Assembly (NCBI GenBank): GCA_017555565.1
Contig: JAFZGF010000061.1
Coordinates: 14,431-78,430, forward strand
Source: Oscillospiraceae bacterium
GTDB taxonomy: Bacteria; Bacillota; Clostridia; Oscillospirales; Ruminococcaceae
DNA: 64,000 nt
Direction: 5' to 3'
In this document: piece by piece, positions 1 through 64,000 of the stretch
Numbering within the stretch: position 1 is the stretch's first letter
Layout of the letters: the number at the start of each line of letters is the position of its first letter
The notes under the pieces: model-generated
The model's input: the letters and a program-made list of their open reading frames with translations, nothing else
Databases searched by the model: none
What the model was told of the DNA's origin: nothing
Position numbers and translations under genes: made by a program

Positions 1-3000
1 TTCCCAACAAGGGACGCAAACGGTTGGGGTATAGATGAGGACTACGACGACTTCTTTAAATCTGCAACAGTTAGTGGTCCAAACAACGATGTAAGGACAA
101 TTTCCGACTCTGATATATACGGTTTGATGAACAGATTTATGCACCTGCTGTCAAGCAACAACCCAGATGCTGAAAGTGTTTATGCTGGTCAGGAAAGAGG
201 CACAGAAACAGATAATGAAGAAAAAGTACAATACACAGCAACAGGTCAGAAAGATCTGACCAATAACAGTTGGTCCAGCTACTATCTTGTTCCTACAACT
301 GCATCTGACCTTACATCTATCTTCCAGCAGATCAGTGATAACGCCTCTGGCGGTTCATCAGTTCCTCTGGATAAAGACGCAACTGTAGAAGATATTGTTA
401 CACCTTACTTCACGGTACCTTCCGGTGCAACAGGTGTTACAGTACAGACAGTTGACTGTATCGGCTTTTCCGGTGCTAACCCACAGTGGGCACAGACAGC
501 AACAAACCTTACTTCAAAAGAAGTAAGCTATGACAGCACAACAAATACACTTGATGTTAAAGGCTTCGATTTCGCCAACAACTTTGTTTCAAGCTTTGCT
601 AGAGATGAAGATGTTTATAATGAAACAGGCGAAATTGAAGAAGGTGACTTCAACGGTAGAAAACTGGTAATCTCCTTCGAAGTTAAACCAGGCAACTTCT
701 TCCTCGGTGGTAACGGCGTTGCAACCAACGATACAAACACTGCCCTGAAAGATAAAGACGGAAACGAAGTAGGTAAATTCGCTTACCCAGAAGTTGATGT
801 TCCTCTCCTTGGTATTGAAATAGAATGGGAAAACCAGCATATCTACAGAACAAATGCTGCAGACATTTTTGAACTTTTCAAAAATGCAAAAGTTAAGGGC
901 CGTGATGGTTCCAAACTGCCTATAGCAGAAGTTCTCAACAGTACAAACAACAAATATGTAGATGTGGACTTTACTATTACAGGTGAAGGCTTCACAGCTG
1001 AATACCATCTGGAACATGGTGAAGTATTTGATGCTTCAAAACTTGTAGTTAAATCAGGTACAGCTAACCCTGTTCTGTCAGCAGATGCCAGCTATACACT
1101 GTCCTGGCACGTAAAACCTGATACAGATGGTACAACAAAACCAGCTGAAAAACCATCTACAGTTACAGCCACAGTTTACGTTTACAACCCTGTTCTTACA
1201 TTTACAGACAGCGAAGACTGGCTGGGCGATACTCTCACATACGGTGCAGGCACTAACTTTACAGCTGATGCTGAAACATGGGTTAACCCTAATGGCGAAC
1301 CTTATGTTGCAAGTCAGATGCACGGTGAAAAACCAACAGTTTCCATCACATGTGAAGTAAACCCAACAGGTGTTGAAAACGGTATTATCGTAACAAAAGA
1401 CTACGTTCCTGTACAGGCAACAGTAACTTTTACAAATGAAGATGATGTTGTTACTACTGGTGTAGAAAATACACACTATACAGTTGTTCGCGATACAGCT
1501 TGCGGAAAATGTGAATACGATGCGGACGATACAGAAGAATTCCGTGTTCACATCAACACAGTTTCTCTCAATATTACAAAAACAGTTACAGGTACTGCAA
1601 ACTCAACTGAAAACTTTACTGTAACAGTTGAATACACAGGCGCAGACTTTGACGAAACAATTTCAGTTCTCAAAAACTCCGTTGCAACCAATTTTGCAGT
1701 AACAGATGGTAAAGCTGAACTTCAGCTTACTATCAGTCACGGCCAGACAATCAGTCTGACAAACCTGCCAGTTGGCCAGTACACAGTAACAGAAACTGTA
1801 AACGCAACACGTTACGATACAACAGTTAATGGTGATATCGGAACATCTGCAACAGTTTCCCTTGACGATGAAAATGTTTCAGGTACAGTTAAATTTGTCA
1901 ACGAACTTAAAACAGGTAGTCTGACAATCAACAAAGAAGTTGTAATGCCAGCAGGTTTTGCAATCACAGCAGGTGAAGTGTTCACATTTACTGTAACTGG
2001 CCCAGATGGTTATTCATCTAAACAGACAGTTACAGTTGACGAATATGGCCTTGGTTCTGTAACAGTTAATGACCTCGTTCGGGGCACATACACAATTACA
2101 GAAACTCCAAAAAGTCTGTACACAACAACTTACCGGCCACAGTACGCAACAGTACCTGCAGGCGGTACAGCAACTGTAAAAGCTGTTAATACAGCTAAAA
2201 AAGGCAACCTCAGCATTACAAAAACTGTAGTGGACAATGCCGATAACTATGATTCTGCAAGCGACACATTTACTGTAAGAGTAACTGTTGCAGGATACAC
2301 AGGTGCGACTCTGCCTTACACTATCAATGGTGGTGAACAGAAGTATGCAACTGTAACAGAAGGTGTTGCAGAAATCACATTGGCCCACAACCAGACAGCA
2401 TTGATTGAAGATATGCTTATGGGCTCTGACTACACAGTAACTGAATTTCTTTCTGACCCTCAGAAACTGGTATACAAAGACCCTGCATATGTAAATGAAA
2501 TGGGCACAATTGCTGCAGGTGAAACAAAACAGGCAACAATTACAAACACTGTAAAAACAGGCAGCATCATAATTGACAAAGTACTCGATCTGCCAAACGG
2601 TGTATCTGTTGCTGATGGCGAAACATTCAGATTTACAGTAACAGGTCCTAATTACAACAATGCTGATATTGTAATCACAAAAGATGGTCAAGTTACAATC
2701 GGAAATCTTCTCGTTGGCGATTATACAGTTGTAGAAAATCTTGATACATACCAGCAGAAAGTATATGCAACTACATATAGCACTGATGGCACTGCAACAG
2801 TAACAGACGGCGGAGAAGCTGTTATTACAGTAACAAACAAAGTAACAGCAGGTAAACTTGACATCACAAAACAAGTTGCTGATGTTGGCACAAATACATC
2901 TAAGTTTACAATGGAAATCACTCTTGCAGGTGACATTGTTGTTGAAAAGCTTATTGGTACAGTAGCAGGCGTTTCTACAGAAATTCCAGTAACTAACGGC

Positions 3001-3513
3001 AAAGCAATAATCGAGCTTGCACACAACGAAACAGCACAGTTTACAAATATTCCTGTAGGTATGACTTATACAGTAAAAGAAACAGGCGTTGATACAAATT
3101 ACTTCGCAGTAACTTATACTAAAGAATCTGGTACAATTTCTGTAGACACACCACTGGTTACAGTAAACAATGCAAGAAAACTTGGTAAACTTACAATCTC
3201 TAAATCTGGATTAGATATGTCTGTCGATCCAGACCAGACAGTAATGTTCAAAGTAACAGGTGCTAATGATTACGAAGCTACAGTTGCTATTCTCGGCAAC
3301 AGTACTGCTACAATCATTGACCTGCCGCTGGGTACCTATACAGTAACTGAGCTGACAGATTGGGCATGGCGTTACACAGCTGATGCAACAACTAAACCAG
3401 CTGAAATTACATCTAAAGCAGATGGCAGTGTTGCATTTGCAAACACAAGGACAAATCCATACTGGCTGGATGGCAACGATTACAATGAAAACATTTTTGC
3501 TTTTAACAACTAA
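1..3513 (+). CDS. Large secreted surface adhesin, 5'-truncated by the window edge; six tandem Cna-B/SpaA-like Ig-fold stalk repeats; no C-terminal anchor
   Basis: Frame 1 is open from nt 1, with no stop before the first listed Met at 124, so the gene starts upstream of the window. From ~nt 1560 to 3450 the product is six tandem ~85-110 aa modules. Five of them visibly open with a G-x-L-x-I-x-K strand (TGSLTINKEV, KGNLSITKTV, TGSIIIDKVL, AGKLDITKQV, LGKLTISKSG). All six close with G-x-YT(V/I)-x-E (YTVTE, YTITE, YTVVE, YTVKE), typical of prealbumin-fold stalk domains of Gram-positive adhesins. The C-terminus (...NENIFAFNN) has no LPXTG motif or TM anchor. The part before the repeats ends like a vWA-type head domain (weak). 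Confidence 0.75.
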   Translation, partial: FPTRDANGWGIDEDYDDFFKSATVSGPNNDVRTISDSDIYGLMNRFMHLLSSNNPDAESVYAGQERGTETDNEEKVQYTATGQKDLTNNSWSSYYLVPTTASDLTSIFQQISDNASGGSSVPLDKDATVEDIVTPYFTVPSGATGVTVQTVDCIGFSGANPQWAQTATNLTSKEVSYDSTTNTLDVKGFDFANNFVSSFARDEDVYNETGEIEEGDFNGRKLVISFEVKPGNFFLGGNGVATNDTNTALKDKDGNEVGKFAYPEVDVPLLGIEIEWENQHIYRTNAADIFELFKNAKVKGRDGSKLPIAEVLNSTNNKYVDVDFTITGEGFTAEYHLEHGEVFDASKLVVKSGTANPVLSADASYTLSWHVKPDTDGTTKPAEKPSTVTATVYVYNPVLTFTDSEDWLGDTLTYGAGTNFTADAETWVNPNGEPYVASQMHGEKPTVSITCEVNPTGVENGIIVTKDYVPVQATVTFTNEDDVVTTGVENTHYTVVRDTACGKCEYDADDTEEFRVHINTVSLNITKTVTGTANSTENFTVTVEYTGADFDETISVLKNSVATNFAVTDGKAELQLTISHGQTISLTNLPVGQYTVTETVNATRYDTTVNGDIGTSATVSLDDENVSGTVKFVNELKTGSLTINKEVVMPAGFAITAGEVFTFTVTGPDGYSSKQTVTVDEYGLGSVTVNDLVRGTYTITETPKSLYTTTYRPQYATVPAGGTATVKAVNTAKKGNLSITKTVVDNADNYDSASDTFTVRVTVAGYTGATLPYTINGGEQKYATVTEGVAEITLAHNQTALIEDMLMGSDYTVTEFLSDPQKLVYKDPAYVNEMGTIAAGETKQATITNTVKTGSIIIDKVLDLPNGVSVADGETFRFTVTGPNYNNADIVITKDGQVTIGNLLVGDYTVVENLDTYQQKVYATTYSTDGTATVTDGGEAVITVTNKVTAGKLDITKQVADVGTNTSKFTMEITLAGDIVVEKLIGTVAGVSTEIPVTNGKAIIELAHNETAQFTNIPVGMTYTVKETGVDTNYFAVTYTKESGTISVDTPLVTVNNARKLGKLTISKSGLDMSVDPDQTVMFKVTGANDYEATVAILGNSTATIIDLPLGTYTVTELTDWAWRYTADATTKPAEITSKADGSVAFANTRTNPYWLDGNDYNENIFAFNN

Positions 3514-3529
3514 GAAAGGAGACAGATAA

Positions 3530-4126
3530 ATGAAAGTTTATAGAGCCAATAATGGCAAAAAGAAAATTTCTGCAGTTGCAATCTGTCTTCTTCTGACAGT
3601 TGTAATGGCAGTAGGTGGCACGCTGGCTTACCTGTTTACAAACACAGACCCTGTTACAAACACATTTAAACCTGCCCAAGCACCTAATGAAATCAAGGAA
3701 ACAATGACCAACAACGTAAAATCCAATGTTTACGTTCAGGTTCCACAGAACGAGAAAAATGTAGATGTTTATCTGCGTGTTGCCGTAGTGGTTTCCTGGC
3801 AGGATAAAGATGGCAATATTGGCCCAAAGGTACCGGTTAAAGATACTGATTATGTAGTTGATATGGGCGATAGTAAGTGGGTGTTGCATAACGGCTATTA
3901 CTATTACACCGATATAGTTTCTCCAAACGAATCGACAGAATATTTGTTTGACTCTATTACAGTTGTTGATGGTGCAACACCAGAAGGGTATGCTTTAAGC
4001 GTTGAACTTCTTTCTCAGTCCATCCAGGCTGAAGGAACTAATGCTAAAGGTGAAAAACCTGTACAGCTGGCTTGGGGCGTTACAATTGCTGAGGGCAGTG
4101 TAACTGCCTATACACCACAGCCATAA
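3530..4126 (+). CDS. Small secreted protein with SipW-dependent-type signal peptide
   Basis: An aaggag RBS lies just upstream of the ATG. The N-terminus KKKISAVAICLLLTVVMAVGGTLAYLFTNTDPV matches the SipW-cognate signal peptide pattern (hydrophobic core followed by GGT-L/F-AY-F/L-T-D) known from TasA/CalY-type matrix proteins. Confidence 0.7.
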   Translation: MKVYRANNGKKKISAVAICLLLTVVMAVGGTLAYLFTNTDPVTNTFKPAQAPNEIKETMTNNVKSNVYVQVPQNEKNVDVYLRVAVVVSWQDKDGNIGPKVPVKDTDYVVDMGDSKWVLHNGYYYYTDIVSPNESTEYLFDSITVVDGATPEGYALSVELLSQSIQAEGTNAKGEKPVQLAWGVTIAEGSVTAYTPQP

Positions 4127-4140
4127 GGAGGGAATAAATT

Positions 4141-4875
4141 ATGAAACACACAACAAAACGTTTATTCTCTCTGGCGCTGGCAGTAGTGATGATGATGGGC
4201 TTGGCCCTGTCATCATCTGCTGCAGGTATCGTTACATACGAAGGCAAAAGCGGCGAAGAAAAATTTGTCCTCGCACCTGGCACAGAATATTCTGTGTCAG
4301 ACCTGTTTACAGATTTCAAAAACCTTATGCCTGGTGATAAAATCTATCAGACAATCCGTCTTGTTAACAATGGCAAAGATGGCACAACTACAAAGTTCTA
4401 TCTGAAAGCTATTGGCCCTGCATCAGCAGACAATGAAGACCTGCGCTTTAGCGGTGATAAGCTGGGCAATGGCAAAGACAACGACGGATATACAGACAAA
4501 GTGTATGACACTGCTCTGTTAGATCAGCTGAAGATGACAGTAGAAATTGTAAAGACAAATGGCAACGAAACTATCTTTGAAGCTCCTGCTGATCAGACAG
4601 CCGGTCTTTCCGACTGGGTTCTCCTTGGCAGCCTGCGTAAAGGTGGCGAAATCGACCTGGAAGTTACAATCGAAGTTCCTGCAGAAATGGGCAACGAGTT
4701 TCGGGATCTTGCAGGTGCTTTGGAATGGGCAGTTAAAATTGAAGAAATCCCAGACCCTTCAGTTCCAGACACAGGTGACAACACAGGCGCTATGATGTAC
4801 GCTGCAATGTTCGGCGTAGCAGCTATGGCACTGATCGTGATTATTATTCTTAAGAAAAGAAAAACAGAAGAATAA
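4141..4875 (+). CDS. TasA/camelysin-like beta-sandwich protein with sortase sorting signal (LPXTG variant VPDTG)
   Basis: An aaggagg RBS precedes the start. The Sec signal peptide ends ...LALSSSAAG. The NLMPGDKIYQTIRLVNNG segment resembles the N-L-x-PGD strand of the TasA/peptidase M73 family. The C-terminus is VPDTGDN + hydrophobic stretch (AMMYAAMFGVAAMALIVIIIL) + KKRKTEE, a classic cell-wall sorting signal layout. Confidence 0.65.
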   Translation: MKHTTKRLFSLALAVVMMMGLALSSSAAGIVTYEGKSGEEKFVLAPGTEYSVSDLFTDFKNLMPGDKIYQTIRLVNNGKDGTTTKFYLKAIGPASADNEDLRFSGDKLGNGKDNDGYTDKVYDTALLDQLKMTVEIVKTNGNETIFEAPADQTAGLSDWVLLGSLRKGGEIDLEVTIEVPAEMGNEFRDLAGALEWAVKIEEIPDPSVPDTGDNTGAMMYAAMFGVAAMALIVIIILKKRKTEE

Positions 4876-4900
4876 TTAGTCGCACTTGAATAACGAACTT

Positions 4901-4937
4901 ACACCCCGAAAGCGAATGCTTGCGGGGTGTATTTTTA
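4901..4937 (+). terminator. Rho-independent terminator of the adhesin/TasA-like operon
   Basis: Stem acaccccg...cggggtgt (4901-4908 / 4923-4930) with an inner aagc/gctt pairing, followed by a T-run at 4932-4936. Confidence 0.7.
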
Positions 4938-4953
4938 TATACAGAAGGAAAAT

Positions 4954-4983
4954 AAAAAAGCTCCCTGCAGGGAGCTTTTTGTG
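4954..4983 (-). terminator. Terminator of the RyR/TIR operon (bidirectional shape)
   Basis: Stem aagctccc-tgca-gggagctt flanked by an A-run on one side and a T-run on the other. It lies 11 nt beyond the stop of the TIR gene. Confidence 0.65.
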
Positions 4984-4993
4984 TATTGCTTAA

Positions 4994-7900
4994 TCAGTCG
5001 ATAAGATAGGTCTGTCTTTCGGCGGCTGTAAGCTGGCGGTCGCCCAGAATATCCCTGGCCATTTCAATAAGCTGGTCAAATGAGTAGTAAGGGTAGAAAC
5101 GGGAGTATTCATTGTCAGCAATAACGGTTGTTACACCGTTACAGGCCATACAAGGGCTGATGGTGTTCTGCAGTTTGTAAACCCCTGGGGCTACAAGATC
5201 ATACATCTGCACATTGTTGGAGATATATGCGCTTACTGTCAGTTTCGCACTCATCAGACTGTCGCCGTAGAATGAAAAATCAAGAGAACTGAATTCAGCC
5301 GTGGTTTTTTCCATTGTATATTTGCCTTCGCGCCAGTTGTAAACTTTCAGATGGTATCCGCCATCCTGCATAATTATATGGTCACTGTCTGGTGTAAAGG
5401 ATATTTCCGTACTGCCCACAATGCCAAAATCAAGGCTGTGGAGAATTTTCATTGTAGAAATGTCCAGTATTTTTATGCTTCCGTCGGTGCCGTACATATT
5501 GATAATGCTTGTATCCGGCATAATCCAGCCATCCTGGCGGTAGTAGGAAATGCCCCGTGGCATAACATCGGCAGCTTCCTGAGGCAGAGTCAGCCAGCAG
5601 TTGTTTTCCATATCCCACACTGGCATCATACCTACAGCAGGCTGTTCTTTGCCGTCCTTGTCCAGCATTACAACATCGCAAGGTATCAGCAGATATTTGC
5701 TGTCGCCGGACAGCATTGCAGATTTAACAGCGAATCTGGACAGGTTTTCGCCCATATTCAGCGCAGAAATGATTTCTTCAGTTGTAAAAGTCACAGCGTC
5801 TTCGCCGCTGGCAGCATCTTTAACCCATATAATGTTTTTAGTCGCCTTGTCAGCTGAATAGCTGAATGAACCGGCAGGAGCGTAGTTATCTGTAACTGTA
5901 AAGGCTGTTGTCAGTGTATTGTACTGATTTGCACTTATAAACAGCTCGGTATCCGGGTTGTAAATATCGGTGGCAGGATAATCTTTTACTGAAGCAGTTT
6001 CGATATCATAAACAGACAGCACAGCCTTTCCGTTTGCAGGGTAAACAAGGTATCTGTTGTTTATAATCTGTGCATTGTAGTCGTAAACTGTGGTATTTAC
6101 CGCATCATCAGCCCACAGTTCTTCTTTGGTGTTTACATCATAAAGGTGAATTTTGTCCTGATGTTCGATAAACCACATATAGTTGCTGTTTTCTGAAAAA
6201 CCGACCATTGAGGGACTTGCACCCATTGACTTGAAGTTAAAGTCGATATTGTCCTGATACCAGTGAATAGCAGAGCCGTTAAAAATATATGTTCTGTCAT
6301 TATAGCGGCATATATTTGAAATAATGCCAAGGTCGAGATAATAGGACGTACTGTTCAGCACCGGGTTGTAAACCTTGTCATCCAGTGGATTAGTTACAAA
6401 CACATAGCCGTCCTGAGTTATCATCATTATGGATGTTTTGTTTGGCAAAGGCTGTGCCAGCTTGATGGCACTGCGGTCTTCAATACGGCTGTAAATATGG
6501 CCGCTTTCCCGGTCTATCACGGCAAACACATTGCCGGCGGTAATGCCGACACATTTTCTTGTTTCACCGTTTCTGTCGTTGGCCTCAAATGACTGTATAC
6601 CGAAATTGTAGTTAAGGCTCATAGAGTTTTCTGCCACAGTCCACAGCTTTTCACCTGCGGAAATATCGTGGCAGTCCACATACCAGTTGAAGGGGTTTTC
6701 CACTATACCCATAGCGATAACAGATGTATCGTCAGAATAAACCGATATCAGTCTGTTGTTATCCAGCCAGTAAAGATGGTTAAGCCGCCAGAAAGCAGGT
6801 ACAGAATATGTGTACACAGCCTGTCCGCCATCAATGGGATAGACATAAATATGGTTTATGCCGTTTTCATCTGATTTTTCGCCGGGCTGTTGCAACTGTA
6901 TGGCTACATAGTTGCCGTCAGGGGATATGGCTACATCCTTTGTCTTCCAGCTGTCATAAAGGGATGTACCAATGTTTTTATACATATCATCAGCGTGCCA
7001 GAAAGTTGCTGTGCCGCTGGATATATCCAGGTTGTAAACCTTATGGCTGTCCAATACAGAATAATTGTATTCGTATGTAAGCTGCGGTGTGAAAATTGCT
7101 TCTTCATACCAGCGGAAGTTGGTGTTCACACAGACCAGACTGTCAGTTTTTTTGCTGTAAGCCCAGTCAAATTTGGTGGAATAACATTTTTCGCAGGCAG
7201 GGAACTGCCATTGCCACAGCAGACTGCCGTCTGTGTAGTTGATACAGTACAGACTGTCAGCGGTTTTGATAAGCAGACGGCTGTCAGATGCCAGTTTCGC
7301 TTCTTCAGCCACATAATCGCTGACTTTCAACAGAAGCGTGCCATCTTTGGCGTTCCACAGATAAACATACCCGTTAAGGTCCATTGTCATCAGTACATCA
7401 TTGGCGGCGTCATAGTCGGTAATATAGCTGCTGTCTGTGTCCATAGACATCTTCTTCACTGGGTGAAGATTGTAATAGTAGTCCATTCGGTAGGTGTACA
7501 GCGCATTTTCCAGAGCCATACGGGCCTCTGCCACATAAGGGCGGCTGTTGTCATTACTGCCCTTTGGCAGAGCTTCCAGAGCCACCAGCAAGGATGTCTC
7601 CCTGTCGCCTTTTTCCAGCAGGTCATTAGCTGTCTGGGCAAGATAACGAGACTGATTTTCCTGCTTTGCTATAAAGTTTTTGTTGATTTCAATGTTCTGT
7701 TTAATTGTAACTGCACCAAAAAGTAATGACACAGCGGCCACAATGCCGGATAATGCCGCCAGGCGGCGCATACGCCATACACGGTGGCGCTGGTACAACT
7801 CGTCATAGGTGCAGCCCAAAATAGGTGCAACCAGGCGGGACATACGCTGTTTGGCCAGCTTCAGCATTTCTTTTTCATTTGGAGCGCGCAGGTCAAGAGC

Positions 7901-8332
7901 CAGCGGTTCGCCGTTCTCCAGCAGTATATCCGGGAAAACATCATAAGGTTCCCCTTCGATGATCACAGCCAGTATGTTGTCGCGGCTGCGGTGCTTAAGA
8001 AAAGCTTCGATTTCCTTTATGCACCATTTGGACTGTTTATATCGTGGAGAAAGAACAACCACCAGATATTCCGATGATTTGATGCTGTTTTCAATCTCTG
8101 TAAACAAATCGCTGGAAGCGCCCAGTTCTTCTTCGTCTCGGAAAACACGGTTAATTTTCTTTTTACCTATTTTTTCCTGAATTTCCTTTGGGATTTTGTA
8201 GTTTTCCAGGGCCTTGTGCAGATAGGCAGCGGCCGCACTGTCCAATGGGGCGTGGCGGTAGCTGATAAACACATCAAAACGGAAATCCTGCTTTGGTTGG
8301 TTTTCGTTTAACATTTCGGGTTGATTAGTCAT
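4994..8332 (-). CDS. TIR domain - single TM - beta-propeller-repeat protein
   Basis: The N-terminus FDVFISYRHAPLDS...FRDEEEL...YLVVVLSPRYKQSKWCIKEIEAF is a TIR domain that retains the S-x-WC-x-x-E catalytic-Glu motif. The TM helix LAALSGIVAAVSLLFGAVTI is preceded by RHRVWRMRR. After it come at least 11 blade-like repeats of the form hydrophobic-Y/W-D/N-x-x-S/T-G-x-x-L-W (YLWNAKDGTLL, NYTDGSLLWQW, HDISAGEKLWTV, LYDVNTKEELWA, VYDIETASV, and others). Confidence 0.85.
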   Translation of the reverse strand: MTNQPEMLNENQPKQDFRFDVFISYRHAPLDSAAAAYLHKALENYKIPKEIQEKIGKKKINRVFRDEEELGASSDLFTEIENSIKSSEYLVVVLSPRYKQSKWCIKEIEAFLKHRSRDNILAVIIEGEPYDVFPDILLENGEPLALDLRAPNEKEMLKLAKQRMSRLVAPILGCTYDELYQRHRVWRMRRLAALSGIVAAVSLLFGAVTIKQNIEINKNFIAKQENQSRYLAQTANDLLEKGDRETSLLVALEALPKGSNDNSRPYVAEARMALENALYTYRMDYYYNLHPVKKMSMDTDSSYITDYDAANDVLMTMDLNGYVYLWNAKDGTLLLKVSDYVAEEAKLASDSRLLIKTADSLYCINYTDGSLLWQWQFPACEKCYSTKFDWAYSKKTDSLVCVNTNFRWYEEAIFTPQLTYEYNYSVLDSHKVYNLDISSGTATFWHADDMYKNIGTSLYDSWKTKDVAISPDGNYVAIQLQQPGEKSDENGINHIYVYPIDGGQAVYTYSVPAFWRLNHLYWLDNNRLISVYSDDTSVIAMGIVENPFNWYVDCHDISAGEKLWTVAENSMSLNYNFGIQSFEANDRNGETRKCVGITAGNVFAVIDRESGHIYSRIEDRSAIKLAQPLPNKTSIMMITQDGYVFVTNPLDDKVYNPVLNSTSYYLDLGIISNICRYNDRTYIFNGSAIHWYQDNIDFNFKSMGASPSMVGFSENSNYMWFIEHQDKIHLYDVNTKEELWADDAVNTTVYDYNAQIINNRYLVYPANGKAVLSVYDIETASVKDYPATDIYNPDTELFISANQYNTLTTAFTVTDNYAPAGSFSYSADKATKNIIWVKDAASGEDAVTFTTEEIISALNMGENLSRFAVKSAMLSGDSKYLLIPCDVVMLDKDGKEQPAVGMMPVWDMENNCWLTLPQEAADVMPRGISYYRQDGWIMPDTSIINMYGTDGSIKILDISTMKILHSLDFGIVGSTEISFTPDSDHIIMQDGGYHLKVYNWREGKYTMEKTTAEFSSLDFSFYGDSLMSAKLTVSAYISNNVQMYDLVAPGVYKLQNTISPCMACNGVTTVIADNEYSRFYPYYSFDQLIEMARDILGDRQLTAAERQTYLID

Positions 8333-8353
8333 ATATTTTCCTCTTGTTAGAGT

Positions 8354-9916
8354 TTATGATTTCAGAAAGCCTGCAAGCTGTTGTAACAGCTGCCAGGAAT
8401 AATCGTCCTTCTGCTGTGTGGCAGGGGTCAGTTTATCAAAAGGTACCATAGACGGATGATGGCGGCGGCTGTTGTCACGGGCTGGGTTGTATGTCCAGTT
8501 GTACAACGCGTGGAATCTCATCCAGCGGTCGTGTTCAAGATGACGGTAAAAATCCGCTTTTTCATCTTTTGTGGCTATATATTTTTCATATGCCGCCATA
8601 CAGATGTCGGCAGTAATTTCAGTGATGGTGTCATCTTCCAGCAGAATTCTGATTTTTGTCAGCAGATGGTCTGCGGCAGAAATGTTGGAAGCACGTGTAA
8701 ATGCAGAAAGTTCTTCCCAGCGTGGAGAGTCTGCACCCGTGGAGTCCAGATATATCTGATGCATTGCCTGTGCGGTTTTTACAAGGGTTGTGCGCATAAC
8801 CACATTTGCTGTGTAGATATGCCGATGGTTGCCAAAAGAGATGGTGCCCGGCATATGCTGTGACAGTCGCAGGTGAATATCTCCGTCAATTACAAAATAT
8901 TTTGTAATTGTATTATAAATCTTCAGATTTTCCCGGTCGGTTGCCTTGGCGATAATCACTCGGTCAGCCGATGTTATTATATCCGCATTGTTTTCCCAGC
9001 CGGTTGGGTAAAAAATCACGCTGTCGCAGTTATGTGATTTTTCATTTATACAAACCATAGTGGCAAGCTGTGGATGTATTTGCGCAAACAGACTGTCCTT
9101 TGCAAAGATATGATAGCAAACAGACTGCTGTGGGCTGAACAGATTCACCTGCAACCCTTGTGCCAGCAGGGTATCTGCATATTCGGCGTCTGCGATAATT
9201 GCCACATTCTTGGCTGTCTGTGGCAGTGGGGTATTGCGCCAGTAAAGACGGGCAACATTTTCAGCCATATTGAAAACTGTCAGGTCAGCAGGTTGTGTTT
9301 CGCTGTTGAAATCCGACTGGCAGTAAACCCTGTAGCCTTTGCCACAGAAATTTATTGAGTTCTTGTAATTGGCATAGCCGTCAGTATCCATAAAAAACAG
9401 ATTAATGTCTGTCGGGGCTTTTTTCAGATTCAATATGTCTTCCGTACTGCCCTTTACAAACATTGCTCCCAGCTTTTTCAGTGGTGCCGTCAGCTCTGTG
9501 CCGTCTTCTTTTGGAAACAGCAGTACAGCCTTTGGATTTTCGCTCTTTATTGACTGTGCCAGCGCACAGGTAGCATCATTGAGTGAAGAAAAAACAAACC
9601 ATTGTCCTGACTGCATAAAGCCAAGGCGGAATCGCACCCACAGCTGACCAAAAGTCATAATAATTACCACCAGCATAGCCAGTAAGCTGGTAGACAGCAG
9701 CAGAAATACACTGCCTATTATTTTGCCCATAGCGGTAACCGGTGACAGGTCGCCATATCCTACGGTGGTAAGGGTAACTACCGAATACCACAAGGCATCT
9801 TTTATTGATGTTATGGATGCATCTGGGTTGGAAGATTCGGCATATACCAGCAATGCCAGCATAACAAAATATGCCGCCAGCAGTGATATTACCGCCAAAA
9901 TGTGTTGCTTTTTCAT
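8354..9916 (-). CDS. Two-TM K+ channel with cytosolic domain and C-terminal RyR domain
   Basis: Canonical K+ selectivity filter TLTTVGYGDLSP lies between two TM helices. The C-terminal LEHDRWMRFHALYNWTYNPARDNSRRHHPSMVPFDKLTPATQQKDD fits the RyR-domain consensus (H..W...GW.y....k.hP.lvpf..L). The gene ends 21 nt upstream of the TIR gene. Confidence 0.85.
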   Translation of the reverse strand: MKKQHILAVISLLAAYFVMLALLVYAESSNPDASITSIKDALWYSVVTLTTVGYGDLSPVTAMGKIIGSVFLLLSTSLLAMLVVIIMTFGQLWVRFRLGFMQSGQWFVFSSLNDATCALAQSIKSENPKAVLLFPKEDGTELTAPLKKLGAMFVKGSTEDILNLKKAPTDINLFFMDTDGYANYKNSINFCGKGYRVYCQSDFNSETQPADLTVFNMAENVARLYWRNTPLPQTAKNVAIIADAEYADTLLAQGLQVNLFSPQQSVCYHIFAKDSLFAQIHPQLATMVCINEKSHNCDSVIFYPTGWENNADIITSADRVIIAKATDRENLKIYNTITKYFVIDGDIHLRLSQHMPGTISFGNHRHIYTANVVMRTTLVKTAQAMHQIYLDSTGADSPRWEELSAFTRASNISAADHLLTKIRILLEDDTITEITADICMAAYEKYIATKDEKADFYRHLEHDRWMRFHALYNWTYNPARDNSRRHHPSMVPFDKLTPATQQKDDYSWQLLQQLAGFLKS

Positions 9917-9927
9917 AATGTTACCTT

Positions 9928-11793
9928 TTATAAGTTGTTTTCGTTGATAAGTTTATATATGTCTTGTATTGCCAGCACATTGTTTCTGTCAGCTTGTTTA
10001 TAGTCCACATTGCCACCTGTTATTGCGTTTTCGCGCTGTGACAACGCGTCCAGCTCATCCCACGGAATAAGGCAGGCGTGCTGGCGGCTGGCTGTATCTT
10101 TGCCCACACGGATTTTGCCGTTGCCGCAAAGGGATTTTTCTTCTATAAACTGCTGTTCCCTGGCGGCATAAACATCATCCGGCATTTTTTCATATCCCAT
10201 TGCATAATGGAAAGCCATCCAGCGCAGGTGTTCTGTAACAGCCAGGTTTTCCAGCTGTGTGTCGGTCAGTGCCCACTGCTGTGCAGGGTTTTGGCCGGCT
10301 ATCAGAGCCATTGATGGCATAAAGTCAGCAGAAGCACGGCTGGACATACGGCTGAACCAGTCACACACCGCCCAGTTTTCCTGCGGCGTTTTGTCGTTTT
10401 TGCAATATCTGTTGTTCAGCGTGGTCGCCATATAATCTATTTTTCCGGTGCACAGTACATCGGTGGAAAATACAGGATACTGTTTTGGCGGAATGTTGCC
10501 GTCTGTCAGGCAGGTTATACCGCTGTAATCTGCCAGATAAACCTGGGCATCACTGCCTATTCTGGCGAGATAGCGGGTGATTTCTCCGCCGATTTCGTTG
10601 TTTGTTTTGTCACTGCCTGTGCAGATAACGATATAGTTCATATCGTCTTTTCTGGCCAGGATATAGTCGTACATACTGCGGCTGCGGCCGTCATAATCAT
10701 AGAATTTTATATTGTAGTTGTCTGTAAGGGAGCGGCAGGTGGCAGAGATATATCCGCTTACCTGCTCAAAATCCGGTGCAAAAACCGCCAGTGAAAATTC
10801 ACTGTCTTTAAACTGCCCATTCATAACCAGCTGTTTCATAACAGCCTGGCCCACCTGGCCAAAGCCGATCAGAACAGCTTCAAAATTTTCTGCAGCTGTG
10901 CAGTCTGTGGCAAAATCCATAGTTGCGGCAGGTGGGAAATGGTGCATCAGCAAACGGGCTGTAAGGCTGGCGGCGTCAAAAACAGTCACGTTTCCAAAGC
11001 CGTATTTATCCCCCAGAGCCTGCAGTGGCTCGGTGTGTAGCTCTTCTGTCCCCAGCATAACAAGATTTGTCTGGTTTGCAGGTATATGGGCTGTTTCCAG
11101 GGCATCTTTCAAAGCAAAGGCATATTTTATGTTTTTTGCCTCGTTTTTATGTAAAAGATAAAAATCATATTTTCTGTTTTTGCCCCTTATACCCAGACTG
11201 CGCAAAAAGCGTCTGTCAGGCCAGAGGGCGTTTTTGTCTTGTATTACAACACCGCCAAAAGAATTTATGGCGTTTTCCAGAGTAGAGGTCGCCTTATCGT
11301 CAACAAATACCAAATTGTTTTTGTTGTTTTCAGTCAGCTGTCGGCCAAAAGAAACGCTGTCCTCATTGATGCAGTAAATCAGCGAAAGATTGCCAAAGCA
11401 GGCCAGCCACAGACGCATACGGCGCAAAGCGCGGGTGCCGATAGCTGCAATGGCGGCGCTGGCGGTAGCGTACTGAGCCATAAAATGCACAGCCCAGAAA
11501 TACAGCACAGCGGCTTTTGATGCAAACAGCGGAGTACTGCTTACAATGGCAAAATCATTTTTGGAAACAAACATCCCCCACACAGCCATAACGCTGCGCA
11601 GAATTGCCAGGGGTGGGTTGTCAGCAAAGGCTATACCATAACCATAGCTGTATATAAACAGTCCGGAGATACCTGCCCAGGCAATGCAGAATCCCGTTAT
11701 CTTTGCGGAATTTTCCTTCTTCATTGCCAGATTAAGAATTATAGCCAGAAAAAGCACACCTGTAAAAAGTGCCACCATTGTAATACCAAACAT
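9928..11793 (-). CDS. Polytopic membrane protein with Rossmann (TrkA-N/RCK-like) domain and C-terminal RyR domain
   Basis: The N-terminal ~130 aa are hydrophobic helices with no K+ filter. A GxGxxG motif is present (VLIGFGQVGQAV). The C-terminal TEHLRWMAFHYAMGY...RQHACLIPWDELD is RyR-domain-like. There is an 11-nt gap to the K+ channel gene. Confidence 0.75.
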   Translation of the reverse strand: MFGITMVALFTGVLFLAIILNLAMKKENSAKITGFCIAWAGISGLFIYSYGYGIAFADNPPLAILRSVMAVWGMFVSKNDFAIVSSTPLFASKAAVLYFWAVHFMAQYATASAAIAAIGTRALRRMRLWLACFGNLSLIYCINEDSVSFGRQLTENNKNNLVFVDDKATSTLENAINSFGGVVIQDKNALWPDRRFLRSLGIRGKNRKYDFYLLHKNEAKNIKYAFALKDALETAHIPANQTNLVMLGTEELHTEPLQALGDKYGFGNVTVFDAASLTARLLMHHFPPAATMDFATDCTAAENFEAVLIGFGQVGQAVMKQLVMNGQFKDSEFSLAVFAPDFEQVSGYISATCRSLTDNYNIKFYDYDGRSRSMYDYILARKDDMNYIVICTGSDKTNNEIGGEITRYLARIGSDAQVYLADYSGITCLTDGNIPPKQYPVFSTDVLCTGKIDYMATTLNNRYCKNDKTPQENWAVCDWFSRMSSRASADFMPSMALIAGQNPAQQWALTDTQLENLAVTEHLRWMAFHYAMGYEKMPDDVYAAREQQFIEEKSLCGNGKIRVGKDTASRQHACLIPWDELDALSQRENAITGGNVDYKQADRNNVLAIQDIYKLINENNL

Positions 11794-12019
11794 AAACTGC
11801 CTCTATATATACATATTAATGTATTTTCAGTATAACAAAATTTTCGGGTTAACTCAATAAAATATAATGGTGACAATGCAAGAAGATTTAGAAAGATAAA
11901 TTTCGTTGTACAACATTACTAAAATTATACAATATATACTATACAAAATGCTGAAAATGCAATTTGATATTGCAATTTAAACAAATCGTGAAATTAGACA
12001 AAAAATATTTAAAAAAATT

Positions 12020-12048
12020 GTTGACATTAGCTAAAAGCTGTGGTAATA
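12020..12048 (+). promoter_or_regulatory. Sigma-A type promoter of the candidate ncRNA
   Basis: TTGACA (12020-12025), a 17-nt spacer, then TAATAT (12043-12048) preceded by TGG (extended -10 like). Confidence 0.5.
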
Positions 12049-12054
12049 TATCTA

Positions 12055-12663
12055 ACGTTGCCGAGAGATATGGCAAACGGGAAGAAGCCGAAAGGCAGAA
12101 ACCTGAAGCTGAGTAACCCGAACCTGAACGCGCAAGCGAAGGGGAGAAGGCCAAGACCCGCAAGGGAGGGCCGAGGCGCTGAGGTAGCCACTGTGAGGCG
12201 AGACAGCGAGCGGAGAAAGGAAGCGCAGTAAGCTGAGTACCAGAATCTGAAGGACGGCATGGCAACAGGCCGGCCAGAAGAGGAAGAGCGAGGGAGCCGC
12301 AAGGCGAACGGACAGCACCGAAGGAACCGCCGACAGGGGAGAACGGGAAGAAGGGAAAAGGAAGACGGAAGGCTGAGTAGTCAGAACCGAGGGTCAGCGG
12401 ACGAAAGAAAGCCAAAACAGCGGAGGTCAGAAAGCGGAAAGGAAGCGGCGATAAGCTGTGGAATGGATGGCCCAGAGAAAGCCGAAAGGCAAGGGTGAGT
12501 CGGGTGAAGCATCTGCAGAGATTGAATCCGGCGGAAGACGAAATGAAATTGCAGACGAAACTATTCGTTGAGCAGTGAGTTGAGGTCGCAAGACTGAAAC
12601 CACCGCTTGATGGAGAGTGGAGATAGATAAAGTAGCTTTGACTGTAAGGTCAAGGCTTTTTTT
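12055..12663 (+). ncRNA. Candidate large (~600 nt) structured ncRNA, strongly purine-rich, class not identified
   Basis: It is bounded by a near-consensus promoter and an intrinsic terminator. Stops occur in all frames, and the only ORFs give low-complexity R/G/E/K text. At least six minimal hairpins are capped by GNRA tetraloops: gcc-GAAA-ggc 12086-12095, cgc-GCAA-gcg 12128-12137, ccc-GCAA-ggg 12156-12165 (extended by ggcc/ggcc at 12148-51/12168-71), gcc-GCAA-ggc 12295-12304, gcc-GAAA-ggc 12480-12489, gtc-GCAA-gac 12584-12593. GCTGAGTA recurs at 12107, 12231 and 12371, with the variant GCTGAGGTA at 12177. Confidence 0.5.
12633..12663 (+). terminator. Intrinsic terminator ending the candidate ncRNA
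   Basis: Stem agctttgac / gtcaaggct (one G-U pair), loop tgtaag, followed by a T-run at 12656-12662. Confidence 0.65.
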
Positions 12664-12707
12664 GTTTTTATAGGTTCTTAACAATATTAAATTATGACAA
12701 ATTAAAA

Positions 12708-12741
12708 ACTCCTGTTCAGTTAAGAACAGGGGTTGATTATT
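12708..12741 (+). terminator. Second terminator-like hairpin
   Basis: Stem ctcctgttc / gaacagggg (9 bp, one G-U pair), then ttgattatttt. Confidence 0.45.
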
Positions 12742-12885
12742 TTCTAACATAAATGTACTGCTTGAGAACGGTGTGTTCTCTTTCTATAAAACATTTTGCA
12801 CAACATAATAAGCAGTGCCATAGATAAAATGTTACATATATCATAGAAACAAGATAATGCATCAATTTACTGAAGACGTAAGTTG

Positions 12886-12913
12886 TTGACATTATTATAT
12901 CGTAGTGTAAAAT
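12886..12913 (+). promoter_or_regulatory. Promoter of the MBOAT/glycosylation operon
   Basis: TTGACA (12886-12891), a 16-nt spacer, then TAAAAT (12908-12913), about 70 nt upstream of the MBOAT start. Confidence 0.45.
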
Positions 12914-12982
12914 ATTATATAAGATAGTTATAGTACATATTAATAATATAAAATAGAATTAGAAAAATACAAGAGGGTTATA

Positions 12983-14449
12983 ATGGAAGTAAACTCTATC
13001 AGTTTTTTTGCTTTCCTTGGGCTGAGTTCAGTTATATACAGGTATACAAAAAAAGATAATGCGGCAATAATGCTGATTGCCGTATGCAATATATTGTTTT
13101 ATTTATCAGGAGGACGGATGTATATTCCGGTGCTCCTTTTTGTCGTTGGGGCATCATATCTGGCTGCTATTCACGTTGAAAAATGTAAAGAGTCAGATAA
13201 AAAACCTCATATGGGCATTGTAATAATTCTGCTTTTGTCCCTGCTGTTGTTTTTTAAATATTATAATTTTGCGGCAGGTATTATAAATTCTGTATTCTCA
13301 CTTATAGGCGTTAAATTATCAGTTTCAAAACACAGCCTTGTATGGCCCCTTGGAATCAGTTTTTTCACTTTTACTGCCATAGGTTATGTAATAGATGTAT
13401 ATCTGAACACCACAAAGGCCAACAGGGATTTTGTAAAGCATATCGCGTTTGTGGGCTTTTTCCCTACAATTTCTTCAGGGCCTATAATGAGGTTCAATGA
13501 TTTTGACGCCCAGCTGAAAATGCCACGCAGCTTTGATTATGAGCAGGTATGTGCGGGTATGACACGTATGCTTTGGGGCTTTGTAAAAAAACTGGTTATT
13601 GCAGACAATATCGGAAAGATTGTTGACAGTATCTATTCGTCTTATAGTGATATGCCGGCGCCGTTCCTTATTTTTGCCGCATTGCTTTACACAATGCAGA
13701 TTTATGCAGACTTTTCAGGTTATTCTGAAATCGCAGTGGGTGCAGCCCAGGTTATGGGTATAAAAGTAAAGGAAAACTTTATGCGCCCTTTCCTTGCACA
13801 GAATTATAGTGATTTCTGGGCAAGATGGCACATATCTCTTACTACATGGTTTAAAGACTATGTATTTATTCCGCTTTCTTTCAACTTCAGACAGCTGGGA
13901 TTATTCAGCCTGTTTATAATTTATCCTATCAGCGGCATATGGCATGGTGCTGGTTGGTCATATATTATCTGGGGTGTACTCAATGGCCTTTTCCTGGTTT
14001 TTGCCAAGAAAACTGCAAAGAAAAGAAGAAAACTGGCAAAATCCAACCCATTTTACAAAAACCGGACTGTAAAGCATATTATTCAGTCTGCAATAGTGTA
14101 TGTGTTGTTTACGGTGACTCTGATATTTTTCAGACTGACAGATATAACCGCGGCTCTTTCAGTTTTTGCAGGTATGTTCAAAGGATGGACAAGTATTATG
14201 AACATTCCATATGTGATTTCTACCCTTAAATCCATAGGGATCGGCACTGTGTCAGGGTTGCTTCTTGTTTTCAATATGGCATTGCTTTTAGTGGTAGAAT
14301 TGAAAGAAGAAAAGGGCAAAACACATATATCAGAGATTATCCGCAATATGAAGCCTGCTGGAAGGATATCAGTCTATTATGGATTATTAATACTGATTAT
14401 TTTATTCGGAAACATGGCGCGGTCAAGCTATATTTATAACGCATTTTAG
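12983..14449 (+). CDS. MBOAT-family membrane O-acyltransferase (AlgI/DltB-like)
   Basis: Polytopic membrane protein of ~490 aa. It carries the MBOAT signature around the catalytic His (FWARWHISLTTWFKDYVFIPL) and the FFPTISSGPI segment. Confidence 0.85.
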   Translation: MEVNSISFFAFLGLSSVIYRYTKKDNAAIMLIAVCNILFYLSGGRMYIPVLLFVVGASYLAAIHVEKCKESDKKPHMGIVIILLLSLLLFFKYYNFAAGIINSVFSLIGVKLSVSKHSLVWPLGISFFTFTAIGYVIDVYLNTTKANRDFVKHIAFVGFFPTISSGPIMRFNDFDAQLKMPRSFDYEQVCAGMTRMLWGFVKKLVIADNIGKIVDSIYSSYSDMPAPFLIFAALLYTMQIYADFSGYSEIAVGAAQVMGIKVKENFMRPFLAQNYSDFWARWHISLTTWFKDYVFIPLSFNFRQLGLFSLFIIYPISGIWHGAGWSYIIWGVLNGLFLVFAKKTAKKRRKLAKSNPFYKNRTVKHIIQSAIVYVLFTVTLIFFRLTDITAALSVFAGMFKGWTSIMNIPYVISTLKSIGIGTVSGLLLVFNMALLLVVELKEEKGKTHISEIIRNMKPAGRISVYYGLLILIILFGNMARSSYIYNAF

Positions 14450-14458
14450 GGAGGAAAT

Positions 14459-15520
14459 ATGAAAAAAGTTTTAAAATCAGCTTTTGTTTTTCTTCCATTG
14501 GTAATTCTGGTTTTTGTGGTCAATATTTATGCCGACCCAGCCAGCCTGATAAACAAAACAGTAGAAAAACAGATTGCCCAGGCATTTTTAGACGGCCATA
14601 ATGCGGAAGATGTCCTTACAATAGATGACAGGGCAATGATAGAATTTTATTTTGAATTAAGAGAAGATCCTGTTGATTGTCTTGTGCTGGGGGCGTCCCG
14701 CGGTATGCAGATTTCAGCGGAAACTACCGGCATAGCAAATTCTTTTAATGCAGGTGTGACAGGCGCAGAATTCAGGGATATGGTGTCTGTCTACTATATG
14801 TATAAAGAAAAAAATAATGCGCCTGAAAATGTTATCCTGGTTCTGGAACCATGGACAGTATCCGAAACATATATCAGCAAAAGATGTATTACCAAAGGGT
14901 ACTATGATTTTTGCGAAGAGAATAATTTTACTGCTGTAAAAACCAACAACATAAAGTCTGAATTTGAGAAATGGCGCGAAATGTTCAGCATAGGTTATTT
15001 TCAGCAATCTATAAACCCTGTATTTTCAGGTGATTTCAATCTGAAAAAAGCAATGAAGGCAACCGATGAGTTTTATGGCGAAGATGATATCCGACACTGG
15101 GATGGCAGCTATTCTTATGGATACGCTTACAGAAATATGACTGAAGTGGAAAAACGGGCTGGCTTAAATGATGTGAAAACAAGTGTGCCAGACCTGATAA
15201 AAAATTATGTTTATAGTGAAAATCTGGCACACCAGCTGGATACCTTTGTTGCAAAGCTTGTCGAAGATGGCGTGAATGTAACATTTTTTATTCCACCAAT
15301 ACTGCCTGAATACTATGAGTTTGTTGTAAACAGCACCGAATACGGGAAGTGCTTTACAGATACCTGGGCATTGTATACTGGCATTGCAGATAAATACAAC
15401 ATTCAGATAATTGGCAGTTACAACCCTGTGGGATTGGCCGCAGCAAACTTTTATGATGTTTTACACCCGACCTATGAATATGTGCACCAACTTTTCGCAC
15501 CATTCAGGGAAGAAAGGTAA
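14459..15520 (+). CDS. Membrane-anchored extracytoplasmic partner of the MBOAT (DltD/AlgJ-like role inferred)
   Basis: GGAGG RBS. A single N-terminal TM anchor (FVFLPLVILVFVVNIY). It starts 10 nt after the MBOAT gene, the position where DltD/AlgX/PatB-type acyl-transfer partners normally sit. Sequence similarity to those families was not verifiable by eye. Confidence 0.45.
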   Translation: MKKVLKSAFVFLPLVILVFVVNIYADPASLINKTVEKQIAQAFLDGHNAEDVLTIDDRAMIEFYFELREDPVDCLVLGASRGMQISAETTGIANSFNAGVTGAEFRDMVSVYYMYKEKNNAPENVILVLEPWTVSETYISKRCITKGYYDFCEENNFTAVKTNNIKSEFEKWREMFSIGYFQQSINPVFSGDFNLKKAMKATDEFYGEDDIRHWDGSYSYGYAYRNMTEVEKRAGLNDVKTSVPDLIKNYVYSENLAHQLDTFVAKLVEDGVNVTFFIPPILPEYYEFVVNSTEYGKCFTDTWALYTGIADKYNIQIIGSYNPVGLAAANFYDVLHPTYEYVHQLFAPFREER

Positions 15521-15538
15521 TTTACTTGAGGAACACAA

Positions 15539-17827
15539 ATGATTAAAAACGAAAAAAAATATATAGCGTATGCTTTTTTCTTAAATTTGATACTTGGTAT
15601 TCTTCTTGTATATATAGGGTTTGCCATGGGAGATGGTACATTTTATCAGGGGCCTGATTACAATTACCAGCAGATTCCTTTTAATGCTCTGGCAAGAAAA
15701 AGTGTTTTAAGCGGCAACTTCTGGTGGTTGGATAATTTTGAACTAGGCACAAGTTTTATAGGTGCTCTCAGTTTTTATGTAATAGGAAGCCCTTTCTTTT
15801 GGATCAGTTTTTTGATTCCAAACCCGAATTATTCAGTTGTTATACCTTGTATGCTGGCTTTGAAATTTGCAGTGGCTGGTACAGGTGCATATTGTTATAT
15901 AAAACAGTATGTCAAAAAACCAGAATGGGCGTTGATTGCCAGTATGCTTTATGCATTTTCTGGGTATCAGCTGACAAATATAAACTATAATCACTTTCAC
16001 GATGTAACAGCATTATTTCCTTTTTTGCTACTTGCTCTCGATAAAAATGTAAAAGATGACAAAAAAGGCTGGTTTGCCTTTATGGTGGCGGTCATGTGTC
16101 TGACTAGTTATTTCTTTTTTGTAGGAGTAGTAGTATTTCTGGTTATTTATTTTGCTGTCAAGTTGGCAACAAAAGAATATAGGTTAACGACAAAACTTTT
16201 TATTAGACTTGCCATAGAAAGCATACTTGGCGTTGGTATGGCTATGATTTTACTGCTGCCGAATATCTTCTTCGTTCTGGAAAATCCACGTGTATCGGAC
16301 AGCATTTTTAGCATGCCTATTATGCAAATACTGTTTCTAAAACCATATCAGTATGCAGATCTTCTTCGAGCATCGCTTATACCTGCAGAAAGTATTTTTA
16401 AACGTGGAATTATTCTTGAAATGAATCCTACAGCCAGCGAAATGTACTTACCGGTGGTAGGACTAATACCGACATTTTCATATATGATAAATCACAAAAA
16501 AGACTGGTTAACAAAATTAAGTTTTGTTTGTCTTGTGTTTATGATAAATCCTGTGTTGAATAGCAGTTTTTCCATGTTTAATAGTGAGTACTATACACGA
16601 TGGTTCTATATGCCTTTATTGATTTTTACCGTAATGGCTGCGAAACATTTTGAAAATAAAAACAGCATTAAGCCAGGTATGGTCGTGTGGTTTGTTGTTG
16701 TATTGCTGTTTTTTGGCGCAAGCTTGATGTGGAAATATTATTTTCAGGTTGAATTTTGGCCAAATAGATTGCAGGCATTTGTTATGATCGTCCTGGCTTT
16801 GGTAGGTGTTGGCACAACTATGCTTGTTTATGCCTTAAGAAATAAAAAGTTTGCGGGTGTATTACTGGTTATTGCAATAATGGTGCAGACAGTTGCCTGC
16901 TTTACAATAGATACCTATTACACACACAAATATTGGGATTCAGGTTATGACAGCGCACGGAAATTCTTCAATGATGTACCGGGAGTTTTATACCCTGATG
17001 CCGATGAATACTATCGCACTGAGACAAAGGATATTTTTATAAATACCGGTGTTGTTTCGGACAAACCGTCTGCCAATATATTTGCCAGCAATATCAGCGG
17101 GAGCGTGTTTGAGTTTTATAAAGCCAATGAAATGGCCCGTTCTGTGAACAGCTTTCTTTCCCGAGATTTTTACGGCTTTTATAGTCTGCTGGGGGTTAAA
17201 TATATGATGCTGCCTCAAGGAGCTGTTCCTGGAGAAAATACAAAAGGATTTTCTGATAAGGCAGTATGGAATGATACGGGCTTTGATTTTTACGAAAATA
17301 TAAACTATATAGGCATGGGCTTTGCTTATGACAATGCAATCTCTGCTGACGAGTATGCGAAGCTTCCGAAAGAGAAAAAACACCTTGTTTCTGTGGATGC
17401 TATTGTTCTTGAAGACGATACGATGTCACTTTATAATAACCTTTTTACTATAAAAACAGCAAAGGATTATTCCGGGTTTGAATACGGTGATTTTCAGCTT
17501 TCAGCACAGAATAAACAGTCATCACGGGCAAGTAACTTTCTGTTTGACAGAAATCATTATGAATTTGACATCAACCTGGAAAAAGAAACCGTTTATTATG
17601 TGGCTGTTCCTTATGACAAAGGCTTCACCGCAATGGTAAATGGCACAAAAACAAATGTAATAAAAGTAAACAATGGGATGGTGGGCATAGTGCTTCCGGC
17701 GGGAGAATGCAGTGTACAACTGATATATTACCCACCGGGATTAAATGCAGGTATAGCTGTTTCTGCATTAAGCTTATTTATGTATTTTGGATATATAATT
17801 TTAAACAGGAGAAAGAAAAATGGATAA
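15539..17827 (+). CDS. YfhO-like large polytopic membrane protein (GT-C type glycosyltransferase candidate)
   Basis: 762 aa with many TM helices, followed by a C-terminal soluble domain and a final TM helix. This is the architecture of YfhO-family proteins. The local context (MBOAT, GT-C paralogs) is consistent. Confidence 0.55.
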   Translation: MIKNEKKYIAYAFFLNLILGILLVYIGFAMGDGTFYQGPDYNYQQIPFNALARKSVLSGNFWWLDNFELGTSFIGALSFYVIGSPFFWISFLIPNPNYSVVIPCMLALKFAVAGTGAYCYIKQYVKKPEWALIASMLYAFSGYQLTNINYNHFHDVTALFPFLLLALDKNVKDDKKGWFAFMVAVMCLTSYFFFVGVVVFLVIYFAVKLATKEYRLTTKLFIRLAIESILGVGMAMILLLPNIFFVLENPRVSDSIFSMPIMQILFLKPYQYADLLRASLIPAESIFKRGIILEMNPTASEMYLPVVGLIPTFSYMINHKKDWLTKLSFVCLVFMINPVLNSSFSMFNSEYYTRWFYMPLLIFTVMAAKHFENKNSIKPGMVVWFVVVLLFFGASLMWKYYFQVEFWPNRLQAFVMIVLALVGVGTTMLVYALRNKKFAGVLLVIAIMVQTVACFTIDTYYTHKYWDSGYDSARKFFNDVPGVLYPDADEYYRTETKDIFINTGVVSDKPSANIFASNISGSVFEFYKANEMARSVNSFLSRDFYGFYSLLGVKYMMLPQGAVPGENTKGFSDKAVWNDTGFDFYENINYIGMGFAYDNAISADEYAKLPKEKKHLVSVDAIVLEDDTMSLYNNLFTIKTAKDYSGFEYGDFQLSAQNKQSSRASNFLFDRNHYEFDINLEKETVYYVAVPYDKGFTAMVNGTKTNVIKVNNGMVGIVLPAGECSVQLIYYPPGLNAGIAVSALSLFMYFGYIILNRRKKNG

Positions 17828-19496
17828 GACTATAGCTGGAAATAAATTTTCAGGCCACAAAAAGAACATAGCCTTTCTTCTGGCTTTTGCGGTTTCTCTT
17901 TGCTGGATATTGTTTCTGCCATACACTCTGAGAACCCACGACTCCTGGTTCCACCTTGCCAGAATAGAAGCTATGGTAACAGCTTTTGAAAACGGTGATT
18001 GGTTTCCTAAGATTTTCCCATATATGTACGAAGATTTCGGCTATGCTATCAGCCTGTTTTACAGCGATTTTTTTCTGTATATACCAGCACTTCTTACGCT
18101 GTGTGGGGTGAATATACTTACAAGTTATAAAATATATAATGTTTTAATAATTGTTGCTACAGTATTTTCTGCATATTACTGTGCAAATAAGTTGTTAAAT
18201 GACAAATTTTCCGCAGTTATAACAGCTATGGTGTATGCAGGCAGCAGTTATTTTGCTGTGGATATGTTTATACGCGGTGCCCTTGGAGAAAGTCAGGCAT
18301 TTATATTTCTGCCATTTGCTTTGCTTGGAATGTACAACGCAGTTTATGGTGATGAAAATGACAGACTTCCTTTGATTATAGGCTTTGGTGGGCTGGTGCT
18401 AAGCCACAATTTAAGCCTTATGCTGACTGCCGTGCTTTTTGCAGTGTTCCTTGTTTTGAATATTGGAAAATTGCTAAAAGAACCTTCAAGAATATTCAAT
18501 ATTGCCCGCAGTAGTATTACTGTAGTGTTTACAACTGCATTCTTTCTGTTTCCAATGGTAGAACAGCTTTTAACAGAAAAATTCTTCAGTTCATATCATG
18601 CAAAGATATGGAACCCGGGCAAAGCTGCTATAAGAATAAGAAATCTGTTTGTGGGTGCGAACCTCACAGAGGAATCGGTTTTCACACCAAGCCTTGGTAT
18701 CACAATTCTTGTGGCAATAATAATATGCCTCACATTATTTTTTAAAAAGCCAAAAACTGATTTGCATAAGTTTTTTACACTTTCAATGTTGGGTCTGTTT
18801 GCTTGTCTTTTTGCTTGTACAAGCTTGTTTCCTTGGTGGCCATTGGATCCATATCTCAATATAATCCAGTTTCCAAGCAGATTTTATATGTATGTAACAT
18901 TGTTTGCTGCTTTTTGTCTGGGCATATGGTGCAGCGTGAACATAAATAAATTAAATAACAAGAAAAAAGCAGTTATTACTCTTGTTGTTGCGATTATCTG
19001 CAGCGTGCAGTTTTCTTTTACAACCTATCAGGGCTGGCAGATTGCAGTCGATGAAGGGCGTACAATCACAGATACTTCCGCACTGATTTTATGGGACGAA
19101 AATTATCTCCACGCAAATAATAACAGACAGCTATGGCGTGAAAGAGAAAACTACATCAATACTGCCCGCGGTGTAAAAAGCGATGTGGAAACAGAAATGA
19201 CAAGGGATTACTATAACAGATATATTTCCTACAGTGGAAATACTACTGACAATTCTCTTGAAATTGCTGCAATATATTTCCGTGGCTATCGTGCTGTTGA
19301 TGGAGAAACAGGACGGGAGCTTGAGGTTCACCCAAGTGCAAATGGCTGGCTGGAAGTTGATATAGGCGCAAAAGAATCAGGCACAATTGTTGTTGATTAC
19401 TATGGTACAGCTGTTCAGCATATTTCGCCATATATTACAGCAGTATCAATGGGGCTAATATTTATTGTGTTCATAAAAAAGAAACTTAATAGGTAA
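17820..19496 (+). CDS. Polytopic membrane protein, GT-C-like glycosyltransferase/polymerase candidate
   Basis: It overlaps the previous gene by 8 nt. At least 10 TM helices are predicted. An N-terminal HDSWFHLARIEAM loop motif is present, and there is a C-terminal soluble domain plus a terminal TM helix. Confidence 0.5.
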   Translation: MDKTIAGNKFSGHKKNIAFLLAFAVSLCWILFLPYTLRTHDSWFHLARIEAMVTAFENGDWFPKIFPYMYEDFGYAISLFYSDFFLYIPALLTLCGVNILTSYKIYNVLIIVATVFSAYYCANKLLNDKFSAVITAMVYAGSSYFAVDMFIRGALGESQAFIFLPFALLGMYNAVYGDENDRLPLIIGFGGLVLSHNLSLMLTAVLFAVFLVLNIGKLLKEPSRIFNIARSSITVVFTTAFFLFPMVEQLLTEKFFSSYHAKIWNPGKAAIRIRNLFVGANLTEESVFTPSLGITILVAIIICLTLFFKKPKTDLHKFFTLSMLGLFACLFACTSLFPWWPLDPYLNIIQFPSRFYMYVTLFAAFCLGIWCSVNINKLNNKKKAVITLVVAIICSVQFSFTTYQGWQIAVDEGRTITDTSALILWDENYLHANNNRQLWRERENYINTARGVKSDVETEMTRDYYNRYISYSGNTTDNSLEIAAIYFRGYRAVDGETGRELEVHPSANGWLEVDIGAKESGTIVVDYYGTAVQHISPYITAVSMGLIFIVFIKKKLNR

Positions 19497-19505
19497 GAGG
19501 AAACA

Positions 19506-21176
19506 ATGCTCAATTATTTTACATACGATTATGGGAATATATTAATAAACATTATGAAGTTTATTAATATACGGGGACTTTTGCTGATAGCAATTGTAGT
19601 TGTTATTGCACTGATAAAAAGGAATAACAGCCTTATAGCTCCGAAGTTGAAAAATAACTGTATATATATAGTATTGGCGATAGTATTGTTTATAGGAGCG
19701 GCAGTAAGGGTATTTATGCTCGGAAACATTCCTGTAGATTTGGCTCCGGATGAAGCTAGTGTGTATTATGATGCATTATGCCTTGCCAATTACGGTACCA
19801 ACAGGTTAGGTCAGGTAAACGCAGTGTATTTTAACACTTGGGAGTTTGCAGGCCAGAGTCCAGCGATGGCGACATTGGCGTCATTTTTTATTCGTATCTT
19901 TGGTAACAGTATTTTCGTGTTTAGACTCTCTCAGGCTTTGCCTGCAATAATAACAGTTCTACTTGCTTTTTTCATCGGTAAAAAGCTGGCAGATCCTCTT
20001 ACTGGTTTAATTGCTGCAGCAATACTTGCTATAAGTCCATGGCACATTATGATGAGCCGTTGGGTGCTGGATTGTAATCTGTCTGCTTTTGCTACAACTG
20101 CAGCAGTATGTGCATTGTTGTATTCCTTTGACAATAATGGCAAAATGACAAATATATTTTATCTTTATTGTATATTCGCCGGCTTGTCGCTGTATACATA
20201 TGCTCCTACAAATATAATGATGTTTATATTTACCTTGGCAGTATATATTGTGTTTTTGGCGAAGAAAAGAATAGACTATAAAATTTTTATTCCTGCCAAT
20301 ATCATTTTGTTTATAATAGCACTTCCGATGATTGGATTTGTTGTGATAAATATCTTAGGATTGCCTTCTTTTGAAAGCAATTTTCTGACTATTCCATATA
20401 TGGAATATTTCCGTTCAGACGACATAAGCGGGAATATTATCTTGAATCTTTTTGAAAATATCGGAAATCTGTATGATATTGGACAGAGAGTTGTTTTATA
20501 TCCGCAGTTTTCCGTTATGTATGTTTTTTCTATTCCACTTATTATAATGGGAATTATCGGCGCCATAAAAAAATTAAAAGATAAGTATATACTTGTTTTG
20601 TGGCTTGTTGCATCTGCGATTCAGATGGGACGGATAGGGAAAAGCGGAATGTGGGTTGTTGTAAATCTGGCGGTAACATTGCCATATTTCATCGCTATAG
20701 GAATAACGGAGACAGTAACACATATCAAGATTACAAAATGGCTTTTTATGGCGTTATATACCATAGCATTTGCTATGTTTCTGGTGTCATATTTTATTGT
20801 GATGCCGGAAACCACGGGGGTAAAAATAGGTGCAGGTCAAAAAGACGCCATAGAATATGCTCAGAGTTTAAATGTTGATAAAGTATACTTCTCAGAATAT
20901 AATGGCACCAATGACGCGTTTATATACTGTGCATTAAACAATCAGCATTCTCCATCTGAATATAAAGAAAAAACTGTGGTTAATCCAAATATAGAAAATT
21001 GGAAATATATGAAGCAGTACGACAATATTGTTTTTTTTGAAAATATTTATGATCATTCCACAGAATACAACGTGGCATTTGTCCTTTTTAACTATATAGA
21101 TAATGTGCAGTATTTTATAGATATGGGATACAATATAAGAACGTTCAGAAGTTTTTCAGTAGCATATAAAGGATAA
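19506..21176 (+). CDS. GT-C fold glycosyltransferase (ArnT/PMT family 39/83-like)
   Basis: agagga RBS. The first extracytoplasmic loop carries the acidic motif of ArnT/PMT enzymes (NIPVDLAPDEASVYYDALC). The protein is polytopic. Confidence 0.7.
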   Translation: MLNYFTYDYGNILINIMKFINIRGLLLIAIVVVIALIKRNNSLIAPKLKNNCIYIVLAIVLFIGAAVRVFMLGNIPVDLAPDEASVYYDALCLANYGTNRLGQVNAVYFNTWEFAGQSPAMATLASFFIRIFGNSIFVFRLSQALPAIITVLLAFFIGKKLADPLTGLIAAAILAISPWHIMMSRWVLDCNLSAFATTAAVCALLYSFDNNGKMTNIFYLYCIFAGLSLYTYAPTNIMMFIFTLAVYIVFLAKKRIDYKIFIPANIILFIIALPMIGFVVINILGLPSFESNFLTIPYMEYFRSDDISGNIILNLFENIGNLYDIGQRVVLYPQFSVMYVFSIPLIIMGIIGAIKKLKDKYILVLWLVASAIQMGRIGKSGMWVVVNLAVTLPYFIAIGITETVTHIKITKWLFMALYTIAFAMFLVSYFIVMPETTGVKIGAGQKDAIEYAQSLNVDKVYFSEYNGTNDAFIYCALNNQHSPSEYKEKTVVNPNIENWKYMKQYDNIVFFENIYDHSTEYNVAFVLFNYIDNVQYFIDMGYNIRTFRSFSVAYKG

Positions 21177-21181
21177 TATTA

Positions 21182-22855
21182 ATGGGCCGTTTTGAATTAT
21201 TTAGAATATGTTCTTTTCTTTTCGTAGCAGGAATATGCTTTTTTAGTATGATTCCTCCAAAAGAACAACAATCAAAAAAGAAAATAAATGTTTTATTTGA
21301 AAAATACAATTTAATAATAATTACTGCGATATTAATTGTTGGTGCGCTTGTAAGATTTTATAAATTGGCTGAACTCCCTATCGGTTTCCATGTTGACGAA
21401 GCGGCAATGGCATATGATGCGCTTTGTATAAAGGAATATGGAATGGACAGATGGCTTAATAAAAATCCTGTTTACCTTATAAACTATGGTGGCGGACAAA
21501 GTGCGCTTATGGCCTATCTGGTAAGCTTTTGTTATTCATTTTTGGGGAATGGATCGGTCTGGGCAATTCGACTGCCGACTGCTGTTATGGGCGTACTTGC
21601 AATATTAGTGGTATTTCTTCTCACAAAGAAAATAGCAGATAATACAACAGCGGTATTGGCGGCATTTTTTACAGCAATATTTCCATCGTTGATAAAAATG
21701 TCACGTTTCGCTTTGGACTGTTATCTTATGTACAGTGTTGTTATATTGGCGATATATGTACTTGTCATTGCGATAGAAAAAAAGAAAATATTCTTGTTTG
21801 CACTATCAGGTTTTTTATGGGGAATCAGTTTATACACCTACGCCATTTCCTATGTATTTGTTCCGATTTTTTTGGGAGTAACTATATTATATTTACTCTA
21901 TTTCAAGAAAATCAATTGGAGCCAGATAATAACGATGGGTATTCCTTTAGGTGTTATGGCTATGCCATTAATGTTTATGTTGGCGATAAATAGTCATATT
22001 ATCCCATATATTGAGCTTAATTTTATTACAATACCGATATTACCGTTTTATAGGGGAGGAGAAATTCGCATAGGTACAGTTGCTGACTTAGTTCATTCAA
22101 TATATAATCTGCTTGTTTTTGATGGCTGGTTATACAATTCTGACAAAATTTTCAACACAGTTTATTTAATATCCATCCCTCTTGTGTTTGTTGGTGTTAT
22201 TAAATCTTTAATAAACTTTATAAAATCTATTAAGAATAAAACGTTTGACAAGAGTATAATTATATTTTCATATATAATTTCAAGTATTGTATTATTGATT
22301 GTTGTGTCAGGTCCGTGTGTAAATAAGCTCAACGTCATATATCCGTTGCTGGCAATACTTACTGCTGTAGGAATGTTGGAGATTTTTAAAAAATCAGACA
22401 TATTGGGGCTTGCTGTTATCGGAATATATATGATATATTTCTGTGCTTTTTCTTTTTCATATTTTGTGGATGCAAATCCTATGCCGCTGTTCAGTGATAA
22501 CATAGAATTTGCTGTGGATAAGGTGGAGAAAATATGCCCAGATAAACACGTTTATATATGTGATAATATGATGGATATAAAATATGAAGCATTAGCTTTG
22601 GCGCTACAGGTGGACCCACACACCTATGTCAAAAATAAAGATGTTCAAAAAATCGGCAATTATCAGTTGAAAATACCAGTTTATTTAGATGAAAATGAAA
22701 ACCTTTGTGAAGAAATTAATGACGACTGTGTGTATGTATTGCGGAAAAGTAATATGACAGAAACTTTTGAATATATACGCACAAAATTGGACGAAAATAA
22801 CTTTATAAAAGACTCGACAACTTACTATGACATCTATTATAAGAACGCAAATTAA
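21182..22855 (+). CDS. GT-C fold glycosyltransferase (ArnT/PMT-like), paralog of 19506..21176
   Basis: Same layout and same loop motif as the neighbour (ELPIGFHVDEAAMAYDALC). Similar length (557 vs 556 aa). Confidence 0.7.
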   Translation: MGRFELFRICSFLFVAGICFFSMIPPKEQQSKKKINVLFEKYNLIIITAILIVGALVRFYKLAELPIGFHVDEAAMAYDALCIKEYGMDRWLNKNPVYLINYGGGQSALMAYLVSFCYSFLGNGSVWAIRLPTAVMGVLAILVVFLLTKKIADNTTAVLAAFFTAIFPSLIKMSRFALDCYLMYSVVILAIYVLVIAIEKKKIFLFALSGFLWGISLYTYAISYVFVPIFLGVTILYLLYFKKINWSQIITMGIPLGVMAMPLMFMLAINSHIIPYIELNFITIPILPFYRGGEIRIGTVADLVHSIYNLLVFDGWLYNSDKIFNTVYLISIPLVFVGVIKSLINFIKSIKNKTFDKSIIIFSYIISSIVLLIVVSGPCVNKLNVIYPLLAILTAVGMLEIFKKSDILGLAVIGIYMIYFCAFSFSYFVDANPMPLFSDNIEFAVDKVEKICPDKHVYICDNMMDIKYEALALALQVDPHTYVKNKDVQKIGNYQLKIPVYLDENENLCEEINDDCVYVLRKSNMTETFEYIRTKLDENNFIKDSTTYYDIYYKNAN

Positions 22856-22884
22856 TCAAAAATTCAAATTGATAATATAAGTTT

Positions 22885-22916
22885 ATGTGCCGTGATATAC
22901 ACGGCACATATTTTTA
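22885..22916 (+). terminator. Terminator of the glycosylation operon
   Basis: Stem atgtgccgtg-atatac-acggcacat followed by a T-run at 22911-22915. Confidence 0.7.
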
Positions 22917-22918
22917 TT

Positions 22919-23080
22919 GGTGTGGATGAAGGGGCTTGAATGTCATCCGTTAAAATTTTTTCCAGTAAAATAAAGTAAAATTGGCATTTAAAAACGAGCG
23001 CACCAGCGGCGTACCGAGAAATATGCTAAAGTTCGGGCGAAGATCGAGTGGAGATCGAGTGCCACTCGAGCAAATACGCT
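22919..23080. repeat. Copy A of a ~160-bp dispersed intergenic repeat family
   Basis: It aligns by eye over ~160 bp, with few mismatches, to 30713-30873. Shared blocks: ggatgaagg..cttgaatgtcatc; the hairpin with loop cagtaaaataaa; cgtacc-N-cgtaccga; and gatcgagtggagatcgagtgccactcga (8-bp stem tcgagtgg/ccactcga). Confidence 0.7.
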
Positions 23081-23220
23081 AATAATAGTATATATTAATG
23101 TAAATATAAAATTTACAAACCACCAACAAATAAATCAGACTGCCCGATTTGTTGACCGGACAGCCTGATTTATTTGTCTATTTTAAAAACCCATGAAAGG
23201 AGGATTGCAATTTATTTTTT

Positions 23221-23435
23221 TTACTTTTTACAACCGGCAAAGTTCCACGCACTGCGGCACATATCTTCAATTGTGTGGTCTGCAAACTCCAATGCTTTCA
23301 GATGACCTGTTGCCAAGTCAACAACATGCAGATAATCTCTGAGACATGTACCGTCTTTTTATGTCACGCCTTTAATTATCCAACAACGGTATGGCTTCCT
23401 ATATAGCCTGTACTGCCTGTTACCAAAACGTTCAT
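23221..23435 (-). pseudogene. galE: Decayed UDP-glucose 4-epimerase gene (internal deletions, premature stop)
   Basis: On the minus strand, 5 nt after the galT stop, the reading is ATG-MNVLVTGSTGYIGSHTVVG-stop. This is the GalE Rossmann N-terminus (GxxGxxG). It is then joined directly to ...DGTCLRDYLHVVDLATGHLKALE and FADHTIEDMCRSAWNFAGCKK-stop, which resemble the mid and C-terminal GalE segments. About 70 codons remain of a ~330-codon gene. Confidence 0.7.
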
Positions 23436-23440
23436 ACCTG

Positions 23441-24928
23441 CTACTTACTGTTTACATATTTTACAAATTTTTTAAATGCTGCAATACCTTCAGGTGTGCG
23501 TTTATAAACGCCTGCATGTTCCAAAACTTTACTGAACACCTTACCTACCTCTACCTTCAGGATTGATAATGTATTTTCATTTGTAAATGTATATTTTTCT
23601 TTAAGCTCTTCCAGCCATTCGTTGTGTTTCTGTGCTGTTTCAGAAAGAGGCTTTCCTTCGACAATTGATTTTTCCAGCTCTGCCAGTTCAGCCTTAAGGC
23701 GTGAAGGGAGCACAGCAAGCCCCATAACTTCTATTAGGCCAATGTTTTCTTTTTTGATATGATGAAGCTCGTCATGAGGATGAAAAACGCCAAGTGGATG
23801 TTCGTCGGTAGTGATATTATTTCTCAGCACCAGGTCAAGCTCGTAGTTTTCTCCCCTGCGGCGGGCAATAGGTGTTATTGTATTGTGCATAACACCATCA
23901 GTTTCGGCAAACACAAAAGCATCAATATCGGTATATTCTCTCCAGCAGGCAAGAATTTTATCGGCAAGTTTTACAAGGCGTTCTTTGTCCGCGCCATTGA
24001 GTCTGATAACGCTCATAGGCCATTTAACAATACCCGCTTTAACATCCTCAAATCCTTCAAAAGAAATTTTGTGCTCAACAGCAGCACGTTCCATAGGGAA
24101 AACATATCTGCCGCCCTGAAAATGTTCGTGGCTTAAAATGCTGCCGCCTACGATAGGCAGGTCTGCATTGCTTCCTATAAAGTAATGCGGAAAAAGAGTA
24201 ACATAATCAAGCAGCTTTTCAAAAACAGATTTATCTATAACCATCGCTTTGTGAACTTCGTTAAACACGATGCAATGCTCAGGATAGTACACATAGGGAC
24301 TGTACTGCATAAACCATTTTTCATTGCCTATGCTGACCGGAACAACGCGGTGGTTTTGTCTTGCAGGATGGTTCATTCTCCCTTCATAGCCTTCGTTTTC
24401 ACGACAAAGCTGACATTTTGGATAGTCTGTCTGAGATGCATTTTTAGCAGCTGCAATTGCTTTTGGGTCTTTTTCCGGTTTACTGAGATTTATTGTTATG
24501 TCCAGATTCCCGTATTCTGTCGAAGTTTTCCAGCGCATATCCTTCTGTATGCGGTATCTTCGTATATAATCACTGTCCTGTGAAAATTTATAAAACCAGT
24601 TTGTTGCTTCCTCAGGACTTTTTTCATACAGAAGCTTAAACCTGCTCTGAACCTCTCTTGGCATAGGTGTAAGTACACCCATTATTTTTGTGTCAAACAG
24701 GTCACGGCTTACAGTATCATCAGCACATATACCGCGCTGTACAGCATTATTTAAAAGTGCCGTAAGAATTTCTTCCAAAGATATTGGACGGCATTCTTCT
24801 TCGGTGTAGCTGTCCAGCTGTAAAACCGCAAGCAGACGATTTACGATAAACGTTTTATCGCATTCTGCAAAAAGCTCTTTGCTGATACCATAGTTAACCA
24901 AAGCAGAAATATAAGAATTTATATTCAT
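23441..24928 (-). CDS. galT: Galactose-1-phosphate uridylyltransferase, Gram-positive long type
   Basis: 495 aa. The active-site segment is GGSILSHEHFQGGRY. The overall length and layout fit type 2 GalT of Firmicutes. Confidence 0.9.
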   Translation of the reverse strand: MNINSYISALVNYGISKELFAECDKTFIVNRLLAVLQLDSYTEEECRPISLEEILTALLNNAVQRGICADDTVSRDLFDTKIMGVLTPMPREVQSRFKLLYEKSPEEATNWFYKFSQDSDYIRRYRIQKDMRWKTSTEYGNLDITINLSKPEKDPKAIAAAKNASQTDYPKCQLCRENEGYEGRMNHPARQNHRVVPVSIGNEKWFMQYSPYVYYPEHCIVFNEVHKAMVIDKSVFEKLLDYVTLFPHYFIGSNADLPIVGGSILSHEHFQGGRYVFPMERAAVEHKISFEGFEDVKAGIVKWPMSVIRLNGADKERLVKLADKILACWREYTDIDAFVFAETDGVMHNTITPIARRRGENYELDLVLRNNITTDEHPLGVFHPHDELHHIKKENIGLIEVMGLAVLPSRLKAELAELEKSIVEGKPLSETAQKHNEWLEELKEKYTFTNENTLSILKVEVGKVFSKVLEHAGVYKRTPEGIAAFKKFVKYVNSK

Positions 24929-25127
24929 AAGAATAACTCCTTATTGTACCCTTACGCCTCCGTAGGGACGAATATTAAGAATATGACAGCCATGCTGGTG
25001 GTCTGTGTGATTGCCTGCAATTTCGTGTGCACAAGCCACCGTCTGCTTTAATGCTTACTATTTAACAGGGTGTTCTGCTTGCTGTAAGGAGTGGGATACA
25101 GCAAGCAAAACAGAGATGGATATATTA

Positions 25128-26504
25128 TTATTTAGAAGGATTGTTTGTTGAAGACAGTTTTTCGTTTGCTTTTTCTACGTCAAGACGGGAAAGAATAAGT
25201 GTAACGATAACTGTCATTACAAGTGGCAGCCAGAGATATACAATATGCAGCATATTCATCGCAGAAGCTGTCTGCACTGCTGCCTGTTCGATAAATCCTG
25301 CGCTGTCAAGCAGCCAGCCGCACATTGCTGTGCCTATGCTGCCGCCCACCTTGATACCAAAAGACGAACAGGAATACATTGTGCCGTCAATTCGTTTGCC
25401 TTTTGTAAGGAATGTGTATTCGGAGCAGGATGCGATAAGAGCGTTAAGGTCGCCCTGCAATGGGCTTGTACCAAATGCAGCAACTGCTGTGAATACAAGC
25501 ATAAGAGGAATGCTGTGCATATATCCTGCCACAATTACCAGTGCTCGGCCAATAATTGCAACCACATAACCCATAAGGTTGATTTTATACATGCCGTTAA
25601 ACTTTTTAACCAGATAAGGTGTTATAAGCAAACCGATAATAAGAGGGATATTGATAGCCAGGGAGAAGTCACCCAGAAGACCTTCATCACCAAGGACATT
25701 TTTCATAAAGTACACACCCATATTAAGCATGGAAGCATAAAGCTGTGTGCCCACATAAGTGCCGCAAATCATAAGGTAATACTTGTTGGTAAACAGCATT
25801 TTCGCTGCCTGAACCATTGTGTATTTTTCTTCCTGCTCCTGCAGGTCTTTGTCATCTGTTTCATCAAGTTCTTCCGCAGAAAGTTCTTTTACGGACAAGC
25901 CGGAGATTGTATTTGTAACAAGACCGATTATTGCATATATAATAGCAACTGTCTTCCAGCCCTGTGCGCCGCCGCCAAAAAAGTTTACAGCGTCAATAGT
26001 GATATACTGGATAAGAAGTGATGTGCCGAATGCAAAGATGAAGCGGATGGAGCCAAGCTGAACACGTTCGGAGCTGTTTTTTGTTATCAGTGCTGTAAGA
26101 GATGCATATGCAATGTTGTTTGCTGTGTAGAATACAGCGTTGAGCAAAGTATATGCAACAAAGAAGTATGCATACTGTGCGGTTTCGCCCCAGGATTCCG
26201 GAACCATAAATATTGCAGCAAGTGTAACTGCACAGCCAATATAACCGTAAATCATCCAAGGACGGGCTTTACCCATTTTTGTGTGGGTTTTGTCAATCAT
26301 TGAGCCAAAGAATATGTCGGTAACACCGTCAAACAGCTTACTTGCAGCCATAAGAGTACCAACCATACCGATGTTCATACCGATTGTTTCGGTAAGATAG
26401 AACATCATAAACGTGGAAAGGAATGCATATACAACGTTACCGGCAATATCACCAGAGCCGTAGCCCACCTTGTTGTACCATTTCAAATATTTCTTTTCGG
26501 TCAT
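25128..26504 (-). CDS. Glycoside-pentoside-hexuronide (GPH) family sugar:cation symporter
   Basis: 12-TM protein. The N-terminus KVGYGSGDIAGNVVYAFLSTFMMFYLTETIGM is typical of MelB/LacS-type carriers. It lies immediately downstream of lacZ. Confidence 0.8.
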   Translation of the reverse strand: MTEKKYLKWYNKVGYGSGDIAGNVVYAFLSTFMMFYLTETIGMNIGMVGTLMAASKLFDGVTDIFFGSMIDKTHTKMGKARPWMIYGYIGCAVTLAAIFMVPESWGETAQYAYFFVAYTLLNAVFYTANNIAYASLTALITKNSSERVQLGSIRFIFAFGTSLLIQYITIDAVNFFGGGAQGWKTVAIIYAIIGLVTNTISGLSVKELSAEELDETDDKDLQEQEEKYTMVQAAKMLFTNKYYLMICGTYVGTQLYASMLNMGVYFMKNVLGDEGLLGDFSLAINIPLIIGLLITPYLVKKFNGMYKINLMGYVVAIIGRALVIVAGYMHSIPLMLVFTAVAAFGTSPLQGDLNALIASCSEYTFLTKGKRIDGTMYSCSSFGIKVGGSIGTAMCGWLLDSAGFIEQAAVQTASAMNMLHIVYLWLPLVMTVIVTLILSRLDVEKANEKLSSTNNPSK

Positions 26505-26519
26505 AATTATTCTCCTGTA

Positions 26520-29500
26520 CTATTTTGATTCAGGGATTATGCGGATTGCGAAATCTATTGTTTCGTCGTTAAGTGCGTATTTTTCCATAAGTACCGGACC
26601 ACAGCTGTTGGAGCCGATGCCGTTCTGACGGTAGTCAAGGCACAATACTGTACTGCCGCTTTCGCAAAGTTCAAAATTGTGTGCTTTTGCGGTAAGTTCT
26701 TCCTGTGTATAACGTGAAGCATTAAAGCTGAAATTTTCAGGTGCTACAGCTGTAATTCTAAGGTTTTCGCTTTCAAGAGTTACATAATCACAGTCGCCGT
26801 GAGCACCGTTTTCCTGTGGACGGATATAATCTTCATGCAGGCTGTCAACTGTATTTTCAAAAACGCTGTGGTGTGCGGCAATTCGTTTGTCCTGATAGTT
26901 TTCCATAGGTCCAAGGCCGTAGTAGCTTACCTGTTTAAGTTCTTCCGGTAAGAAAAGGCGGAGTCCGAATCTTGGCAGCTGTGGAAATTCCATATTGCGT
27001 TTTGCAAGGATATTTGCAGTTACTGCACCATTTACCGATACTGTCCAGTCAATTTCAATATCCATAAATCTCTGCACAGATGGTGCGGAGATGGAAACAT
27101 CTGAATGGATGCGGATTTCACTGTCTGCCATTACATAATGTGTACGATAAGCTCTTGTAACAGCCTTATCATATCTTGCTGCCATCCAGTGAAGCTTAAG
27201 CTTTCTGTCGTTGTCGGTAGGTGCTCTCCATATGTTAAGGTTCATTGCTTCTTTCAGGAGGTTCTTTCCTTCAAATTCCAGCTGACAAAACATACCTGTG
27301 AATTTATCATAGGTATAGTTGAAATTCGAAGTGTTTACTGAAATATAACGAGCACCTTCGTCAACATTGAGGGAGGCTTCTGTAGCAATTTTTGATTTCC
27401 AAATCTGCAAAGCTTTCTGGTTGCGGCCATCTGCGTTTTCCAGCAAAAGTTCGTCGAAGCCAAGCAGATGACCCGCTTTAAGCAGTTCGGTATCTTTTTT
27501 AAGATAATAATTTATTTTAAGATAGCATCTGCCTTTTTCCGGTACATCAATTTCCAGATGTGCTGTACCTTCTGAATGAGGAAGTACGGCAGGTATTTTT
27601 TCTATTTCTCTGTTGTATATTACATAACCGTCACAGTTAATTTCATAGGAGATTGTAAGATAATCATTGAGATTTACAAAATCCATATAGTTGTGCAAAG
27701 TTACTGTTCCTGTCTTCTGGTCAAAACATGTAACTCTTGCAGGTCTGTGAACATTTTTGTATTCCATAAGTCCTGTGTGAGGTCTGCGGTCAGGATAAAC
27801 AAGGCCATCTACACAGAAGTTGCCGTCGTGCGGATATTCCCCGTGGTCACCGCCATAGAGATATTTATCCTTTCCATTTTCAGCTTTGCCTGCATATACA
27901 GCATGGTCACACCATTCCCATACAAAACCACCGCTCATCACATCGTTTGCATTGATAAAATGCCAGTAGTCTTCAAGATCGCCAGGGCCGTTGCCCATTG
28001 CATGAGAATATTCACACATAAGATACGGTTTATCCGGATTGGAATCAACATATTCCTGCAATGTTTCCAGAGAAGGATACATATTGCTGTAAAGGTCAAT
28101 GTTGGAAAAATCGTATTTACGTTTGCGGCTGCGGTACTGTGCGCTTTCGTAATGTGTCAGTCTTGCAGGGTCAAAGTGTTTTGTCCATGCAAGTGCTGCT
28201 TCAAAGCAGCAGCCATAAGCACTTTCGTTGCCCATGGACCATGCAATAACACAAGGACGGTTTTTGTCTCTCTGTACACATTTCTGTGTGCGGTCCATAG
28301 TAGCTTCAAGGAATTCAGGGTTGTCTGCAAATGGTTCGTTCCAATGTTCAACATGGTCTTCCCAGCGGTCGTTTTCACTGCAGTAAAGTTCTGCCGCACC
28401 ATGGCTTTCGTGGTCTGCTTCGTCTATAATCAAAAATCCGTACTGGTCACAAAGCTGATAGAACATAGGTGCATTTGGATAGTGACTTGTTCTGATAGCA
28501 TTAAAGTTGTATGCCTTTATCATCTGCAGGTCACGTTTCATATGCTCAACACTGATAACCGGGCCTGTAACAGGGTCGGAGTCGTGACGGTTAACACCTC
28601 TGAATTTAATTGGATTGCCGTTGAGGTAAACCTGATTGTCTTCTATATATATTTCTCTGAATCCGATGCGGTCTGTAATAACTTCATCAGATGTTTCGAT
28701 AACCATTGTGTAAAGATATGGCTGTTCAGGATTCCAGAGAATTGGTCTGTACACATCAAATACAGCCTGGTGAGTATATGACGCACCGTCAAATGCCTGT
28801 GGCTGTGCTGTTGCAACCATCTTGTTTTTTGCATCAAACAGGGTTATTTTTACAGGAATCTCTTCTTTTTCAAATGCAAAACGCATTCTCACTGTTCCGT
28901 TATCATCACCCAAAGCAACAGTTGTAAAATAATCGCGGATAAAATTTTCAGGGCGGCTGAGGATATATACATCACGGAAGATACCCGATGTACGGAATTT
29001 ATCCTGGTCTTCAAGATAGCTGCCGTCACACCATTTAAGAACCAGTACAGCAAGAGTGTTGCTGCCTTCTCTTACAACAGATGTAATATCAAATTCACTT
29101 GTAGAGTGTGATACTTCGCTGTATCCTAAAAACTGACCATTAAGCCATACATAGAAGCAGGAGTCAACACCTTCAAAGTTTAAAAATGCTTTTGGTGCAT
29201 TTGCTTTGTGAGTATAGTCAAAGCTGCAAATGTATGCGCCGCAAGGATTGTCATAAGGTACATACGGAGGGTCTGCAGGAAACGGATATTTGATATTGGT
29301 ATACTGATGATGGTCATAGCCATGGTTCTGCCACACACTTGGCACTGGGATGTAATCCCAGTTTTCAGCATTGTAACCTTCTTCATAGAAATATTCTTCA
29401 AAGTCATGAATGCTTTCGCAGTATCTGAATTTCCAGTATCCGTTCAGAAGCTGAAATCTGTCAGAATGTTCACGGTTTTCAACCAAATCATCCATTCTTG

Positions 29501-29585
29501 CAGATGCCGGGATAAAGTATGAACGGTTAGGAGTTGTGCCCATATGGTGTGTATGCAAATCTTCGTAATATGCAGGGATAATCAT
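26520..29585 (-). CDS. lacZ: Beta-galactosidase, GH2 family
   Basis: 1021 aa. The acid/base region is WSMGNESAYG. The nucleophile region MCEYSHAMGNGPG parallels E. coli LacZ ILCEYAHAMGN. Confidence 0.92.
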   Translation of the reverse strand: MIIPAYYEDLHTHHMGTTPNRSYFIPASARMDDLVENREHSDRFQLLNGYWKFRYCESIHDFEEYFYEEGYNAENWDYIPVPSVWQNHGYDHHQYTNIKYPFPADPPYVPYDNPCGAYICSFDYTHKANAPKAFLNFEGVDSCFYVWLNGQFLGYSEVSHSTSEFDITSVVREGSNTLAVLVLKWCDGSYLEDQDKFRTSGIFRDVYILSRPENFIRDYFTTVALGDDNGTVRMRFAFEKEEIPVKITLFDAKNKMVATAQPQAFDGASYTHQAVFDVYRPILWNPEQPYLYTMVIETSDEVITDRIGFREIYIEDNQVYLNGNPIKFRGVNRHDSDPVTGPVISVEHMKRDLQMIKAYNFNAIRTSHYPNAPMFYQLCDQYGFLIIDEADHESHGAAELYCSENDRWEDHVEHWNEPFADNPEFLEATMDRTQKCVQRDKNRPCVIAWSMGNESAYGCCFEAALAWTKHFDPARLTHYESAQYRSRKRKYDFSNIDLYSNMYPSLETLQEYVDSNPDKPYLMCEYSHAMGNGPGDLEDYWHFINANDVMSGGFVWEWCDHAVYAGKAENGKDKYLYGGDHGEYPHDGNFCVDGLVYPDRRPHTGLMEYKNVHRPARVTCFDQKTGTVTLHNYMDFVNLNDYLTISYEINCDGYVIYNREIEKIPAVLPHSEGTAHLEIDVPEKGRCYLKINYYLKKDTELLKAGHLLGFDELLLENADGRNQKALQIWKSKIATEASLNVDEGARYISVNTSNFNYTYDKFTGMFCQLEFEGKNLLKEAMNLNIWRAPTDNDRKLKLHWMAARYDKAVTRAYRTHYVMADSEIRIHSDVSISAPSVQRFMDIEIDWTVSVNGAVTANILAKRNMEFPQLPRFGLRLFLPEELKQVSYYGLGPMENYQDKRIAAHHSVFENTVDSLHEDYIRPQENGAHGDCDYVTLESENLRITAVAPENFSFNASRYTQEELTAKAHNFELCESGSTVLCLDYRQNGIGSNSCGPVLMEKYALNDETIDFAIRIIPESK

Positions 29586-29686
29586 TTTATTCTCCTTTAT
29601 CTTTTTCTTTTTTACGTTACGCCCTATCTTCGATTAGATTGTAACCCAAGATTTTCCGAAAAAGAATAAACTATATTAGACAAAAC

Positions 29687-29790
29687 ATGCACAAAATGAT
29701 ACAATGGTATCAACAAAAACCACCATTTATGGCCATTTTCAGACCATTATATGCACAAAATTACACTCATTTGTCAAAGATGCACAAATA
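29687..29790. promoter_or_regulatory. Three direct repeats ATGCACAAA(A)T in the lacZ/araC divergent region (candidate AraC-type operator half-sites)
   Basis: atgcacaaaat at 29687-29697 and 29751-29761, and atgcacaaata at 29780-29790, all in the same orientation between the divergent lacZ and AraC-family genes. Confidence 0.3.
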
Positions 29791-29810
29791 CAGCAAGGAG
29801 AATTTGTTAA

Positions 29811-30665
29811 ATGTATTCAAATTCCGCTTATCTGAAAAATTCAAAAATTCCATACAAAGATAAATCCAAACCGCTTATAGTAACCTGCTGCGGCACATAC
29901 CGACTTTTCCGCAAAGAAAAGCTGCCTACCTGGAGACCTAAAGGCAGTAATGATTATCAGCTGTTATATGTTGTTGCCGGAAAAACAACTTTTTATATAA
30001 ATAAAAAACCGCATGAGGTAACTGCCGGGCAGATGGTTTTGTTCCACCCTTATCAGGAACAGCATTATGAATATTTCGGCAAGGATAAGCCGGAGGTATT
30101 CTGGGTTCATTTTACCGGCAGCAATGTAAAAAATATTCTTAAATCATATAATATTCCTATGAATAAAAATATTTTCAACTGCGGCACTTATGCAACCTAT
30201 TCCTATATTTTCAAGGAAATGATTGATGAGCTGCAGAATCGCCGAACCGGTTTTCAGGAACTGCTGGAAATGTATTTAAGACAGATATTTATCCTTATCC
30301 AGCGCAACGAAGAAAAAGAAAACACACAGGTAAGCAGTTATCTTCTGGACGAGATAGAGTATGCCAGAAAGTTTTTTACCGAGCATTACAACGAAGATAT
30401 CAATATCTCGGAATACGCACAGTCAAGGGGCATGAGTGTAAGCTGGTTTCTGAGAAATTTCAAACATATTACCAAAAAGTCCCCAATGCAGTATATTTTA
30501 AATATCCGCATAAACAACGCTGTCAGCCTGTTGGAAACTACTGACTACAATGTAACCGAGATTGCTGCTATTATCGGGTATGATAATCCTTTGTATTTCA
30601 GCCGTATTTTCCACAAACAAAAGGGTATTTCTCCATCGGAATACAGAAAAAGAGCGAAAACCTGA
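29811..30665 (+). CDS. AraC-family transcriptional regulator (cupin sensor + HTH)
   Basis: The C-terminal dual HTH reads ...SVSWFLRNFKHITKKSPMQYILNIRINNAVSLLETTDYNVTEIAAIIGYDNPLYFSRIFHKQKGISPSEYRK. It is divergent from lacZ. Confidence 0.85.
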   Translation: MYSNSAYLKNSKIPYKDKSKPLIVTCCGTYRLFRKEKLPTWRPKGSNDYQLLYVVAGKTTFYINKKPHEVTAGQMVLFHPYQEQHYEYFGKDKPEVFWVHFTGSNVKNILKSYNIPMNKNIFNCGTYATYSYIFKEMIDELQNRRTGFQELLEMYLRQIFILIQRNEEKENTQVSSYLLDEIEYARKFFTEHYNEDINISEYAQSRGMSVSWFLRNFKHITKKSPMQYILNIRINNAVSLLETTDYNVTEIAAIIGYDNPLYFSRIFHKQKGISPSEYRKRAKT

Positions 30666-30712
30666 TAATCATTCCGCATACACAGCTTCCTCTTAAATCC
30701 AAGCATAAATAT

Positions 30713-30873
30713 GGTGCGGATGAAGGGAATTGAATGTCATCTGTTAAAAATTTTCCCAGTAAAATAAAGGAAAATTGGCATTTAAAAATGTATCGTACCA
30801 GAGGCGTACCGAGGGATATGCTAAAGTCCAAGCAGTGATCGAGTGGAGATCGAGTGCCACTCGATCAAATACA
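30713..30873. repeat. Copy B of the ~160-bp dispersed repeat family
   Basis: Direct-orientation copy of 22919-23080. It contains the hairpin aattttcc(30749-56)-cagtaaaataaa-ggaaaatt(30769-76). Confidence 0.7.
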
Positions 30874-30920
30874 ATTAATATCTGTAAAGTTTATAATCGA
30901 CACATAGCTTACGTTCTAAT

Positions 30921-30986
30921 ATCTCAACCCAATCTCAATCCAATCTCAATCCAACCTCAACCCAATCTCAATCCAATCTCAATCCA
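30921..30986. repeat. Tandem repeat, 11 bp x 6 (also readable as 33 bp x 2)
   Basis: atctcaaccca atctcaatcca atctcaatcca acctcaaccca atctcaatcca atctcaatcca. Confidence 0.9.
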
Positions 30987-31058
30987 GCAACAGAATATAT
31001 TTTTCCTATATTGACCACTGTTCCTATATTTATAAGTCAAACCTTTATATAAAGTAAT

Positions 31059-31086
31059 TAGCCTCAAATTATCTTATTTGAGGCTA
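31059..31086. terminator. Hairpin terminator next to the AlbA_2 gene stop
   Basis: 11-bp stem tagcctcaaat / atttgaggcta with loop tatctt. A T-run follows on the plus side, and there are short T stretches on the minus side. Confidence 0.5.
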
Positions 31087-31090
31087 AATG

Positions 31091-32803
31091 CTATTTTTTT
31101 ATTATCCAATTACTTGTTTGTCGATTATCTGAATCTGTAACAATCACATTACTTTTTCTTAAAGATGTCAATAATGTCAGTACTTTTCGTTTCTTTTGTT
31201 TATCATCCAAAACATTAGGAAGTTTATCCCATAACAGGTCATCAAGCTGTTTTCTATTTGCTTTTCCAAACTTATTGATGTAATCGACTATCATATCTTT
31301 ATAATATTGATCATTAAAACCCTTATTTTTAATATATTTCGCCTCTTCATCAATACTTTGAGCTATTTCTGCAGACAAATACAAATTATTTATACGTCCT
31401 TCAACCAATTTGTATTTCCTCAAGTGTTCCACAGCCTCTTTACTAAGGGATTGTTTTTTTTGAACCTTATCCAACAAGTATACGGTTTCTAATGTTAGCT
31501 CTGGATGTCTAAACAACATATAGGTGTATTTTTCATCAATAATTTTACCATATACAGTCACTTCCACTTGATCATGCTTGGACAAGTCGTAGTCCGGCAT
31601 AGGAAAATATTTCTCTTTTTGAATTCGATATATTTTCTTTATACCACTTGTAGCCGTATCAATCATATGAAAATTAACCATCGCATCCGCAAGTAACCAG
31701 TTTCTATAGAACGGAGGATTATATGTTGGTTGCAATACAGTTTCAATACTTTCTGGTAAAAAATTACCAGGGTTTGTAATTGTTATACTTTCTTCAAATT
31801 CATTTACATATATTCTTCCACCTAACTGGTAATTTGAATGAGCTATACAGTTATTAATCAACTCTCTAAGTAGCCATGCATCATACTGCTGAGTTTCTTT
31901 AGGGAAGAGAGACATTTGATCTGGCATATATCTGTATGTCAGATTTCTAATTTTAGCGAATATTTTATCAACTACAGTAATAAATGGGATGGTAAAAATT
32001 GAATAATCTTTTATTGATCCATCTTTATCTATTAATCGCCACATCACAGAAGGTGGATATTGTAGCTTATAATCGTGTTCCGAACTACCTAATAAAACAA
32101 TTGCTGCATTCGTTAATTGCCCATCAATAACTAACTTTAATTTACCTAGAAATTGTTCATCACTTAAGGAATCAATTTCTTCTGCTATGTGAGCTCTATT
32201 CATTTTTTCTTTATATTTTTCACGAGCTAAAGCAATCGCATCTCTATCTAAATGTTCGATTGTCGCATTAGGTACAATTTGCTTTGACCAATCAGAGCGT
32301 TCCTGTCTTCTTATCTGGTCTATTTTGAATTGCTGTAAATTTATTAAACTTTCTCCAGCTCTAGCATAAAAAACATTTTTCCAACCCGTAGGGATCCCTA
32401 TTGCGGCCGCTGGTATTTTAAACATTAAAACACGTTTCGGCTTACCATTTACAATAGGGTAAATTTCAATAATATCTGTAAAAGTTATATTTCCTGTTGT
32501 AGACTTAGCAATTTCATACTTAAAGTTTTCTAACAGAGAAATATTACCGTTTTTAAACGATGTCCCACATATATGTTTTTTATCTTTTTCACTTACTCCT
32601 AGAATTAACCACCCATATTGTTGATTCTTGAGATTAGCTTCATTACTAATTGCAGAAAAATACTGGCCAATTTTATCTGTTGAATATTGGCCCGAAGCTT
32701 CTTTAAATTCTACAATCTCATATTCCCATCTATCTATCAGTAAGCTAAGAAGATCATAATATTCGGTATTTGGTGATTTTTTATCATAGGTGAAATATTC
32801 CAT
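31091..32803 (-). CDS. AlbA_2 (Schlafen-like) + HATPase_c_4-like + C-terminal wHTH protein
   Basis: The N-terminus EYEIVEFKEASGQ...NQQYGWLILGVSEKDKKHICGT fits the AlbA_2 divergent-AAA pattern (E..EFK ... GG.l.iGv.d.g.i.G). The middle segment LLRELINNCIAHSNYQLGGRIYVNEFEESITITNPG fits the RecG-C-terminal-like ATPase pattern (NA..HrDY...i.i..f.d.i.i.NPG). Confidence 0.65.
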   Translation of the reverse strand: MEYFTYDKKSPNTEYYDLLSLLIDRWEYEIVEFKEASGQYSTDKIGQYFSAISNEANLKNQQYGWLILGVSEKDKKHICGTSFKNGNISLLENFKYEIAKSTTGNITFTDIIEIYPIVNGKPKRVLMFKIPAAAIGIPTGWKNVFYARAGESLINLQQFKIDQIRRQERSDWSKQIVPNATIEHLDRDAIALAREKYKEKMNRAHIAEEIDSLSDEQFLGKLKLVIDGQLTNAAIVLLGSSEHDYKLQYPPSVMWRLIDKDGSIKDYSIFTIPFITVVDKIFAKIRNLTYRYMPDQMSLFPKETQQYDAWLLRELINNCIAHSNYQLGGRIYVNEFEESITITNPGNFLPESIETVLQPTYNPPFYRNWLLADAMVNFHMIDTATSGIKKIYRIQKEKYFPMPDYDLSKHDQVEVTVYGKIIDEKYTYMLFRHPELTLETVYLLDKVQKKQSLSKEAVEHLRKYKLVEGRINNLYLSAEIAQSIDEEAKYIKNKGFNDQYYKDMIVDYINKFGKANRKQLDDLLWDKLPNVLDDKQKKRKVLTLLTSLRKSNVIVTDSDNRQTSNWIIKK

Positions 32804-32967
32804 ATATCCTCCTAAGAATCAATATTTTGTCATTATCATAATGTTTATGCACATACAACAAACCTAAAATACGATAGCATTTATTAAATAAAATTTGTTT
32901 TAAACATTATAGCACATTTACACAACTATATGGTCTACAAATAATCTTCTATCCTTTTATGCACATT

Positions 32968-33070
32968 GGCAAATGAAGGGAATTATGATTCATATTCTTA
33001 ATGCCAAAAAAACGCTATTTTACTGGGTTTTCCGAACTTTGTCATATCAATCGTATCGGAAATCGTACCG
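32968..33070. repeat. Degenerate copy D of the dispersed repeat family
   Basis: Shares ggcaaatgaagggaatt (as in copy C2/B), an inverted cccagtaaaat block (ctattttactggg), and cgtatcggaaatcgtaccg (compare cgtaccggaaacgtaccg in C2). Confidence 0.45.
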
Positions 33071-33077
33071 TTTCCAT

Positions 33078-33121
33078 AAAAACAGTAAAACCAACCCTAA
33101 TGAGTCAGTTTTACTGTTTTG
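33078..33121 (-). terminator. Terminator of the HEPN-DUF3800 operon
   Basis: Stem aaacagtaaaac / gttttactgttt with a 16-nt loop. It lies 7 nt beyond the DUF3800 stop, and a T-run follows on the minus strand. Confidence 0.65.
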
Positions 33122-33127
33122 AGACAA

Positions 33128-34270
33128 TCAATATTTTAGTCTCTCCATAATTATAGTTTTAAGTCTACTGTTCATAGATATAGATTTAATAGCAATTTCC
33201 AAATTTTGTGCATAGAAGTAATTAAAACTCATATTATTTCTCAAGTGTTTCGGAAATGTAATTGAAAACATGATTCCTGTAGTTATAGTTGCTGCCCAAT
33301 CATTTAATGGAACTGTAAACTTTATCTTATTTATTGAAATATTATCAAGAACCTTTGATATTAACTTCATATCCCATTCACTACACTCAAGCCAAGGTTC
33401 TTCTTTTATGTAATGAAAAATCATTTTGTCATATGCATGACGAACAACACTCACTATATTGTCCGCAATTTGCAGCAAATCATTATCTTTACTGTCTTCA
33501 AACTTTATGTCAATCGAATAATTTTTTAGTTCTTTTCGCATTGTATCAGAAAATTCTTTGATATTGTCGTGAATATACTCAATATCCGAATTAGATTGAT
33601 TATTATCCACTTTTATAAAAGTGATTAATTCTGCCAACGCATTCATATTAATCAAATTTGTAATCTGTGGGTTATCATACCATCCAAATGTCATAAAATC
33701 TTGATAACATTTATCCGTTATATTTTCATCAAGTATTTTATTGGCCATAATTTTAGCAGCATTTTCTGGCAATTCTTCAGAATATTCGTAATTGATCAAA
33801 AAATTTAGATAGTCTATAAATTCTGTTTGACCCAAATTTTGTATATACTTTAAATATTGGACAAAAAAATCATCTTTTTGCTTAGATAAAAATGAAGCTT
33901 GGACATAGAAATGCTCTGGTATAGTCTCTTGATATTCAATACCATACAAAGATAGCAAAAGCATTGTGGATATATAAAATTTTTTATCATATAAGATGAT
34001 ATAAAAATGCTTATTATCAAAAATATGCTTTAGCATGTAGTTCAGTTCTGCATTCCTTTTTCGCACTAAAAGATCACTACCTTTTATTTCTCCTGATATT
34101 TTATATTTTCTTTTAAATGCTTGATACTTTTCTATCAATATTTTCTCGTCTTTTTCATTATTAACAACTACAGCTGCCAAAGCAAAAGTCGGTTGTGTTT
34201 GGAAATTCAGTAAATCATCTTTTTGCAACACACATCCACTTTGTCCAGATTCATCAAAATATATTTTCAT
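33128..34270 (-). CDS. DUF3800-family protein
   Basis: It starts MKIYFDESGQSG (the DUF3800 N-terminal hydrophobic-DESG motif) and carries the C-terminal LLQIADNIVSV motif (lQ.AD.ia). ATGA overlap with the upstream gene. Confidence 0.65.
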   Translation of the reverse strand: MKIYFDESGQSGCVLQKDDLLNFQTQPTFALAAVVVNNEKDEKILIEKYQAFKRKYKISGEIKGSDLLVRKRNAELNYMLKHIFDNKHFYIILYDKKFYISTMLLLSLYGIEYQETIPEHFYVQASFLSKQKDDFFVQYLKYIQNLGQTEFIDYLNFLINYEYSEELPENAAKIMANKILDENITDKCYQDFMTFGWYDNPQITNLINMNALAELITFIKVDNNQSNSDIEYIHDNIKEFSDTMRKELKNYSIDIKFEDSKDNDLLQIADNIVSVVRHAYDKMIFHYIKEEPWLECSEWDMKLISKVLDNISINKIKFTVPLNDWAATITTGIMFSITFPKHLRNNMSFNYFYAQNLEIAIKSISMNSRLKTIIMERLKY

Positions 34271-35655
34271 AATACGCCTTTATCTATAATAGATTTTCCT
34301 TGGGTTTCACTCAAAAGTTTCCAACCATTATGTGTATTTAATTCTTCTGCAATAGCATCTCGTCTATCAATTCCTAACGAAAGACAAATATGATATTCCA
34401 AAAGAACACGCAAAATATAAATAGCCTCCAAGAGTTCCTCTCCTTTTAAAGCTTTTGCCTCCTTAGATTTTCCGTAATGTGTATAGTAATGTCTTGTATC
34501 GGCAATTGTTTGTGCATATTCTTCATTTTCAATATAATATTCACAAAACAAGCCGTCGTTTTTCCCTATTAACAAATCGTTTAATCGCGATACTAGAATA
34601 ATAAAATTACAATTTTTATCCATCTGGGTTTCATTTAAAAGCAATTTATTATATCGCTCTGAATCTCCAAAACGACTCTTAACTGAGTCAACATATTTAT
34701 CCTTTTTATTACCATAGAAAAACCTCGAATGAAAAGTTTCTAAAGCCTGTACAATATTCAAAAAAACCATTTCATGTGGCATATCCTTATATTTGAATAG
34801 CGATAAGTAAAGATTAAAAACAGGTGTTAATTTTTCCAATTTATCATTTATATCTGCTTCTTCAGGTAAATCTTTAAGACTAAAATTGTAATGCCATCTT
34901 TGAATTTTTAATACATCAAGATTAGCTCCTGAAGTATATAAATAATGTTTATGATAATCTTCATATTTATTTGCTATTAAATATACATCATCGTAATCGT
35001 ACAAATATTGTTCTTCAATATTTACATTATTTTTTATAGCAAAAGAAATAAGAGACATAATCTTATCTCTTATAGAAACCAATTCTTTTACGCTACTTTT
35101 TTCAATAGTTTCTATTTCAAGTACAAGACGCTGTACAATCTTGGTTTCCTCTTCTGTAGGCAAAACAAATAGCGGATTATTTACATAGCTAGAAAATGTT
35201 ATTTTTGCTCCAAACCAATTATATGTTTTTTTGTCTATACTATTCTTGGCTTTAATGCCGTCTTCCGTTTCTTCAAATGTAGAAAAACCACTCCACGGAT
35301 ATGCATTTTTTAGAGTACATACCATTTTATTATATGATGAATCAATTCTTTCAGAGTTCGACCATACCATATAGTCTGAAATAAAAATAAGTCGTTGATT
35401 ACTAAAGGCATAGGTATGATTTTTACTGCATTTATTATTAAAAAGAGTTACTACTGCACCTGAATTCAATTTACCAATTATATATGGTAATGTACCATAA
35501 CTTTTTCCAAAAAATGACTCTGAAGAAACTTCTTTTACAAGATTTAAAAGGATTACACCTTTTTGTTTGTTGTAAATCAATTCTCCAGTTATGTGTTCAT
35601 TTAAAACTTGAAACACCCCGGTATAATGTCTGTCAACATCAATATTTTCCCACAT
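34267..35655 (-). CDS. HEPN-motif protein, ApeA-like architecture
   Basis: 462 aa. The C-terminal helical region carries an Rx4H HEPN motif (ADTRHYYTHYGKS), followed by amphipathic helices (LEAIYILRVLLEYHICLSLG). The large N-terminal domain is of unknown fold. Size and layout resemble ApeA (HEPN abortive-infection protein). Confidence 0.5.
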   Translation of the reverse strand: MWENIDVDRHYTGVFQVLNEHITGELIYNKQKGVILLNLVKEVSSESFFGKSYGTLPYIIGKLNSGAVVTLFNNKCSKNHTYAFSNQRLIFISDYMVWSNSERIDSSYNKMVCTLKNAYPWSGFSTFEETEDGIKAKNSIDKKTYNWFGAKITFSSYVNNPLFVLPTEEETKIVQRLVLEIETIEKSSVKELVSIRDKIMSLISFAIKNNVNIEEQYLYDYDDVYLIANKYEDYHKHYLYTSGANLDVLKIQRWHYNFSLKDLPEEADINDKLEKLTPVFNLYLSLFKYKDMPHEMVFLNIVQALETFHSRFFYGNKKDKYVDSVKSRFGDSERYNKLLLNETQMDKNCNFIILVSRLNDLLIGKNDGLFCEYYIENEEYAQTIADTRHYYTHYGKSKEAKALKGEELLEAIYILRVLLEYHICLSLGIDRRDAIAEELNTHNGWKLLSETQGKSIIDKGVL

Positions 35656-35767
35656 AAGTAGTGCTCCTTTTTATTTCATTCTTCACTAATATTATACCAA
35701 ATTCATTTCAATCCTCAAATAGGGAACACAGGTGCAAAACAATTTCTGTAATATCCCAAGTGTCAAA

Positions 35768-36176
35768 GTGGATAAATTGGCTTGAAGGTCATACAGCTAA
35801 AATTTCCCCAGTAAAATAAAAGAAAATTGCGTACTTTGGCAAATGAAGGTGGACTTGAAGGTCATCCACCTAAAATTTTCCCAGTAAAATAAAGGAAAAT
35901 TGGAGCTTTAGAAAGGCGCGTACCGGAAACGTACCGATAATTTATTTCGATTTTATTATTTAAAATTTCTATTAAAGCTACATATCATCATATAAAAACG
36001 GCTTGAATTCCAAATCCGTAAAGCAGAAGTCCAAAATTCTCAGTAAAATAAAGGAATTTTGGACTTTGCCTTTTTTAGAAATCAATAGTGTACTTAAATC
36101 GTACGCAATAAAATCGTACGTGGGTTTGAGCTTCGGATTTTTTTACTTTATTAGTAAAATAAGGGGATTTCGAGAT
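35768..36176. repeat. Cluster of 3-4 tandem degenerate copies (C1-C4) of the dispersed repeat family
   Basis: C1 35768-35836, C2 35837-35940, C3 36001-36120, and possibly C4 36140-36176. Each has the conserved loop (t)cagtaaaataaa(g). In C3 the stem is lengthened and differs in sequence: agtccaaaattc (36028-39) / gaattttggact (36054-65). The paired CGTAC boxes also recur (cgtaccggaaacgtaccg; tcgtacgcaataaaatcgtacg). Confidence 0.6.
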
Positions 36177-36462
36177 GATGTTTTATATACTTGCCCCTTC
36201 GTCTAGAGGGGAGTTCTCGAGAAATGTGATACAAATGTACATTTTATATACGTATATAAATCAATTTAAAAGTGTATAATTGTAGTACATTTTTAATCTT
36301 CTTGTGGGTTTTCAAATAAGCTGGATAATATATATACTAAATTGTTAACATTGGTTAAATCAATATATACGCTAATTAACAATTACAGTGTCAATGAAAG
36401 TTACAGATTTAATTTTGTACTCTTATATAATAAAGCCAAACATCAAAAAGGAGTACAAAACT

Positions 36463-36825
36463 ATGACAACTACTACATATTTCGCAACACAGCATAGCAT
36501 CGACAGAGCAATGGAAAGAATCAACCTCAATGAACGAGAAGCGATGAGGAAAATAGATATAGCATTGCAGCGTGGCAAATGCGCAGAAAATTACACATCT
36601 TCCAGAGAACGTAAATACCTTGAAAATCAAAGTCATAACGCCATAGCAGTAGCATTTGATAACTTCTGTTATCTTTTCAGTTACCAGGGAGAATGCATCA
36701 CAGTATATGCCCTTCCAGATTGGTGGGAAAGAAAGAAAATGTACAACGGCAAAGAAAAAATCCGCAGGCCTAAAAAATACTTTAGTTTCTATAATGAAGA
36801 AATGGAGGCACGCATTTATGCTTGA
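36463..36825 (+). CDS. Hypothetical small protein (120 aa)
   Basis: An aaggag RBS lies 8 nt before the ATG at 36463. I prefer this start over the listed upstream start at 36388, which lacks an RBS. No recognisable domain. Confidence 0.5.
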   Translation: MTTTTYFATQHSIDRAMERINLNEREAMRKIDIALQRGKCAENYTSSRERKYLENQSHNAIAVAFDNFCYLFSYQGECITVYALPDWWERKKMYNGKEKIRRPKKYFSFYNEEMEARIYA

Positions 36826-36964
36826 CTTCTTGGCTTTGATTATTTTAGGGGTTTTTATCCTTCCTTTTAAAGGCATAAGTATGATAATGGATGGAAACTA
36901 TAGTGCCGGTATACCAACTATGTTGTTTGGTTTCGCCCTATGGACAGTATTTTTCAACTGGTGA
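36818..36964 (+). CDS. Hypothetical 48-aa two-TM peptide
   Basis: An internal Met of the listed ORF 36656..36964 overlaps the stop of the preceding gene by 8 nt. The product MLDFLALIILGVFILPFKG...TMLFGFALWTVFFNW has two hydrophobic helices. Confidence 0.35.
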   Translation: MLDFLALIILGVFILPFKGISMIMDGNYSAGIPTMLFGFALWTVFFNW

Positions 36965-37057
36965 GAAATAGCAGGCAGATATCTTTTATCTGCCTGTATT
37001 TATTTATAAAACAATATCTGCTATAATTTTAATATATTTATCCTTTCTGGAGGACAT

Positions 37058-38182
37058 ATGAAAAGCTACACATCACAACAAGAAGATAAAATCTGGGGCC
37101 TGCCAATATACCCAGATATGTATGAAACTGATTATGAAACCATATCTTCGTTCATAAATACAACCTTTCGTTCTTTCGGTGAAAGTTTGGCTGCAGTTAT
37201 AAACAAAAAAGCCGGTAAAGTGATTGATGAACCTAAAAAGTACATAGAAGAAACATGTAAAGCTGCAAATATTGATATAAGTGAAATTGCTTCCAGAAAT
37301 ACATTCAAAAACTGGTTTTCAGCCGGAATGCGTCCTAAAAAAAGTGAATCATCCAGAAAATCTATGTTTGTACTCGCATTTGCTTTAGGTTTATCAGTAG
37401 AAGAAACTGAAGAATTATTCAGCAAAGCTTATTTAGACAGGGCATTCAATCACAGAGACTATAAGGAACTGATTTACTATTACTGTATAAACAGAGGTAT
37501 GCCATATTCTCATGCAAAACGCCTTATAGAAATGGTTAATATCGATGATTCCAACCCAACAGATGCCACAGTGTATACTATAATGATTAAATCTGATGTA
37601 GATACTATATCTGAAGACGGCGAATTACTGAAATACATTGAAAATCACAGGCACAATCTTTCTTTAAATAATAAACGGGCTTTAGAATTACTAGAAACTT
37701 ATAAAGAAAAATCATATCCTTTTGTTGAATCAAAAGATGGTATGCATGATAAATCTGCAAAATCCTTATTTGAAGCAATAACAGGACAAGAAGTAAAAGG
37801 TAAAAAAGGAACTACAACTCTTAAATTTAAAGATCGTTCCCTTCCCGATGAAATAAGAATCAATTTCCCTCAGGTGCATAACCTAACAGATAAGGAGCAG
37901 TCTTATGAGGAATTGAGAAAGACTCTTATCCTTGTATTTTCCTATTGGTTCTGGAGTAATCTTGCTGCTAACAATTATGAGTATATAGACAAAGACAACA
38001 AGCTTGCAGATGCTTTCGATGGCTATAAGGATGAATTAAATATGGTTCTTCTCGAAGCTAACATGCCGCTTTTATATTTAGGTAACCCATATGACTGGAT
38101 GTTCGCTTACTGCACCTATACAGAAGATCCGCTATACACATTTCAAGGTATAATGGACGTTGTATTTGGTTCTGAAGAGTAG
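37058..38182 (+). CDS. Hypothetical protein with possible N-terminal HTH-like segment
   Basis: ggagga RBS. The segment ISEIASRNTFKNWFSAGMRPKKSESSRKSMFVLAFALGLSVEETEELF resembles an XRE-like HTH. The rest is uncharacterised. It lies directly upstream of the kinase-STAND gene. Confidence 0.55.
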   Translation: MKSYTSQQEDKIWGLPIYPDMYETDYETISSFINTTFRSFGESLAAVINKKAGKVIDEPKKYIEETCKAANIDISEIASRNTFKNWFSAGMRPKKSESSRKSMFVLAFALGLSVEETEELFSKAYLDRAFNHRDYKELIYYYCINRGMPYSHAKRLIEMVNIDDSNPTDATVYTIMIKSDVDTISEDGELLKYIENHRHNLSLNNKRALELLETYKEKSYPFVESKDGMHDKSAKSLFEAITGQEVKGKKGTTTLKFKDRSLPDEIRINFPQVHNLTDKEQSYEELRKTLILVFSYWFWSNLAANNYEYIDKDNKLADAFDGYKDELNMVLLEANMPLLYLGNPYDWMFAYCTYTEDPLYTFQGIMDVVFGSEE

Positions 38183-38257
38183 ATGTCAATCAAAGTTACA
38201 TATAACACATCCATACACATTAGAATAAAATCACAATAAAAACAAGTGAGGAAACTA

Positions 38258-41200
38258 ATGAGAAAAAAATTAGAAATCGGCCAGCAGATAACCCTTATCT
38301 GTGACGGCACTGAAAAACAATTTACAATCAAAAAGCTTATTGGTGACGGTGCAACCTGCATTGCATATGAAGCCAGCCGTATAAACTCAAATGGCATGAC
38401 CGAACATTATCGCATCAAGGAATGCTATCCATACGATGCTGATATTTCAAGAAATGAACTTGAATTGATATGGGTAGATGAAGCTGAAAAGAAGAAATAC
38501 TTTGAAAGATTCAAATCTTCATACCAGATAACCAACCAGCTCAAATATGAAGAAACCATAGGCAACAACATAACTAACGCTATGCTTTGCGAAGGCAATG
38601 GCACAGTGTATTCGGTTATGGAAATTAACCATGCAAATGTATACAGTAATATAAAAGAAACAAGCCTTGAAAAAATATTGGATACAATACTCGTTCTTAC
38701 AAAAGTTGTTGGCAACCTTCATAAAAATGGATATTTACATCTTGATATAAAGCCAGATAATTTTCTTGTAAGTTATGAACCGAATACAAATATATGGTTA
38801 TTTGACGTAGATTCTTTAACATCTATTGCCGAACTGAAAGCTGGAAGTATTAAAAGCACACCATATTCTTTCAGCTATGCAGCTCCGGAGCAGAAATTCA
38901 ATGAGATATCAAAAATAAACTTTTCAACAGACATCTTCGCTATTGGTGCTGTTTTGTTTGAAAGAATTATGCATACTTGTATTTCTGTTGATGATATGAG
39001 TGTGTTTGCTGATTGGAACCTGGATAACAACAGTTTGTTTGACGATATCAATCCAAAAATAAAACGTTTAATTAAAAATATCTTCAGAAAAACTTTGGCA
39101 GTATCCCCTAAAAGAAGATATAAGACTACCGATGAACTTGTTGCTGCTATTGAATTGGCATTGAAAACTGTACAAGAAAAACTGTTCATTGTTTCCAATA
39201 TACCTGCCAATGCTGCACATTTTATAGGTCGTGAAACAGAACTTGCCGCCATTCACAATGAGTTTAAGTCAGGTCAGAAAGCTGTTTTCATCCATGGTTT
39301 TGGTGGTATGGGTAAAAGCTCATTGGCTGTTGCCTATGCCAACAAACATAAAGATGATTATGATACGGCAATCTTTTTGAAATATAAAGATTCCATTAAA
39401 GAACTTATAACTGAAATCAACATCCAGAACTATGAAGGTTTAGAATTCGATAAAAATAAGGTTCTGCATAAGTTGCTGGATAAAAACACCTTACTCATTA
39501 TTGATAATTTTGATGTTGAGATTGACCAGGATGAGTATCTTGATGAATTATTACAGTTAAATACAAATATTCTTTTCACCTCTCGTACTGATTTTTCTTC
39601 TGTTTATGGAGAAGATGTCACACAGATTGATATTTCAAAACTGGCAGACAATGAATTAATTAAACTGTTTAGAAATATTTCTTGTGATAATTCCTCAAGT
39701 GACAAAGATATCGTAGAGCTATTAAGCTTGGTAGAAGGACATACATATGCCGTTGAACTCCTCGCTCTGCAAATGGCTGCATCTGGTTGCTCTTTGAAAG
39801 AGTTATATAGTAAAATTGCTAATGGACTTGACGAACTTTATGGTTTTGAGAAAGTCAGAACCAGAAAAGATGGACGTATAGTTAAGAGGACAATCCCTGA
39901 AATCATTCGTGCGCTTTTTAATGTAGCCAAGCTTAATGAAGAGAGAAAGCAAGTTTTAAGAAATTTATATCTACTTAAATTTTTGTATGTGGATAAAGAT
40001 ACCTACCGCAAATATACAAAAGCAACTACAACTGAAATAAATGCATTGAATGACTTAACTGAATTAGGATGGGTAAGAACAACTAATAATCATTGGTACT
40101 CTTTACACCCTCTTGTTGAAGAACTTGTAAGCAATGATTTACACCCATCTATGGAAAACTGTGAATCTATTTATAACTATATCCAGCATGAAATAAGGAT
40201 GTGTGAATGTTTTGATATTTATTCAGAGTTAGATGAACACTCATATAACAATTCTATTTCGTTCCTTTGCACATTTTTCAACAATATCGACCTGCATGAG
40301 AAAAACAATAGAAATATACTCATAAATTGGTTGTTACAGACAATTAGAGATTATGATGATGAAAATAGTGAACTGTGTATTGGACGTAGCGAAGATAGTG
40401 TTTATACTCCTTTATACAGAAAAATTGAATTGCTTACTCAAACTATTGATTTAGAACCGATAGAGAAATTCAATATCTACTACATTCTGCTGTATTCTTG
40501 GCTGTTGGAATTTCAAATTACATATTTAGATATTGAACAGCAAAATCATCTTAACGAACTTCGTGAAAACAAACTTAAAAAGTATTTTAACCTTTCTATT
40601 TCTGTAATACAGCAATGTGATAATTCTATTACCGAGGAACTTTTAGATAAAGTTTATAGCAGCATTCTCTTTATCGCCGGCAGTATGATAATGCCATCTT
40701 TTCCAAAAGAATTCATAGTTAATCTTTATTTAGAAAGACCTCATACATGGCAACTGGGTTTAATAGCTAAAAACAGACTAGGCTTACCATTATCTGTTGA
40801 AGAACAAAAAGAAATAGATGACGTTAATGCAAATCTCCCTGATGTTTTTAAAGAAGGGTATACGGATGAAGACATTGAAGCTGAAAAAGAATTTAAATCA
40901 GCATTTTTAATGTCCAAAGATAAAGTGCAGTTTGTAAGAGAACTATCAGAGGACAGCGAATGTGCTCCTGTTACAAGAGCAAGTTTAATTGGCGATTGTA
41001 AAGAAGCTTTCTTTGGTGATTTTCAATTCTATCGTTGGTTTCTTAGTTTTTCCGATGAAGACTGGAAAACGATTCAAGATATTTTAAATATCGAAGAGTC
41101 ATTATTATTCTCTGATACTTATGAACAATCAGAATTCTACAATATTCATGATCATAATGACTTGATTTCTCAAAACAGCGTAGAACAATGCGTTGTAAGC

Positions 41201-41623
41201 GTAATGAGACAGCAATATGACATTTTTGAGAACATTATTAATAATATTTTAATATACATAAAGATTGAACTTACTGATTATGTGAATGCTGATTGGCATT
41301 GGTCTAGGATAATAGACCTCAATAATTGGCAAAGAATACATTATCGCCTTATTCGAAGCTTTATAAATATTAATAAAGCCAGTTTTATTCTCCCTTATAT
41401 TTTAAAGATTAATTCTGGCTTTTACGAATATGCCAAACTACAATCTGATTTTGATGAAAAACTGTTCTTTAATAACTACAAACTCATTTCTGAGCTTGCA
41501 CAAAGTGCGTATTTCGAGAAAAATGTGCCAGAAAAATATAAATTGGAATATATGGATATTGAGGTCGAATATGAGTGCAAGATGGATGAATTGTCCGAAA
41601 AAAATTTCATATTAAAAGTTTAA
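38258..41623 (+). CDS. Ser/Thr protein kinase domain fused to a STAND (NB-ARC/AAA16-like) NTPase and a ~650-aa helical C-terminal region
   Basis: Kinase motifs: GDGATCIAYEA (G-loop), HYRIKEC (catalytic Lys), YLHLDIKPDNFLV (HxDxKPxN catalytic loop), LFDVDS (DFG-like), YAAPEQ (APE). NTPase motifs: FIGRETELAAI..., Walker A FIHGFGGMGKSSLA, Walker B LLIIDNFD. The start is set at ATG 38258 (gagga RBS 6 nt upstream) rather than the listed GTG 38246. Confidence 0.8.
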   Translation: MRKKLEIGQQITLICDGTEKQFTIKKLIGDGATCIAYEASRINSNGMTEHYRIKECYPYDADISRNELELIWVDEAEKKKYFERFKSSYQITNQLKYEETIGNNITNAMLCEGNGTVYSVMEINHANVYSNIKETSLEKILDTILVLTKVVGNLHKNGYLHLDIKPDNFLVSYEPNTNIWLFDVDSLTSIAELKAGSIKSTPYSFSYAAPEQKFNEISKINFSTDIFAIGAVLFERIMHTCISVDDMSVFADWNLDNNSLFDDINPKIKRLIKNIFRKTLAVSPKRRYKTTDELVAAIELALKTVQEKLFIVSNIPANAAHFIGRETELAAIHNEFKSGQKAVFIHGFGGMGKSSLAVAYANKHKDDYDTAIFLKYKDSIKELITEINIQNYEGLEFDKNKVLHKLLDKNTLLIIDNFDVEIDQDEYLDELLQLNTNILFTSRTDFSSVYGEDVTQIDISKLADNELIKLFRNISCDNSSSDKDIVELLSLVEGHTYAVELLALQMAASGCSLKELYSKIANGLDELYGFEKVRTRKDGRIVKRTIPEIIRALFNVAKLNEERKQVLRNLYLLKFLYVDKDTYRKYTKATTTEINALNDLTELGWVRTTNNHWYSLHPLVEELVSNDLHPSMENCESIYNYIQHEIRMCECFDIYSELDEHSYNNSISFLCTFFNNIDLHEKNNRNILINWLLQTIRDYDDENSELCIGRSEDSVYTPLYRKIELLTQTIDLEPIEKFNIYYILLYSWLLEFQITYLDIEQQNHLNELRENKLKKYFNLSISVIQQCDNSITEELLDKVYSSILFIAGSMIMPSFPKEFIVNLYLERPHTWQLGLIAKNRLGLPLSVEEQKEIDDVNANLPDVFKEGYTDEDIEAEKEFKSAFLMSKDKVQFVRELSEDSECAPVTRASLIGDCKEAFFGDFQFYRWFLSFSDEDWKTIQDILNIEESLLFSDTYEQSEFYNIHDHNDLISQNSVEQCVVSVMRQQYDIFENIINNILIYIKIELTDYVNADWHWSRIIDLNNWQRIHYRLIRSFININKASFILPYILKINSGFYEYAKLQSDFDEKLFFNNYKLISELAQSAYFEKNVPEKYKLEYMDIEVEYECKMDELSEKNFILKV

Positions 41624-41628
41624 CTTAT

Positions 41629-41653
41629 GAGCCACTTTATCGTGGCTCTTTTT
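41629..41653 (+). terminator. Terminator after the kinase-STAND gene
   Basis: gagccac-tttatc-gtggctc followed by ttttt. Confidence 0.75.
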
Positions 41654-41763
41654 CGTTGTCAACGAAAGCTACATTTTCAATTACCCTACTATCTATAATA
41701 AACTCAAGTTCCATACTTGCTATAAACTTATGAACCAGACACAAATCAACGGAGAATTATTAT

Positions 41764-42081
41764 ATGATAAGAAAACTATTTAAATTCTTAGGAAACGCCC
41801 TAATATCTCTTTACACAACATTTTACGACATTATAGACTCCATCTTTACTGGGTTTGAACCAGATAACACAAGTGATATCCACTTACGTTCAGACATTTT
41901 TTCTTCAAATATCGTTGGAAATGAAATTTTTAAGGTATTAAAACCTATGTTAGCAGTGACCTTAACAGGAATATATCTGGCTATAATGATAAAGCTATGT
42001 GGTGTAATAATTTCTGGAATGTACACCCGTGGATATTTTTCAATGCTTCGGGAATTTATTATGGAATTCTTCAAAAGATAA
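41764..42081 (+). CDS. Hypothetical small membrane protein (105 aa)
   Basis: ggaga RBS. One clear TM helix (MLAVTLTGIYLAIMIKLCGVIISGM). No recognisable domain. Confidence 0.4.
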   Translation: MIRKLFKFLGNALISLYTTFYDIIDSIFTGFEPDNTSDIHLRSDIFSSNIVGNEIFKVLKPMLAVTLTGIYLAIMIKLCGVIISGMYTRGYFSMLREFIMEFFKR

Positions 42082-42181
42082 AACTATTTCTTTTAGTTGA
42101 TGTACCAAGTCTTAACTAGCAACTATTTTCAAATCCTATTTATCAATATACATACTGATGCTTATAACAAAACAAACCCAT

Positions 42182-42228
42182 TTTAATACCGACAGAAATG
42201 GAACCCCGGCCGAAATTGCGGTCGGGGG
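42182..42228. repeat. Left copy of a ~47-bp direct repeat bracketing the 1206-aa gene
   Basis: tttaataccgacaga-aatggaa-ccccggccgaaattgcggtcgggg. The matching copy is at 46254-46300. The 3' part is a terminator-type hairpin. Confidence 0.6.
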
Positions 42229-42254
42229 TTAAATAAGCGAATTAGTAAGGTTAC

Positions 42255-45200
42255 TTATAGATTATAAATACTTTTTTCAGAAATGTCGGAAAATAAAATC
42301 GTTTTCTGATTTTTATGATAATATTCATTACTTATTACGGGTTCGCTTAGAATAAGGATGTCGTCAACTTTCCAATTCTTTTTTGATAACTTGTAATGTT
42401 CTATAACATCATTTAGATGAGACTTTATCCAATCAACTCTGCGTTTGTGCTTGGATATGTAACATAATTTATTACCATTGTCACAAAAAACATTTAAATA
42501 TTGTTGATGCATTTCATAAGGAGACTTGGAGAAAGAAAAATCTTTGACCTCTCCTACGATTATTTTTCTTCTTCTAGTATCGATTATTAAAACATCAATA
42601 TCCCCTAATGTGTTCCTGTTTGCATCGGCAATCATCTTACCATTAATTTTTTTAACTTTTTCAGTAACGATAAGTCCCTTTATTGTATTGAGTTTTTCGG
42701 CGACAGCTGAATTAAACAGATTTCCACGACTGTTTGATAGTTTACTAATTACCTGCTTAAGCGCTGCACTTTCAGCTTTTAGTTTTCCGTCTTTGATTAA
42801 ATCATATGTAAACATCAAACAATGAAATAATTGCCTATTGCCCCAAACGATGTCTTCGTCAACCATAATAAGTGGCCTTCTAGTGAATGATAATCGCCTG
42901 TTAAATCTCCAAGGCCAAATATCGGTGTTTTTGTATCCTTTTGGAGCAGGTAAATATTCTGGTCGTTCCTTTAACGATAAGTCGTTAATTATTTTGCTGA
43001 TTTTAGATCTTTCAATTCCTGTTTTTTCAAAAATGGTTTCTAGTAACTTTGTAATATTTATTCTGCATATTTCGGATTTAATATCTTCACCGATAACGAG
43101 TAAAGAAGTCACTACTTTTGAAAAATCACCATATGAATATCCATATTCTGCAATGAAAGCGCTATTGAGATCGTCAAAATCAATATTATCATTGCCGAAA
43201 TGATACTTACTAATATGTGGATTGGAGTACTGGGTTAGTCTTTTTATCGCTGCGGAATAAGTGGACTCTGTTAGTTCGATCGGTTGTGTATTATTTATTC
43301 CTACTCGACCGGATTTTAAGATGTTCATTTCACTATCAATAATATTATAGTTAAATAAATCTCCTATCTGTGCCCAGTGAATTATTGCAGAACAAATAGT
43401 TAATATATTTTCATATTCTAATTCACCTAATAATACATTCCCTTTAGGAGGTTGAGCTGATACATACTCCATGAAGAATTTTAATGCAATAGATGATTTA
43501 TTTAATTGATTGTAAGTCGAATTTAATTTGTCAGTTTTTTCGGGATAACATGCAATATTAAAAGCATGTCTTCTTTGCGTAAGCATCATTGAGTACATAA
43601 CCTTCTCTAAATCAAGATATATTTGTTCTATTAAATTTTGTGGATTTAGAGATGCAACTAAAGTTTTTAATTTTTTGTACAAATAATCAACGATAGTTGA
43701 GCATATGGAATATTTTTCATTTTTCTTAATTTCCCCGAAAGGAACCCCTTTTTCTTTAATTAAGAAGTATCCTATTTCATCAGATAGTAGCTGTTCATAT
43801 TCAATAGACACTTTTCTAAAATCTAAATCAATTGGTTTTAGATATGGGTACTCTTGAGCGTTTAGAAAAAAAGCTTTCTTTTTCAGAGGGTTTTCAAAAA
43901 GCTTATCCACTTTATGCATGGATAACGCCTTTGTAGAGAAACATGATATGGATTCTAAAAGGAGAGTAGTTATTGCTTTTTCTTGAGAATTATTTTCGTT
44001 GCTAAATTTGAAATAAGCTTCTGGAGTCCATATAAAAGTTATAATATTGTCTAGAATTTGGATTTTTAATAAATCCTCTAAGGCACTTTCACTATAAGAT
44101 TCTGAAGAAAAATACTGCGTTAAATTACCAGTTAGTTTATGTTCAATTACTATTGAATTATTGTGAAAACTATTTCCTGTAATTATATTTTTGCATTCGG
44201 CAATCCAGTACGAACACATATCAGTAACAGTATGATAGATATCTGATGCTATTGTTGTAGACGTAGAGTCGATTAATTGCCATATGTCTATATTTGAAAA
44301 CTTGTTTAATATATATATGGTTTCTTTATTATGACTCATGTATATATTTCTAGCAGAGTCCAACCGTATCATTTCTAATAAGTATGGAGCATTTGGACAA
44401 TCAGCTAAAAATTTATTTTCACTAATTATTGCTTTGTTAAAGTAATCAATAGCATTGTCAAAACCTAAATAAAATATATCTTTCCTATAATCGAAATTAT
44501 CGTCTAAGTAAAAAGAATATCTATCACAGTAAACTGAAATGTTATAAATATCGCCATAAAGTGTAAAAGGTTCAAGCATATTATACTTGCAATCCATATA
44601 TCGTGGTATAAAGTTTCTATGGGAATGTTCATTTACAGCAATGCAATAGAGGTCAAAGGGAGATAATAATAACTGCCTAAAACTCTGTTTGATTATTGTC
44701 TTATATTGAGTGACTCTACTAAACGAACAGGAAATACAAATTTGATATATTCTATCTTGTGGATAACCTTTTAACTTTTCTTGTATGTAGGCCCACCTTT
44801 TTCCGATTTGAAAATTATTGATTTTTATCAATTCGTGCATATTTTCAAAATTATATTTATTTCCTGAATCACAGAAAAATTGTACAAACAATAAACCATT
44901 ATTCACGACATTTAACAAAACCTCTTTATATGAATCTGTACTTATCAAATCTATTTCTAGTGGTTCTACGACTATTTTTTTGTGGTCTAACTTTTTGAAC
45001 GATTCAAGGCATTGTTGAAAAATATATTCGTTATATGCTTTTATTACATCATCAAAGCAACCATACTCAGCAGCTTTTTTTAAAATATAGTTTATTAAAA
45101 ATGAGCCTAATTCTGAAGGATTTAAAACGAATAAAGTGCTTTCGCTTATTCTTAGAAAAGGTTTGTAATAAAAACGGAAATTTTCTGGATTATTAGTATG

Positions 45201-45875
45201 ATTAAACTGATTCTCTCCAAATTCTGAAATTAATTTTTCTAATTCCTCACTTTGGATAAATCTTTTAAGGAAATCAATATCAACACTTAAAGCTTGTTGT
45301 GCTTTTTTTATGTTTTGGGTGTTGGGATAGTCAATATCAGTTTTTTCGTAGTGTCCTAAAATTTGACGATCATAATGTAAATCTGCACATATTTTTGTGG
45401 AGATGGTCAAAATAGTGTGGGTTATTAGACTTGAATCGTTAATGAAATCTTGATTAAAACCATTTCCATTTTTAAATAGAATGTCTAATAAACCCTGCAA
45501 TCTATAGCCAATATCTTTGTTAATGCCAGAAAAAATCCAATGATTTCCATAAAATAGTATGCGATGGATAAATGGCATCTCAGGTGGATCAATATTCTTG
45601 GCGATAGGGAAACTCATAGAGTAATTGACAATATTTTGGAATTTGTTATTACTGATTTTGGCAGTACCAGAAAAATATGATTTTGGTTTTTCTAAAATAG
45701 AAGCGATTAAAGTATCGAAAACCAATGCTTTATTCTGATTATTAGGAAATAAATAAAGTGCAGATATTTTATTTAAAAAGTCGATGATATCATATTTTTT
45801 CAACTCGGTTGTAATTGAATTAGCGATATCATTTTTGGATGGTTTTTCTAATAATGATGGTAAGTTCTTTTTCAT
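42255..45875 (-). CDS. Large (1206 aa) uncharacterised protein with C-terminal PD-(D/E)xK nuclease motif
   Basis: No P-loop was seen anywhere. The C-terminal segment is ...NSAVAEKL...NTLGDIDVLIIDTRRRKIIVGEVKDFSFSK, i.e. the E...D...E-x-K arrangement of restriction-endonuclease-fold (NERD/Shedu/Mrr-like) domains. The preceding ~1000 aa have no recognisable motif. Confidence 0.65.
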   Translation of the reverse strand: MKKNLPSLLEKPSKNDIANSITTELKKYDIIDFLNKISALYLFPNNQNKALVFDTLIASILEKPKSYFSGTAKISNNKFQNIVNYSMSFPIAKNIDPPEMPFIHRILFYGNHWIFSGINKDIGYRLQGLLDILFKNGNGFNQDFINDSSLITHTILTISTKICADLHYDRQILGHYEKTDIDYPNTQNIKKAQQALSVDIDFLKRFIQSEELEKLISEFGENQFNHTNNPENFRFYYKPFLRISESTLFVLNPSELGSFLINYILKKAAEYGCFDDVIKAYNEYIFQQCLESFKKLDHKKIVVEPLEIDLISTDSYKEVLLNVVNNGLLFVQFFCDSGNKYNFENMHELIKINNFQIGKRWAYIQEKLKGYPQDRIYQICISCSFSRVTQYKTIIKQSFRQLLLSPFDLYCIAVNEHSHRNFIPRYMDCKYNMLEPFTLYGDIYNISVYCDRYSFYLDDNFDYRKDIFYLGFDNAIDYFNKAIISENKFLADCPNAPYLLEMIRLDSARNIYMSHNKETIYILNKFSNIDIWQLIDSTSTTIASDIYHTVTDMCSYWIAECKNIITGNSFHNNSIVIEHKLTGNLTQYFSSESYSESALEDLLKIQILDNIITFIWTPEAYFKFSNENNSQEKAITTLLLESISCFSTKALSMHKVDKLFENPLKKKAFFLNAQEYPYLKPIDLDFRKVSIEYEQLLSDEIGYFLIKEKGVPFGEIKKNEKYSICSTIVDYLYKKLKTLVASLNPQNLIEQIYLDLEKVMYSMMLTQRRHAFNIACYPEKTDKLNSTYNQLNKSSIALKFFMEYVSAQPPKGNVLLGELEYENILTICSAIIHWAQIGDLFNYNIIDSEMNILKSGRVGINNTQPIELTESTYSAAIKRLTQYSNPHISKYHFGNDNIDFDDLNSAFIAEYGYSYGDFSKVVTSLLVIGEDIKSEICRINITKLLETIFEKTGIERSKISKIINDLSLKERPEYLPAPKGYKNTDIWPWRFNRRLSFTRRPLIMVDEDIVWGNRQLFHCLMFTYDLIKDGKLKAESAALKQVISKLSNSRGNLFNSAVAEKLNTIKGLIVTEKVKKINGKMIADANRNTLGDIDVLIIDTRRRKIIVGEVKDFSFSKSPYEMHQQYLNVFCDNGNKLCYISKHKRRVDWIKSHLNDVIEHYKLSKKNWKVDDILILSEPVISNEYYHKNQKTILFSDISEKSIYNL

Positions 45876-46253
45876 AATACACCCCTTAAATGTAATTCAA
45901 AATAATATGGTTTACTACTCATTATGTCCATTGATGCTATTTATAGCTCATATGCATTGTTCTCTGTCAAAGCCTGTTTGCGACGGTTATACATACTCTT
46001 TCAATGCAAGTTGGAAAATTAGTAAAACAACACTCAAAATAAATAATGGTGGTGCCCAGCTGTCGTATTCCCGTTCTTTTTTCAGTTTCTCAACTTCTTC
46101 GGTCGAAAGGTGTTTCCTGCTGGATGAACGGCGATTTCTTACATCATTAAGAATACCATGCACCAAGTCCAAACTAACAAAAACTTTTCAAATTTTATTT
46201 ATCAGCACCCATATACATACGGGTGCTCATAACAACACAAGTAAAAAACTAAA

Positions 46254-46300
46254 TTTAATACCGACAGAGGATGGAAAAGACCGCAAATTTGCGGTCTTTT
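46254..46300. repeat. Right copy of the ~47-bp direct repeat
   Basis: tttaataccgacaga-ggatggaa-aagaccgcaaatttgcggtcttt. The first 15 nt are identical to 42182-42196, and the hairpin is homologous. Confidence 0.6.
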
Positions 46301-46451
46301 TATTATAATTGTTGTAAAATTTCTTTCAGTTCAGGCCATTCACTAGAATATTTTTCTTGTCAAATTGTTCTAATATTATGAGTTTGTTGAAATAATGATA
46401 TTGCTAATATATAATATAAGTTATAATAACAAAATAAAATGGAGGCAGAGT

Positions 46452-48536
46452 ATGGCAACTAACCATCAACCACCGATACGTACAGGATTATTGGATTTTT
46501 TCAGAAATAGTTCAGGTTGTCAATTTGTTATTCCTGTTTATCAAAGAAACTATACCTGGACAGCTGGAAAAGAAGTGAAGCAATATCTCGAAGACTTGAG
46601 AAATGTACTGGATGGAGAATATGATAATCATTTTTTAGGGATTATGATTTATCTTGATACACCCATAGATTTTTCTGCTAGAGAGTTTTCTGTTATCGAT
46701 GGCCAGCAGAGACTCACAACAACATTTTTAACTTTGTACGCTATCAAAGAATTGCTGCATCAACAGGGAGAAGAAGGTCAAATAAGCTCATTAGAAGGGC
46801 AATTTTTGACCAACCCTTATTCAACAGCCAAAATGAAATATAAGCTAAAACCTATGGTTTCGGATGACGAAGTTTATAGACTTATTGTTGAAAATAAGAT
46901 TGACGAAATTGATAACAAAAATTCCAATGTATATAAAAACTATATTTATATTATTGATTATCTCAAAAATATTATCGATAGAGGAAAAACCATAAACGAC
47001 ATCTTAATGGCAATGAATAAATTATATGTTGTCTGTGTTCCGATATCCGAAGAAGATAATGCACAGAAAATATTCGAAAGTATTAATGCGACAGGTGTTA
47101 AACTTACTGCGTCTGACCTGATTAGAAACTTCATTTTGATGGATTTACCGAGTGATATACAGGAAGACTATTATGCAAATTACTGGAGAAAGATAGAAGA
47201 ATATATTTCAAATGATTCTAAGAAACTTGAATTATTTTTCAGAATGTTTTTGGCTGTAAAAAACCTCTCGTTACCGAGTAAAAATGAAATATATCGACTT
47301 TTTGTTAAATGGTTTAAAGATTCAAATAAGACAACAAAAGAAGTTTTGGAAGAGATTGTTACCTATGCAGATGCTTACTATACAATCTATAAAAAGGATT
47401 TAAAGAAAGTTGATAGTAATCTGAGAGATGCATTAAAAGAATATCGACGAATTTTATCAGATATGCCAGCGCCTGCATTGATGGAATTTTATTTGCTGTG
47501 CAAGAATGGTAAAATCAGTGAACCTGTTTTAAGGGATACTATTAATATCATAAATACATACCTCATTAGAAGAAGCTTGTGTAATTTGGATACAAGTAGT
47601 ATTACAAGAATGTTTCCTACATTATTAAAAGATGTGCTTGAAGAATGTAATGGCAATTATATAAATATTATTGAAATATTGAAAAAATATTTGATTGCTA
47701 AAAATGTTGTTAATGCTATGTACATGCCTGATGATGTTCAAATGAAAGAACTTATGTATAATGCTAATATGTATAATTTGCGTTCCACATTGAGAATTGT
47801 TTTTGACAAAATTGAACACAAAGACAACCCAGCCCCAGTTGATTTAAATTCTGTAAATGTTGAACATCTCATGCCTCAAACTCCAACTAAAGAATGGTTA
47901 GAAACATTAGAAATAGATTTAGACACATACCAGAAAAATGTGCATCGTTTAGGCAATCTTACCTTAGCGGCCAAAATTGATAATAGCGCTATGGGCAATA
48001 AGGTATGGGAATATAAGAATAAACTTCTTAAAGAAACTAATCATTTAAATATAAATAAAGAAGTTTTGGATGCAGAAAAATGGACGATATCTGAAATTGA
48101 AAAGAGAACAGATAACTTAATTGAACAGATAATCAAGGTTTATCCATATCCAAAAATCAATAATGATATTTTGATAAAGGAAGAAATCTATATAAGAGTA
48201 AATGGTATCGTAGCGAAAGCTTTTTTCTCTTTGGACGATGGAAGTGTTGAAATAGATACAGGATCCCAGTTGTATAAATTTGAAAATGTAGAAAATTATC
48301 CAGATATAGAAGATATTCGTCAAGAGCTTTTTGACGATGGCATAATTGCTGAAATTGATGGTGTTCTTCAATTTGTAAAACCTTATATTATTTATTCTAG
48401 AATGTCGAATTATACGGCATTGAGTATGGCTGCATCTATTATTTTACATAGTAGTAGAAGTGGCTGGGCATATTGGGAAAACGCCGAAGGGAAATTAATT
48501 AGAGATATTCCTGAAATAAGAAATAAATTTTCATAA
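46452..48536 (+). CDS. GmrSD-family type IV (modification-dependent) restriction enzyme: DUF262 + DUF1524, with DUF4357-like C-terminal tail
   Basis: DUF262 motifs FVIPVYQRNYTW and DGQQRLTT. DUF1524 His-Me finger motifs VEHLMPQ and HRLGNLTLAAKIDNSAMGNK. The tail SMAASIILHSSRSGWAYWENAEGKLI fits DUF4357. The start is set at ATG 46452 (GGAGG RBS) rather than the listed 46395. Confidence 0.85.
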   Translation: MATNHQPPIRTGLLDFFRNSSGCQFVIPVYQRNYTWTAGKEVKQYLEDLRNVLDGEYDNHFLGIMIYLDTPIDFSAREFSVIDGQQRLTTTFLTLYAIKELLHQQGEEGQISSLEGQFLTNPYSTAKMKYKLKPMVSDDEVYRLIVENKIDEIDNKNSNVYKNYIYIIDYLKNIIDRGKTINDILMAMNKLYVVCVPISEEDNAQKIFESINATGVKLTASDLIRNFILMDLPSDIQEDYYANYWRKIEEYISNDSKKLELFFRMFLAVKNLSLPSKNEIYRLFVKWFKDSNKTTKEVLEEIVTYADAYYTIYKKDLKKVDSNLRDALKEYRRILSDMPAPALMEFYLLCKNGKISEPVLRDTINIINTYLIRRSLCNLDTSSITRMFPTLLKDVLEECNGNYINIIEILKKYLIAKNVVNAMYMPDDVQMKELMYNANMYNLRSTLRIVFDKIEHKDNPAPVDLNSVNVEHLMPQTPTKEWLETLEIDLDTYQKNVHRLGNLTLAAKIDNSAMGNKVWEYKNKLLKETNHLNINKEVLDAEKWTISEIEKRTDNLIEQIIKVYPYPKINNDILIKEEIYIRVNGIVAKAFFSLDDGSVEIDTGSQLYKFENVENYPDIEDIRQELFDDGIIAEIDGVLQFVKPYIIYSRMSNYTALSMAASIILHSSRSGWAYWENAEGKLIRDIPEIRNKFS

Positions 48537-48550
48537 AATTTTGTTTATTG

Positions 48551-48588
48551 AAAATAGTCTGTCGAAATTTCGACAGACTATTTTTTTA
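48551..48588 (+). terminator. Terminator after the GmrSD gene
   Basis: Perfect 14-bp stem atagtctgtcgaaa / tttcgacagactat followed by a T-run of at least 6. Confidence 0.8.
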
Positions 48589-48835
48589 TGTTATGAATTA
48601 TATTTTTATGAAAACCTATATCTTTTTGATTATAGTAATGTTAAAAATTATGTAACATATAATCTGTTTTGATACTTTTCGTTAGTTATTTATCGCTTTA
48701 AAGCTATTATTTGATTCAGACAAGAATTACTCCCAGCAAGTGGACAATTTTTTACATAGAAAACTAGTTCCGAATGATTAAAATAGCGGGATAATGTAAA
48801 AAAATACATTATCCCAACATTTTGATTGGGTGTAT

Positions 48836-48869
48836 CTATATATCGAACCGAATATGGTTCGATATATAG
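48836..48869. promoter_or_regulatory. Candidate C-box operator: perfect 14-bp inverted repeat upstream of the controller gene
   Basis: ctatatatcgaacc-gaatat-ggttcgatatatag. It ends 11 nt upstream of an extended -10 TGATATAAT (48880-48888), i.e. over the -35 position of the C/R promoter. Confidence 0.5.
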
Positions 48870-48918
48870 TAATTTTAAATGATATAATCCAAATAAATAA
48901 ACCATTTTAGATCCAGAG

Positions 48919-49173
48919 GTGAGAACAGTGCAAAAAATAAAAGGTTCAAAAGGATTAGGAGAGCACTTGAAAATGCTTCGATTGGAAGCAGGACCAGGTG
49001 TTACTGAACTTACTAGGTATATGCAATTATTGGGTTGTGACATTACCCGTGAGTGTTGGGTGAAAATTGAATCAGGTAAGCACAATATATCACCTGAACA
49101 ACTCTGGGCATTCAAAGAAGCCTTGCATATATCTTATGACAAAATTTTTGAATTTATGGAGGATAAAAAATGA
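48919..49173 (+). CDS. XRE-family HTH protein, probable R-M controller (C) protein
   Basis: 84 aa with GTG start. The HTH is LGEHLKMLRLEAGPGVTELTRYMQLLGCDITRECWVKIESGK. ATGA overlap with the downstream nuclease-like gene. Confidence 0.65.
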   Translation: MRTVQKIKGSKGLGEHLKMLRLEAGPGVTELTRYMQLLGCDITRECWVKIESGKHNISPEQLWAFKEALHISYDKIFEFMEDKK

Positions 49174-50432
49174 CAGAACATGTTGTAGCTATTTTGTATC
49201 ATAAAATTCAGGACTCGGACTTTACTAATATGTATGGTGTAAAAAAGCCTACAAGCGGAGGCGGTCAGACTTATATACAAGCAGCGGGATACAGTCGTGA
49301 AGAGCTTGATAAAATGTTTCGGGATGCAGATAATATATTTAACACTCTCGAGTTTTGGGATGAAAATCGTATTTACCCAAGGAAGAGATATACATTTCAG
49401 GCGTCCGTTGTTGGCAGTACATCTGCTGCCGATATTGAGCTTGCTCCAAGAACAGGAAGAAAGGATTATCGCATTTCAAGACAGAACTTAAAATATCGTC
49501 ATCCCGCATGGCAAACAAACAATGGGTTCCCTGAGCCCAATCGAAATAATAGCGGTGAGTATATTTATGAAAAGAATTATCCTAATATAATTGACAATCT
49601 TTTTGTTCTCATGATAAAAACCATTAGAGAGGATAACACTACACGTTTTTATGCCACTTATATAAATTCCGAGAATATTCCTTCTGATTGGCCTTCAGAT
49701 GTTGGGTTGGAAGATATTTTTTCTAAGAATAAACGTCAAGGTATTATCTTTTACGAGGAACAATATTTGCGCTTCGTCAATGACAAAAATACGCCATTTG
49801 CTATCGGTTCCGCTATTGATATTGAAATTGGAAATATTATTTTACCTACTAATTTTAACGAAACTTCTGATGACGCTGTTGAGTATGCCTCTAAGGAAAT
49901 CTCGATTACTGTGGATGTTTCCAACATAACAATCACGAAAGTAGAAGCTCCTCTGTTGAAGAAAAAGAAAACTCGTTCAGGAAAAAAATTGGGGACCAAA
50001 GATATCAACTACACAAGGCGTTATAAAAATCTCAAGAAGATCGGTGATATTGGTGAACTTTTGGCTATTGAAACGGAAAAAAGGAGGCTTGTCGCTGAAG
50101 GAAGGCCTGATTTGGCAGACCGAATAGAACATGTTGCATGTACAATTGGCGATGGATTGGGTTATGATATTTTATCATTTGAGCAAGTTGGGGCAGATTA
50201 TTGCGAAAAGTATATTGAGGTTAAATCAACAACAGGTAGCAAAAACAAGCCCTTTGATATTACTGCCAATGAAGTTGAGGTATCCGAAGAAAAAGGACAA
50301 CATTATTCTATTTATAGATTTTATGGATTAAGCAGTGCTGCTAAAGAGATGCGATACTATGAATGTCGAGGGCCTATTAAAGAAAACTTCACTTTGGAAG
50401 CTACGGCTTTTAAAGCTTATTACAAAGGATAA
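49170..50432 (+). CDS. Putative restriction endonuclease: unknown N-terminal domain + C-terminal DUF3883 (PD-(D/E)xK-like) domain
   Basis: The C-terminal IGDIGELLAIETEKRRL...GLGYDILSFEQVGADYCEKYIEVKSTTGSKNKPFDITANEVEVSEEKGQHYSIYRFY matches the DUF3883 pattern (GE...E...gyDi.s......iEVK.t......f.ls.nE...a...y.lyr). It is translationally coupled to the C protein and convergent with two MTase genes. Confidence 0.6.
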   Translation: MTEHVVAILYHKIQDSDFTNMYGVKKPTSGGGQTYIQAAGYSREELDKMFRDADNIFNTLEFWDENRIYPRKRYTFQASVVGSTSAADIELAPRTGRKDYRISRQNLKYRHPAWQTNNGFPEPNRNNSGEYIYEKNYPNIIDNLFVLMIKTIREDNTTRFYATYINSENIPSDWPSDVGLEDIFSKNKRQGIIFYEEQYLRFVNDKNTPFAIGSAIDIEIGNIILPTNFNETSDDAVEYASKEISITVDVSNITITKVEAPLLKKKKTRSGKKLGTKDINYTRRYKNLKKIGDIGELLAIETEKRRLVAEGRPDLADRIEHVACTIGDGLGYDILSFEQVGADYCEKYIEVKSTTGSKNKPFDITANEVEVSEEKGQHYSIYRFYGLSSAAKEMRYYECRGPIKENFTLEATAFKAYYKG

Positions 50433-50462
50433 AAAAGCGTGGGTTATCCCACGCTTTTTATT
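50431..50462. terminator. Bidirectional terminator shared by the convergent nuclease and methyltransferase genes
   Basis: aaaaaagcgtggg-ttat-cccacgcttttt. The last codons of the minus-strand MTase lie inside the hairpin. Confidence 0.6.
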
Positions 50463-51523
50463 TTTGTCAGAATGATAATGTATTCGTTCAATTTCTTAGA
50501 AAGGCTACTATTGTTGCTTCTAAATCTAGAGTATTCAATAGTTCTGTATGTGACATCACCAAACGAGGAAAACAGATTTATCAATTCATCTAACGATAAC
50601 AATCCATCTTCACTATAACTAATAATAAACTTGTCACAATCCATTTCGGTGATTACTTTAGAAAAAGACTCGCGAATCTTTGTTTTCGTGCAAAACTTGG
50701 AATGCTGATCCCACCAATCGCGCAACCCGCTTTTTCCTATTGTTTTAGGGAAATCTCCTCGTGCAATCGTTTCTAAGATATGATAATTAGCGGCATATTG
50801 ACGCTTTGTGTAAGGCGGATCAATATAGCATACATCTGCGGTTATGGTAGCGGCAATGTTCTCTGCAAAATCTTGAATGACCGTATTCTCTATGGTTCCT
50901 TCACTGATGAATTGGATGGGTTTTAATACAATTGCTTCTAATGATTTCGCATTAAACTTAGATAGAAAATAACCATATGTTCCAGAAATATTTGCCACAT
51001 CATTAACAGCCATAATCAAAGTATGCTTTAGAACAGATTCTTCTTCTGATGTGATTAAATCATTTTCAATCCATGCGTTGATTTGCTCCCTAATGGCGTC
51101 AATTTTTTTTGCGTTTTGAGATGTAAAGTATTTTCTGCTGGGAGAACCATTGCTAGGGGTCCCATCTGGAGAAAACTCGTTAAAGAAATAGCTTTCTTTT
51201 TCAGTCAATGAATTCAAATATTCTAATGTTGCTTCATATCCAGATAATTGGTTATTTACAATATTTAAGTGATTTTTGATCTTTTGAAAAGAAGGAGGTG
51301 CATCCAACAAGAGTTGTGTCACCAAGTGATGCTTAGAGTAAGTCATCATATCGGAAGCAATCACACGATATCCTTGTTTTCTCAAAGCAACAGACACGCT
51401 CCCTGTACCGGCCATTAAATCAACTACAGTTGCATTTCGAGGCGCTTCTTCTGAAAAAACATCCAACAAAACTGGCAGCAATTTTGTTTTGTTTCCTATA
51501 TACCTATACATATAGTTCTCCAA
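50444..51523 (-). CDS. D12-class (Dam-like) N6-adenine DNA methyltransferase
   Basis: N-terminal YRYIGNKTKLLPVLL (the Dam-family GxK motif), SAM motif VVDLMAGTGSVS, and catalytic motif CYIDPPYTKRQY (DPPY). Confidence 0.85.
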   Translation of the reverse strand: MENYMYRYIGNKTKLLPVLLDVFSEEAPRNATVVDLMAGTGSVSVALRKQGYRVIASDMMTYSKHHLVTQLLLDAPPSFQKIKNHLNIVNNQLSGYEATLEYLNSLTEKESYFFNEFSPDGTPSNGSPSRKYFTSQNAKKIDAIREQINAWIENDLITSEEESVLKHTLIMAVNDVANISGTYGYFLSKFNAKSLEAIVLKPIQFISEGTIENTVIQDFAENIAATITADVCYIDPPYTKRQYAANYHILETIARGDFPKTIGKSGLRDWWDQHSKFCTKTKIRESFSKVITEMDCDKFIISYSEDGLLSLDELINLFSSFGDVTYRTIEYSRFRSNNSSLSKKLNEYIIILTKIKSVG

Positions 51524-53183
51524 TTACTATTTTCATTTGATTAACCGCATTTAATTCTGGAAGCTTGTTAAGCTCATTAATGATAAGGTCTAATTCTTCT
51601 TGGCTTATATCATACAATCTCAAAACCAGTCTCTCTATTTCCAAATCTAGTTGGCGAGAATAGTTATTTTGGATTTTTTGTACTAATTGAGCGATTTTTT
51701 GACACACTTCTATGTTCGAATCATCTACCCTCCTAATAGGAAGTGAGAAAATGATATTCTTAGTTAAATACGGATGTGATTTCCATTCGTTTTCACCATA
51801 CTTTTTGAGGTAGTAATAGTACATAACTCGCGAATTTAAAACACCTAAATAATATTCAAGAGGTATAAGATCATCCTTTTGAATGTAGTTACACGAATAG
51901 ATTGTTTGGCTTATGTAGGTGCTTTCATAATCAATACAAGCATATATTCCTAACCCAGTTTTTCTTATCAGTACCTTGGGTGGATAATATAGCTCTGCGT
52001 TTTTATAATTGATACCATCTACATGGGGGAGTATATATCTAATACCATCAAAACTATAGCGATGTAAATTTTCCCCGACATACATAGGAAGGTATCCAGG
52101 TTTGTTGACCGTAGAAATAATCTTGAAAATATTCGATTGATTTACTGTGGTGGTTTTACCACAAAATTGGCATGTTTTATACCCTGTATCTAAGTGCTTT
52201 TTAGAGTAGCCTTGAGCTGATTCACAGTGTTGGCACTTGACTACGGCACCAGTTTTAGAGATTTCTACCCCTCTGCCAAAATGGAACAACGATTTCCAAT
52301 CAATATGATTGTTAGCGATTTTTTTCAATAAGAACTCCTCTTCCTCGCGAGCATCTATATCGAAAATAAAATTTTGATTATCTTCAAACCTTTTTTGCAA
52401 CACACAGTGCTTTTTTTGCGTATATGTCTCAAAGAGATCAAGAGCGCCTAACAAAAAATTCTTTCGATCAGTTGTGTCTAACCTATAGCATTTGGTTGAA
52501 CTATTTAATGTGGGTGCACTGTTTTTTAAGATAATAATACTCGTTGCTCGGTTGACATCTGGGAATATCTTTTCTCCTAGACGAGCAATAACTCTAATCT
52601 GGGTGTTTTTCACCAAGTATTCTCTTAGTTTCTTGTTTTCACTAGAAAAAAGAGAATCAGGGATAATAAATGCTAACATTCCACCATCTTTAGTTAGTTT
52701 TAAGCACAACTCAATGAATAATACATAGCTATCATATTGTCCTATGTAAAATTCATATCCGGCTTGAGAAAGATCGGTTTTAGAGAAAACTTTTTCAGAA
52801 CTCCAAGGAGGGTTAGCTATTACAAAAGAGATGTTTTGTAATCGGTGACGCCAATAATTTGTTGCAGTCATTTTCTCCGAAGGAATAATTGCATTCTTAC
52901 ATATAAATTGATATGTCGTATCGCTGAATATTCTTTTGTTTTGATCCACTACTCTTTTTTCAATATCCGTTCCTACGCAACAAATAGTTTGCATGTGATA
53001 ATTGTTAAACTCACGAGAGAATTCTTTTAACAGTATCCCTTCGCCACAAGCTGGATCCCAAACCGTTATAGGTTTATCGAAATCCAAAGTCTCTATATCT
53101 GTTTCACTTAACAACAACTTGGCCGTGAAATTTGCCAGCATTTGAGGAGTATACACAACACCATAACCATTTAATGGCATCAC
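51504..53183 (-). CDS. Gamma-class N6-adenine DNA methyltransferase (Eco57I/TaqI-like) with Cys4 zinc-ribbon insert
   Basis: Motif I VWDPACGEGILL. Motif IV FVIANPPWS (NPPW). CQHCES...CQFCGK zinc ribbon. TaqI_C-like target-recognition tail. It overlaps the next MTase by 20 nt. Confidence 0.85.
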   Translation of the reverse strand: MMPLNGYGVVYTPQMLANFTAKLLLSETDIETLDFDKPITVWDPACGEGILLKEFSREFNNYHMQTICCVGTDIEKRVVDQNKRIFSDTTYQFICKNAIIPSEKMTATNYWRHRLQNISFVIANPPWSSEKVFSKTDLSQAGYEFYIGQYDSYVLFIELCLKLTKDGGMLAFIIPDSLFSSENKKLREYLVKNTQIRVIARLGEKIFPDVNRATSIIILKNSAPTLNSSTKCYRLDTTDRKNFLLGALDLFETYTQKKHCVLQKRFEDNQNFIFDIDAREEEEFLLKKIANNHIDWKSLFHFGRGVEISKTGAVVKCQHCESAQGYSKKHLDTGYKTCQFCGKTTTVNQSNIFKIISTVNKPGYLPMYVGENLHRYSFDGIRYILPHVDGINYKNAELYYPPKVLIRKTGLGIYACIDYESTYISQTIYSCNYIQKDDLIPLEYYLGVLNSRVMYYYYLKKYGENEWKSHPYLTKNIIFSLPIRRVDDSNIEVCQKIAQLVQKIQNNYSRQLDLEIERLVLRLYDISQEELDLIINELNKLPELNAVNQMKIVIGELYV

Positions 53184-53410
53184 TCTTCATCACCTCCTGT
53201 AGCACAACACAAATCTATGCCCTGACTTTTCAATCGAAGATATCTTTCATAGGAAATAATGACGTTTTGAGGTTTATTTTGTTTATTAACGATAAGTATT
53301 TGGTCCTCATCTACCACTCTTTTGAACAGTCTGGCTGCTTGCCCTTTTTGAAATGATGTAATTCCTTCATATTCGGGGACAAGGATTTTAGATGTTTTAT
53401 GTTTTGCCAT
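53180..53410 (-). CDS. Phd/YefM-type antitoxin-fold protein leading the methyltransferase operon
   Basis: 76 aa. GITSFQKGQAARLFKRVVDEDQILIVNKQNKPQNVIISYERYLRL fits the Phd/YefM pattern (...v.itk.gkp.avl.s.e.Y..l). ggagg RBS. 4-nt overlap with the MTase gene. No toxin gene is adjacent. Confidence 0.55.
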   Translation of the reverse strand: MAKHKTSKILVPEYEGITSFQKGQAARLFKRVVDEDQILIVNKQNKPQNVIISYERYLRLKSQGIDLCCATGGDEE

Positions 53411-53671
53411 GCTGACCTCCGAGAAACTATATTAATGTGTATTGTATCATATATCATTATAATCGTCAATTTAATTATAGTTATTATTATAAAGATAAAA
53501 GTAATGATTTAAAAGAAAACAGTATAGATAATTCAACAAACTGATAATAAAAAGCTATTTGTAAATTTAAATAATAAGATAGGTACCTAATATGAAAATC
53601 AAATGCCCACATTAACTAAATTACATTAGTATAGCACTTAATTTATTTAATAAGCTTCAATGTTATGTGTT

Positions 53672-55168
53672 TTATAATATATTTATATTATATATGTCAT
53701 TTGTTTTTTTAAATTCAACCTCAGCCGGAAAAGGGTTCACACCTACATTTGCAAGTGCAACCATATTGAAAGACCATTCTTTCAGCTCATCTGGAAGCAA
53801 ATAACACACCGGTGTATCGTTCTCCATAATTGTTATACACGCTTTTTCGAAGTTACCAAAGAAACCAACATTTAATACAGCATATACCACTGCTTCATCT
53901 TTAATAGGTAACATTCCATGTTTACTATAATCAATATAGCATTTAGCGCCCTTTTGATTGTAATATGTGCCATCTTCTGGTATTTTCGTTGCATCAATTT
54001 TAATTTTATTTCTCATTCTTTCAAATTCGTGCTGTAGTGTTGAAACAGCCATACTATTCAACCGGATCTGATGTTTTTCGCCACTGATTTTTCTAAAATC
54101 ATTAATGTTTTCAAAAGAATCAAAGTAATGCAAAATACAGATAAGATAAATTAAATTATCAGAGTATTTACCACTATAGATTTTATCCCATACTTTATGC
54201 TGGTCAATAATTACAGTTTTCAACTTTTTATATAGCCGTAAATGTTCTGATCTAATAGTGAACCAATCCTTTTTAATAAACTGGAGTTTTTTCGTGTCTT
54301 CTGTGCTGCCATATTCAAGAGAATTCGATATTGATTTTAAAAGTGAAGAAGTTATTCCAGCAATAAAATCTGCAATTCTAAGGCCTACATATTCATCTGA
54401 TTTGCCTTCTTCACAATTTTCAAGTCCTTCGGATTTTGACGCAGCTAAAGTTTTGCCTGCACCTTCTTTATCGATAACCAAATGATAATCATTTACATCT
54501 AATTCACTCATGTACTTTTTGAAGCCTTGAAATGCGATAGAATAGTTCCAGTCGAGCACAAAATCGCTTGAATATTCATTTAAAATTATGAGTGCTTGTT
54601 CAATCGCTTGATTTTCCAATGGTCGCTTATCTTCTTTTTCGTTATCTTTATATACTTTTCCTAAAAAGATTTTAAGCTCATCAATAAAGGAATTATCGTT
54701 TCGATATACGGCATCATATACATTTTCAGGGCGGTATAATGCTACTAATTTTGATATAGAATATCGCAGATTATCAGCATCAATAATTAAAGAGTTTCTG
54801 TAATTACTTAACAACTGAAGAATTAAATATTCAAATTTATTAAACACACTTATGTATATAAAAAGCTTATTATCTATTACAATATCCAACAAATCATTTA
54901 CAAGGTTTAAATCATTCTTTTTGAAAGAAGCAAACCCAGATTTGTACTTCTTTTTTGTTATATTGGTGCTTTTAAGTTCATCTTTTACTGTAAAAAGCTT
55001 TTTATATATTTCGTCAAATTTCAAATACTGCTGCTCTATTTCCTCACGAATTTCATTAGGATATCCTACAATACAAGCGACAAAATTTTCAGAAAAATTT
55101 TCTGCTGTTATAGTGTTTTTGGTTAGTGTTCTGCTATGTTCCGATTCATCATAAAAGAAAGTGTGCAT
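53672..55168 (-). CDS. DUF3800-family protein (second copy in window)
   Basis: It starts MHTFFYDESEHS (hydrophobic-DES motif) and carries LRIADFIAGITSS (the Q/R-IAD-x-IAG motif). GGAGG RBS. It starts 24 nt after the upstream gene. Confidence 0.65.
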   Translation of the reverse strand: MHTFFYDESEHSRTLTKNTITAENFSENFVACIVGYPNEIREEIEQQYLKFDEIYKKLFTVKDELKSTNITKKKYKSGFASFKKNDLNLVNDLLDIVIDNKLFIYISVFNKFEYLILQLLSNYRNSLIIDADNLRYSISKLVALYRPENVYDAVYRNDNSFIDELKIFLGKVYKDNEKEDKRPLENQAIEQALIILNEYSSDFVLDWNYSIAFQGFKKYMSELDVNDYHLVIDKEGAGKTLAASKSEGLENCEEGKSDEYVGLRIADFIAGITSSLLKSISNSLEYGSTEDTKKLQFIKKDWFTIRSEHLRLYKKLKTVIIDQHKVWDKIYSGKYSDNLIYLICILHYFDSFENINDFRKISGEKHQIRLNSMAVSTLQHEFERMRNKIKIDATKIPEDGTYYNQKGAKCYIDYSKHGMLPIKDEAVVYAVLNVGFFGNFEKACITIMENDTPVCYLLPDELKEWSFNMVALANVGVNPFPAEVEFKKTNDIYNINIL

Positions 55169-55192
55169 TTTATACCTCCGATTCTATTATTT

Positions 55193-57229
55193 CTATGTCT
55201 CAGATTGATTCTTCTGTCTAATATATTCATTCAAATATTTAAACGGAAATGGCAACACAGTATACTGTCCATTACGTACAAACTCAACAGCAAGAAGTTT
55301 CATCAATTGCTCGAAGAATATTTCTCCACCGATAGATACTACTTCACGGATTAAACACGCATTATGCAAAGATAAATTCAAGCTTGTACTCTTAGTTCCT
55401 ACAAAGTAATATAGTTTATCATAATTATAAAAATATTTTATATCCATCAAAGAGCCAAAGTATTCTTCTTTTATTTCTTTCACTTTAGGTGTTGGGTGTA
55501 ATAATATACCTCGTGTCTGATAAAGGTAACTATTAAATTCTTTTACTACCTTTTTTCTAATGTTTATTATTTCAAGAATTTCACCAATTGTTATTTCTTC
55601 TATATTTATTTCATTCAAAACGAGATATAAATTGGACAATTCTGCTGGCATTTCTTTAGATTCTGATTGTTCCGCAAATTCCTTTAAAGCCTCAATAATA
55701 ATTTCTACATTCACAAAACCATCTTTATCAGATAACCTTAATGCTCTTGCTAAGGTATCAATTTTAGGTAGTGTTGTTTGTTCCGTTTTCATTATTACAT
55801 TTATATTAGACTTATCGTAATATACAAGACCTTCTATATTTCTATTTTTAAATTCAGAATTATACTTTTCATAGGTATCGTATATTTCGATCCATTCATC
55901 ATCTTCTGTGAACTCTTGAGAATCCCAAAAGTCAAATTTCAATAAACCATCTTTAGAAACTGACATTCTATAAAATTTATAAAACTTTTTATTCTTTTCA
56001 CCTGTGTATTTCCAATAAGTTTTCCCGCACACAAATTTTATAGCATTTCTTTCATTCCAGTTAACTAATGATAATTTTTCATCAAATATATCTCCTTTGA
56101 TAAGAAGTTCCTGAATAATTTTTTTGAGTGCGGCATCCTCATTATCATCACTTTTCAGCTTAAAATCTTCTATAGTCACATGCTGAGCAATGCTATATCT
56201 TTTTGAATTTTTGTATTTATCAGAAATATTGTTTTTTTCATAATATTCTTTGTTGTGAATAATACTGATAGCATACGCATCATCAAGATAACGGTTAACA
56301 ATGCATTCTATTCCATAAACAGCCATCATTTTATCTTTTATCAAATTGGTTAGAGCAATAGAGTCAGCATCTTTTTCTTCATCAATTATGCATACACCTT
56401 TTTCTTTTAGAGTCTTTCCATATTCTTTTTCTTCAAAAGAATCATCAGAAATATCAACGCTATTGTAAACAGAATAAGTTCCAAACCCTATTTTGATATA
56501 ATCAGATAAATAATACTTCACATCATCCATAAATTCAGCATATATACCTACTTTACAATTTTGAAATTTCTTGTAACTACTAAAGTCCAGAAAATCTATA
56601 GCATTCTTTTTATTTGGATTCATAGAACGCTTGACATATATCTCGTCGTCTGGCACATTGTCTGCTGTTAATTTTTTTCTTAATCTGCCTGAATTCTCAT
56701 CAAATAAATATTTAGCATCTTTATTTTTTCCTTTAATTTTACTCAATAAAGAAAAGGTCTCTATATTCAACTTCAAGTAATTATCTTTTGAAAGAGAAAC
56801 CAAGATTGCAAAAAAGGTGTTCTTTTTCATAAATTCTTCTCTAAAATAATAGAGTTTCCCAGAAATGTTATTGAACTTCATTTCCTTTGTAGTTGGTGAG
56901 CCAAGCGTATTAAATAATAATTGTGCTAACACATTATCATAAATACTTTTACTTTGGGTGATGTCAACTTTATTAATGATTGATTCTGGATCTTCCAGCT
57001 CTAATGCAGCTTTAAAACTAGTGTAGTTTACTGTGCCTTTATCAAACATTACATACCATTCATTTCCCCAATTATAAACGACTGATTTAGCTAAAAAATC
57101 CTGACTACTAATGTCTAAAATATTACTTTTAAAGTAATTGCCCTTCTCTTTAGAAACTCTGAATATATCAAAGTCTCTGTCAATATTTTCACGATTAAAA
57201 TCGTAATTAAGCTTATTACAATAAATCAT
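55193..57229 (-). CDS. 678-aa partner of the helicase-nuclease; DdmE-like (pAgo-like) by size and synteny only
   Basis: Its start overlaps the helicase stop (TAATG). No NTPase or nuclease motif was seen. Length and position match DdmE (~690 aa), which follows DdmD in Vibrio cholerae. The C-terminal ...QYTVLPFPFKYLNEYIRQ is reminiscent of the PIWI C-terminal P-x-P-x-x-Y-A/L segment (weak). Confidence 0.4.
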   Translation of the reverse strand: MIYCNKLNYDFNRENIDRDFDIFRVSKEKGNYFKSNILDISSQDFLAKSVVYNWGNEWYVMFDKGTVNYTSFKAALELEDPESIINKVDITQSKSIYDNVLAQLLFNTLGSPTTKEMKFNNISGKLYYFREEFMKKNTFFAILVSLSKDNYLKLNIETFSLLSKIKGKNKDAKYLFDENSGRLRKKLTADNVPDDEIYVKRSMNPNKKNAIDFLDFSSYKKFQNCKVGIYAEFMDDVKYYLSDYIKIGFGTYSVYNSVDISDDSFEEKEYGKTLKEKGVCIIDEEKDADSIALTNLIKDKMMAVYGIECIVNRYLDDAYAISIIHNKEYYEKNNISDKYKNSKRYSIAQHVTIEDFKLKSDDNEDAALKKIIQELLIKGDIFDEKLSLVNWNERNAIKFVCGKTYWKYTGEKNKKFYKFYRMSVSKDGLLKFDFWDSQEFTEDDEWIEIYDTYEKYNSEFKNRNIEGLVYYDKSNINVIMKTEQTTLPKIDTLARALRLSDKDGFVNVEIIIEALKEFAEQSESKEMPAELSNLYLVLNEINIEEITIGEILEIINIRKKVVKEFNSYLYQTRGILLHPTPKVKEIKEEYFGSLMDIKYFYNYDKLYYFVGTKSTSLNLSLHNACLIREVVSIGGEIFFEQLMKLLAVEFVRNGQYTVLPFPFKYLNEYIRQKNQSET

Positions 57230-60200
57230 TAATTTAACTCTCCTTTCAAAAATCGCATAATGTTTTTATCAACATTTCCATCTTCATCAATCAGGCGAGG
57301 AATTTCGACAATCTCACCATCGTTATATGTTCCAACACCAAATTCTTTATCAGATACAATATTAACTATATATACCTTTTTCGCTCCTATTGATTGCATT
57401 TTACTTTTTATTTCTGCGAGTTTTGTGCTTCTATCTTCTGGATATCCATATTTCCAATGTTTAAAATCAACATATATGCCGTCGCTAATCTCATAGTCAA
57501 AAAACTCAAACTTAGACGGATCTGTAATTGGTTTTAGGTCTATTCCAAATTCTTTTATAAATATATAATACCCAGCGGCTTCTCCAAGCGCTCCTTTATA
57601 TATGTTTTGGAATAATACCGGTGACATTATCATATCCCCGTTGCCAAATTTTGTGGCCCATCCATTTTCATCAAAATATGTTTTCATTCCCGGATATTTC
57701 AAAATTTGCTGTAACCTTGATGTTTCCTCGTTTACACTAGAAATAATTTTATTTTTAGTCTTAGTACTTTCACCAAAAATCGCCATGTCATTGTCGTAAT
57801 CGATAACAACATCCGAAAAGTCTCCTTTCTGCGCAAACAGATAGTTAGAATCATTATTTTTATTGGTTATATACAGAGAATTAACAATGTCTTTAAAATC
57901 CTCATTTTTGATATCTGCTGTTGGATATGATAATACACAGTTTCTCAATTGATTCCATAATTCCATACTACGGCTTGTCCAGTTTCTTGATAACATTCGC
58001 ATTATATAGTTTTTGCCTCTGGATGATATTTTTTCCGCTTTATTTATTAACGTATCATCGCAATACGCATTTGATTTACTAAAATTATTTTTCAACTCAA
58101 CAACTGCTCTCATTTCTGGACTTAAAATAATATTTTCAATCTCAGATACATCCATTTTGGACAAAAGTTCTTCAATTAAAAAAATATAAATTGTTGAATT
58201 TTTGTTGAATGTTCTGCAAATTCGTCCTATTGCCTGAATTACATCTTTTGTAACGCTTTTGGCCACACTTTTCGATTTTCTAAGCTTTTCTATTGCTGTA
58301 TTATCTCGTTCATTACTACCGGAATAAGCTTTAAAGCCTTGCTTTATCAACCTATTAAGGCAATCAAAGTTTATTTCATTATTTTGATATAGATATTCTA
58401 CGTCAAAGAAGAAATCCAACATTTCTCTTTTCCCAAAATTCTCTTTATCATACACGTTCACAACAATGTGAGTTATATCTCCAAGGAAAATAGCATCTAT
58501 ATCTTTTGACAACATTCGATTATCATTTTCTATATCAGATTTAAAGACATTTACCGTTTTCACTTCAGCAGGGATTCTATATTGCATATTTTGACCGGCA
58601 CCAATAGTCTTATATGTTGATAAAATAAATACTTTTTTTCCTTGCTCAAGTTTTTCAATAATTAATTCTTTTTCTTCTTCAAAGTTATCACTTGTTAAAC
58701 ATGCTATTTCATAATCAGCTACGTCAAATAATTTTGCAAAATAATTTGCTACATCTTCTATGAGATGTAAATCAAACGAATTTTTATTGTATCTTGGTAA
58801 AACAGAGTTCAAGCATAGAAATGATTTTATATCCTGATATTCCATAAAACTTTTTATCGCTGAAAAAATATTACAGTATCTCTGCCATATATATTTATTT
58901 CCTTCAGATATTTTCATTAACTTCATTTCGTACTTTTTACAAATATCTAAATTGTCTCCAAAAATTTCAAGTGCTCGTTTTTCTAAACTGATTTTGCCTT
59001 TATTGCAGTTAATAATTTCTGATTTTATATTAACAATACCCTTTCCATACGCGTTCCAACGCTCTTCAAGCTCTTTTCGTAATTTTTTTGCTGTTGCATC
59101 ATCCACTGTTATAAAATTTTCTTTCAGCATATCAGATAAATATTCAATATCAAAATTGCCTGTTACAGTCTTTAATGTAGCCGTTGCAGAAATACCGATC
59201 ACTTTCGCTTTAGTAGACAGCTCAAGCATTATTTTTTCTGGAGTATTAGCAACCTGTACGTAATTAAAAATCGTTTTACTCAAATGCTCATCTGCATCAA
59301 CAAATTCAAAATACTTAAATCCATTATTGTAGAATGACATATCTGGTATAATCGAGTCAGCTTCGGCTTTATTCAAATTCAAAAGTCCATTTTGCATCAG
59401 ATTAATTTGATTGTTTGATAAAGAGAACTCTTTATATATTGATGATATTGCATTTTCTAATGTAAATCTGTTTTCGTGGTCACCTCTACGTACATTTTCT
59501 TCTTCGACATATTTTTCAGCCCAATTCATTACCATTATTCTAAATTTATTAAGAAAAGAATTTATATCTCGCACAAGTCCATACACTATAATGTCTTTTT
59601 CTGATTTGTTTGAGTTATATTCTTCTTTGTTTTCAAAATATATTTCTACATGGTTTTCTTCTTTATTTGGTGTAACTCGAATATAACTTTTATCATTTCT
59701 TAACATCGTATGATACGAATTATCATTGAACAAGAAACTTTGTCTTCTATCAACTCCGTCTCCATTTGTCTTATAACTATATTGCAAACAATAGTTATTA
59801 TATATTACTTGTGCCTCCTCGCTCAGAAGCTCTAATGTTATTGGTGAATTATTTTCTAGTGTATATTTATTGTATGGACGTCTTAATGCTTGCGGCAACT
59901 CATGAGTACTAATTGTTTTAAAAATCTGCTCAAACAATTTTATATAGTCATCTTGTGTATTCATTGCATTTTCGATGATGTGGTCTTCCATAGTCGCTTT
60001 AACGGCATCAAACTCATCAATAAACACAATTGAATCTTTAACGATATCACTCTTTATAAATTCATACGACGGCTCTACTAACGTGATGTTTCTTGACAGA
60101 AATTTTTTCATGGTAAGTAAATAGATTTTATAATCGTCCATAAACACTGTAGGGTATAATTCTCCTATCCACTCGTATTGTTTAAGATTTTTTATGCAAT

Positions 60201-60708
60201 GCTTTCGCTTACTTTTACTTAATGGCAGTTCTCGTTTTATAACCGACATTATTTCTCTTCTGAATGCTGGTTCATGTTTTTCTCGTACGTCTTTCTGCAA
60301 TTCTTTTATAAACTCATTAAGCGAAGCATCTCGTCTATTTTCCAATCTTTTTATTTTAGTTATGATTTCACACAGTTCATAATATGCTGATGATTTATAT
60401 TTAGTAGGAATATCTACATCCAATAATCTTTCATAAACCAATTCATAGGCAGATTTTATAACTAACACTTCTTTTTCAAATAAGTTTTCATGTCCATTAG
60501 ATTTATATATTTTCTTTAATTCTTCTATAGGTAAATTTTTTATAAGAGGGGTAACAAAAAACACTTTTTTACTATTTCTTTTTACTCTTTCATATTCATA
60601 AATACTTTGTGCTGCAGTATAAGTTTTGCCATATCCCACCGGCATATCAATCAATAACAAACCATTTTTTGTTTTATTTTTCATAAAATTATTAATTGTT
60701 TTTTGCAT
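57229..60708 (-). CDS. SF2 helicase fused to a C-terminal PD-(D/E)xK nuclease (DdmD-like architecture)
   Basis: Motif I LLIDMPVGYGKTYTA. Motif II VFIDEFDAV. Motif III VIGISATATL. Motif VI VIQAIGRICR. C-terminal nuclease motifs are GALGEAAG ... FFDYEI ... IYVDFKHW (E...D...D-x-K). 1159 aa. Confidence 0.75.
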   Translation of the reverse strand: MQKTINNFMKNKTKNGLLLIDMPVGYGKTYTAAQSIYEYERVKRNSKKVFFVTPLIKNLPIEELKKIYKSNGHENLFEKEVLVIKSAYELVYERLLDVDIPTKYKSSAYYELCEIITKIKRLENRRDASLNEFIKELQKDVREKHEPAFRREIMSVIKRELPLSKSKRKHCIKNLKQYEWIGELYPTVFMDDYKIYLLTMKKFLSRNITLVEPSYEFIKSDIVKDSIVFIDEFDAVKATMEDHIIENAMNTQDDYIKLFEQIFKTISTHELPQALRRPYNKYTLENNSPITLELLSEEAQVIYNNYCLQYSYKTNGDGVDRRQSFLFNDNSYHTMLRNDKSYIRVTPNKEENHVEIYFENKEEYNSNKSEKDIIVYGLVRDINSFLNKFRIMVMNWAEKYVEEENVRRGDHENRFTLENAISSIYKEFSLSNNQINLMQNGLLNLNKAEADSIIPDMSFYNNGFKYFEFVDADEHLSKTIFNYVQVANTPEKIMLELSTKAKVIGISATATLKTVTGNFDIEYLSDMLKENFITVDDATAKKLRKELEERWNAYGKGIVNIKSEIINCNKGKISLEKRALEIFGDNLDICKKYEMKLMKISEGNKYIWQRYCNIFSAIKSFMEYQDIKSFLCLNSVLPRYNKNSFDLHLIEDVANYFAKLFDVADYEIACLTSDNFEEEKELIIEKLEQGKKVFILSTYKTIGAGQNMQYRIPAEVKTVNVFKSDIENDNRMLSKDIDAIFLGDITHIVVNVYDKENFGKREMLDFFFDVEYLYQNNEINFDCLNRLIKQGFKAYSGSNERDNTAIEKLRKSKSVAKSVTKDVIQAIGRICRTFNKNSTIYIFLIEELLSKMDVSEIENIILSPEMRAVVELKNNFSKSNAYCDDTLINKAEKISSRGKNYIMRMLSRNWTSRSMELWNQLRNCVLSYPTADIKNEDFKDIVNSLYITNKNNDSNYLFAQKGDFSDVVIDYDNDMAIFGESTKTKNKIISSVNEETSRLQQILKYPGMKTYFDENGWATKFGNGDMIMSPVLFQNIYKGALGEAAGYYIFIKEFGIDLKPITDPSKFEFFDYEISDGIYVDFKHWKYGYPEDRSTKLAEIKSKMQSIGAKKVYIVNIVSDKEFGVGTYNDGEIVEIPRLIDEDGNVDKNIMRFLKGELN

Positions 60709-60793
60709 AATTAAAATCCTTTCTGTTCATATTTATTAAATTAAAGTTCTTTATTTTTATGATATGCCTTTAATTGCTTAAACTCAATATGCA

Positions 60794-60831
60794 GCATTTT
60801 AATTATATAAAATTTTGTATAATTAAAATGC
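60794..60831. promoter_or_regulatory. 38-bp near-perfect palindrome just upstream of the helicase promoter (candidate WYL-regulator operator)
   Basis: gcattttaattata-taaaattttg-tataattaaaatgc has 14-bp perfect arms, and the spacer is itself nearly self-complementary. On the minus strand it lies 6 nt upstream of a TTGAGT-17-TATCAT promoter (-35 at 60782-60787), which precedes the aaagga RBS and the ATG at 60708. Confidence 0.45.
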
Positions 60832-60863
60832 TCAATTATCTAAAAAATTAGATAATTGAGCAT
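60828..60863 (-). terminator. Terminator of the WYL regulator gene
   Basis: 15-bp stem atgctcaattatcta / tagataattgagcat with an A/T loop, 5 nt after the WYL gene stop. Confidence 0.55.
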
Positions 60864-60867
60864 CAAA

Positions 60868-61860
60868 TCATATTTTTACTTTTTCAATTAATTCTCGCAT
60901 ATTTTTTCTAACGGATTCTGGAGATAGTATTTCAACATCTCCCATACCAATTATCCATCCTAAAAATATATTAGACGGCACCGCTATAAAATTCACAATT
61001 AAATATTCTTCGTTTTCTTTTTCTATTTCTATATCTATCCCGAACTGATCGATAAACGCACCCGCAAGATGTTTTTTTATTCTAACAGTTATTTCTTTTT
61101 CATCTCCAGAAAACATTTCTTTGCGTCTTGAAACATATGTGCTAGCATCAAAGTTTTTGAACTCTTTTCGCCCATCTCGACGCATAGCATCAATAATACG
61201 AATATTTTTTAATTTATCTACCCTGTAACATCTCTCTTCGACTTTTCCATTAGAATTCTTATATCCATATAAATAATATCTATCATTGGCCAAAATAAAT
61301 GCCCACGGACTAAATACTCTTAAATCATCTCCATTCTTTACAAGACGTTTATTTTCATTCCATTGAAGATATTCAAAACTAATTTGTTTATCTTGTCGTA
61401 TAGCATCTTGGATTGTATCAATATTTCTCAAAATACTTTCATTATTTGCCTTTGCGACGTTTACTCCAAAAACTGTGCGATCTAATTCATCTTGTTCATA
61501 TATACTTATAATACTTTTCAAATTTTCTATAAGTTCTTTGGATTTCTGCGGTGTAATAAAGTTAGTTGCATTTATCAAATCCACAAGAATTTTCATTTCT
61601 GTTTTTCTGATAATCCTATCGTTATCGCTGATAGAATATCCCGCATAACGCCCTCTAGAATAAATCACTTCTATACCTAATTCCCGGTTTATCTCATCAA
61701 TATAACTATGTATAGTTTGCTGACTACATTTATGTCCCGACTCTTCCATTTTTCGCAAAATTTCAGACATAGACAAGCTATGTTCCTCATCAGTTTGTTC
61801 CATTAATATTTTCAAAAGAGCGAGGATGTTGCTTTTCGTAATATTATTTGATGAAGTCAT
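60868..61860 (-). CDS. HTH + WYL domain transcriptional regulator (BrxR/CapW-like)
   Basis: N-terminal wHTH (ILALLKILMEQTDEEHSLSMSEILRKMEESGHKCSQQTIHSYIDEI). The central WYL-domain segment is RVFSPWAFILANDRYYLYGY, followed by a C-terminal WCX-like region. GGAGG RBS. Confidence 0.8.
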   Translation of the reverse strand: MTSSNNITKSNILALLKILMEQTDEEHSLSMSEILRKMEESGHKCSQQTIHSYIDEINRELGIEVIYSRGRYAGYSISDNDRIIRKTEMKILVDLINATNFITPQKSKELIENLKSIISIYEQDELDRTVFGVNVAKANNESILRNIDTIQDAIRQDKQISFEYLQWNENKRLVKNGDDLRVFSPWAFILANDRYYLYGYKNSNGKVEERCYRVDKLKNIRIIDAMRRDGRKEFKNFDASTYVSRRKEMFSGDEKEITVRIKKHLAGAFIDQFGIDIEIEKENEEYLIVNFIAVPSNIFLGWIIGMGDVEILSPESVRKNMRELIEKVKI

Positions 61861-61961
61861 ATACTAACCTCCAATATAAAGTTTTATAATGCCATATAAA
61901 TACTTTTATATATAATATATCAATATTATCCCATATAATTAGGCCTTTTACAACATAATTT

Positions 61962-61995
61962 AAAACAAGCGAGGAAATATATCCTCGCTTGTTTT
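61962..61995. terminator. Bidirectional terminator after the AAA/DUF4143 gene
   Basis: aaaacaagcgagga-aatata-tcctcgcttgtttt. Confidence 0.7.
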
Positions 61996-62009
61996 GGCTA
62001 AATTGTTAA

Positions 62010-63803
62010 TCACAAACTATTCAAATACTCTTCCACATTCAGATACTTTATACCATCAACTTCGCAGGTTTTGCCTCGGTAAATTACGTTCTTTGAAACA
62101 ATAGTTCCGTATCGGAATTCTGTTTGATTGCATTTTTCTGCATCTTCCAAGTGTCTATATTGTTGCGGTGAAATCTGGGTGCTGTGCTTGATTTCATATA
62201 TTTCGCATTCAAGTTTTTCCGGATCACAGACTACCATATCAAACTCTCCGACAGCAAATTTAAGTTGGAATACTTCTTTATTCGGATTGCTCAATTTTGT
62301 TTCCAGCAAAACAATTTCTTCCATCATTCTGCCCTTTACTTCGCTGAGAATTCTGTATGTAATTCTCTTGCGTTCCACAGCAGAAAATTTATTGAATTTT
62401 TCATCCATCATAAGACTGCGCACAAGAGTTTCTGCTTGAGTGTATCGCATACCTGGCTGGCAGATTACCGTGATTTTGTCTTTGGTATTAACGTCAGGTA
62501 AATAATTCAAATCAACTTCTTGTATTAAATCCAACAGTTGCAGATATTCTTTTATCTGCTGTGCATGGGCTGTTTCAATATCTACGGTATGTTTCTCTTT
62601 GTTGATTATATCAAGCGCACCCATAATGGATTGCGTTACGGCAGATATATCAATATTCTTGATTAAATCCACAGGATTTTCACGGTCTTTCAAAAGATTT
62701 CTCGCAGATACTGCTAAATCATTAGATTTAAAAGTTCTCTCCAACACTTCTTTTGTAAATCTGTGGTTGATATCTTCTATAACCCTGTTGATTGCGCTTG
62801 TCAGTTCATTTTTTTCATACAAATTATACAGATGTCTGAAATGGCTGCCATCATTATAGTATTTCAGAGAGTGTTGGATATTTCTAGCGATGGCACTGTC
62901 GATATATTCATCAGTGTTTGCCCGAGTAGCGAATGAGGATGTTTCGTTATAATTTATACCACTCATACTCATTGTGCCACCATACTGAATATATTCATCA
63001 ATGCCTTTAATACCGAGAACTTTTTCAAATTCACGGTATGGGATAAAGGTTGTATGAAGCATAATACAGCGGTCATACAACTGGTCGGATTTTGTAAAAG
63101 TAAACCCCAATGAATCTGTACCGGACAAGACAATTTTCATACCGCTGCTTGCATAAATATCTGAGAAAAGCGCTGCACCTTCGATAAAGTCTTCCATAAG
63201 AGTGACTTCATCAATAAATACATATTTATATCCAGTTTTCTGCAAATATTTCAGGTCGGAATTGATATCAGACAAAGTGTCGGAACTTTTCACTTGAATG
63301 AAAGCAGATTTTGCCAATTCCTCAGAGGACATATTCAGAATAATCTGCCTGATTAAAGTGGTTTTACCTGTTCTTCTCAGTCCATACAGTATAAAAACCC
63401 TATCCTGTATATTGCCAAAAACATACTCATAAAGATTTTTATAGCATTCTCTTTTTTTATAATTTTTTACGCCTTCAGAAAATGCAACAAGCTGTTCATC
63501 TATTCGCACATAAGTTCTAAATTTATAGGAGCTTTTGGAAGGTTTTTTCTTTTTTGAAGGTGCCAATTCTTTTTTCAATGCTTTAAGTTCCTTTTCAAGG
63601 AGCTTTCTCTTGGCGATATCTTTCTTGAGAATCTCTGCTTTTTCAAAGTCAACATACTCTTCCTTGCGGTCGCCATCTTTATTGATGCGGAGATAGTAGT
63701 ACTTTTTATCATTGACTTTCTTCACAGTCAGATTTCCAACAGGAAGACAGGCGATATCGCGTTCAAGTTCTTCTATTCTGTTTATAATATCTCTGTTATC
63801 CAT
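62010..63803 (-). CDS. AAA_14 ATPase + DUF4143 (PD-(D/E)xK-like) protein with coiled-coil N-terminal extension
   Basis: Walker A ILYGLRRTGKTTLIRQ. Walker B VFIDEVT. The C-terminal FAVGEFDMVVCDPEKLECEIYEIKHS gives a D...E-x-K motif. The start is moved to ATG 63803 (aggaga RBS 8 nt upstream), because the listed start at 63860 lies inside the promoter/operator palindrome. Confidence 0.7.
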   Translation of the reverse strand: MDNRDIINRIEELERDIACLPVGNLTVKKVNDKKYYYLRINKDGDRKEEYVDFEKAEILKKDIAKRKLLEKELKALKKELAPSKKKKPSKSSYKFRTYVRIDEQLVAFSEGVKNYKKRECYKNLYEYVFGNIQDRVFILYGLRRTGKTTLIRQIILNMSSEELAKSAFIQVKSSDTLSDINSDLKYLQKTGYKYVFIDEVTLMEDFIEGAALFSDIYASSGMKIVLSGTDSLGFTFTKSDQLYDRCIMLHTTFIPYREFEKVLGIKGIDEYIQYGGTMSMSGINYNETSSFATRANTDEYIDSAIARNIQHSLKYYNDGSHFRHLYNLYEKNELTSAINRVIEDINHRFTKEVLERTFKSNDLAVSARNLLKDRENPVDLIKNIDISAVTQSIMGALDIINKEKHTVDIETAHAQQIKEYLQLLDLIQEVDLNYLPDVNTKDKITVICQPGMRYTQAETLVRSLMMDEKFNKFSAVERKRITYRILSEVKGRMMEEIVLLETKLSNPNKEVFQLKFAVGEFDMVVCDPEKLECEIYEIKHSTQISPQQYRHLEDAEKCNQTEFRYGTIVSKNVIYRGKTCEVDGIKYLNVEEYLNSL

Positions 63804-63822
63804 ATAACCATCTCCTGAATTT

Positions 63823-63880
63823 ATTATACCCATTATACCCTTTCTGTACTGTTTTTTCAAGAGGGTATAATGGGTATAAT
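63823..63880. promoter_or_regulatory. Promoter flanked by a 19-bp perfect inverted repeat, each arm a tandem GGGTATAA doublet
   Basis: attatacccattataccct (63823-63841) and agggtataatgggtataat (63862-63880) are exact reverse complements. On the minus strand the region reads TTGAAA-17 nt-TATAAT-gggTATAAT-...aggaga...ATG, so one arm supplies the -10 box and the other sits just upstream of the -35. Confidence 0.55.
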
Positions 63881-63944
63881 TCTTGGTGTGGAAGGTTAAT
63901 TTTTATAGTCTGTTAGGTTTAATACTGAAACCTTTAAAGAGTAC

Positions 63945-63976
63945 AAAAAGCTCTCCTGTTATCAGGAGAGTTTTTT
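63945..63976. terminator. Bidirectional terminator at the right edge
   Basis: aaaaag-ctctcctg-ttat-caggagag-tttttt. Confidence 0.7.
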
Positions 63977-64000
63977 GTATGTCATAAGTTAAGTTGGTAT

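What the first reader, a model, noticed from the sequence alone, without database searches (positions are those of the whole stretch)
4994..11793. TIR receptor-like protein in one operon with two RyR-domain channel proteins: candidate TIR-to-ion-channel signalling or abortive-infection module
Seen in sequence: three minus-strand genes are separated by only 11 and 21 nt. An AT-rich promoter region lies upstream and a strong terminator (4954-4983) lies downstream. The last gene has an N-terminal cytoplasmic TIR domain that keeps the S-x-WC-x-x-E catalytic-Glu motif of NAD-cleaving TIRs (SKWCIKEIE). It then has one TM helix with a positive-inside RHRVWRMRR flank, followed by ~880 aa of at least 11 beta-propeller blade-like repeats predicted to be extracytoplasmic. 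That is a Toll-like-receptor layout in reverse order. The two upstream genes both end in a RyR domain. One of them is a bona fide 2-TM K+ channel (TVGYGD). The other is a membrane protein with a Rossmann (RCK-like) domain. Established knowledge: bacterial TIR domains (for example Thoeris ThsB) convert NAD+ to cADPR-isomer signals that switch on effectors, and in animals cADPR has been linked to ryanodine-receptor gating. Inference: the TIR product, or NAD+ depletion, may gate the RyR-domain channels. That would give a sensor / second-messenger / membrane-effector system that, to my knowledge, matches no named defence system. The functional link is speculative, because RyR domains are not known ligand sensors.
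Basis: partly seen in the sequence, partly recalled or inferred. Interest (0 to 1): 0.8.

Follow-up and report, generated by a model that had tools for sequence, protein, structure and literature searches.

The report
Membrane TIR sensor with RyR-domain channels
A three-gene cassette in gut Clostridia joins a membrane-anchored TIR enzyme, whose sensor domain lies outside the cell, to two ion-channel proteins ending in the domain that phage proteins use to bind TIR-made cyclic ADP-ribose signals, so it is probably a previously undescribed TIR-to-ion-channel signalling system.

Summary
Three minus-strand genes are separated by 11 and 21 nt, with an AT-rich promoter region upstream and a terminator downstream.

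- **C** is an N-terminal TIR (catalytic Glu kept), one TM helix, then about 880 aa of beta-propeller-like sequence predicted to lie outside the cell.
- **B** is a TVGYGD K+ channel with a GsuK/Slo-like tandem-RCK fold and a C-terminal RyR domain. It keeps all four residues that phage RyDEP uses to bind 2'/3'cADPR.
- **A** has no Pfam hit but is a full-length paralogue of B with a degenerate filter (VSKNDF; family consensus VGKNDF).

In 80 species-level genomes, A lies beside B and/or a TIR gene in 69, in many gene orders with operon-like gaps. The TIR partners vary (propeller, LRR, TPR or short tail) but all read as TIR, one TM helix, then a variable outside domain.

I read this as a Thoeris-like sensor, nucleotide signal and channel system. 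By homology it matches no named type: the type X effector is an unrelated small protein. The biological role is open, because the neighbouring genes are housekeeping genes, not defence genes. No biochemistry was tested. Verdict: new variant of a known kind, high interest.

The parts
11794..11940 (-). AT-rich promoter region of the cassette, with a -35/-10 match at 11857-11829 and a GAGG ribosome-binding site before the ATG of A
9928..11793 (-). Gene A (621 aa). It is a paralogue of B with an extra N-terminal TM helix, an outer helix, a pore-helix-like segment, a degenerate filter (VSKNDF in the window protein; family consensus VGKNDF; B has VGYGD at this position) and an inner helix. These are followed by a tandem RCK-like Rossmann pair (GFGQVG) and a RyR-like domain carrying a ~25-aa insert.
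   Evidence: No Pfam hit. Family alignment A1. AF2 pLDDT 89. Foldseek best matches are Slo2.2, Slo1 and DMI1 gating rings. hhalign to the B family: probability 99.6%, E 1e-24, 422 columns.
9949..10281 (-). RyR-like domain of A (residues about 505-615). H522, W525 and H572 are invariant. Invariant E588 sits next to the column of RyDEP D117.
8354..9916 (-). Gene B (520 aa): a 2-TM K+ channel with tandem RCK-like domains and a C-terminal RyR domain
   Evidence: Ion_trans_2 E 3e-14. AF2 pLDDT 89. Foldseek best matches are GsuK (4gx1, 4gx0, 4gx2), Slo and MthK. Family alignment A4.
9749..9775 (-). K+ selectivity filter of B (T48-D56, TLTTVGYGD), invariant in 28 family members
8357..8599 (-). RyR (Repeat12-type) domain of B. 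H462, W465, H487 and K503-D504 are invariant and equal RyDEP H75, W78, H100 and D117 with the same spacing.
   Evidence: PMC13232231
4994..8332 (-). Gene C (1112 aa): cytoplasmic TIR, one TM helix, then a predicted extracytoplasmic beta-propeller region
7883..8278 (-). TIR domain of C (residues about 19-150). The putative catalytic Glu E107 is at 8012-8014.
7703..7759 (-). Single TM helix of C (residues 192-210), preceded by RHRVWRMRR, which predicts N-terminus inside
4997..7645 (-). Predicted extracytoplasmic beta-propeller-like region of C (residues about 230-1112). Family hits are only weak and the blade number was not determined.
4955..4980 (-). Intrinsic terminator that ends the cassette

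Best explanation
The cassette is a membrane-embedded TIR signalling module built on Thoeris logic, but with new parts.

**Proposed mechanism.**
- C is the sensor. Its extracytoplasmic propeller detects a cue at the cell surface. This activates, probably by clustering, the cytoplasmic TIR domain, which converts NAD+ into an ADP-ribose-derived nucleotide, most likely a cADPR isomer.
- A and B are the receivers and effectors. They are paralogous tetrameric P-loop channel subunits, each with a tandem-RCK gating ring and a C-terminal RyR domain.
- The RyR domain binds the TIR product and moves the gating ring, which opens the pore. The result is K+ flux through B, and flux of unknown selectivity through A, which changes membrane potential.
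- The outcome is either growth arrest or abortive infection, or a physiological response to a surface cue.

**Shown here:** the domain identities and folds; conservation of the TIR Glu and of the RyR ligand residues; the K+ filter; the predicted topology; conserved linkage of A/B with swappable TIR-TM-X genes; and movement of the cassette as a unit.

**Inferred:** TIR enzymatic activity and its product; binding of that product to the RyR domains; gating; the trigger; and the biological role.
For: **Linkage.**
- A is beside B and/or a TIR gene in 69 of 80 species-level loci. Among the 38 loci with at least 5 kb on both sides the figure is 34.
- Observed orders are AB, TA, ABT, AT, AB.TT, BA and TAB, among others. 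Median gaps are 1-35 nt.
- Two B-anchored samples also show A plus TIR.
- All 54 TIR ORFs among 1017 called genes (1.23 Mb) lie inside the A/B cluster. The 64-kb window holds only one TIR ORF.
- In two MAGs where A+B lack an adjacent TIR, a C homologue sits on another contig of the same genome.

**Modular sensors.** The TIR partners differ: propeller, LRR, TPR plus a degenerate TIR, or a short tail. All of them read as TIR, one TM helix, then a variable C-terminal part.

**TIR looks catalytically competent.** The Glu is kept in 165 of 175 TIRs; the 10 exceptions are small TIRs whose TIR-TPR partner keeps the Glu. The nearest solved relatives are enzymatic plant TIRs.

**RyR domain as the ligand module.**
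- Phage RyDEP and RyR Tad bind or cleave 2'/3'cADPR through an H, W, H, (K)D set of residues (PMC13232231; 10.64898/2026.06.04.730250).
- B keeps all of these residues with identical spacing, and they are invariant in 28 family members.
- A keeps H, W and H, plus an invariant Glu next to the Asp column.

**Effector is a real ligand-gated channel scaffold.** B has the TVGYGD filter and a GsuK/Slo/MthK fold. A is homologous to B from the filter to the RyR domain.

**Unit of inheritance.** Only 4992-11795 is shared with relatives; the flanks share nothing. The cassette's GC is 43-49%, against 31-39% in the adjacent 13-23 kb.

**Precedent.** Thoeris type X (TIR plus an ion-channel effector) has been shown to protect against phage (10.64898/2025.12.03.692087).
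Against: - No experiment was done. The TIR product, ligand binding and gating are all inferred.
- 25 of 80 loci have A+B with no TIR within 8 kb, and 11 have A with neither partner in the DNA held (some of these at contig ends). More distant TIR-TM-propeller genes are often solo among housekeeping genes. Coupling is therefore not obligatory in cis.
- The 149 genes flanking the modules are mostly transporters and metabolic genes, with no real enrichment of defence families. There is no copy on IMG/VR viral contigs. PADLOC finds nothing for A or B.
- RCK domains of GsuK themselves bind NAD+ and ADP, so the RCK pair, not the RyR domain, could be the sensor.
- A lacks the Asp that corresponds to RyDEP D117, and it has a Lys or Arg in the filter-like loop. 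Its conductance is unknown.
- The outside location of the propeller rests only on a hydropathy scan and the positive-inside rule.
Confidence: 0.62

Rival explanations
1. The same three-part signalling chain operates, but its role is physiological outside-in signalling and not phage defence. A surface receptor (propeller, LRR or TPR ectodomain) reports a cell-envelope, host or neighbour cue. It does so through a TIR-made second messenger that acts on K+ channels, which adjust membrane potential or K+ content in the manner of YugO-type electrical signalling.
For: - All the TIR partners place their variable domain outside the cell. In one variant a secreted Ser/Thr-rich, collagen-like protein is part of the cluster.
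- Neighbouring genes are housekeeping genes, with no defence enrichment.
- In the window the cassette sits among surface-protein and envelope-glycosylation genes.
- B has a strictly K+-selective filter, not a crude pore.
- There is no copy on viral contigs.
Against: - The cassette changes genomic location as a unit and has atypical GC.
- Its distribution is patchy: at least 234 matching stretches among 185,579 species genomes.
- Sensor-domain swapping is typical of conflict systems.
- All TIR-signal systems characterised in bacteria so far are anti-phage (10.64898/2025.12.03.692087).
- A defence island lies 19 kb away in the window.
Confidence: 0.3
2. The TIR is an NAD+-consuming effector, not a signal maker. 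The channels respond to the resulting fall in NAD+, or rise in ADPR, through their RCK domains, as GsuK does with NAD+ and ADP. On this reading the RyR domain has a structural or dimerising role only.
For: - B's best structural matches are GsuK structures bound to ADP or NAD (4gx1, 4gx2).
- A keeps a GxGxxG Rossmann motif.
- Many bacterial TIRs are plain NADases (established knowledge; also stated in 10.64898/2025.12.03.692087).
Against: - The RyR ligand residues are invariant across both families. That would be unexpected for a purely structural domain.
- B's second Rossmann motif is degenerate in the window protein (AIIADAEYA).
- Phage RyR domains bind cADPR isomers at nanomolar affinity (PMC13232231).
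Confidence: 0.12
3. The RyR domains of A and B act as RyDEP-like glycosidases or sponges that remove TIR signals. This would be signal termination or self-protection, with the channels gated by something else.
For: - B keeps both residues of the RyDEP catalytic dyad (H75 and D117 equal H462 and D504; PMC13232231).
Against: - Most RyDEP homologues with the same residues only bind the signal (6 of 8 tested bound it; none of them cleaved it; PMC13232231).
- Tethering a sponge to a gating ring of a channel is better explained as ligand gating.
- A lacks the Asp.
Confidence: 0.08
4. The adjacency is chance. C is an unrelated surface protein that happens to be co-transcribed with two K+ channel paralogues.
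For: - Distant C homologues are often solo.
- 25 of 80 loci have A+B with no nearby TIR.
Against: - 44 of 80 species-level loci have a TIR gene next to A/B, in many orders, with four different TIR architectures and operon-like gaps.
- No TIR ORF occurs anywhere else in the 1.23 Mb examined.
Confidence: 0.02

Closest known systems
Thoeris anti-phage systems, especially type X (ThsB TIR plus ion-channel effector ThsK) and the membrane-effector types II, V and VII (Yirmiya et al., bioRxiv 10.64898/2025.12.03.692087)
   Same: A TIR-domain gene that keeps the catalytic Glu sits in an operon with a membrane effector carrying a nucleotide-binding module. The sensor and effector are modular and swappable.
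   Different: - The TIR here is membrane-anchored with a large domain outside the cell. It is nearest to plant-type TIR_2 domains and is not a small cytoplasmic ThsB.
- The effectors are 520-620 aa RCK-RyR channels.
- Type X-like effectors fetched here are unrelated multi-TM proteins of 190-240 aa, with no RCK, no RyR and no Pfam hit.
- PADLOC finds no hit to A or B.
- The modules are not enriched in defence islands.
- An anti-phage phenotype is untested.
Phage RyDEP (mycobacteriophage DyoEdafos gp78) and RyR Tad (Pectobacterium phage CB1 gp68): RyR/Repeat12-domain proteins that cleave or sequester 2'cADPR and 3'cADPR
   Same: They share the PF02026-type domain. The H, W, H and (K)D ligand residues are conserved with identical spacing in B. 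H, W and H are conserved in A.
   Different: - The phage proteins are small, soluble, dimeric anti-defence factors.
- Here the domain is the C-terminal module of cellular channel subunits that are genetically linked to a TIR. It would therefore act as a receptor, not as a sponge or enzyme. That point is inferred.
GsuK, MthK and Slo: RCK-gated K+ channels
   Same: B has a 2-TM pore with a TVGYGD filter followed by two RCK-like Rossmann domains. The best Foldseek matches have probability 1.0 and E as low as 7e-5. A matches Slo and DMI1 gating rings.
   Different: - A and B carry an extra C-terminal RyR domain.
- Sequence identity to the known channels is only 10-17%.
- A has lost the K+ filter.
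- The known channels are gated by Ca2+, Na+, NAD+ or ADP, and none of them is linked to TIR genes.
Animal ryanodine receptors (Repeat12 domain) and the disputed link between cADPR and RyR gating
   Same: The RyR Repeat12-type domain is attached to a cation channel. B's domain hits RyR2 residues 890-935 at E 4e-12. Genetic linkage to a TIR, an ADPR-cyclase-type enzyme, parallels the SARM1/CD38-cADPR-RyR idea.
   Different: - The bacterial channels are small K+ channels gated by an RCK ring, not 5000-aa Ca2+ release channels.
- There is one RyR repeat per subunit.
- No ligand data exist.
Toll-like receptors and plant TIR-NLRs
   Same: A repeat-domain sensor (LRR in L018, L024 and L041; propeller in the window) is joined to a TIR domain. 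In TLRs the join is through one TM helix.
   Different: - The order is reversed: TIR at the N-terminus inside the cell and the sensor at the C-terminus outside.
- The TIR here is expected to act as an enzyme, not as an adaptor scaffold.
- There is no homology outside the TIR and the repeats.

Membership tests
Thoeris (TIR-based signalling defence) | A TIR-domain protein with the catalytic Glu | tested here: met
   TIR_2 E 1e-14. The Glu of WCIKE (E107) is conserved in 165 of 175 related TIRs and aligns with the plant TIR motif.
Thoeris (TIR-based signalling defence) | An adjacent effector gene with a domain that binds the TIR-made nucleotide | tested here: inconclusive
   The adjacency is conserved. 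The RyR domain keeps the residues that bind 2'/3'cADPR in phage homologues (PMC13232231). Binding itself was not tested.
Thoeris (TIR-based signalling defence) | An effector homologous to a named Thoeris effector (ThsA, ThsC-L), in particular the type X ion channel | tested here: not met
   PADLOC gives no hit for A or B. Type X-like effectors fetched from metagenomes are unrelated proteins of 190-240 aa; only one weak match to the famB pore region was seen, at E 0.002.
Thoeris (TIR-based signalling defence) | Enrichment next to known defence genes | tested here: not met
   The 149 flanking proteins from the 80 loci are mostly ABC and MatE transporters and metabolic enzymes. PADLOC hits among them are few and generic.
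Thoeris (TIR-based signalling defence) | Protection against phage that depends on the TIR and the effector | not testable with these tools
   Needs phage challenge experiments.
RyR domain (Pfam PF02026, Repeat12 type) | Sequence match to the family and the conserved H-x-x-W ... H ... (K)D ligand residues | tested here: met
   **B:** 26.9 bits against a gathering score of 27.4, but RyR2 Repeat12 at E 4e-12 and bacterial or phage RyR-domain PDB entries. PF02026 is precomputed for many B homologues. All four residues are present.

**A:** no Pfam hit. Membership is shown only through the profile match to B. It has 3 of the 4 residues and a 25-aa insert.
RCK-gated K+ channels (GsuK, MthK, Slo) | A P-loop pore with the TVGYG filter | tested here: met
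   B: TLTTVGYGD is invariant and Ion_trans_2 matches at 3e-14. A does not meet this feature: VSKNDF (family consensus VGKNDF) stands at the aligned position.
RCK-gated K+ channels (GsuK, MthK, Slo) | A cytoplasmic tandem RCK (Rossmann) gating-ring fold after the inner helix | tested here: met
   AF2 models have pLDDT 89. Foldseek probability is 1.0 to GsuK, Slo2.2, Slo1, MthK and DMI1, though E-values are modest (7e-5 to 1e-3) and no TrkA_N Pfam hit was found.
Toll-like receptors | LRR ectodomain, one TM helix, then a C-terminal cytoplasmic TIR | tested here: not met
   The window protein has the TIR at the N-terminus and a propeller, not LRRs. Relatives in L018, L024 and L041 have LRRs, but also in the reversed order. 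This is an analogy only.

The most novel reading that the evidence does not exclude
These cassettes are bacterial outside-in receptors. An extracytoplasmic propeller, LRR or TPR domain senses a surface event such as phage adsorption, envelope damage or a host or neighbour molecule. It switches on a cytoplasmic TIR cyclase, and the resulting cADPR-type messenger is read by RyR domains that gate K+ channels. That would be a prokaryotic counterpart, and a possible evolutionary source, of the cADPR-ryanodine-receptor axis. It would also be the first Toll-like (ectodomain-TM-TIR) transmembrane signalling described in bacteria.
Probability: 0.3. Interest if true: 0.92.

Novelty: new variant of a known kind. 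Interest (0 to 1): 0.8.

Why it matters
- **A host-side role for RyR domains.** In mid-2026 two groups showed that phage RyR-domain proteins bind or destroy TIR-made cADPR isomers, and asked whether RyR domains elsewhere read such signals. This cassette offers a natural cellular case: RyR domains fused to K+ channels and genetically tied to TIR enzymes in hundreds of gut Clostridia.
- **A tractable model.** If the link is real, it gives a small system for asking how a RyR Repeat12 domain couples nucleotide binding to channel gating. That bears on the long-disputed action of cADPR on animal ryanodine receptors.
- **More TIR signalling architectures.** It adds a new effector class and a new sensor topology, a membrane-anchored TIR with its sensor outside the cell, to TIR signalling.
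- **A blind spot in discovery screens.** It shows that TIR signalling modules exist outside defence islands, where guilt-by-association screens would miss them.

Tried and rejected
1. **Membership in Thoeris type X.** I took the type X TIR sequences from Table S1 of 10.64898/2025.12.03.692087. A tblastn search of plasmids returned type II (Macro) systems only. A metagenome scan returned 80 loci. The effector next to the closest TIRs, which are 47-74% identical to the Bacillus sp. BH32 TIR, is a multi-TM protein of 190-240 aa with no RCK, no RyR and no Pfam hit. Membership by homology is rejected and only the analogy is kept.
2. **A-B fusion proteins as Rosetta-stone evidence.** The 1140-1151 aa hits P0409 and P0413 turned out to be A fused to a TM helix; P0409, the one scanned, continues into a papain-like peptidase and a lectin-like domain, not B.
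3. **Defence-island context.** PADLOC and Pfam scans of 149 flanking proteins showed no enrichment.
4. **Phage or prophage carriage.** The IMG/VR scan with the A profile found nothing.
5. **Rfam.** A search of the whole window and of the upstream purine-rich stretch found nothing.
6. **Prior description.** Full-text searches (RyR domain with TIR; Thoeris with RyR; ThsK; RyR with SLOG and TIR; TIR with transmembrane and beta-propeller) found no paper that describes this cassette. The library is incomplete and Table S1 of the Thoeris survey was truncated, so an earlier mention cannot be excluded.
7. **Blade count of the propeller.** This was not resolved.

Full report
**1. Observation**

The three minus-strand ORFs are at 9928-11793 (A, 621 aa), 8354-9916 (B, 520 aa) and 4994-8332 (C, 1112 aa). 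The gaps between them are 11 and 21 nt. Shine-Dalgarno-like sequences precede the start codons of B and C, and GAGG precedes the start of A.

An AT-rich region with a -35/-10 match (11857-11829) lies upstream. A terminator with an 11-bp stem (4955-4980) lies downstream. The description is correct at the stated coordinates.

**2. The three proteins**

*C.*
- It matches TIR_2 (1e-14), TIR (1e-10) and ThsB_TIR (2e-7) at residues 21-149.
- Its nearest solved relatives are enzymatic plant TIRs (AtTIR, L6, ROQ1, RPP1). The motif SKWCIKE aligns with SSWCLDE and SKWCLME.
- That Glu (E107) is E in 165 of 175 TIR domains of the family and its partner classes.
- A hydropathy scan finds one helix at 192-210, with RHRVWRMRR on its N-terminal side. 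The TIR should therefore be cytoplasmic and the remaining ~880 aa outside the cell.
- That outer region gives only weak beta-propeller hits (PQQ_2, WD40-type). I could not verify the blade count.

*B.*
- It has an Ion_trans_2 pore (3e-14) with TLTTVGYGD, which is invariant in 28 family members.
- Its AF2 model (pLDDT 89) is most similar to GsuK, a tandem-RCK K+ channel solved with NAD and ADP, and then to Slo2.2, Slo1 and MthK.
- The last ~80 residues are a RyR Repeat12-type domain. Pfam scores it 26.9 bits against a cut-off of 27.4, but a PDB sequence search gives RyR2 residues 890-935 at E 4e-12, along with bacterial and phage RyR-domain entries.

*A.*
- It has no Pfam, NCBIfam or PADLOC hit.
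- It belongs to a well-conserved family of about 620 aa. A profile search finds 373 clusters at 50% identity with E up to 1e-30.
- Profile-profile comparison shows that A is a paralogue of B over 422 columns (probability 99.6%, E 1e-24). The match runs from the selectivity-filter position, where A has VSKNDF (family consensus VGKNDF) and B has VGYGD, through both Rossmann domains to the RyR domain.
- Its AF2 model (pLDDT 89) best matches Slo and DMI1 gating rings.
- A is therefore a channel-like subunit with a degenerate filter, an extra N-terminal TM helix and a 25-aa insert in its RyR domain.

**3. RyR domains are now known ligand modules**

Two 2026 preprints change that.
- Mycobacteriophage DyoEdafos RyDEP (gp78) is a RyR/PF02026 protein. 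[quoted passage not shown]
- RyR Tad of Pectobacterium phage CB1 sequesters 1''-3' gcADPR through H129/W132, K147/H154 and K170/D171 (10.64898/2026.06.04.730250).

I fetched gp78 and aligned it with A and B.
- B and four B homologues keep H, W, H and D with the same spacing, and the preceding Lys as well. These residues (H462, W465, H487, K503, D504) are invariant in the B family.
- A and four A homologues keep H522, W525 and H572. At the D117 column they have N or I, directly preceded by the invariant E588.

**4. Is the linkage more than chance?**

A profile scan of one genome per species (GTDB) found at least 234 stretches that encode relatives of A. The best 80 loci were kept. They are all Clostridia or Erysipelotrichia, mostly from ruminant and other animal guts.

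I called ORFs in these loci and searched them with my own profiles of A, B, C and a general TIR profile.

| Content of locus | All 80 loci | 38 loci with at least 5 kb on both sides |
|---|---|---|
| A + B + TIR | 21 | 12 |
| A + B | 25 | 12 |
| A + TIR | 23 | 10 |
| A alone | 11 | 4 |

- The gene orders seen are AB, TA, ABT, AT, AB.TT, BA, TAB and others. Median intergenic gaps are 1-35 nt.
- All 54 TIR ORFs among 1017 called genes in 1.23 Mb lie inside the A/B cluster.
- Two distant B homologues chosen on their own also sit in A-B-...-TIR clusters.
- In two MAGs whose A+B pair lacks a neighbouring TIR, a C homologue lies on another contig of the same assembly (GCA_023664305.1 and GCA_023663605.1).

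Two observations weaken the case. More distant TIR-TM-propeller genes are often solo among housekeeping genes. About a third of the A+B pairs have no TIR within 8 kb.

**5. The TIR partners are modular but share one layout**

Pfam scans of the partner ORFs and hydropathy scans give four classes:
- TIR-TM-propeller, about 1000-1170 aa, in 19 loci.
- A pair made of a degenerate small TIR (W to A, E to R) and a TIR-TPR protein of about 686 aa, in 10 loci. This pair usually comes with a secreted Ser/Thr-rich, collagen-like protein of 760-944 aa.
- Small TIR proteins of about 265-310 aa with a short tail after the TM helix, in 8 loci.
- TIR-TM-LRR proteins of 657-703 aa (L018, L024, L041).

In every class the TIR is N-terminal, a single hydrophobic helix follows at about 185-260, and the variable part comes after it. 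A conserved receiver paired with swappable sensors is the pattern seen in sensor-effector systems such as Thoeris and CBASS.

**6. Context**

- Only 4992-11795 of the window is shared with relatives at 56-80% protein identity. Neither flank matches any of their flanks.
- The cassette's GC (43-49%) is higher than that of the adjacent 13-23 kb (31-39%). It therefore behaves as a mobile accessory unit.
- Its neighbours are not defence genes. In the window they are sortase-dependent surface proteins, MBOAT, YfhO and PMT_2 envelope enzymes, and gal/lac genes.
- Across the 80 loci, the 149 nearest flanking proteins are mainly transporters and metabolic enzymes, with only sparse and generic PADLOC hits.
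- No copy was found on IMG/VR contigs.
- The window does hold a low-GC defence island at 31-64 kb, but it starts 11 genes away.

**7. Mechanism**

The best-supported reading is a three-step chain:
1. The surface sensor C activates its cytoplasmic TIR.
2. The TIR makes an ADPR-derived nucleotide.
3. The RyR domains of A and B bind it and, through the RCK ring, open the pore.

The parts, their conserved functional residues and their genetic coupling are shown here. The enzymology, binding, gating, trigger and biological role are inferred. I put 0.62 on the chain as such.

Within that chain, defence and physiological outside-in signalling are roughly balanced. Mobility, patchy distribution and sensor swapping favour defence. 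The housekeeping context, the outside-facing sensors and a strictly K+-selective pore favour signalling.

Weaker rivals are:
- RCK sensing of NAD+ or ADPR after NAD+ depletion by the TIR.
- The RyR domains acting as signal-degrading enzymes or sponges.
- Chance adjacency, which effectively exclude.

**8. Comparison with known systems**

- *Thoeris.* A December 2025 survey lists 29 putative types and validates types V-XI. Type X pairs a small ThsB-type TIR with an 'ion channel' effector and has an unknown signal (10.64898/2025.12.03.692087).
- *Type X tested directly.* I fetched type X-like loci. The effector upstream of the TIR is an unrelated multi-TM protein of 190-240 aa, with no RCK, RyR or Pfam match. 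The window system is therefore analogous to type X but is not a member of it.
- *Prior mention of RyR.* 'RyR' does not occur in that paper's main text, nor as an effector label in the supplements held, of which Table S1 is truncated.
- *Other relatives.* These are GsuK, MthK and Slo channels (same pore and RCK fold, no RyR domain), phage RyDEP and RyR Tad (same domain, but soluble anti-defence proteins), animal RyRs (same domain on a cation channel, with a disputed cADPR link) and TLRs (analogous layout in the reverse order).
- *Literature.* Full-text searches found no description of this cassette.

**9. Verdict**

It is a new variant of a known kind, TIR-based signalling, with two new features: cellular RyR-domain channels as presumed receivers, and membrane-anchored TIR sensors with domains outside the cell. 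Interest is high (0.8), because it gives a host-side context for the newly found binding of cADPR isomers by RyR domains, and a small model for the coupling of RyR domains to channels.

Noticed in passing
window 12050-12665 (+): A purine-rich stretch of about 610 nt (70% A+G) lies between a sigma70-like promoter (12021-12049) and an intrinsic terminator (12634-12657). It has no plus-strand ORF of 80 aa or more. Many short G-C stems are capped by GNRA loops. The MFE z-score is -2.4. There is no Rfam hit and nothing similar in related loci or in plasmids. It is a candidate unknown structured RNA, transcribed divergently from the cassette.
   Followed up: partly
window 31091-64000: A low-GC (28-35%) defence island. 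It holds SLFN/AlbA_2 with HATPase_c_4 (31091-32803), DUF3800 (33128-34270), ApeA HEPN (34267-35655), a protein kinase-NB-ARC STAND protein (38246-41623), GmrSD (46395-48536), NOV_C (49170-50432) and an Eco57I-like methylase (51504-53183). Large ORFs with no Pfam hit lie at 42255-45875, 55193-57229 and 57229-60708.
   Followed up: partly
window 124-4875 (+): A sortase- or SipW-dependent surface-protein cluster: a 1129-aa protein with four DUF7601 repeats and a SpaA domain, a BsaA-family matrix protein and an LPXTG-anchored protein.
   Followed up: no
L036:13423-19164 (also L015, L037, L039, L054, L056, L071, L076, L084, L176, L177): A variant cassette: A, with or without B, followed in most of these loci by a secreted 760-944 aa Ser/Thr-rich, collagen-repeat protein (absent in L176; a 662-aa unannotated ORF holds that position in L177), a degenerate ~275-aa TIR (W to A and catalytic E to R) and a 686-aa TIR-TPR protein that keeps the Glu.
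   Followed up: partly
L018:11861-13834, L024:11915-14026, L041:3028-5064: TIR-TM-LRR proteins of 657-703 aa lie directly downstream of A. This is a Toll-like-receptor-style domain set in reversed order.
   Followed up: partly
P0409, P0413: A-family proteins fused at the C-terminus to a TM helix and about 530 further residues; in P0409 (the one scanned) these are a papain-family peptidase domain and a lectin-like domain, presumably outside the cell.
   Followed up: partly
L173:4456-5967 and L174:4496-6004: Solo TIR-TM-propeller genes in two Lachnospiraceae-type contigs are each directly preceded by a ~500-aa DHH or DHH/DHHA1 phosphoesterase gene. In L174 the two genes overlap by 4 nt. This may be a signal-degrading partner, or it may only be conserved synteny.
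   Followed up: no
L089:244-957, L091:3021-3641, L107:487-1101: Putative Thoeris type X effectors next to ThsB-type TIRs are multi-TM proteins of 190-240 aa. The three I scanned (L089, L091, L107) have no Pfam match. In L107 a second ThsB-like TIR follows the first.
   Followed up: partly

Follow-up and report, generated by a model that had tools for sequence, protein, structure and literature searches.

What occupies the 1189-nt gap between the end of a 621-aa gene (11793) and the start of an MBOAT gene (12983)? In the window, by which we mean the whole 64-kb stretch of DNA that was analysed, this gap holds the extremes of base composition. A 400-nt stretch from 12063 is 73.75% purine (window mean, 49%) and a 400-nt stretch from 12052 contains 6% T (window mean, 33%), which agrees with the original prediction of a strikingly purine-rich plus strand; the base counts for 12050-12663 are G220, A207, C116 and T71. 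We propose, on sequence evidence, that 12056-12664 is a stand-alone gene for a structured ncRNA with a predicted transcript of ~608-610 nt.

A predicted strong sigma-70-type promoter (A/T tract, consensus -35, extended -10) and an intrinsic terminator bracket this gene (Table 1). The self-contained promoter-to-terminator unit that had been predicted in the ~1.2-kb gap is thus present in all of its elements. Transcription is predicted to start at ~12056. In nine homologues TTGACA is invariant and the -10 region TGTGnTA..ATA is conserved; the A-tract and the -35 hexamer are kept in 9/9, and the equivalent promoter of locus L040 is TTGACA-17-TATCAT with TG. The terminator stem covaries among the homologues, and a T-run follows it in all of them. 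The conservation of both promoter and terminator supports a discrete sense transcript. Conservation also extends upstream. BLASTN homology to three loci (L040, L041 and L037) starts at 11926-11955 despite different flanking genes, and the conserved upstream region contains the inverted repeat TGCAAT-N5-ATTGCA (11958-11974).

Table 1. Predicted features of the RNA gene in the window (position 1 is the first letter of the window).
Feature	Position	Strand	Details	Basis
Conserved upstream region	11926..12020	+	A/T tract ~12000-12019, UP-element-like, abuts -35 hexamer	
Sigma-70-type promoter	12021..12049	+	TTGACA 12021-12026; 17-nt spacer; TAATAT 12044-12049; TG extension 12041-12042	sequence; homologues
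5'-terminal hairpin	12056..12079	+	CGUUGCC / GGCAAACG, loop GAGAGAUAU	sequence, folding
Linker hairpin	12078..12105	+	CGGG/CCUG around GCC-GAAA-GGC (12087-12096)	
Domain 0A	12106..12229	+		unit HMM, alignments
0A: GCUGAGUA box 1	12108-12115	+		
0A: GNRA hairpins	12129-12138; 12149-12172	+	second: GGCC[CCC-GCAA-GGG]GGCC	
0A: long hairpin	12177-12208	+	inner GCC-ACUGUGA-GGC 12187-12199	
0A: near-box GCUGAGGUA	12178-12186	+		
0A: GAAAGGAAG element	12215-12223	+		
Domain 0B	12230..12369	+		alignments with homologues
0B: box 2	12232-12239	+		
0B: GCAA-capped hairpin	12256-12271	+		
0B: GNRA hairpin	12296-12305	+	GCC-GCAA-GGC	
0B: hairpin	12318-12346	+	CCG/CGG	
0B: GGGAAAAGGAAG element	12353-12364	+		
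Start of terminal, truncated unit	12370..12426	+		unit HMM; near-invariant in 6-7 homologues
Terminal unit: box 3	12372-12379	+		
Terminal unit: motif	12397-12412	+	GC-GGA-C-GAAA-G-AAA-GC	
3' domain	12427..12614	+	closed by long-range helix 12427-12436 with 12604-12614	
3' domain: hairpins	12445-12459; 12499-12532; 12551-12573	+		
3' domain: hairpin	12470-12496	+	GCC-GAAA-GGC 12481-12490; degenerate box GGUGAGUC 12494-12501	
3' domain: hairpin	12575-12603	+	GGUC-GCAA-GACU 12584-12595	
Intrinsic terminator	12629..12664	+	10-bp hairpin 12634-12657, then T7	

Short motifs are abundant in the RNA, and they differ in weight. Six 3-bp hairpins are capped by GNRA loops (starts at 12087, 12129, 12157, 12296, 12481 and 12585), compared with 0.56 expected, and none of 2000 dinucleotide shuffles contained six or more; the predicted number of at least six was therefore correct. 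A seventh, G-GCAA-C, was found by direct reading inside hairpin 12256-12271. The GCTGAGTA box occurs exactly three times, as had been claimed, and on the + strand only (12108, 12232 and 12372). The repeat count by itself is not significant (151/500 shuffles had some 8-mer at least three times), and the box carries weight because it is conserved in homologues. The GGA motifs that had been called abundant are indeed frequent, and GAAAGGAAG is conserved, but their abundance is largely what composition predicts. A sponge for anti-Shine-Dalgarno sequences was considered and rejected: GGAGG is rare and not conserved, and the conserved motif, read by eye, is GGAAG. The whole-molecule minimum free energy of the window copy was not better than that of shuffles (z = -1.26), a score that is uninformative at such base composition.

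The window RNA belongs to a family. A scan of genomes recovered 17 homologous loci, in Oscillospiraceae MAGs (74-86% identity, E down to 1e-151), a metagenome scan added 13 further contigs, and a protein search returned 306 clusters of spurious antisense "proteins" across such RNAs. Metagenome runs that contain the window locus include SRR12529249 and ERZ28662813. The BLASTN identity of 74-86% covers 11926-12412 and 12191-12672 of the window, and stretches of 75 nt are invariant across nine homologues. Promoter, 5' domain, unit, 3' domain and terminator are common to the homologues in the same order (alignments A3 and A4), and the window copy has these shared parts in this shared order; membership was settled on HMM, BLAST and alignment evidence. 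In Rfam 15, the only matches to the whole window and to six long homologues were two tRNAs. A permissive Rfam scan of 11800-13000 and of 3700-5700 in L040 gave chance-level hits only (E of at least 0.29), far below gathering thresholds. The scan included ROOL, GOLLD, OLE, raiA and HEARO, and the earlier statement that no known family could be assigned still stands. BLASTN against phages and plasmids gave no match, and scans of IMG/VR (viral contigs) returned nothing related with any query tried; in these viral and plasmid collections the RNA is not phage- or plasmid-borne. When IMG/VR was searched with a three-box DNA pattern, the only matches were coding tandem repeats of 33 nt (W-AEY...), and the pattern was discarded as non-specific. 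Our literature search found no description of a purine-rich or tandem-repeat large ncRNA of this kind or of the box sequence. We conclude that the purine-rich tandem-domain RNA is an undescribed family from ruminant-gut Oscillospiraceae, and that it is very probably a genuine structured ncRNA family.

Members of the family differ in length. The family plan is a 5' hairpin and lead unit, then 0 to 5 or more 284-nt units, then the 3' domain and terminator. Each 284-nt unit consists of two diverged ~142-nt domains, and the homologues hold 2 to 5 or more extra tandem units between their 5' and 3' domains. TRF reported periods of 285-289 nt with 79-81% matches, built of 142-nt sub-repeats. Searches with nhmmer gave 44 + 46 unit matches, and the unit HMM had 0 matches across 257 kb of control loci. 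In the window, this HMM matched 12108-12365 (E=1.8e-12) and 12372-12463 (model positions 2-107, E=8e-6), that is, one full and one partial unit, and no further unit. An internal repeat (12076-12124 and 12342-12388) is a trace of the 284-nt unit. As the predicted homologue transcripts are 1.2-1.9 kb long, the window copy is, by predicted length, the shortest and minimal form of the family, with 0 extra tandem units. The repeats have diverged to 65-80% identity and each is individually conserved. Each of the 52 units is closest to a unit of a different locus (identity 0.88 vs 0.77 within locus). These results indicate that the units are positional orthologues and that selection acts on every unit. 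Such orthology is explained by a defined overall architecture no less well than by a simple sponge.

The structure is conserved as well. Among 24 units, 95.7% of pair cells were paired, compared with 85.6% in shuffles (0/500), and among 52 units 97.2% of predicted pair cells were paired, compared with 85.1% (0/500); slid controls of the 52 units gave 21-44%. Double (compensatory) changes occurred at 23/29 pairs in the 52 units, compared with 11.7 in shuffles. Pairing was specific to the strand, with 97.2% of cells paired in the sense and 89.8% in the antisense direction, and 115 cells were G-U. A search for covarying columns that allowed G-U was swamped by R/Y columns and was left out of the results. 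In the 3' domain, where mean column identity is 83% in seven homologues, RNAalifold predicts 75 pairs, 15/75 with compensatory changes. Thus, compensatory changes mark a conserved structure both in the units and in the 3' domain. The original prediction had set the lack of homologues, or of covariation among them, as its own refutation tests; since homologues exist and covariation supports a conserved structure (BLASTN; unit alignments), both came out in its favour.

Besides hairpins capped by GNRA loops, each domain contains a longer one whose loop is of the CUGUGA type. Four GNRA loops are kept per 284-nt unit while their stems covary (GA-GAAA-UC vs GG-GAAA-CC, 29:21; also GC-GAGA-GC, GCC-GAAA-GGC and GUC-GAAA-GAU). 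The inner hairpin of domain 0A covaries, GCC/GGC being GCU/AGC in L047, and so do, in canonical units, the hairpins homologous to those of domain 0B (201-216, GC35/AU13; 206-211, AU29/GC21; 269-298, CG33/UA16). The linker hairpin has compensatory changes at pairs 37-64 and 39-62 (alignment A5). The 5'-terminal hairpin has another sequence in homologues (GCUGUC-ACGAA-GACAGC) and is longer in L047 and L048. Predicted Watson-Crick pairs cover only ~1/5-1/4 of unit positions.

Each domain is predicted to be closed by pairing of the GCUGAGUA box with a GAAAGG element ~140 nt downstream, 5'-CU-GAGUA-GYC against 5'-GRC-GAAA-GG. Columns 3-4 pair with 157-158 and columns 10-12 with 150-152, and the flanking pairs 10-152, 11-151 (UA26/CG25), 12-150, 3-158 and 4-157 covary. 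GAGUA is present in 52/52 first-half boxes and in 51/52 second-half boxes (the exception is GAGAG), and GAAA-GG is present in nearly all units. The second half-unit displays non-canonical covariation, G.A to A.C (Fisher p=0.0035), and U-A/U.G/C-G combinations (p=0.022). In the loop E consensus, the sarcin-ricin (SRL) orientation places a Watson-Crick pair 3' of AGUA and 5' of GAA. Here too, AGUA lies opposite GAA with Watson-Crick flanks, in the SRL orientation. From this sequence pattern and the covariation we infer that the closure is an internal loop of the loop-E/sarcin-ricin (bulged-G, AGUA/GAA) type. A pairing of GGCU with AGCC between successive boxes had been suggested by 24 units; it was replaced by the box-GAAAGG pairing on 52.

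Could the region hold no RNA gene at all, and instead be a decayed or low-complexity coding sequence (a sense R/G/E/K-rich or an antisense S/L/P/F-rich ORF) or a DNA-level repeat, such as an H-DNA or R-loop-prone tract? Antisense stop-free runs reach 200 codons in the window and 314 in homologues, 306 database "proteins" have been called there, and a purine/pyrimidine strand asymmetry, as found here, can favour triplexes or R-loops. However, the antisense openness follows from composition, and on the 68-kb contig L001 no gene has been called in the region. On the sense strand, stops interrupt all three frames of the window copy, with R/G/E/K-rich translations, and all frames of every homologue array. 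A period of 284 nt is not divisible by 3, so that each successive unit falls in a different reading frame. It is the sense strand that the promoter and terminator flank and to which the compensatory changes and G-U pairs are specific, and conservation is as strong as the invariant 75-nt stretches indicate. The stops, the period and the sense-specific structure speak against protein coding on either strand, so that the absence of a credible ORF and the choice of an ncRNA over a decayed coding sequence, both part of the original prediction, are upheld; a region without an RNA gene is extremely improbable. Hundreds of database "hypothetical proteins" appear instead to be antisense artefacts of the RNA. 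It is also very unlikely that the RNA is a cis-acting leader or regulator of a downstream cell-envelope glycan operon, for example through EAR-like processive antitermination or read-through. The window RNA precedes an MBOAT-YfhO-PMT_2 operon and the L036 RNA precedes Bac_transf-DUF4422-ABC2, each on the same strand, but the RNA stops at a terminator that is strong and conserved, a separate near-consensus promoter (12886-12913) serves the MBOAT gene, and the downstream genes at other loci are unrelated or on the opposite strand. Moreover, in the closest MBOAT relatives (52-61% identity) the RNA is absent and a different gene sits directly upstream, and the 621-aa/RyR-channel/TIR cassette is kept in relatives with short upstream gaps and no RNA. 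As relatives of both flanking operons lack the RNA, it is part of neither. More than 12 gene neighbourhoods have no gene in common, which suggests that the RNA acts in trans. No gene for an RNA-binding protein was found linked to it. Pfam detected no ToxN/AbiE-like gene downstream, and the downstream genes differ in every locus.

Two alternatives concern what an RNA acting in trans would do. It may be an architectural RNA of the ROOL/GOLLD/OLE kind that needs no protein: its domains would dock through GNRA-receptor and loop-E contacts, among themselves or with other copies, into a defined superstructure (solenoid, filament or cage). We judge this rather unlikely. The retention of the GNRA loops on covarying stems argues for it, as do units that are positional orthologues, as a fixed architecture would predict, and helices with tandem C-G pairs (CCUG/CAGG, CCGG/CCGG) that could be receptors. 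Two loci adjoin tRNA genes, as ROOL and GOLLD often do. Homo-oligomers are reported for ROOL, GOLLD and OLE (PMC12286853). But a tetraloop-receptor pair was neither identified nor seen to covary, a unit number from 0 to 5 or more would be poorly tolerated by a single fixed 3D architecture, the extreme purine excess keeps most nucleotides out of helices, and no Rfam family matches. Less probable still is a precursor that would be cut at unit or domain boundaries, in or beside the GCUGAGUA box, into many ~142- or ~284-nt sRNAs by the logic of ToxI or CRISPR. A head-to-tail array under one promoter and an invariant box exactly at each domain boundary are consistent with such cutting, and two tRNA genes, which require endonucleolytic processing, directly follow the L052 array. 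However, no nuclease or toxin gene is linked in the more than 12 neighbourhoods, the box is predicted to be paired in the closing module and not exposed, the units differ and are individually conserved, unlike arrays of equivalent products, and the presence of distinct, conserved domains at the 5' and 3' ends points to a role for the molecule as a whole.

The best explanation overall, to which we give a probability of about 0.5, is that the window copy is the minimal member of a new ncRNA family that acts as a multivalent scaffold. We propose that the RNA would act in trans, as a stable and abundant molecule. Its string of near-identical folded domains would offer the same surfaces many times over, namely invariant purine single strands, GNRA loops and bulged-G modules, to which one partner, most probably a protein, may bind in several copies. 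Valency would be set by unit number, and the low U content and terminal hairpins would favour a long half-life. For the mechanism by itself, scaffolding or titration is a tentative proposal that we place a little below even odds. Both ideas of the original prediction survive in part. A large ornate structured RNA fits best, with GNRA loops kept as stems covary, but membership in ROOL, GOLLD or OLE fails. The CsrB-like GGA sponge is weaker: the multivalency is real, but GAAAGGAA, the GGA element that is conserved best, appears to pair with the GCUGAGUA box instead of lying exposed in a loop.

To our knowledge, bacteria have few large structured RNAs of unknown function, the main examples being OLE, GOLLD, ROOL, raiA and HEARO, and each of these opened new RNA structural biology. 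The tandem-domain RNA would be a new type among them, with tandem folded domains that are positional orthologues. Its purine excess bars ordinary helices for most of the molecule, yet covariation is clear and a loop-E-like closure recurs. For structural and binding studies, the family members of 0.6, 1.2, 1.5 and 1.9 kb or more also form a natural series of lengths. A bolder possibility, which we consider doubtful, is an RNA counterpart of a repeat protein, in which covalently linked, individually conserved ~142-nt domains of one transcript, closed by loop E and bearing GNRA loops, would stack or dock into a defined, extended superstructure (solenoid, filament or cage), longer or shorter according to unit number. 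If true, the family would represent both a new class of large bacterial ncRNA, from uncultured gut Oscillospiraceae, and a new architectural principle among natural RNAs.

How does the tandem-domain RNA compare with known systems? Like ROOL, GOLLD and OLE, it is a long stand-alone structured ncRNA (0.6-1.9 kb) in Firmicutes with many GNRA loops and occasional tRNA-gene adjacency, a stark GC-rich outlier in an AT-rich intergenic region, and it shares the rumen/gut ecology of ROOL. Unlike them, it matches none of their covariance models, is built of tandem homologous domains so that length varies by gain or loss of units, has an extreme purine bias (6% U in the core), and has no match in the viral-contig, phage-genome and plasmid collections. 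CsrB and RsmZ also carry many copies of a short GGA-containing purine motif per transcript, in numbers that vary between species, and their genes also stand alone with their own promoter and terminator. Here, however, folded, covarying domains of 142/284 nt take the place of short GGA hairpins, hairpin loops are predicted to be of GNRA or CUGUGA type and not GGA, GGA is frequent but largely as composition predicts, the conserved GAAAGGAA is predicted to pair with the box, and the units are positional orthologues. A promoter, a head-to-tail array of variable repeat number and a terminator are likewise found in ToxI and other type III antitoxins and in CRISPR arrays. The ToxI repeat period is roughly 36 nt, whereas the period here is 284 nt (284-289 nt across the family) and no endoribonuclease toxin gene lies downstream. 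In none of the loci is a toxin or cas gene adjacent, and there are no unique spacers, the repeats being 65-80% identical and individually conserved. NORAD, a mammalian lncRNA whose ~300-nt repeat units are bound by PUMILIO, is similar by analogy only, as a long ncRNA in which conserved ~300-nt units together form a multivalent platform for protein. This eukaryotic RNA has no sequence relationship to the new family, and its binding motif and partner are known. The domain closure resembles loop E/sarcin-ricin in its AGUA strand opposite GAA(A) and in its Watson-Crick flanks, which covary here. That motif is a module and not a family, and in the new RNA its strands lie ~140 nt apart and it recurs at every domain boundary.

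Our comparative analysis shows a conserved, strand-specific, structured and non-coding putative transcription unit of modular domains. Its gene lies between the 621-aa gene and the MBOAT gene, which are 1189 nt apart, and the promoter, terminator, lack of an open reading frame, purine richness and six GNRA hairpins of the original prediction were all found there (see table). The base counts at 12050-12663 are G220, A207, C116 and T71. The purine maximum of the 64-kb window (73.75% in 400 nt from 12063) and its T minimum (6% in 400 nt from 12052) both fall here; the window-wide means are 49% purine, 33% T and 36% GC. Six 3-bp hairpins with GAAA or GCAA caps compare with 0.56 in dinucleotide shuffles, and six were reached in 0 of 2000. 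The repeated box, GCTGAGTA, was also confirmed, with exact copies on this strand at 12108, 12232 and 12372 only, though 151 of 500 shuffles held a triple 8-mer and the triplicate is thus not unusual for this composition. Whole-molecule folding energy of the window RNA was unremarkable (z = -1.26).

In the closest relatives, a stretch of some 95 nt preceding the -35 hexamer accompanies the RNA gene. It holds a TGCAAT-N5-ATTGCA palindrome as well as an A/T tract, which suggests a strong, possibly regulated promoter. At the second hairpin, which follows the RNA terminator and precedes the MBOAT promoter, a weak match to the PyrG leader was not significant (E=0.83).

Features of the window and covarying unit pairs
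Feature	Position	Strand	Details
621-aa gene	9928-11793	-	
RNA promoter	12021-12049	+	TTGACA-17-TAATAT with TG extension, consensus scan
First domain	12106-12229	+	
Second domain	12230-12369	+	
Third domain	from 12370	+	truncated
RNA intrinsic terminator	12634-12657	+	10-bp hairpin then seven T
Second strong hairpin	12707-12734		11 pairs, terminator-like on both strands
MBOAT gene promoter	12886-12913		beyond RNA terminator
MBOAT gene	12983-14449	+	
Pair	11-151 (A7 columns)		UA26 / CG25
Pair	117-143 (A7 columns)		UA36 / GC14
Pair	191-226 (A7 columns)		UA19 / GC16 / CG11
Pair	201-216 (A7 columns)		GC35 / AU13
Pair	206-211 (A7 columns)		AU29 / GC21; GA-GAAA-UC vs GG-GAAA-CC
Pair	269-298 (A7 columns)		CG33 / UA16

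A multi-seed genome scan, probed with the stop-free antisense translation of 12050-12640, gave 17 homologous loci among GTDB species representatives. Almost all of them belong to MAGs of Oscillospiraceae or Clostridia recovered from the hindgut of goat, sheep, roe deer and water buffalo. The window itself is from a ruminant gut metagenome, with XIEF21 scaffolds and SRR125292xx assemblies as near-identical contigs, and its organism is akin to Oscillospiraceae MAGs. BLASTN identity was 74-86% over 11926/12000-12412 (upstream region, promoter and 5' part) and 75-78% over 12191/12230-12672 (3' part and terminator). Between these two blocks the homologues carry additional copies of a segment matching window ~12077/12215-12412, and their purine-rich tracts reach 1.2-1.8 kb. 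By TRF the repeat period is 285-289 nt, with 79-81% matches, and each repeat comprises two ~142-nt sub-repeats (~65% matching). At locus L040, a conserved promoter (TTGACA-17-TATCAT with TG) and terminator enclose ~1490 nt; the RNA spans ~1475 nt at L036, ~1190 nt at L041, at least 1900 nt at L052 and 608 nt in the window. An HMM built from 52 units matched the window at 12108-12365 (E=1.8e-12) and 12372-12463 (E=8e-6) and nowhere else, with no match in 257 kb of unrelated loci. The window copy is thus the minimal form (lead unit, truncated terminal unit and 3' domain).

Searching with a DNA pattern drawn from the units added 13 metagenome contigs, all short, and gave nothing in IMG/VR. The three-GCTGAGTA-box pattern returned from IMG/VR (L015-L035) mostly unrelated 33-nt tandem coding repeats of viral contigs, which encode W-AEY-xKI-type 11-residue repeats. 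BLASTN of the RNA against phage and plasmid collections gave nothing. A protein search with the L040 antisense pseudo-ORF gave 306 clusters of 'proteins', which are gene-caller artefacts across such arrays; such ORFs are called because the pyrimidine strand is stop-poor. The clusters show the family to be common in assemblies. These at least 306 clusters of 'hypothetical proteins' in public protein collections (P0241-P0360) are antisense calls, for example at L040 3762-4802 (plus strand).

Stops occur in every sense frame of the RNA region, and the long antisense open frame exists because that strand is short of purines. In addition, the 284-nt period does not divide by 3, and no array has a sense frame free of stops; thus, the RNA is non-coding, and we regard a coding sequence or a DNA-level repeat as scarcely credible. 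RNAalifold predicted 33 pairs from 24 units, in which 95.7% of pair cells were paired, compared with 85.6% in shuffled alignments (0/500) and 23-43% with slid partners. The covariation sought among homologues held on 52 units (97.2% vs 85.1% shuffled, 0/500, and 21-44% slid), with changes on both sides in 23 of 29 pairs against 11.7 in shuffles. The complement of the purine-rich strand reached 89.8% to its 97.2%; because of 115 G-U cells, the structure is specific to the purine-rich strand. Seven homologues share 83% identity over the 3' domain, for which 75 pairs are predicted; 15 of these change in a compensatory way, among them pairs of the 12584-12595 GNRA hairpin and of the terminator's stem. 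The 5' lead unit has ~75-nt stretches invariant in nine sequences and shows little covariation because it is too conserved; its terminal hairpin changes in sequence and keeps its shape. All six GNRA hairpins remain hairpins in most homologues, with GCAA and GAAA loops interchanging and stems covarying. The window differs from contig L001 by three SNPs inside the RNA (12210, 12243, 12248), and G12243A with U12248G turns hairpin CAG-AAU-CUG into CC-AAAAUC-GG, the form of all homologues. Several Logan contigs end within the RNA, at 12417 (L002), 12422 and 12583, a pattern consistent with strain variation or with assembly breaks caused by the repeats.

In the 52-unit alignment, nucleotides around GAGUA of the GCUGAGUA box pair with those around GAAA ~140 nt downstream. 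CU (columns 3-4) meets GG (157-158) with zero mismatches (C-G 51, U.G 44, U-A 4, C-G 4), and GYC (10-12) covaries strongly with GRC (150-152). 5'-GAGUA-3' is thereby predicted to lie opposite 5'-GAAA-3', between two Watson-Crick helices. The loop-E/sarcin-ricin bulged-G module has the signature AGUA/GAA, and we take this arrangement to match it in sequence signature and orientation. The second half-unit repeats the pattern, AGCYGAGUAC against G-GAAAGGAAG. There, replacement of the box G by A coincides with GAAAGG becoming GAACGG, a coupled non-canonical change (Fisher p=0.0035), and box C/U goes with G/A as C-G, U.G or U-A (p=0.022). Pairing in both half-units suggests that each ~142-nt domain is a closed module, ordered as box, GNRA-capped hairpins, long hairpin with CUGUGA-type loop, and GAAAGG element.

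For 52 of 52 units the nearest unit lies in another locus, and best identity is 0.88 between loci and 0.77 within. The units are thus positional orthologues of an old array and did not arise through concerted evolution or slippage in recent times. Whole units have been lost or gained between lineages. Some MAGs carry two RNA copies (L047/L048, 98.6% identity confined to the RNA; L037/L052, 80%). L045 and L046, ends of the 35-kb contig JAZREI010000009.1, were compared over 5465 nt and are reverse complements without a single difference, most likely a palindromic assembly artefact seeded at the repeat array.

No gene is common to the more than 12 RNA neighbourhoods, which include a Na/Pi transporter with histidine kinase, HxlR, EPS genes, M20 peptidase, LuxR, MerR, LacI and a restriction-modification system. 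The RNA adjoins tRNA genes at two loci only. At L052 (1-480, minus strand) an array without the usual 3' domain and terminator leads directly into same-strand tRNA-Lys(CTT) and tRNA-Glu(CTC); at L047 (821-981, minus strand) the RNA promoter is closely preceded by two tRNA-Met genes. In the window, the operon at 12983-22855 (+; MBOAT, a 353-aa protein whose relatives carry DUF1574, YfhO, DUF6541-like, two PMT_2 glycosyltransferases) looks like a cell-envelope glycopolymer modification cluster. At L036 an unrelated polysaccharide cluster occupies the same position relative to its RNA. The upstream cassette (4994-11793, -; also L006-L014) encodes the 621-aa protein without Pfam domains, a 520-aa Ion_trans_2 channel with RyR domain and a 1112-aa TIR and WD40-like beta-propeller protein. 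It is a conserved block in related Oscillospiraceae whose surroundings differ each time, gives in PADLOC only weak TIR-domain matches, and is perhaps a defence or signalling system that has yet to be characterised. Because a different gene immediately precedes MBOAT in relatives, and cassette relatives in other neighbourhoods have short upstream gaps in which the purine-rich tract is absent, the RNA is part of neither flanking operon.

We infer that the RNA acts in trans, as it has no fixed neighbour, its own terminator and a downstream gene with a separate promoter. We consider a cis leader of envelope-glycan operons highly improbable. We propose a stable multivalent scaffold or titrating RNA (probability roughly 0.4), in which repeated domains of one RNA would bind multiple copies of a single partner. 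Such modular valency is favoured by the variable number of units. Positional orthology of the units and conserved GNRA loops lean instead toward a defined architecture that docks on itself with RNA alone, which we consider possible and rather unlikely. That the array is a precursor cut into unit RNAs seems more doubtful still.

The RNA belongs to no known family: Rfam 15 gave no match at gathering thresholds and chance-level matches only in permissive mode. Literature searches, incomplete in coverage, found no description of such an RNA. We rate this predicted transcript as a putative new RNA class. It has the multivalency of CsrB-type sponges, as had been suggested, but lacks their defining features. 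Similarly, it shares the array logic of ToxI without ToxI's defining features. The suggested likeness to large ornate RNAs stands in part: although the RNA fails the covariance models of ROOL, GOLLD and OLE, it is to these that it is closest in working.

Follow-up and report, generated by a model that had tools for sequence, protein, structure and literature searches.

Repeats at the boundaries of lac/gal and defence modules

The window, a 64,000-nt stretch of the Oscillospiraceae bacterium contig JAFZGF010000061.1 (C41), carries a lac/gal module, a single AlbA_2/HATPase_c_4 gene, an ApeA-type HEPN gene paired with a DUF3800 gene, and a remaining low-GC island that continues to a tRNA-Leu(CAG) gene (Table 1). 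The GC content from repeat copy B to the window end is 28-35%, as compared to 41% for the genome, and lacZ is absent from 30 of the 31 other genomes of the genus, the single exception being a 34%-identical match. Both the drop in GC content and the rarity of lacZ are evidence of foreign DNA. Modules A-B, B-D, and D-C1 contain no recombinase or transfer genes, and the earlier note's observation that no recombinase lies within the window was borne out. Beyond the window, C41 contains a TnpV gene, a NikA-like gene, and relaxase and integrase remnants.

Table 1 Repeat copies, modules, and the tRNA-Leu(CAG) gene (window positions, except where C41 is given)
Feature	Position	Strand	Description
Copy A core	22918..22940	+	TGGTGTGGATGAAGGGGCTTGAA; 21/23 nt match the reverse complement of the tRNA-Leu(CAG) 3' end
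Copy A arm	22941..23071	+	GTCATCC, AT-rich hairpin, boxes
Copy A arm motif	22963-22974		CAGTAAAATAAA, within the AT-rich hairpin
Copy A arm boxes	22999-23004; 23010-23015		CGCACC; CGTACC
Copy A GATCGAGTG boxes	23042-23071		Three boxes
Module A-B	23441..30665		galT, MFS sugar transporter, lacZ, AraC regulator; GC ~41%
Copy B core	30712..30734	+	TGGTGCGGATGAAGGGAATTGAA; 22/23 nt match the tRNA 3' end
Copy B arm	30735..30866	+	Begins GTCATCT
Copy B hairpin	30757-30768 (loop)		Stem AATTTTCC/GGAAAATT, loop CAGTAAAATAAA
Copy B CGTACC boxes	30794-30799; 30805-30810
Copy B GATCGAGTG boxes	30837-30866
11-nt tandem repeat	30912-30997		Precedes the AlbA_2/HATPase_c_4 gene
Module B-D	31091..32803	-	One AlbA_2/HATPase_c_4 gene
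Copy D	32966..33072	+	Degenerate core TTGGCAAATGAAGGGAATTATGATTCAT
Copy D hairpin segment	33014-33027		GCTATTTTACTGGG, inverted in place
Copy D boxes	33052-33057; 33064-33069		CGTATC; CGTACC
Module D-C1	33128..35655	-	ApeA-type HEPN gene and DUF3800 gene
Copy C1	35768..35834	+	Degenerate core GTGGATAAATTGGCTTGAAGGTCAT; motif 35809-35820
Copy C2	35835..35937	+	Degenerate core TTTGGCAAATGAAGGTGGACTTGAAGGTCATCC; motif 35882-35893
Copy C2 boxes	35919-35935		CGTACCggaaaCGTACC
Copy C3	36000..36120	+	Core remnant GGCTTGAA
Copy C3 hairpin	36041-36052 (motif)		13 bp, same loop as other copies
Copy C3 boxes	36100-36105; 36115-36120		CGTACG
Additional motif remnant	near 36151-36170		TAGTAAAATAAGGGGA, past C3
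Remaining low-GC island	36388..64000, continuing to the tRNA		GC 28-35%; kinase-NLR, Upx-like, GmrSD, R-M, DdmDE-like/WYL, AAA_14
tRNA-Leu(CAG)	C41 c[84926-85012], window position 70496-70582		Sole tRNA on the contig

An earlier note, made from the letters of the window, had reported a dispersed repeat of about 160 bp at these module boundaries. The analysis confirmed copies A, B, D, and C1-C3 at the positions given, far in excess of chance. Copies A (22918-23080) and B (30712-30873) share 87% identity across 160 nt, and C2 and B share 78% identity across 95 nt; C1 and C3 are partial copies, the arm of C1 ending within its first CGTAC box, where it is interrupted by C2. The motif CAGTAAAATAAA has five exact matches in the window, each on the + strand and within a repeat copy. 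With up to one mismatch, eight matches were found as compared to 1.5 expected, a number reached in none of 100 shuffles. Pairs of CGTAC were likewise in excess in the window (4 observed, 0.13 expected), and five of the 18 such pairs genome-wide lie within the repeats. An arm-based profile search of the 2.08-Mb genome returned A, B, C1, C2, and C3 only, plus one weak match to the motif alone on another contig.

The repeat core is a copy of the tRNA-Leu(CAG) 3' end

The first conserved block of the repeat is no free-standing hairpin, and its relationship to a tRNA had been overlooked. It is the reverse complement of the final 23 nt of the tRNA-Leu(CAG) gene, which lies 34 kb downstream, 6.5 kb past the window end, in the same orientation. 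In copy A, this core covers the CCA, the discriminator, the 3' strands of the acceptor and T-stem, and the T-loop. The left edge of all copies coincides with the tRNA 3' end, and identity to the tRNA ends at the T-loop edge in A and B as well as in G025 and the sister species G010. Every copy lies on the + strand as a direct repeat oriented as the tRNA, with the intact tRNA at one end of the series, and a reversed control of the core pattern gave 0 matches. Preservation of the core is not graded by distance, as A and B are the most distal copies and the best kept. Those of D and C1-C3 have degenerated, and none of them could at any time have formed a working tRNA end.

Arms contain a conserved hairpin and paired boxes

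Adjacent to the core, each arm contains GTCATCC, an AT-rich hairpin with AGTAAAATA approximately 22 nt from the core, and two CGTACC boxes approximately 75-95 nt from it; GATCGAGTG boxes are present in only some arm alleles. A second CGTACC pair, CGTACCaatCGTACC, adjoins the tRNA (84870-84886 on C41, 40 nt from tRNA-Leu(CAG)) and, together with a terminator for the tRNA, makes up the tRNA-side arm. CGTACC pairs thus occur on two sides, in the arms of A, B, D, C2, and C3 and beside the tRNA, and the same two-sided arrangement is found in G025, G010, and metagenome contigs L200-L207. These boxes are putative arm-type sites of a tyrosine integrase family with intact members at the same tRNA elsewhere, and they would be bound by the integrase N-terminal domain.

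Two details of the earlier description had to be revised. The hairpin had been described as a conserved loop on a variable stem; in an alignment of 13 natural arms, stem and loop are both nearly invariant, and the impression of a variable stem derives mainly from C3. A supposed tcgagtgg/ccactcga hairpin turned out to be three GATCGAGTG boxes, ordered forward-forward-reverse in A and B. The order is forward-reverse-reverse in a metagenomic relative, and copy A has only two such boxes in other strains, so that they look like protein-binding boxes rather than a fixed hairpin.

The AGTAAAATA hairpin is probably an architectural site, by analogy one for DNA bending or for an accessory factor. Its orientation is inverted in L206 and in D, where the segment AATGCC..CTATTTTACTGGG is the reverse complement of CCCAGTAAAATA..GGCATT in B. 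Of 32 species of the genus, 8 have the motif at additional intergenic positions, one to three per genome, and some of these positions have no integrase in the vicinity; a control motif had zero such sites.

Related integrases are found beside the same tRNA

A tyrosine integrase gene survives in broken form as a PF00589 fragment containing stops, at a distance of 4.3 kb from the tRNA (C41:80295-80588), with a truncated relaxase start fused to it (C41 80295-80645). Across 97 aa, the fragment is 84.5% identical to an intact integrase of 437 aa located approximately 230 nt from tRNA-Leu(CAG) in G010. No intact integrase of this family was found in the genome studied here, and G010 and L200-L207 have intact orthologues immediately next to tRNA-Leu(CAG). 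An identical 448-aa integrase adjoins this tRNA in three distinct chromosomal backgrounds. A contig with an intact element encodes TraG, a PF03432 relaxase, a NikA-like protein, ParAB, and two integrases, and terminates in CGTACCaatCGTACC, the terminator, and then the tRNA core. In both G010 and G025, the core recurs in a second exact copy, and TCGTAC or CGTACC boxes come after it, with the AGTAAAATA motif between core and boxes in G025. In L206, the order is integrase, arm, core, and then directly a second arm (inverted motif and CGTACCagaaatCGTACC) and a defence island, which is an accretion junction with both arms.

Strains differ in cargo behind a shared core and arm

In 11 conspecific strain contigs, the AraC gene, a 45-nt flank, and the core are all kept, and the arms are kept as a type, copy A's arm being at the same place in every one. 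The cargo past the arm that follows the lac/gal module (copy B) is different in each of the 11; divergence begins immediately past the second box, and nothing in this genome matches the divergent cargo. One strain has a G010-type arm at the same core, and L184 has a second site following a two-gene module. Contigs of other strains break or diverge precisely at the tRNA 3' end. The HEPN-DUF3800 pair is missing in one strain that retains both flanks, with the left breakpoint inside the D core; the other coincides with the ribosome-binding site of the gene. Polymorphic presence or absence with breaks at the core was seen in the 11 contigs, at the tRNA 3' end, and, for one of two breakpoints, in D. 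Two earlier proposals are supported, that the repeats sit at module boundaries and that genes here are exchanged as repeat-bounded modules, the latter by these differences in cargo behind the same core and arm.

Probable accretion of integrative elements and its alternatives

The tRNA-derived core, the arm boxes, the broken and intact integrases, the accretion junction in L206, and the variation in strain cargo together point to attachment (att) sites. The repeats are very probably att junctions of integrative elements that target the tRNA-Leu(CAG) 3' end, and we are similarly confident that the elements were tandemly accreted and have decayed, leaving modules like cis-mobilizable elements (CIMEs). 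The earlier suggestion of protein-recognised recombination sites is supported. The core of approximately 23 nt, from the CCA to the T-loop, is copied from the tRNA, and a tyrosine integrase would cut and rejoin inside it. Each att copy would then consist of the core and the element's arm on one side, the other arm being at the tRNA gene. Successive elements could enter either the tRNA or the core-plus-arm site of a resident island, resulting in tandem accretion, and would subsequently shed their integrase and transfer genes through deletion. This would leave the lac/gal, AlbA_2, and HEPN-DUF3800 modules and then the 34-kb defence island in series, all without an integrase, with a core-plus-arm site at the boundary of each, as in CIMEs. 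The array in this genome would now be immobile unless an integrase comes in trans.

As in CIMEs, the att-flanked modules lack integration and transfer genes and lie in tandem with decayed ICE remnants near a tRNA. The internal junctions do not have two arms: B, D, C1-C3, and the second site in L184 each have one arm only, with neither an integrase-side arm nor an integrase trace. Such traces would be expected from simple accretion, and their absence requires assuming that clean deletions occurred repeatedly; deletion is demonstrably active, as the decayed conjugative element joins the start of a relaxase to part of an integrase. These same junctions are what an integron-like platform would explain, in which the modules were never complete elements, the core, one arm, and one to four genes form a self-contained cassette, and a trans-acting integrase from an element residing at or visiting the tRNA moves cassettes singly between any two core-plus-arm sites. 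Such a platform would also account for the very small modules, the tandem "empty" sites C1-C2-C3, the covariation of arms with cargo among the 11 strain contigs, and metagenome contig L137, where the same arm type precedes unrelated TetR and ADH genes. We nonetheless consider both the self-contained cassettes and their single movement in trans improbable, given the classical two-arm accretion junction in L206, the visibly decayed conjugative element in this genome, and the cassettes' own promoters and mixed orientations; one cassette at two array positions was not found, and arm-binding integrases usually require both arms to integrate. A possible though unlikely variant is a tRNA-Leu-anchored capture system, in which recombinase-less modules of one to four genes are moved singly by the arm-binding integrase of an ICE at the tRNA, and a single arm suffices owing to a clade-specific architectural factor that binds the invariant AGTAAAATA hairpin whichever way it is oriented. 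A true integron was rejected as a candidate, as IntI, attI, attC boxes, and promoterless co-oriented cassettes were not found, the only integrase in or beside the array being a lambda-type fragment and the genes lying on both strands; the proposed likeness to attC-type cassette recombination sites thus found no support in cores that are tRNA-derived and accompanied by arm-type boxes.

Two further readings dispense with a tyrosine integrase. Conserved non-coding sequence (a promoter, terminator, or small RNA), with modules swapping by homologous recombination without a site-specific enzyme, could draw on arms of 100-170 nt at 78-90% identity that could sustain exchange, on hairpins that fold better than shuffled sequence (z-scores of -1.6 to -4.8), and on purifying selection on AGTAAAATA at one chromosomal intergenic site without an integrase. 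It is very improbable, as Rfam gave no match in the window at the gathering score and none in 22800-36400 even at E <= 1, promoter-like sites were not enriched, the position of the repeats relative to genes is inconsistent, the motif functions whichever way it faces (it is inverted in D and L206), and the left edges are all the tRNA 3' end, with boxes that recur beside integrases. The earlier note had also likened the repeats to REP/BIME and IS200/IS605 elements, which, or MITEs, would be mobilised by a Y1 transposase (RAYT or TnpA) through recognition of the hairpin. A hairpin with a conserved loop does exist, and contig C82 contains two weak-to-moderate Y1_Tnp matches; that contig is unrelated, no Y1 gene is nearby, and IS200/IS605 target-site features are absent. 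Full copies are confined to a single locus in 2.08 Mb, the few extra sites in relatives hold the motif alone, and the tRNA-derived core and linkage to integrases explain the copies, making this analogy exceedingly improbable.

Implications and comparison with known systems

Stacking of att sites beside a tRNA is an already known route of genomic-island building, and its mechanism is established biology. At this locus, it is clearly visible from the comparison of strains. Accretion of integrative elements accounts for the assembly of the lac/gal operon and the ~40-kb defence island (kinase-NLR, Upx, GmrSD, R-M, DdmDE-like, HEPN-DUF3800, and AlbA_2), and for their strain-to-strain differences. 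It makes the locus a tRNA-Leu(CAG) integration hotspot for an integrase family widespread in ruminant and gut Clostridia, and defines precise island limits for the annotation of these genomes, most of which are metagenome-assembled and have contigs that are prone to breaking there. The natural variants of core, motif, and boxes (more than 12 arm alleles) make the site requirements of the integrase directly testable. If one-arm capture were true, gut Clostridia would have a mechanism other than the integron for exchanging defence and metabolic genes as cassettes.

The closest parallel is the tandem accretion of ICEs and IMEs with CIMEs, as in ICESt1/ICESt3 of Streptococcus thermophilus and the tRNA-Lys islands of S. 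agalactiae (Pavlovic 2004; Bellanger 2011; review PMC5704250). Shared with ICESt1/ICESt3-type accretion are site-specific entry at a gene 3' end, direct repetition of that end at each junction, and decayed integrase-less modules between att sites. In contrast, the target here is tRNA-Leu(CAG), in Oscillospiraceae of the ruminant gut. The row comprises at least six or seven sites, some without any intervening module; the smallest modules consist of a single gene, and internal junctions have one arm only. The cargo consists mostly of anti-phage defence genes, together with a lac/gal operon.

In phage lambda attP, the core lies between arm-type Int sites, with IHF sites separating core from arms, and tRNA T-loop integration sites were reportedly described by Williams in 2002. 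The locus resembles these in a core identical to the tRNA from T-loop to CCA, in paired direct boxes, putatively arm-type, on either side, and in a conserved AT-rich element between core and arm boxes, similar to H' between C' and P'1-3. Unlike in lambda, this putatively architectural element occurs in either orientation. To our knowledge, Firmicutes generally lack canonical IHF, and the candidate factors here are HU-like, Xis-like, or an intrinsic bend.

Arrays of integrons and rAID-1, the recombinase-associated immunity-gene arrays of Bacteroidales that Ross et al. are said to have described in 2019, differ from this locus, which has no IntI-type integrase, attI, or attC structure, and has tRNA-derived cores with arm-type boxes and modules with their own promoters in both orientations. 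Like those arrays, it consists of strain-variable small modules in rows, each with one conserved recombination site and served by one tyrosine recombinase at the array end, here in an array anchored on a tRNA gene.

tRNA-Leu(CAG) cores in the repeats

The repeats very probably serve as att sites for a family of tyrosine integrases specific to tRNA-Leu(CAG), and they bound CIME-like modules that make up a tandem accretion array. Copies A, B, D and C1-C3 of an earlier note were found again at the places it gave, and its statement that A and B differ by few mismatches held, at 87% identity over 160 nt. C2 and B share 78% identity over 95 nt, C1 and C3 extend less far, and D has a degenerate start, a hairpin segment inverted in place and the boxes CGTATC/CGTACC. 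There are five exact matches to CAGTAAAATAAA in the 64 kb, each of them on the + strand and within a copy; with at most one mismatch there were eight, as compared to 1.5 expected and with none of 100 shuffles reaching eight, and CGTAC pairs were seen four times in the window against 0.13 expected. Whole-genome BLAST and an nhmmer profile made from 13 natural arms confined full copies to a single locus of the 2.08-Mb, 85-contig assembly. This copy number argues against the REP/BIME and IS200/IS605 analogies drawn earlier, and the RAYT/IS200 reading was rejected on the same grounds. Identity with integron attC sites was also rejected, and a described RNA family was ruled out, as Rfam gave no match in a gathering-score scan of the window or in a scan of the repeat region at E <= 1.

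The earlier note had missed the origin of its first conserved block. Read as the reverse complement, the opening 23 nt of A and B (TGGTGYGGATGAAGGGRMTTGAA) correspond to the tRNA-Leu(CAG) 3' end, from the CCA and discriminator through the 3' strands of acceptor and T-stem to the T-loop. This core has one mismatch to the tRNA in B and two in A, and is progressively degenerate in C1, C2, D and C3. The tRNA 3' end is directly bordered on its outer side by a terminator hairpin and another box pair, CGTACCaatCGTACC, and when both sides are joined, a classical attP layout results: arm with boxes, core, arm with boxes.

Coordinates of the repeats and associated features
Feature	Sequence	Position	Remarks
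Repeat copy A	window	22918-23080	
Repeat copy B	window	30712-30873	
11-nt tandem repeat	window	30912-30997	between B arm and AlbA_2 terminator
Repeat copy D	window	32966-33072	
Sigma-70-like match	window	33017-33045	minus strand
Repeat copies C1-C3	window	35768-36120	
Unrelated direct-repeat pair	window	42100-42223 and 46158-46296	73% identity over 141 nt
1206-aa gene	window	42255-45875	flanked by that pair
PF00589 fragment	C41	80295-80588	two stops; beyond window
Second repeat family	C41	81578-81706 and 84687-84827	L017:5600-5775 and 8700-8890
tRNA-Leu(CAG) gene	C41	c[84926-85012]	same orientation as repeats; 34 kb downstream of C3, 6.5 kb past window end
Palindrome-flanked motif	G000:C3	2900-3010	L037/L157
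GGCGTAC-N4/5-GGCGTAC box pairs	G000:C18	276 and 27152	27 kb apart
399-aa tyrosine integrase	G000:C18	421-1008	adjoins box pair at 276
ychF site	G000:C50	~28100-28446	
ychF site	L033 (G021:C18)	276-1540	
Duplicated tRNA-Leu(CAG) end	L054 (G001:C49)	312-520	

Several further repeats were noted. In another species of the genus (L054), tRNA-Leu(CAG) is preceded, 185 nt away, by a duplicate of its own last 21 nt and a terminator, which is a minimal att-att remnant without cargo. Beyond the window, copies of a second repeat family lie on either side of a 528-aa ORF (RNA_pol_A_CTD at the N-terminus only) and a 393-aa ORF. This repeat consists of a terminator hairpin, GTGGGAGGGAATTTCACCCT.. and CGTACCaa(t/a)CG(T/C)(A/G)CC, and is the integrase-side arm duplicated without a core; this arm is also present beside the tRNA in genome G025. 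The 393-aa ORF, adjoining the tRNA, had no Pfam, NCBIfam or PDB match and a weak PADLOC match to SngA, and no family match supports its identification as a recombinase. A direct-repeat pair unrelated to these families flanks a gene inside the window. The GC-rich repeat GGTGACGGAGTCGACCGCCGCCAGTGGCGGATGAAGGGAGACGGAGG.. occurs in ~20 copies, mostly at contig ends (G000 C2, C6, C12, C14, C27, C34, C36, C37, C38, C59, C61, C64, C65, C68, C72 and C85), and probably represents a multi-copy mobile element at which the assembly breaks; a group II intron was rejected, as RF00029 gave no match.

Cargo turnover among strains

At 99% identity, the AraC protein beside B falls into a cluster of 74 sequences, and the AraC-bearing contigs (L177-L189) all retain PMT_2, A, galT, MFS, lacZ, AraC and a 45-nt flank. 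The strain comparison proposed in the earlier note did reveal cargo differences at the repeats: 11 contigs keep the core and the arm type (GTCATCC, AAAATTTTCCCAGTAAAATAAAGGAAAAT, 15-18 variable nt and CGTACC-N5/6-CGTACC), and immediately past the second box the sequence is unrelated from strain to strain, with no BLAST match in the genome under study, G000. Contigs sharing an arm allele share their cargo (L179/L181 and L180/L185), indicating that the arm travels with the cargo and that the core is the exchange point. One contig (L186) has the arm type of sister species G010 on the same core, another (L184) carries a module of two genes with a further site behind it, and in a third (L187) the core is absent altogether. 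Copy A occupies the same place in every strain with slight drift, and on the tRNA side the contigs of other strains either have their first base precisely at the 3' end of the tRNA or diverge at that point.

Contig L190, whose AlbA_2 gene is 97% identical, agrees with G000 up to the middle of the D core, lacks the D arm and the HEPN-DUF3800 pair, matches again from the HEPN upstream region, and carries different cargo behind C1. An 11-nt tandem repeat (CTCAATCCAAT-like, ~7 copies) is found in L190 too and is thus part of the AlbA_2 module.

From B to the window end, GC content is 28-35% as compared to 41% for the genome. Among the compared genomes, all fragmented MAGs, lacZ is absent from the others of the genus (n=31) except for one 34%-identical match, the PMT_2 genes left of A are variable, and the left flanks of G025:C38 and G010:C15 share nothing with G000. 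A metagenome scan with an A/B-specific 33-mer gave no match. The motif-plus-boxes pattern gave 47, the majority of them apparently by chance; L137 is a true relative over the full length, and the layout recurs in a few more (e.g. L146). A core-plus-motif scan of the genome collection returned G025 only, plus a probable chance match.

A broken integrase and its intact relatives

As had been noted earlier, the window itself contains no recombinase; a broken PF00589 fragment lies past its end. The suggestion that an enzyme might lie elsewhere in the genome was borne out to the extent of this fragment; no intact integrase of its family was found when G000 was searched. The fragment is immediately preceded by genes for TnpV and a NikA-like protein and by the initial 18 codons of a relaxase-like ORF, the whole being a deletion-fused remnant. 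Over 97 aa it shares 84.5% identity with an intact 437-aa integrase of G010, which is located ~230 nt from the orthologous tRNA-Leu(CAG) and is followed by FtsK-like and Rep genes. G010 and G025 (an Oscillospiraceae MAG from goat rectum) each contain one further exact 23-nt core on another contig, followed in G010 by three TCGTAC boxes and in G025 by ..CTAGTAAAATAGCC.. and CGTACCgaaatCGTACC, the layout of A and B.

In gut Clostridia metagenomes, 280 relatives of the integrase family were found at E <= 1e-60. Contig L200 is a complete element of conjugative type, encoding TraG, a PF03432 relaxase, a NikA-like protein, ParAB and two integrases; its end comprises CGTACCaatCGTACC, a terminator and TGGTGCGGATGAAGGG, and the arm is the same as that beside the G000 tRNA. 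One identical 448-aa integrase adjoins tRNA-Leu(CAG) in three distinct chromosomal backgrounds (L203-L205). In L206, this arm and core recur and are followed by a second arm (inverted motif CCTTTATTTTAGG and CGTACCagaaatCGTACC) and a defence island instead of the tRNA. This site is an accretion junction, and core-plus-arm sites like A, B and C2 thus serve as integration targets. On contig C18 of G000, two box pairs, one of them beside a tyrosine integrase, probably belong to another integrated element with arm boxes like those of A and B.

The hairpin motif and the arm boxes

The hairpin had been described as a conserved loop on a variable stem, yet both stem and loop are near-invariant across the 13 natural arms, indicating that the segment is constrained as sequence. 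Variation sits in the spacer before the boxes, and genuine stem covariation was seen in C3 only. The motif always lies between core and arm boxes, but its orientation varies, D and L206 having it inverted. In 8 of the 32 species of the genus, each genome has one to three copies of the same 19-mer, as compared to zero for a control pattern. Among its settings are the interval from a different tyrosine integrase, with GTGGCCCC boxes, to the ychF start, the vicinity of another tRNA fragment (with CAATGTATG boxes) and of a VapE-type element (with GGTTAC boxes), and a chromosomal intergenic site with flanking AAAACATTGTTTT palindromes, where the motif is kept and the neighbouring spacer is not.

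At the intergenic site, downstream of a D-cysteine-desulfhydrase-like gene and with orthologous loci in G002, G022, G025 and G027, the 20-nt motif TTTTCCCAGTAAAATAAAGRAAAA lies between two of the palindromes, fused to a bidirectional terminator. It is kept across species, the adjacent 12-nt spacer is not, and G019 and G010 have the terminator only. The ychF 5' end is another integration hotspot: G021 and G002 carry a 383-aa tyrosine integrase, two GTGGCCCC boxes and the motif AGTAAAATA directly upstream of the start codon, in G000 the sequence at this place is unrelated and carries two GTTACCCG boxes, and homology between genomes starts at the ATG.

The core-motif-boxes geometry of these att sites resembles C'-H'-P' of phage lambda, and by this analogy the motif could, tentatively, be an architectural, DNA-bending or accessory-factor site common to several integrases of the clade. 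An oriT/ori hairpin for an HUH Rep was rejected, as PF02407 occurs only in G010 and G016, both without the motif, and is missing from the eight motif genomes; in the G010 element, the PF02407 Rep adjoins FtsK and Int. Promoter and terminator readings were rejected, there being no enrichment, no usable -35 box and no constant position relative to genes. At one chromosomal site the motif does form the A-tract of the bidirectional terminator, though not in the arms. With the motif inverted in D, its TAAAAT aligns with ATGACA at 17-nt spacing, a 10/12 sigma-70-like promoter match pointing at the AlbA_2 gene that may be chance. What had been taken for a further hairpin in A and B is actually three GATCGAGTG boxes, which differ in number and orientation between alleles and probably form another protein-binding site.

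Probable tandem accretion and its alternative

In a published three-step scheme, an element integrates at a target gene end and decays to an integrase-less CIME, after which another element enters an att site that includes this end (PMC5704250, section 2.3). The repeats very probably fit the att sites of this scheme: an element would integrate at the tRNA-Leu(CAG) gene end and decay to a CIME lacking its integrase, and a further element would enter the att site bearing the gene end. Three observations sit less easily with accretion: internal junctions in G000 retain one arm only, the cores do not decay in order of their distance from the tRNA, and just one of the HEPN-DUF3800 indel breakpoints falls in a core. 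On these grounds an integron-like process is conceivable in which core-plus-arm-plus-cargo units move singly with the integrase acting in trans, which we consider quite improbable; a fuller form of it with a dedicated architectural factor is also doubtful. The same cassette was not found at another array position, exact HEPN-protein look-ups giving only one arrangement.

The value of the tandem accretion array is practical and illustrative: the island boundaries are made exact, the locus is a hotspot for defence and lac/gal genes with documented strain turnover, and the repeats supply a natural series of att variants. As a class, att sites in an accreted CIME array are an already known kind of structure.
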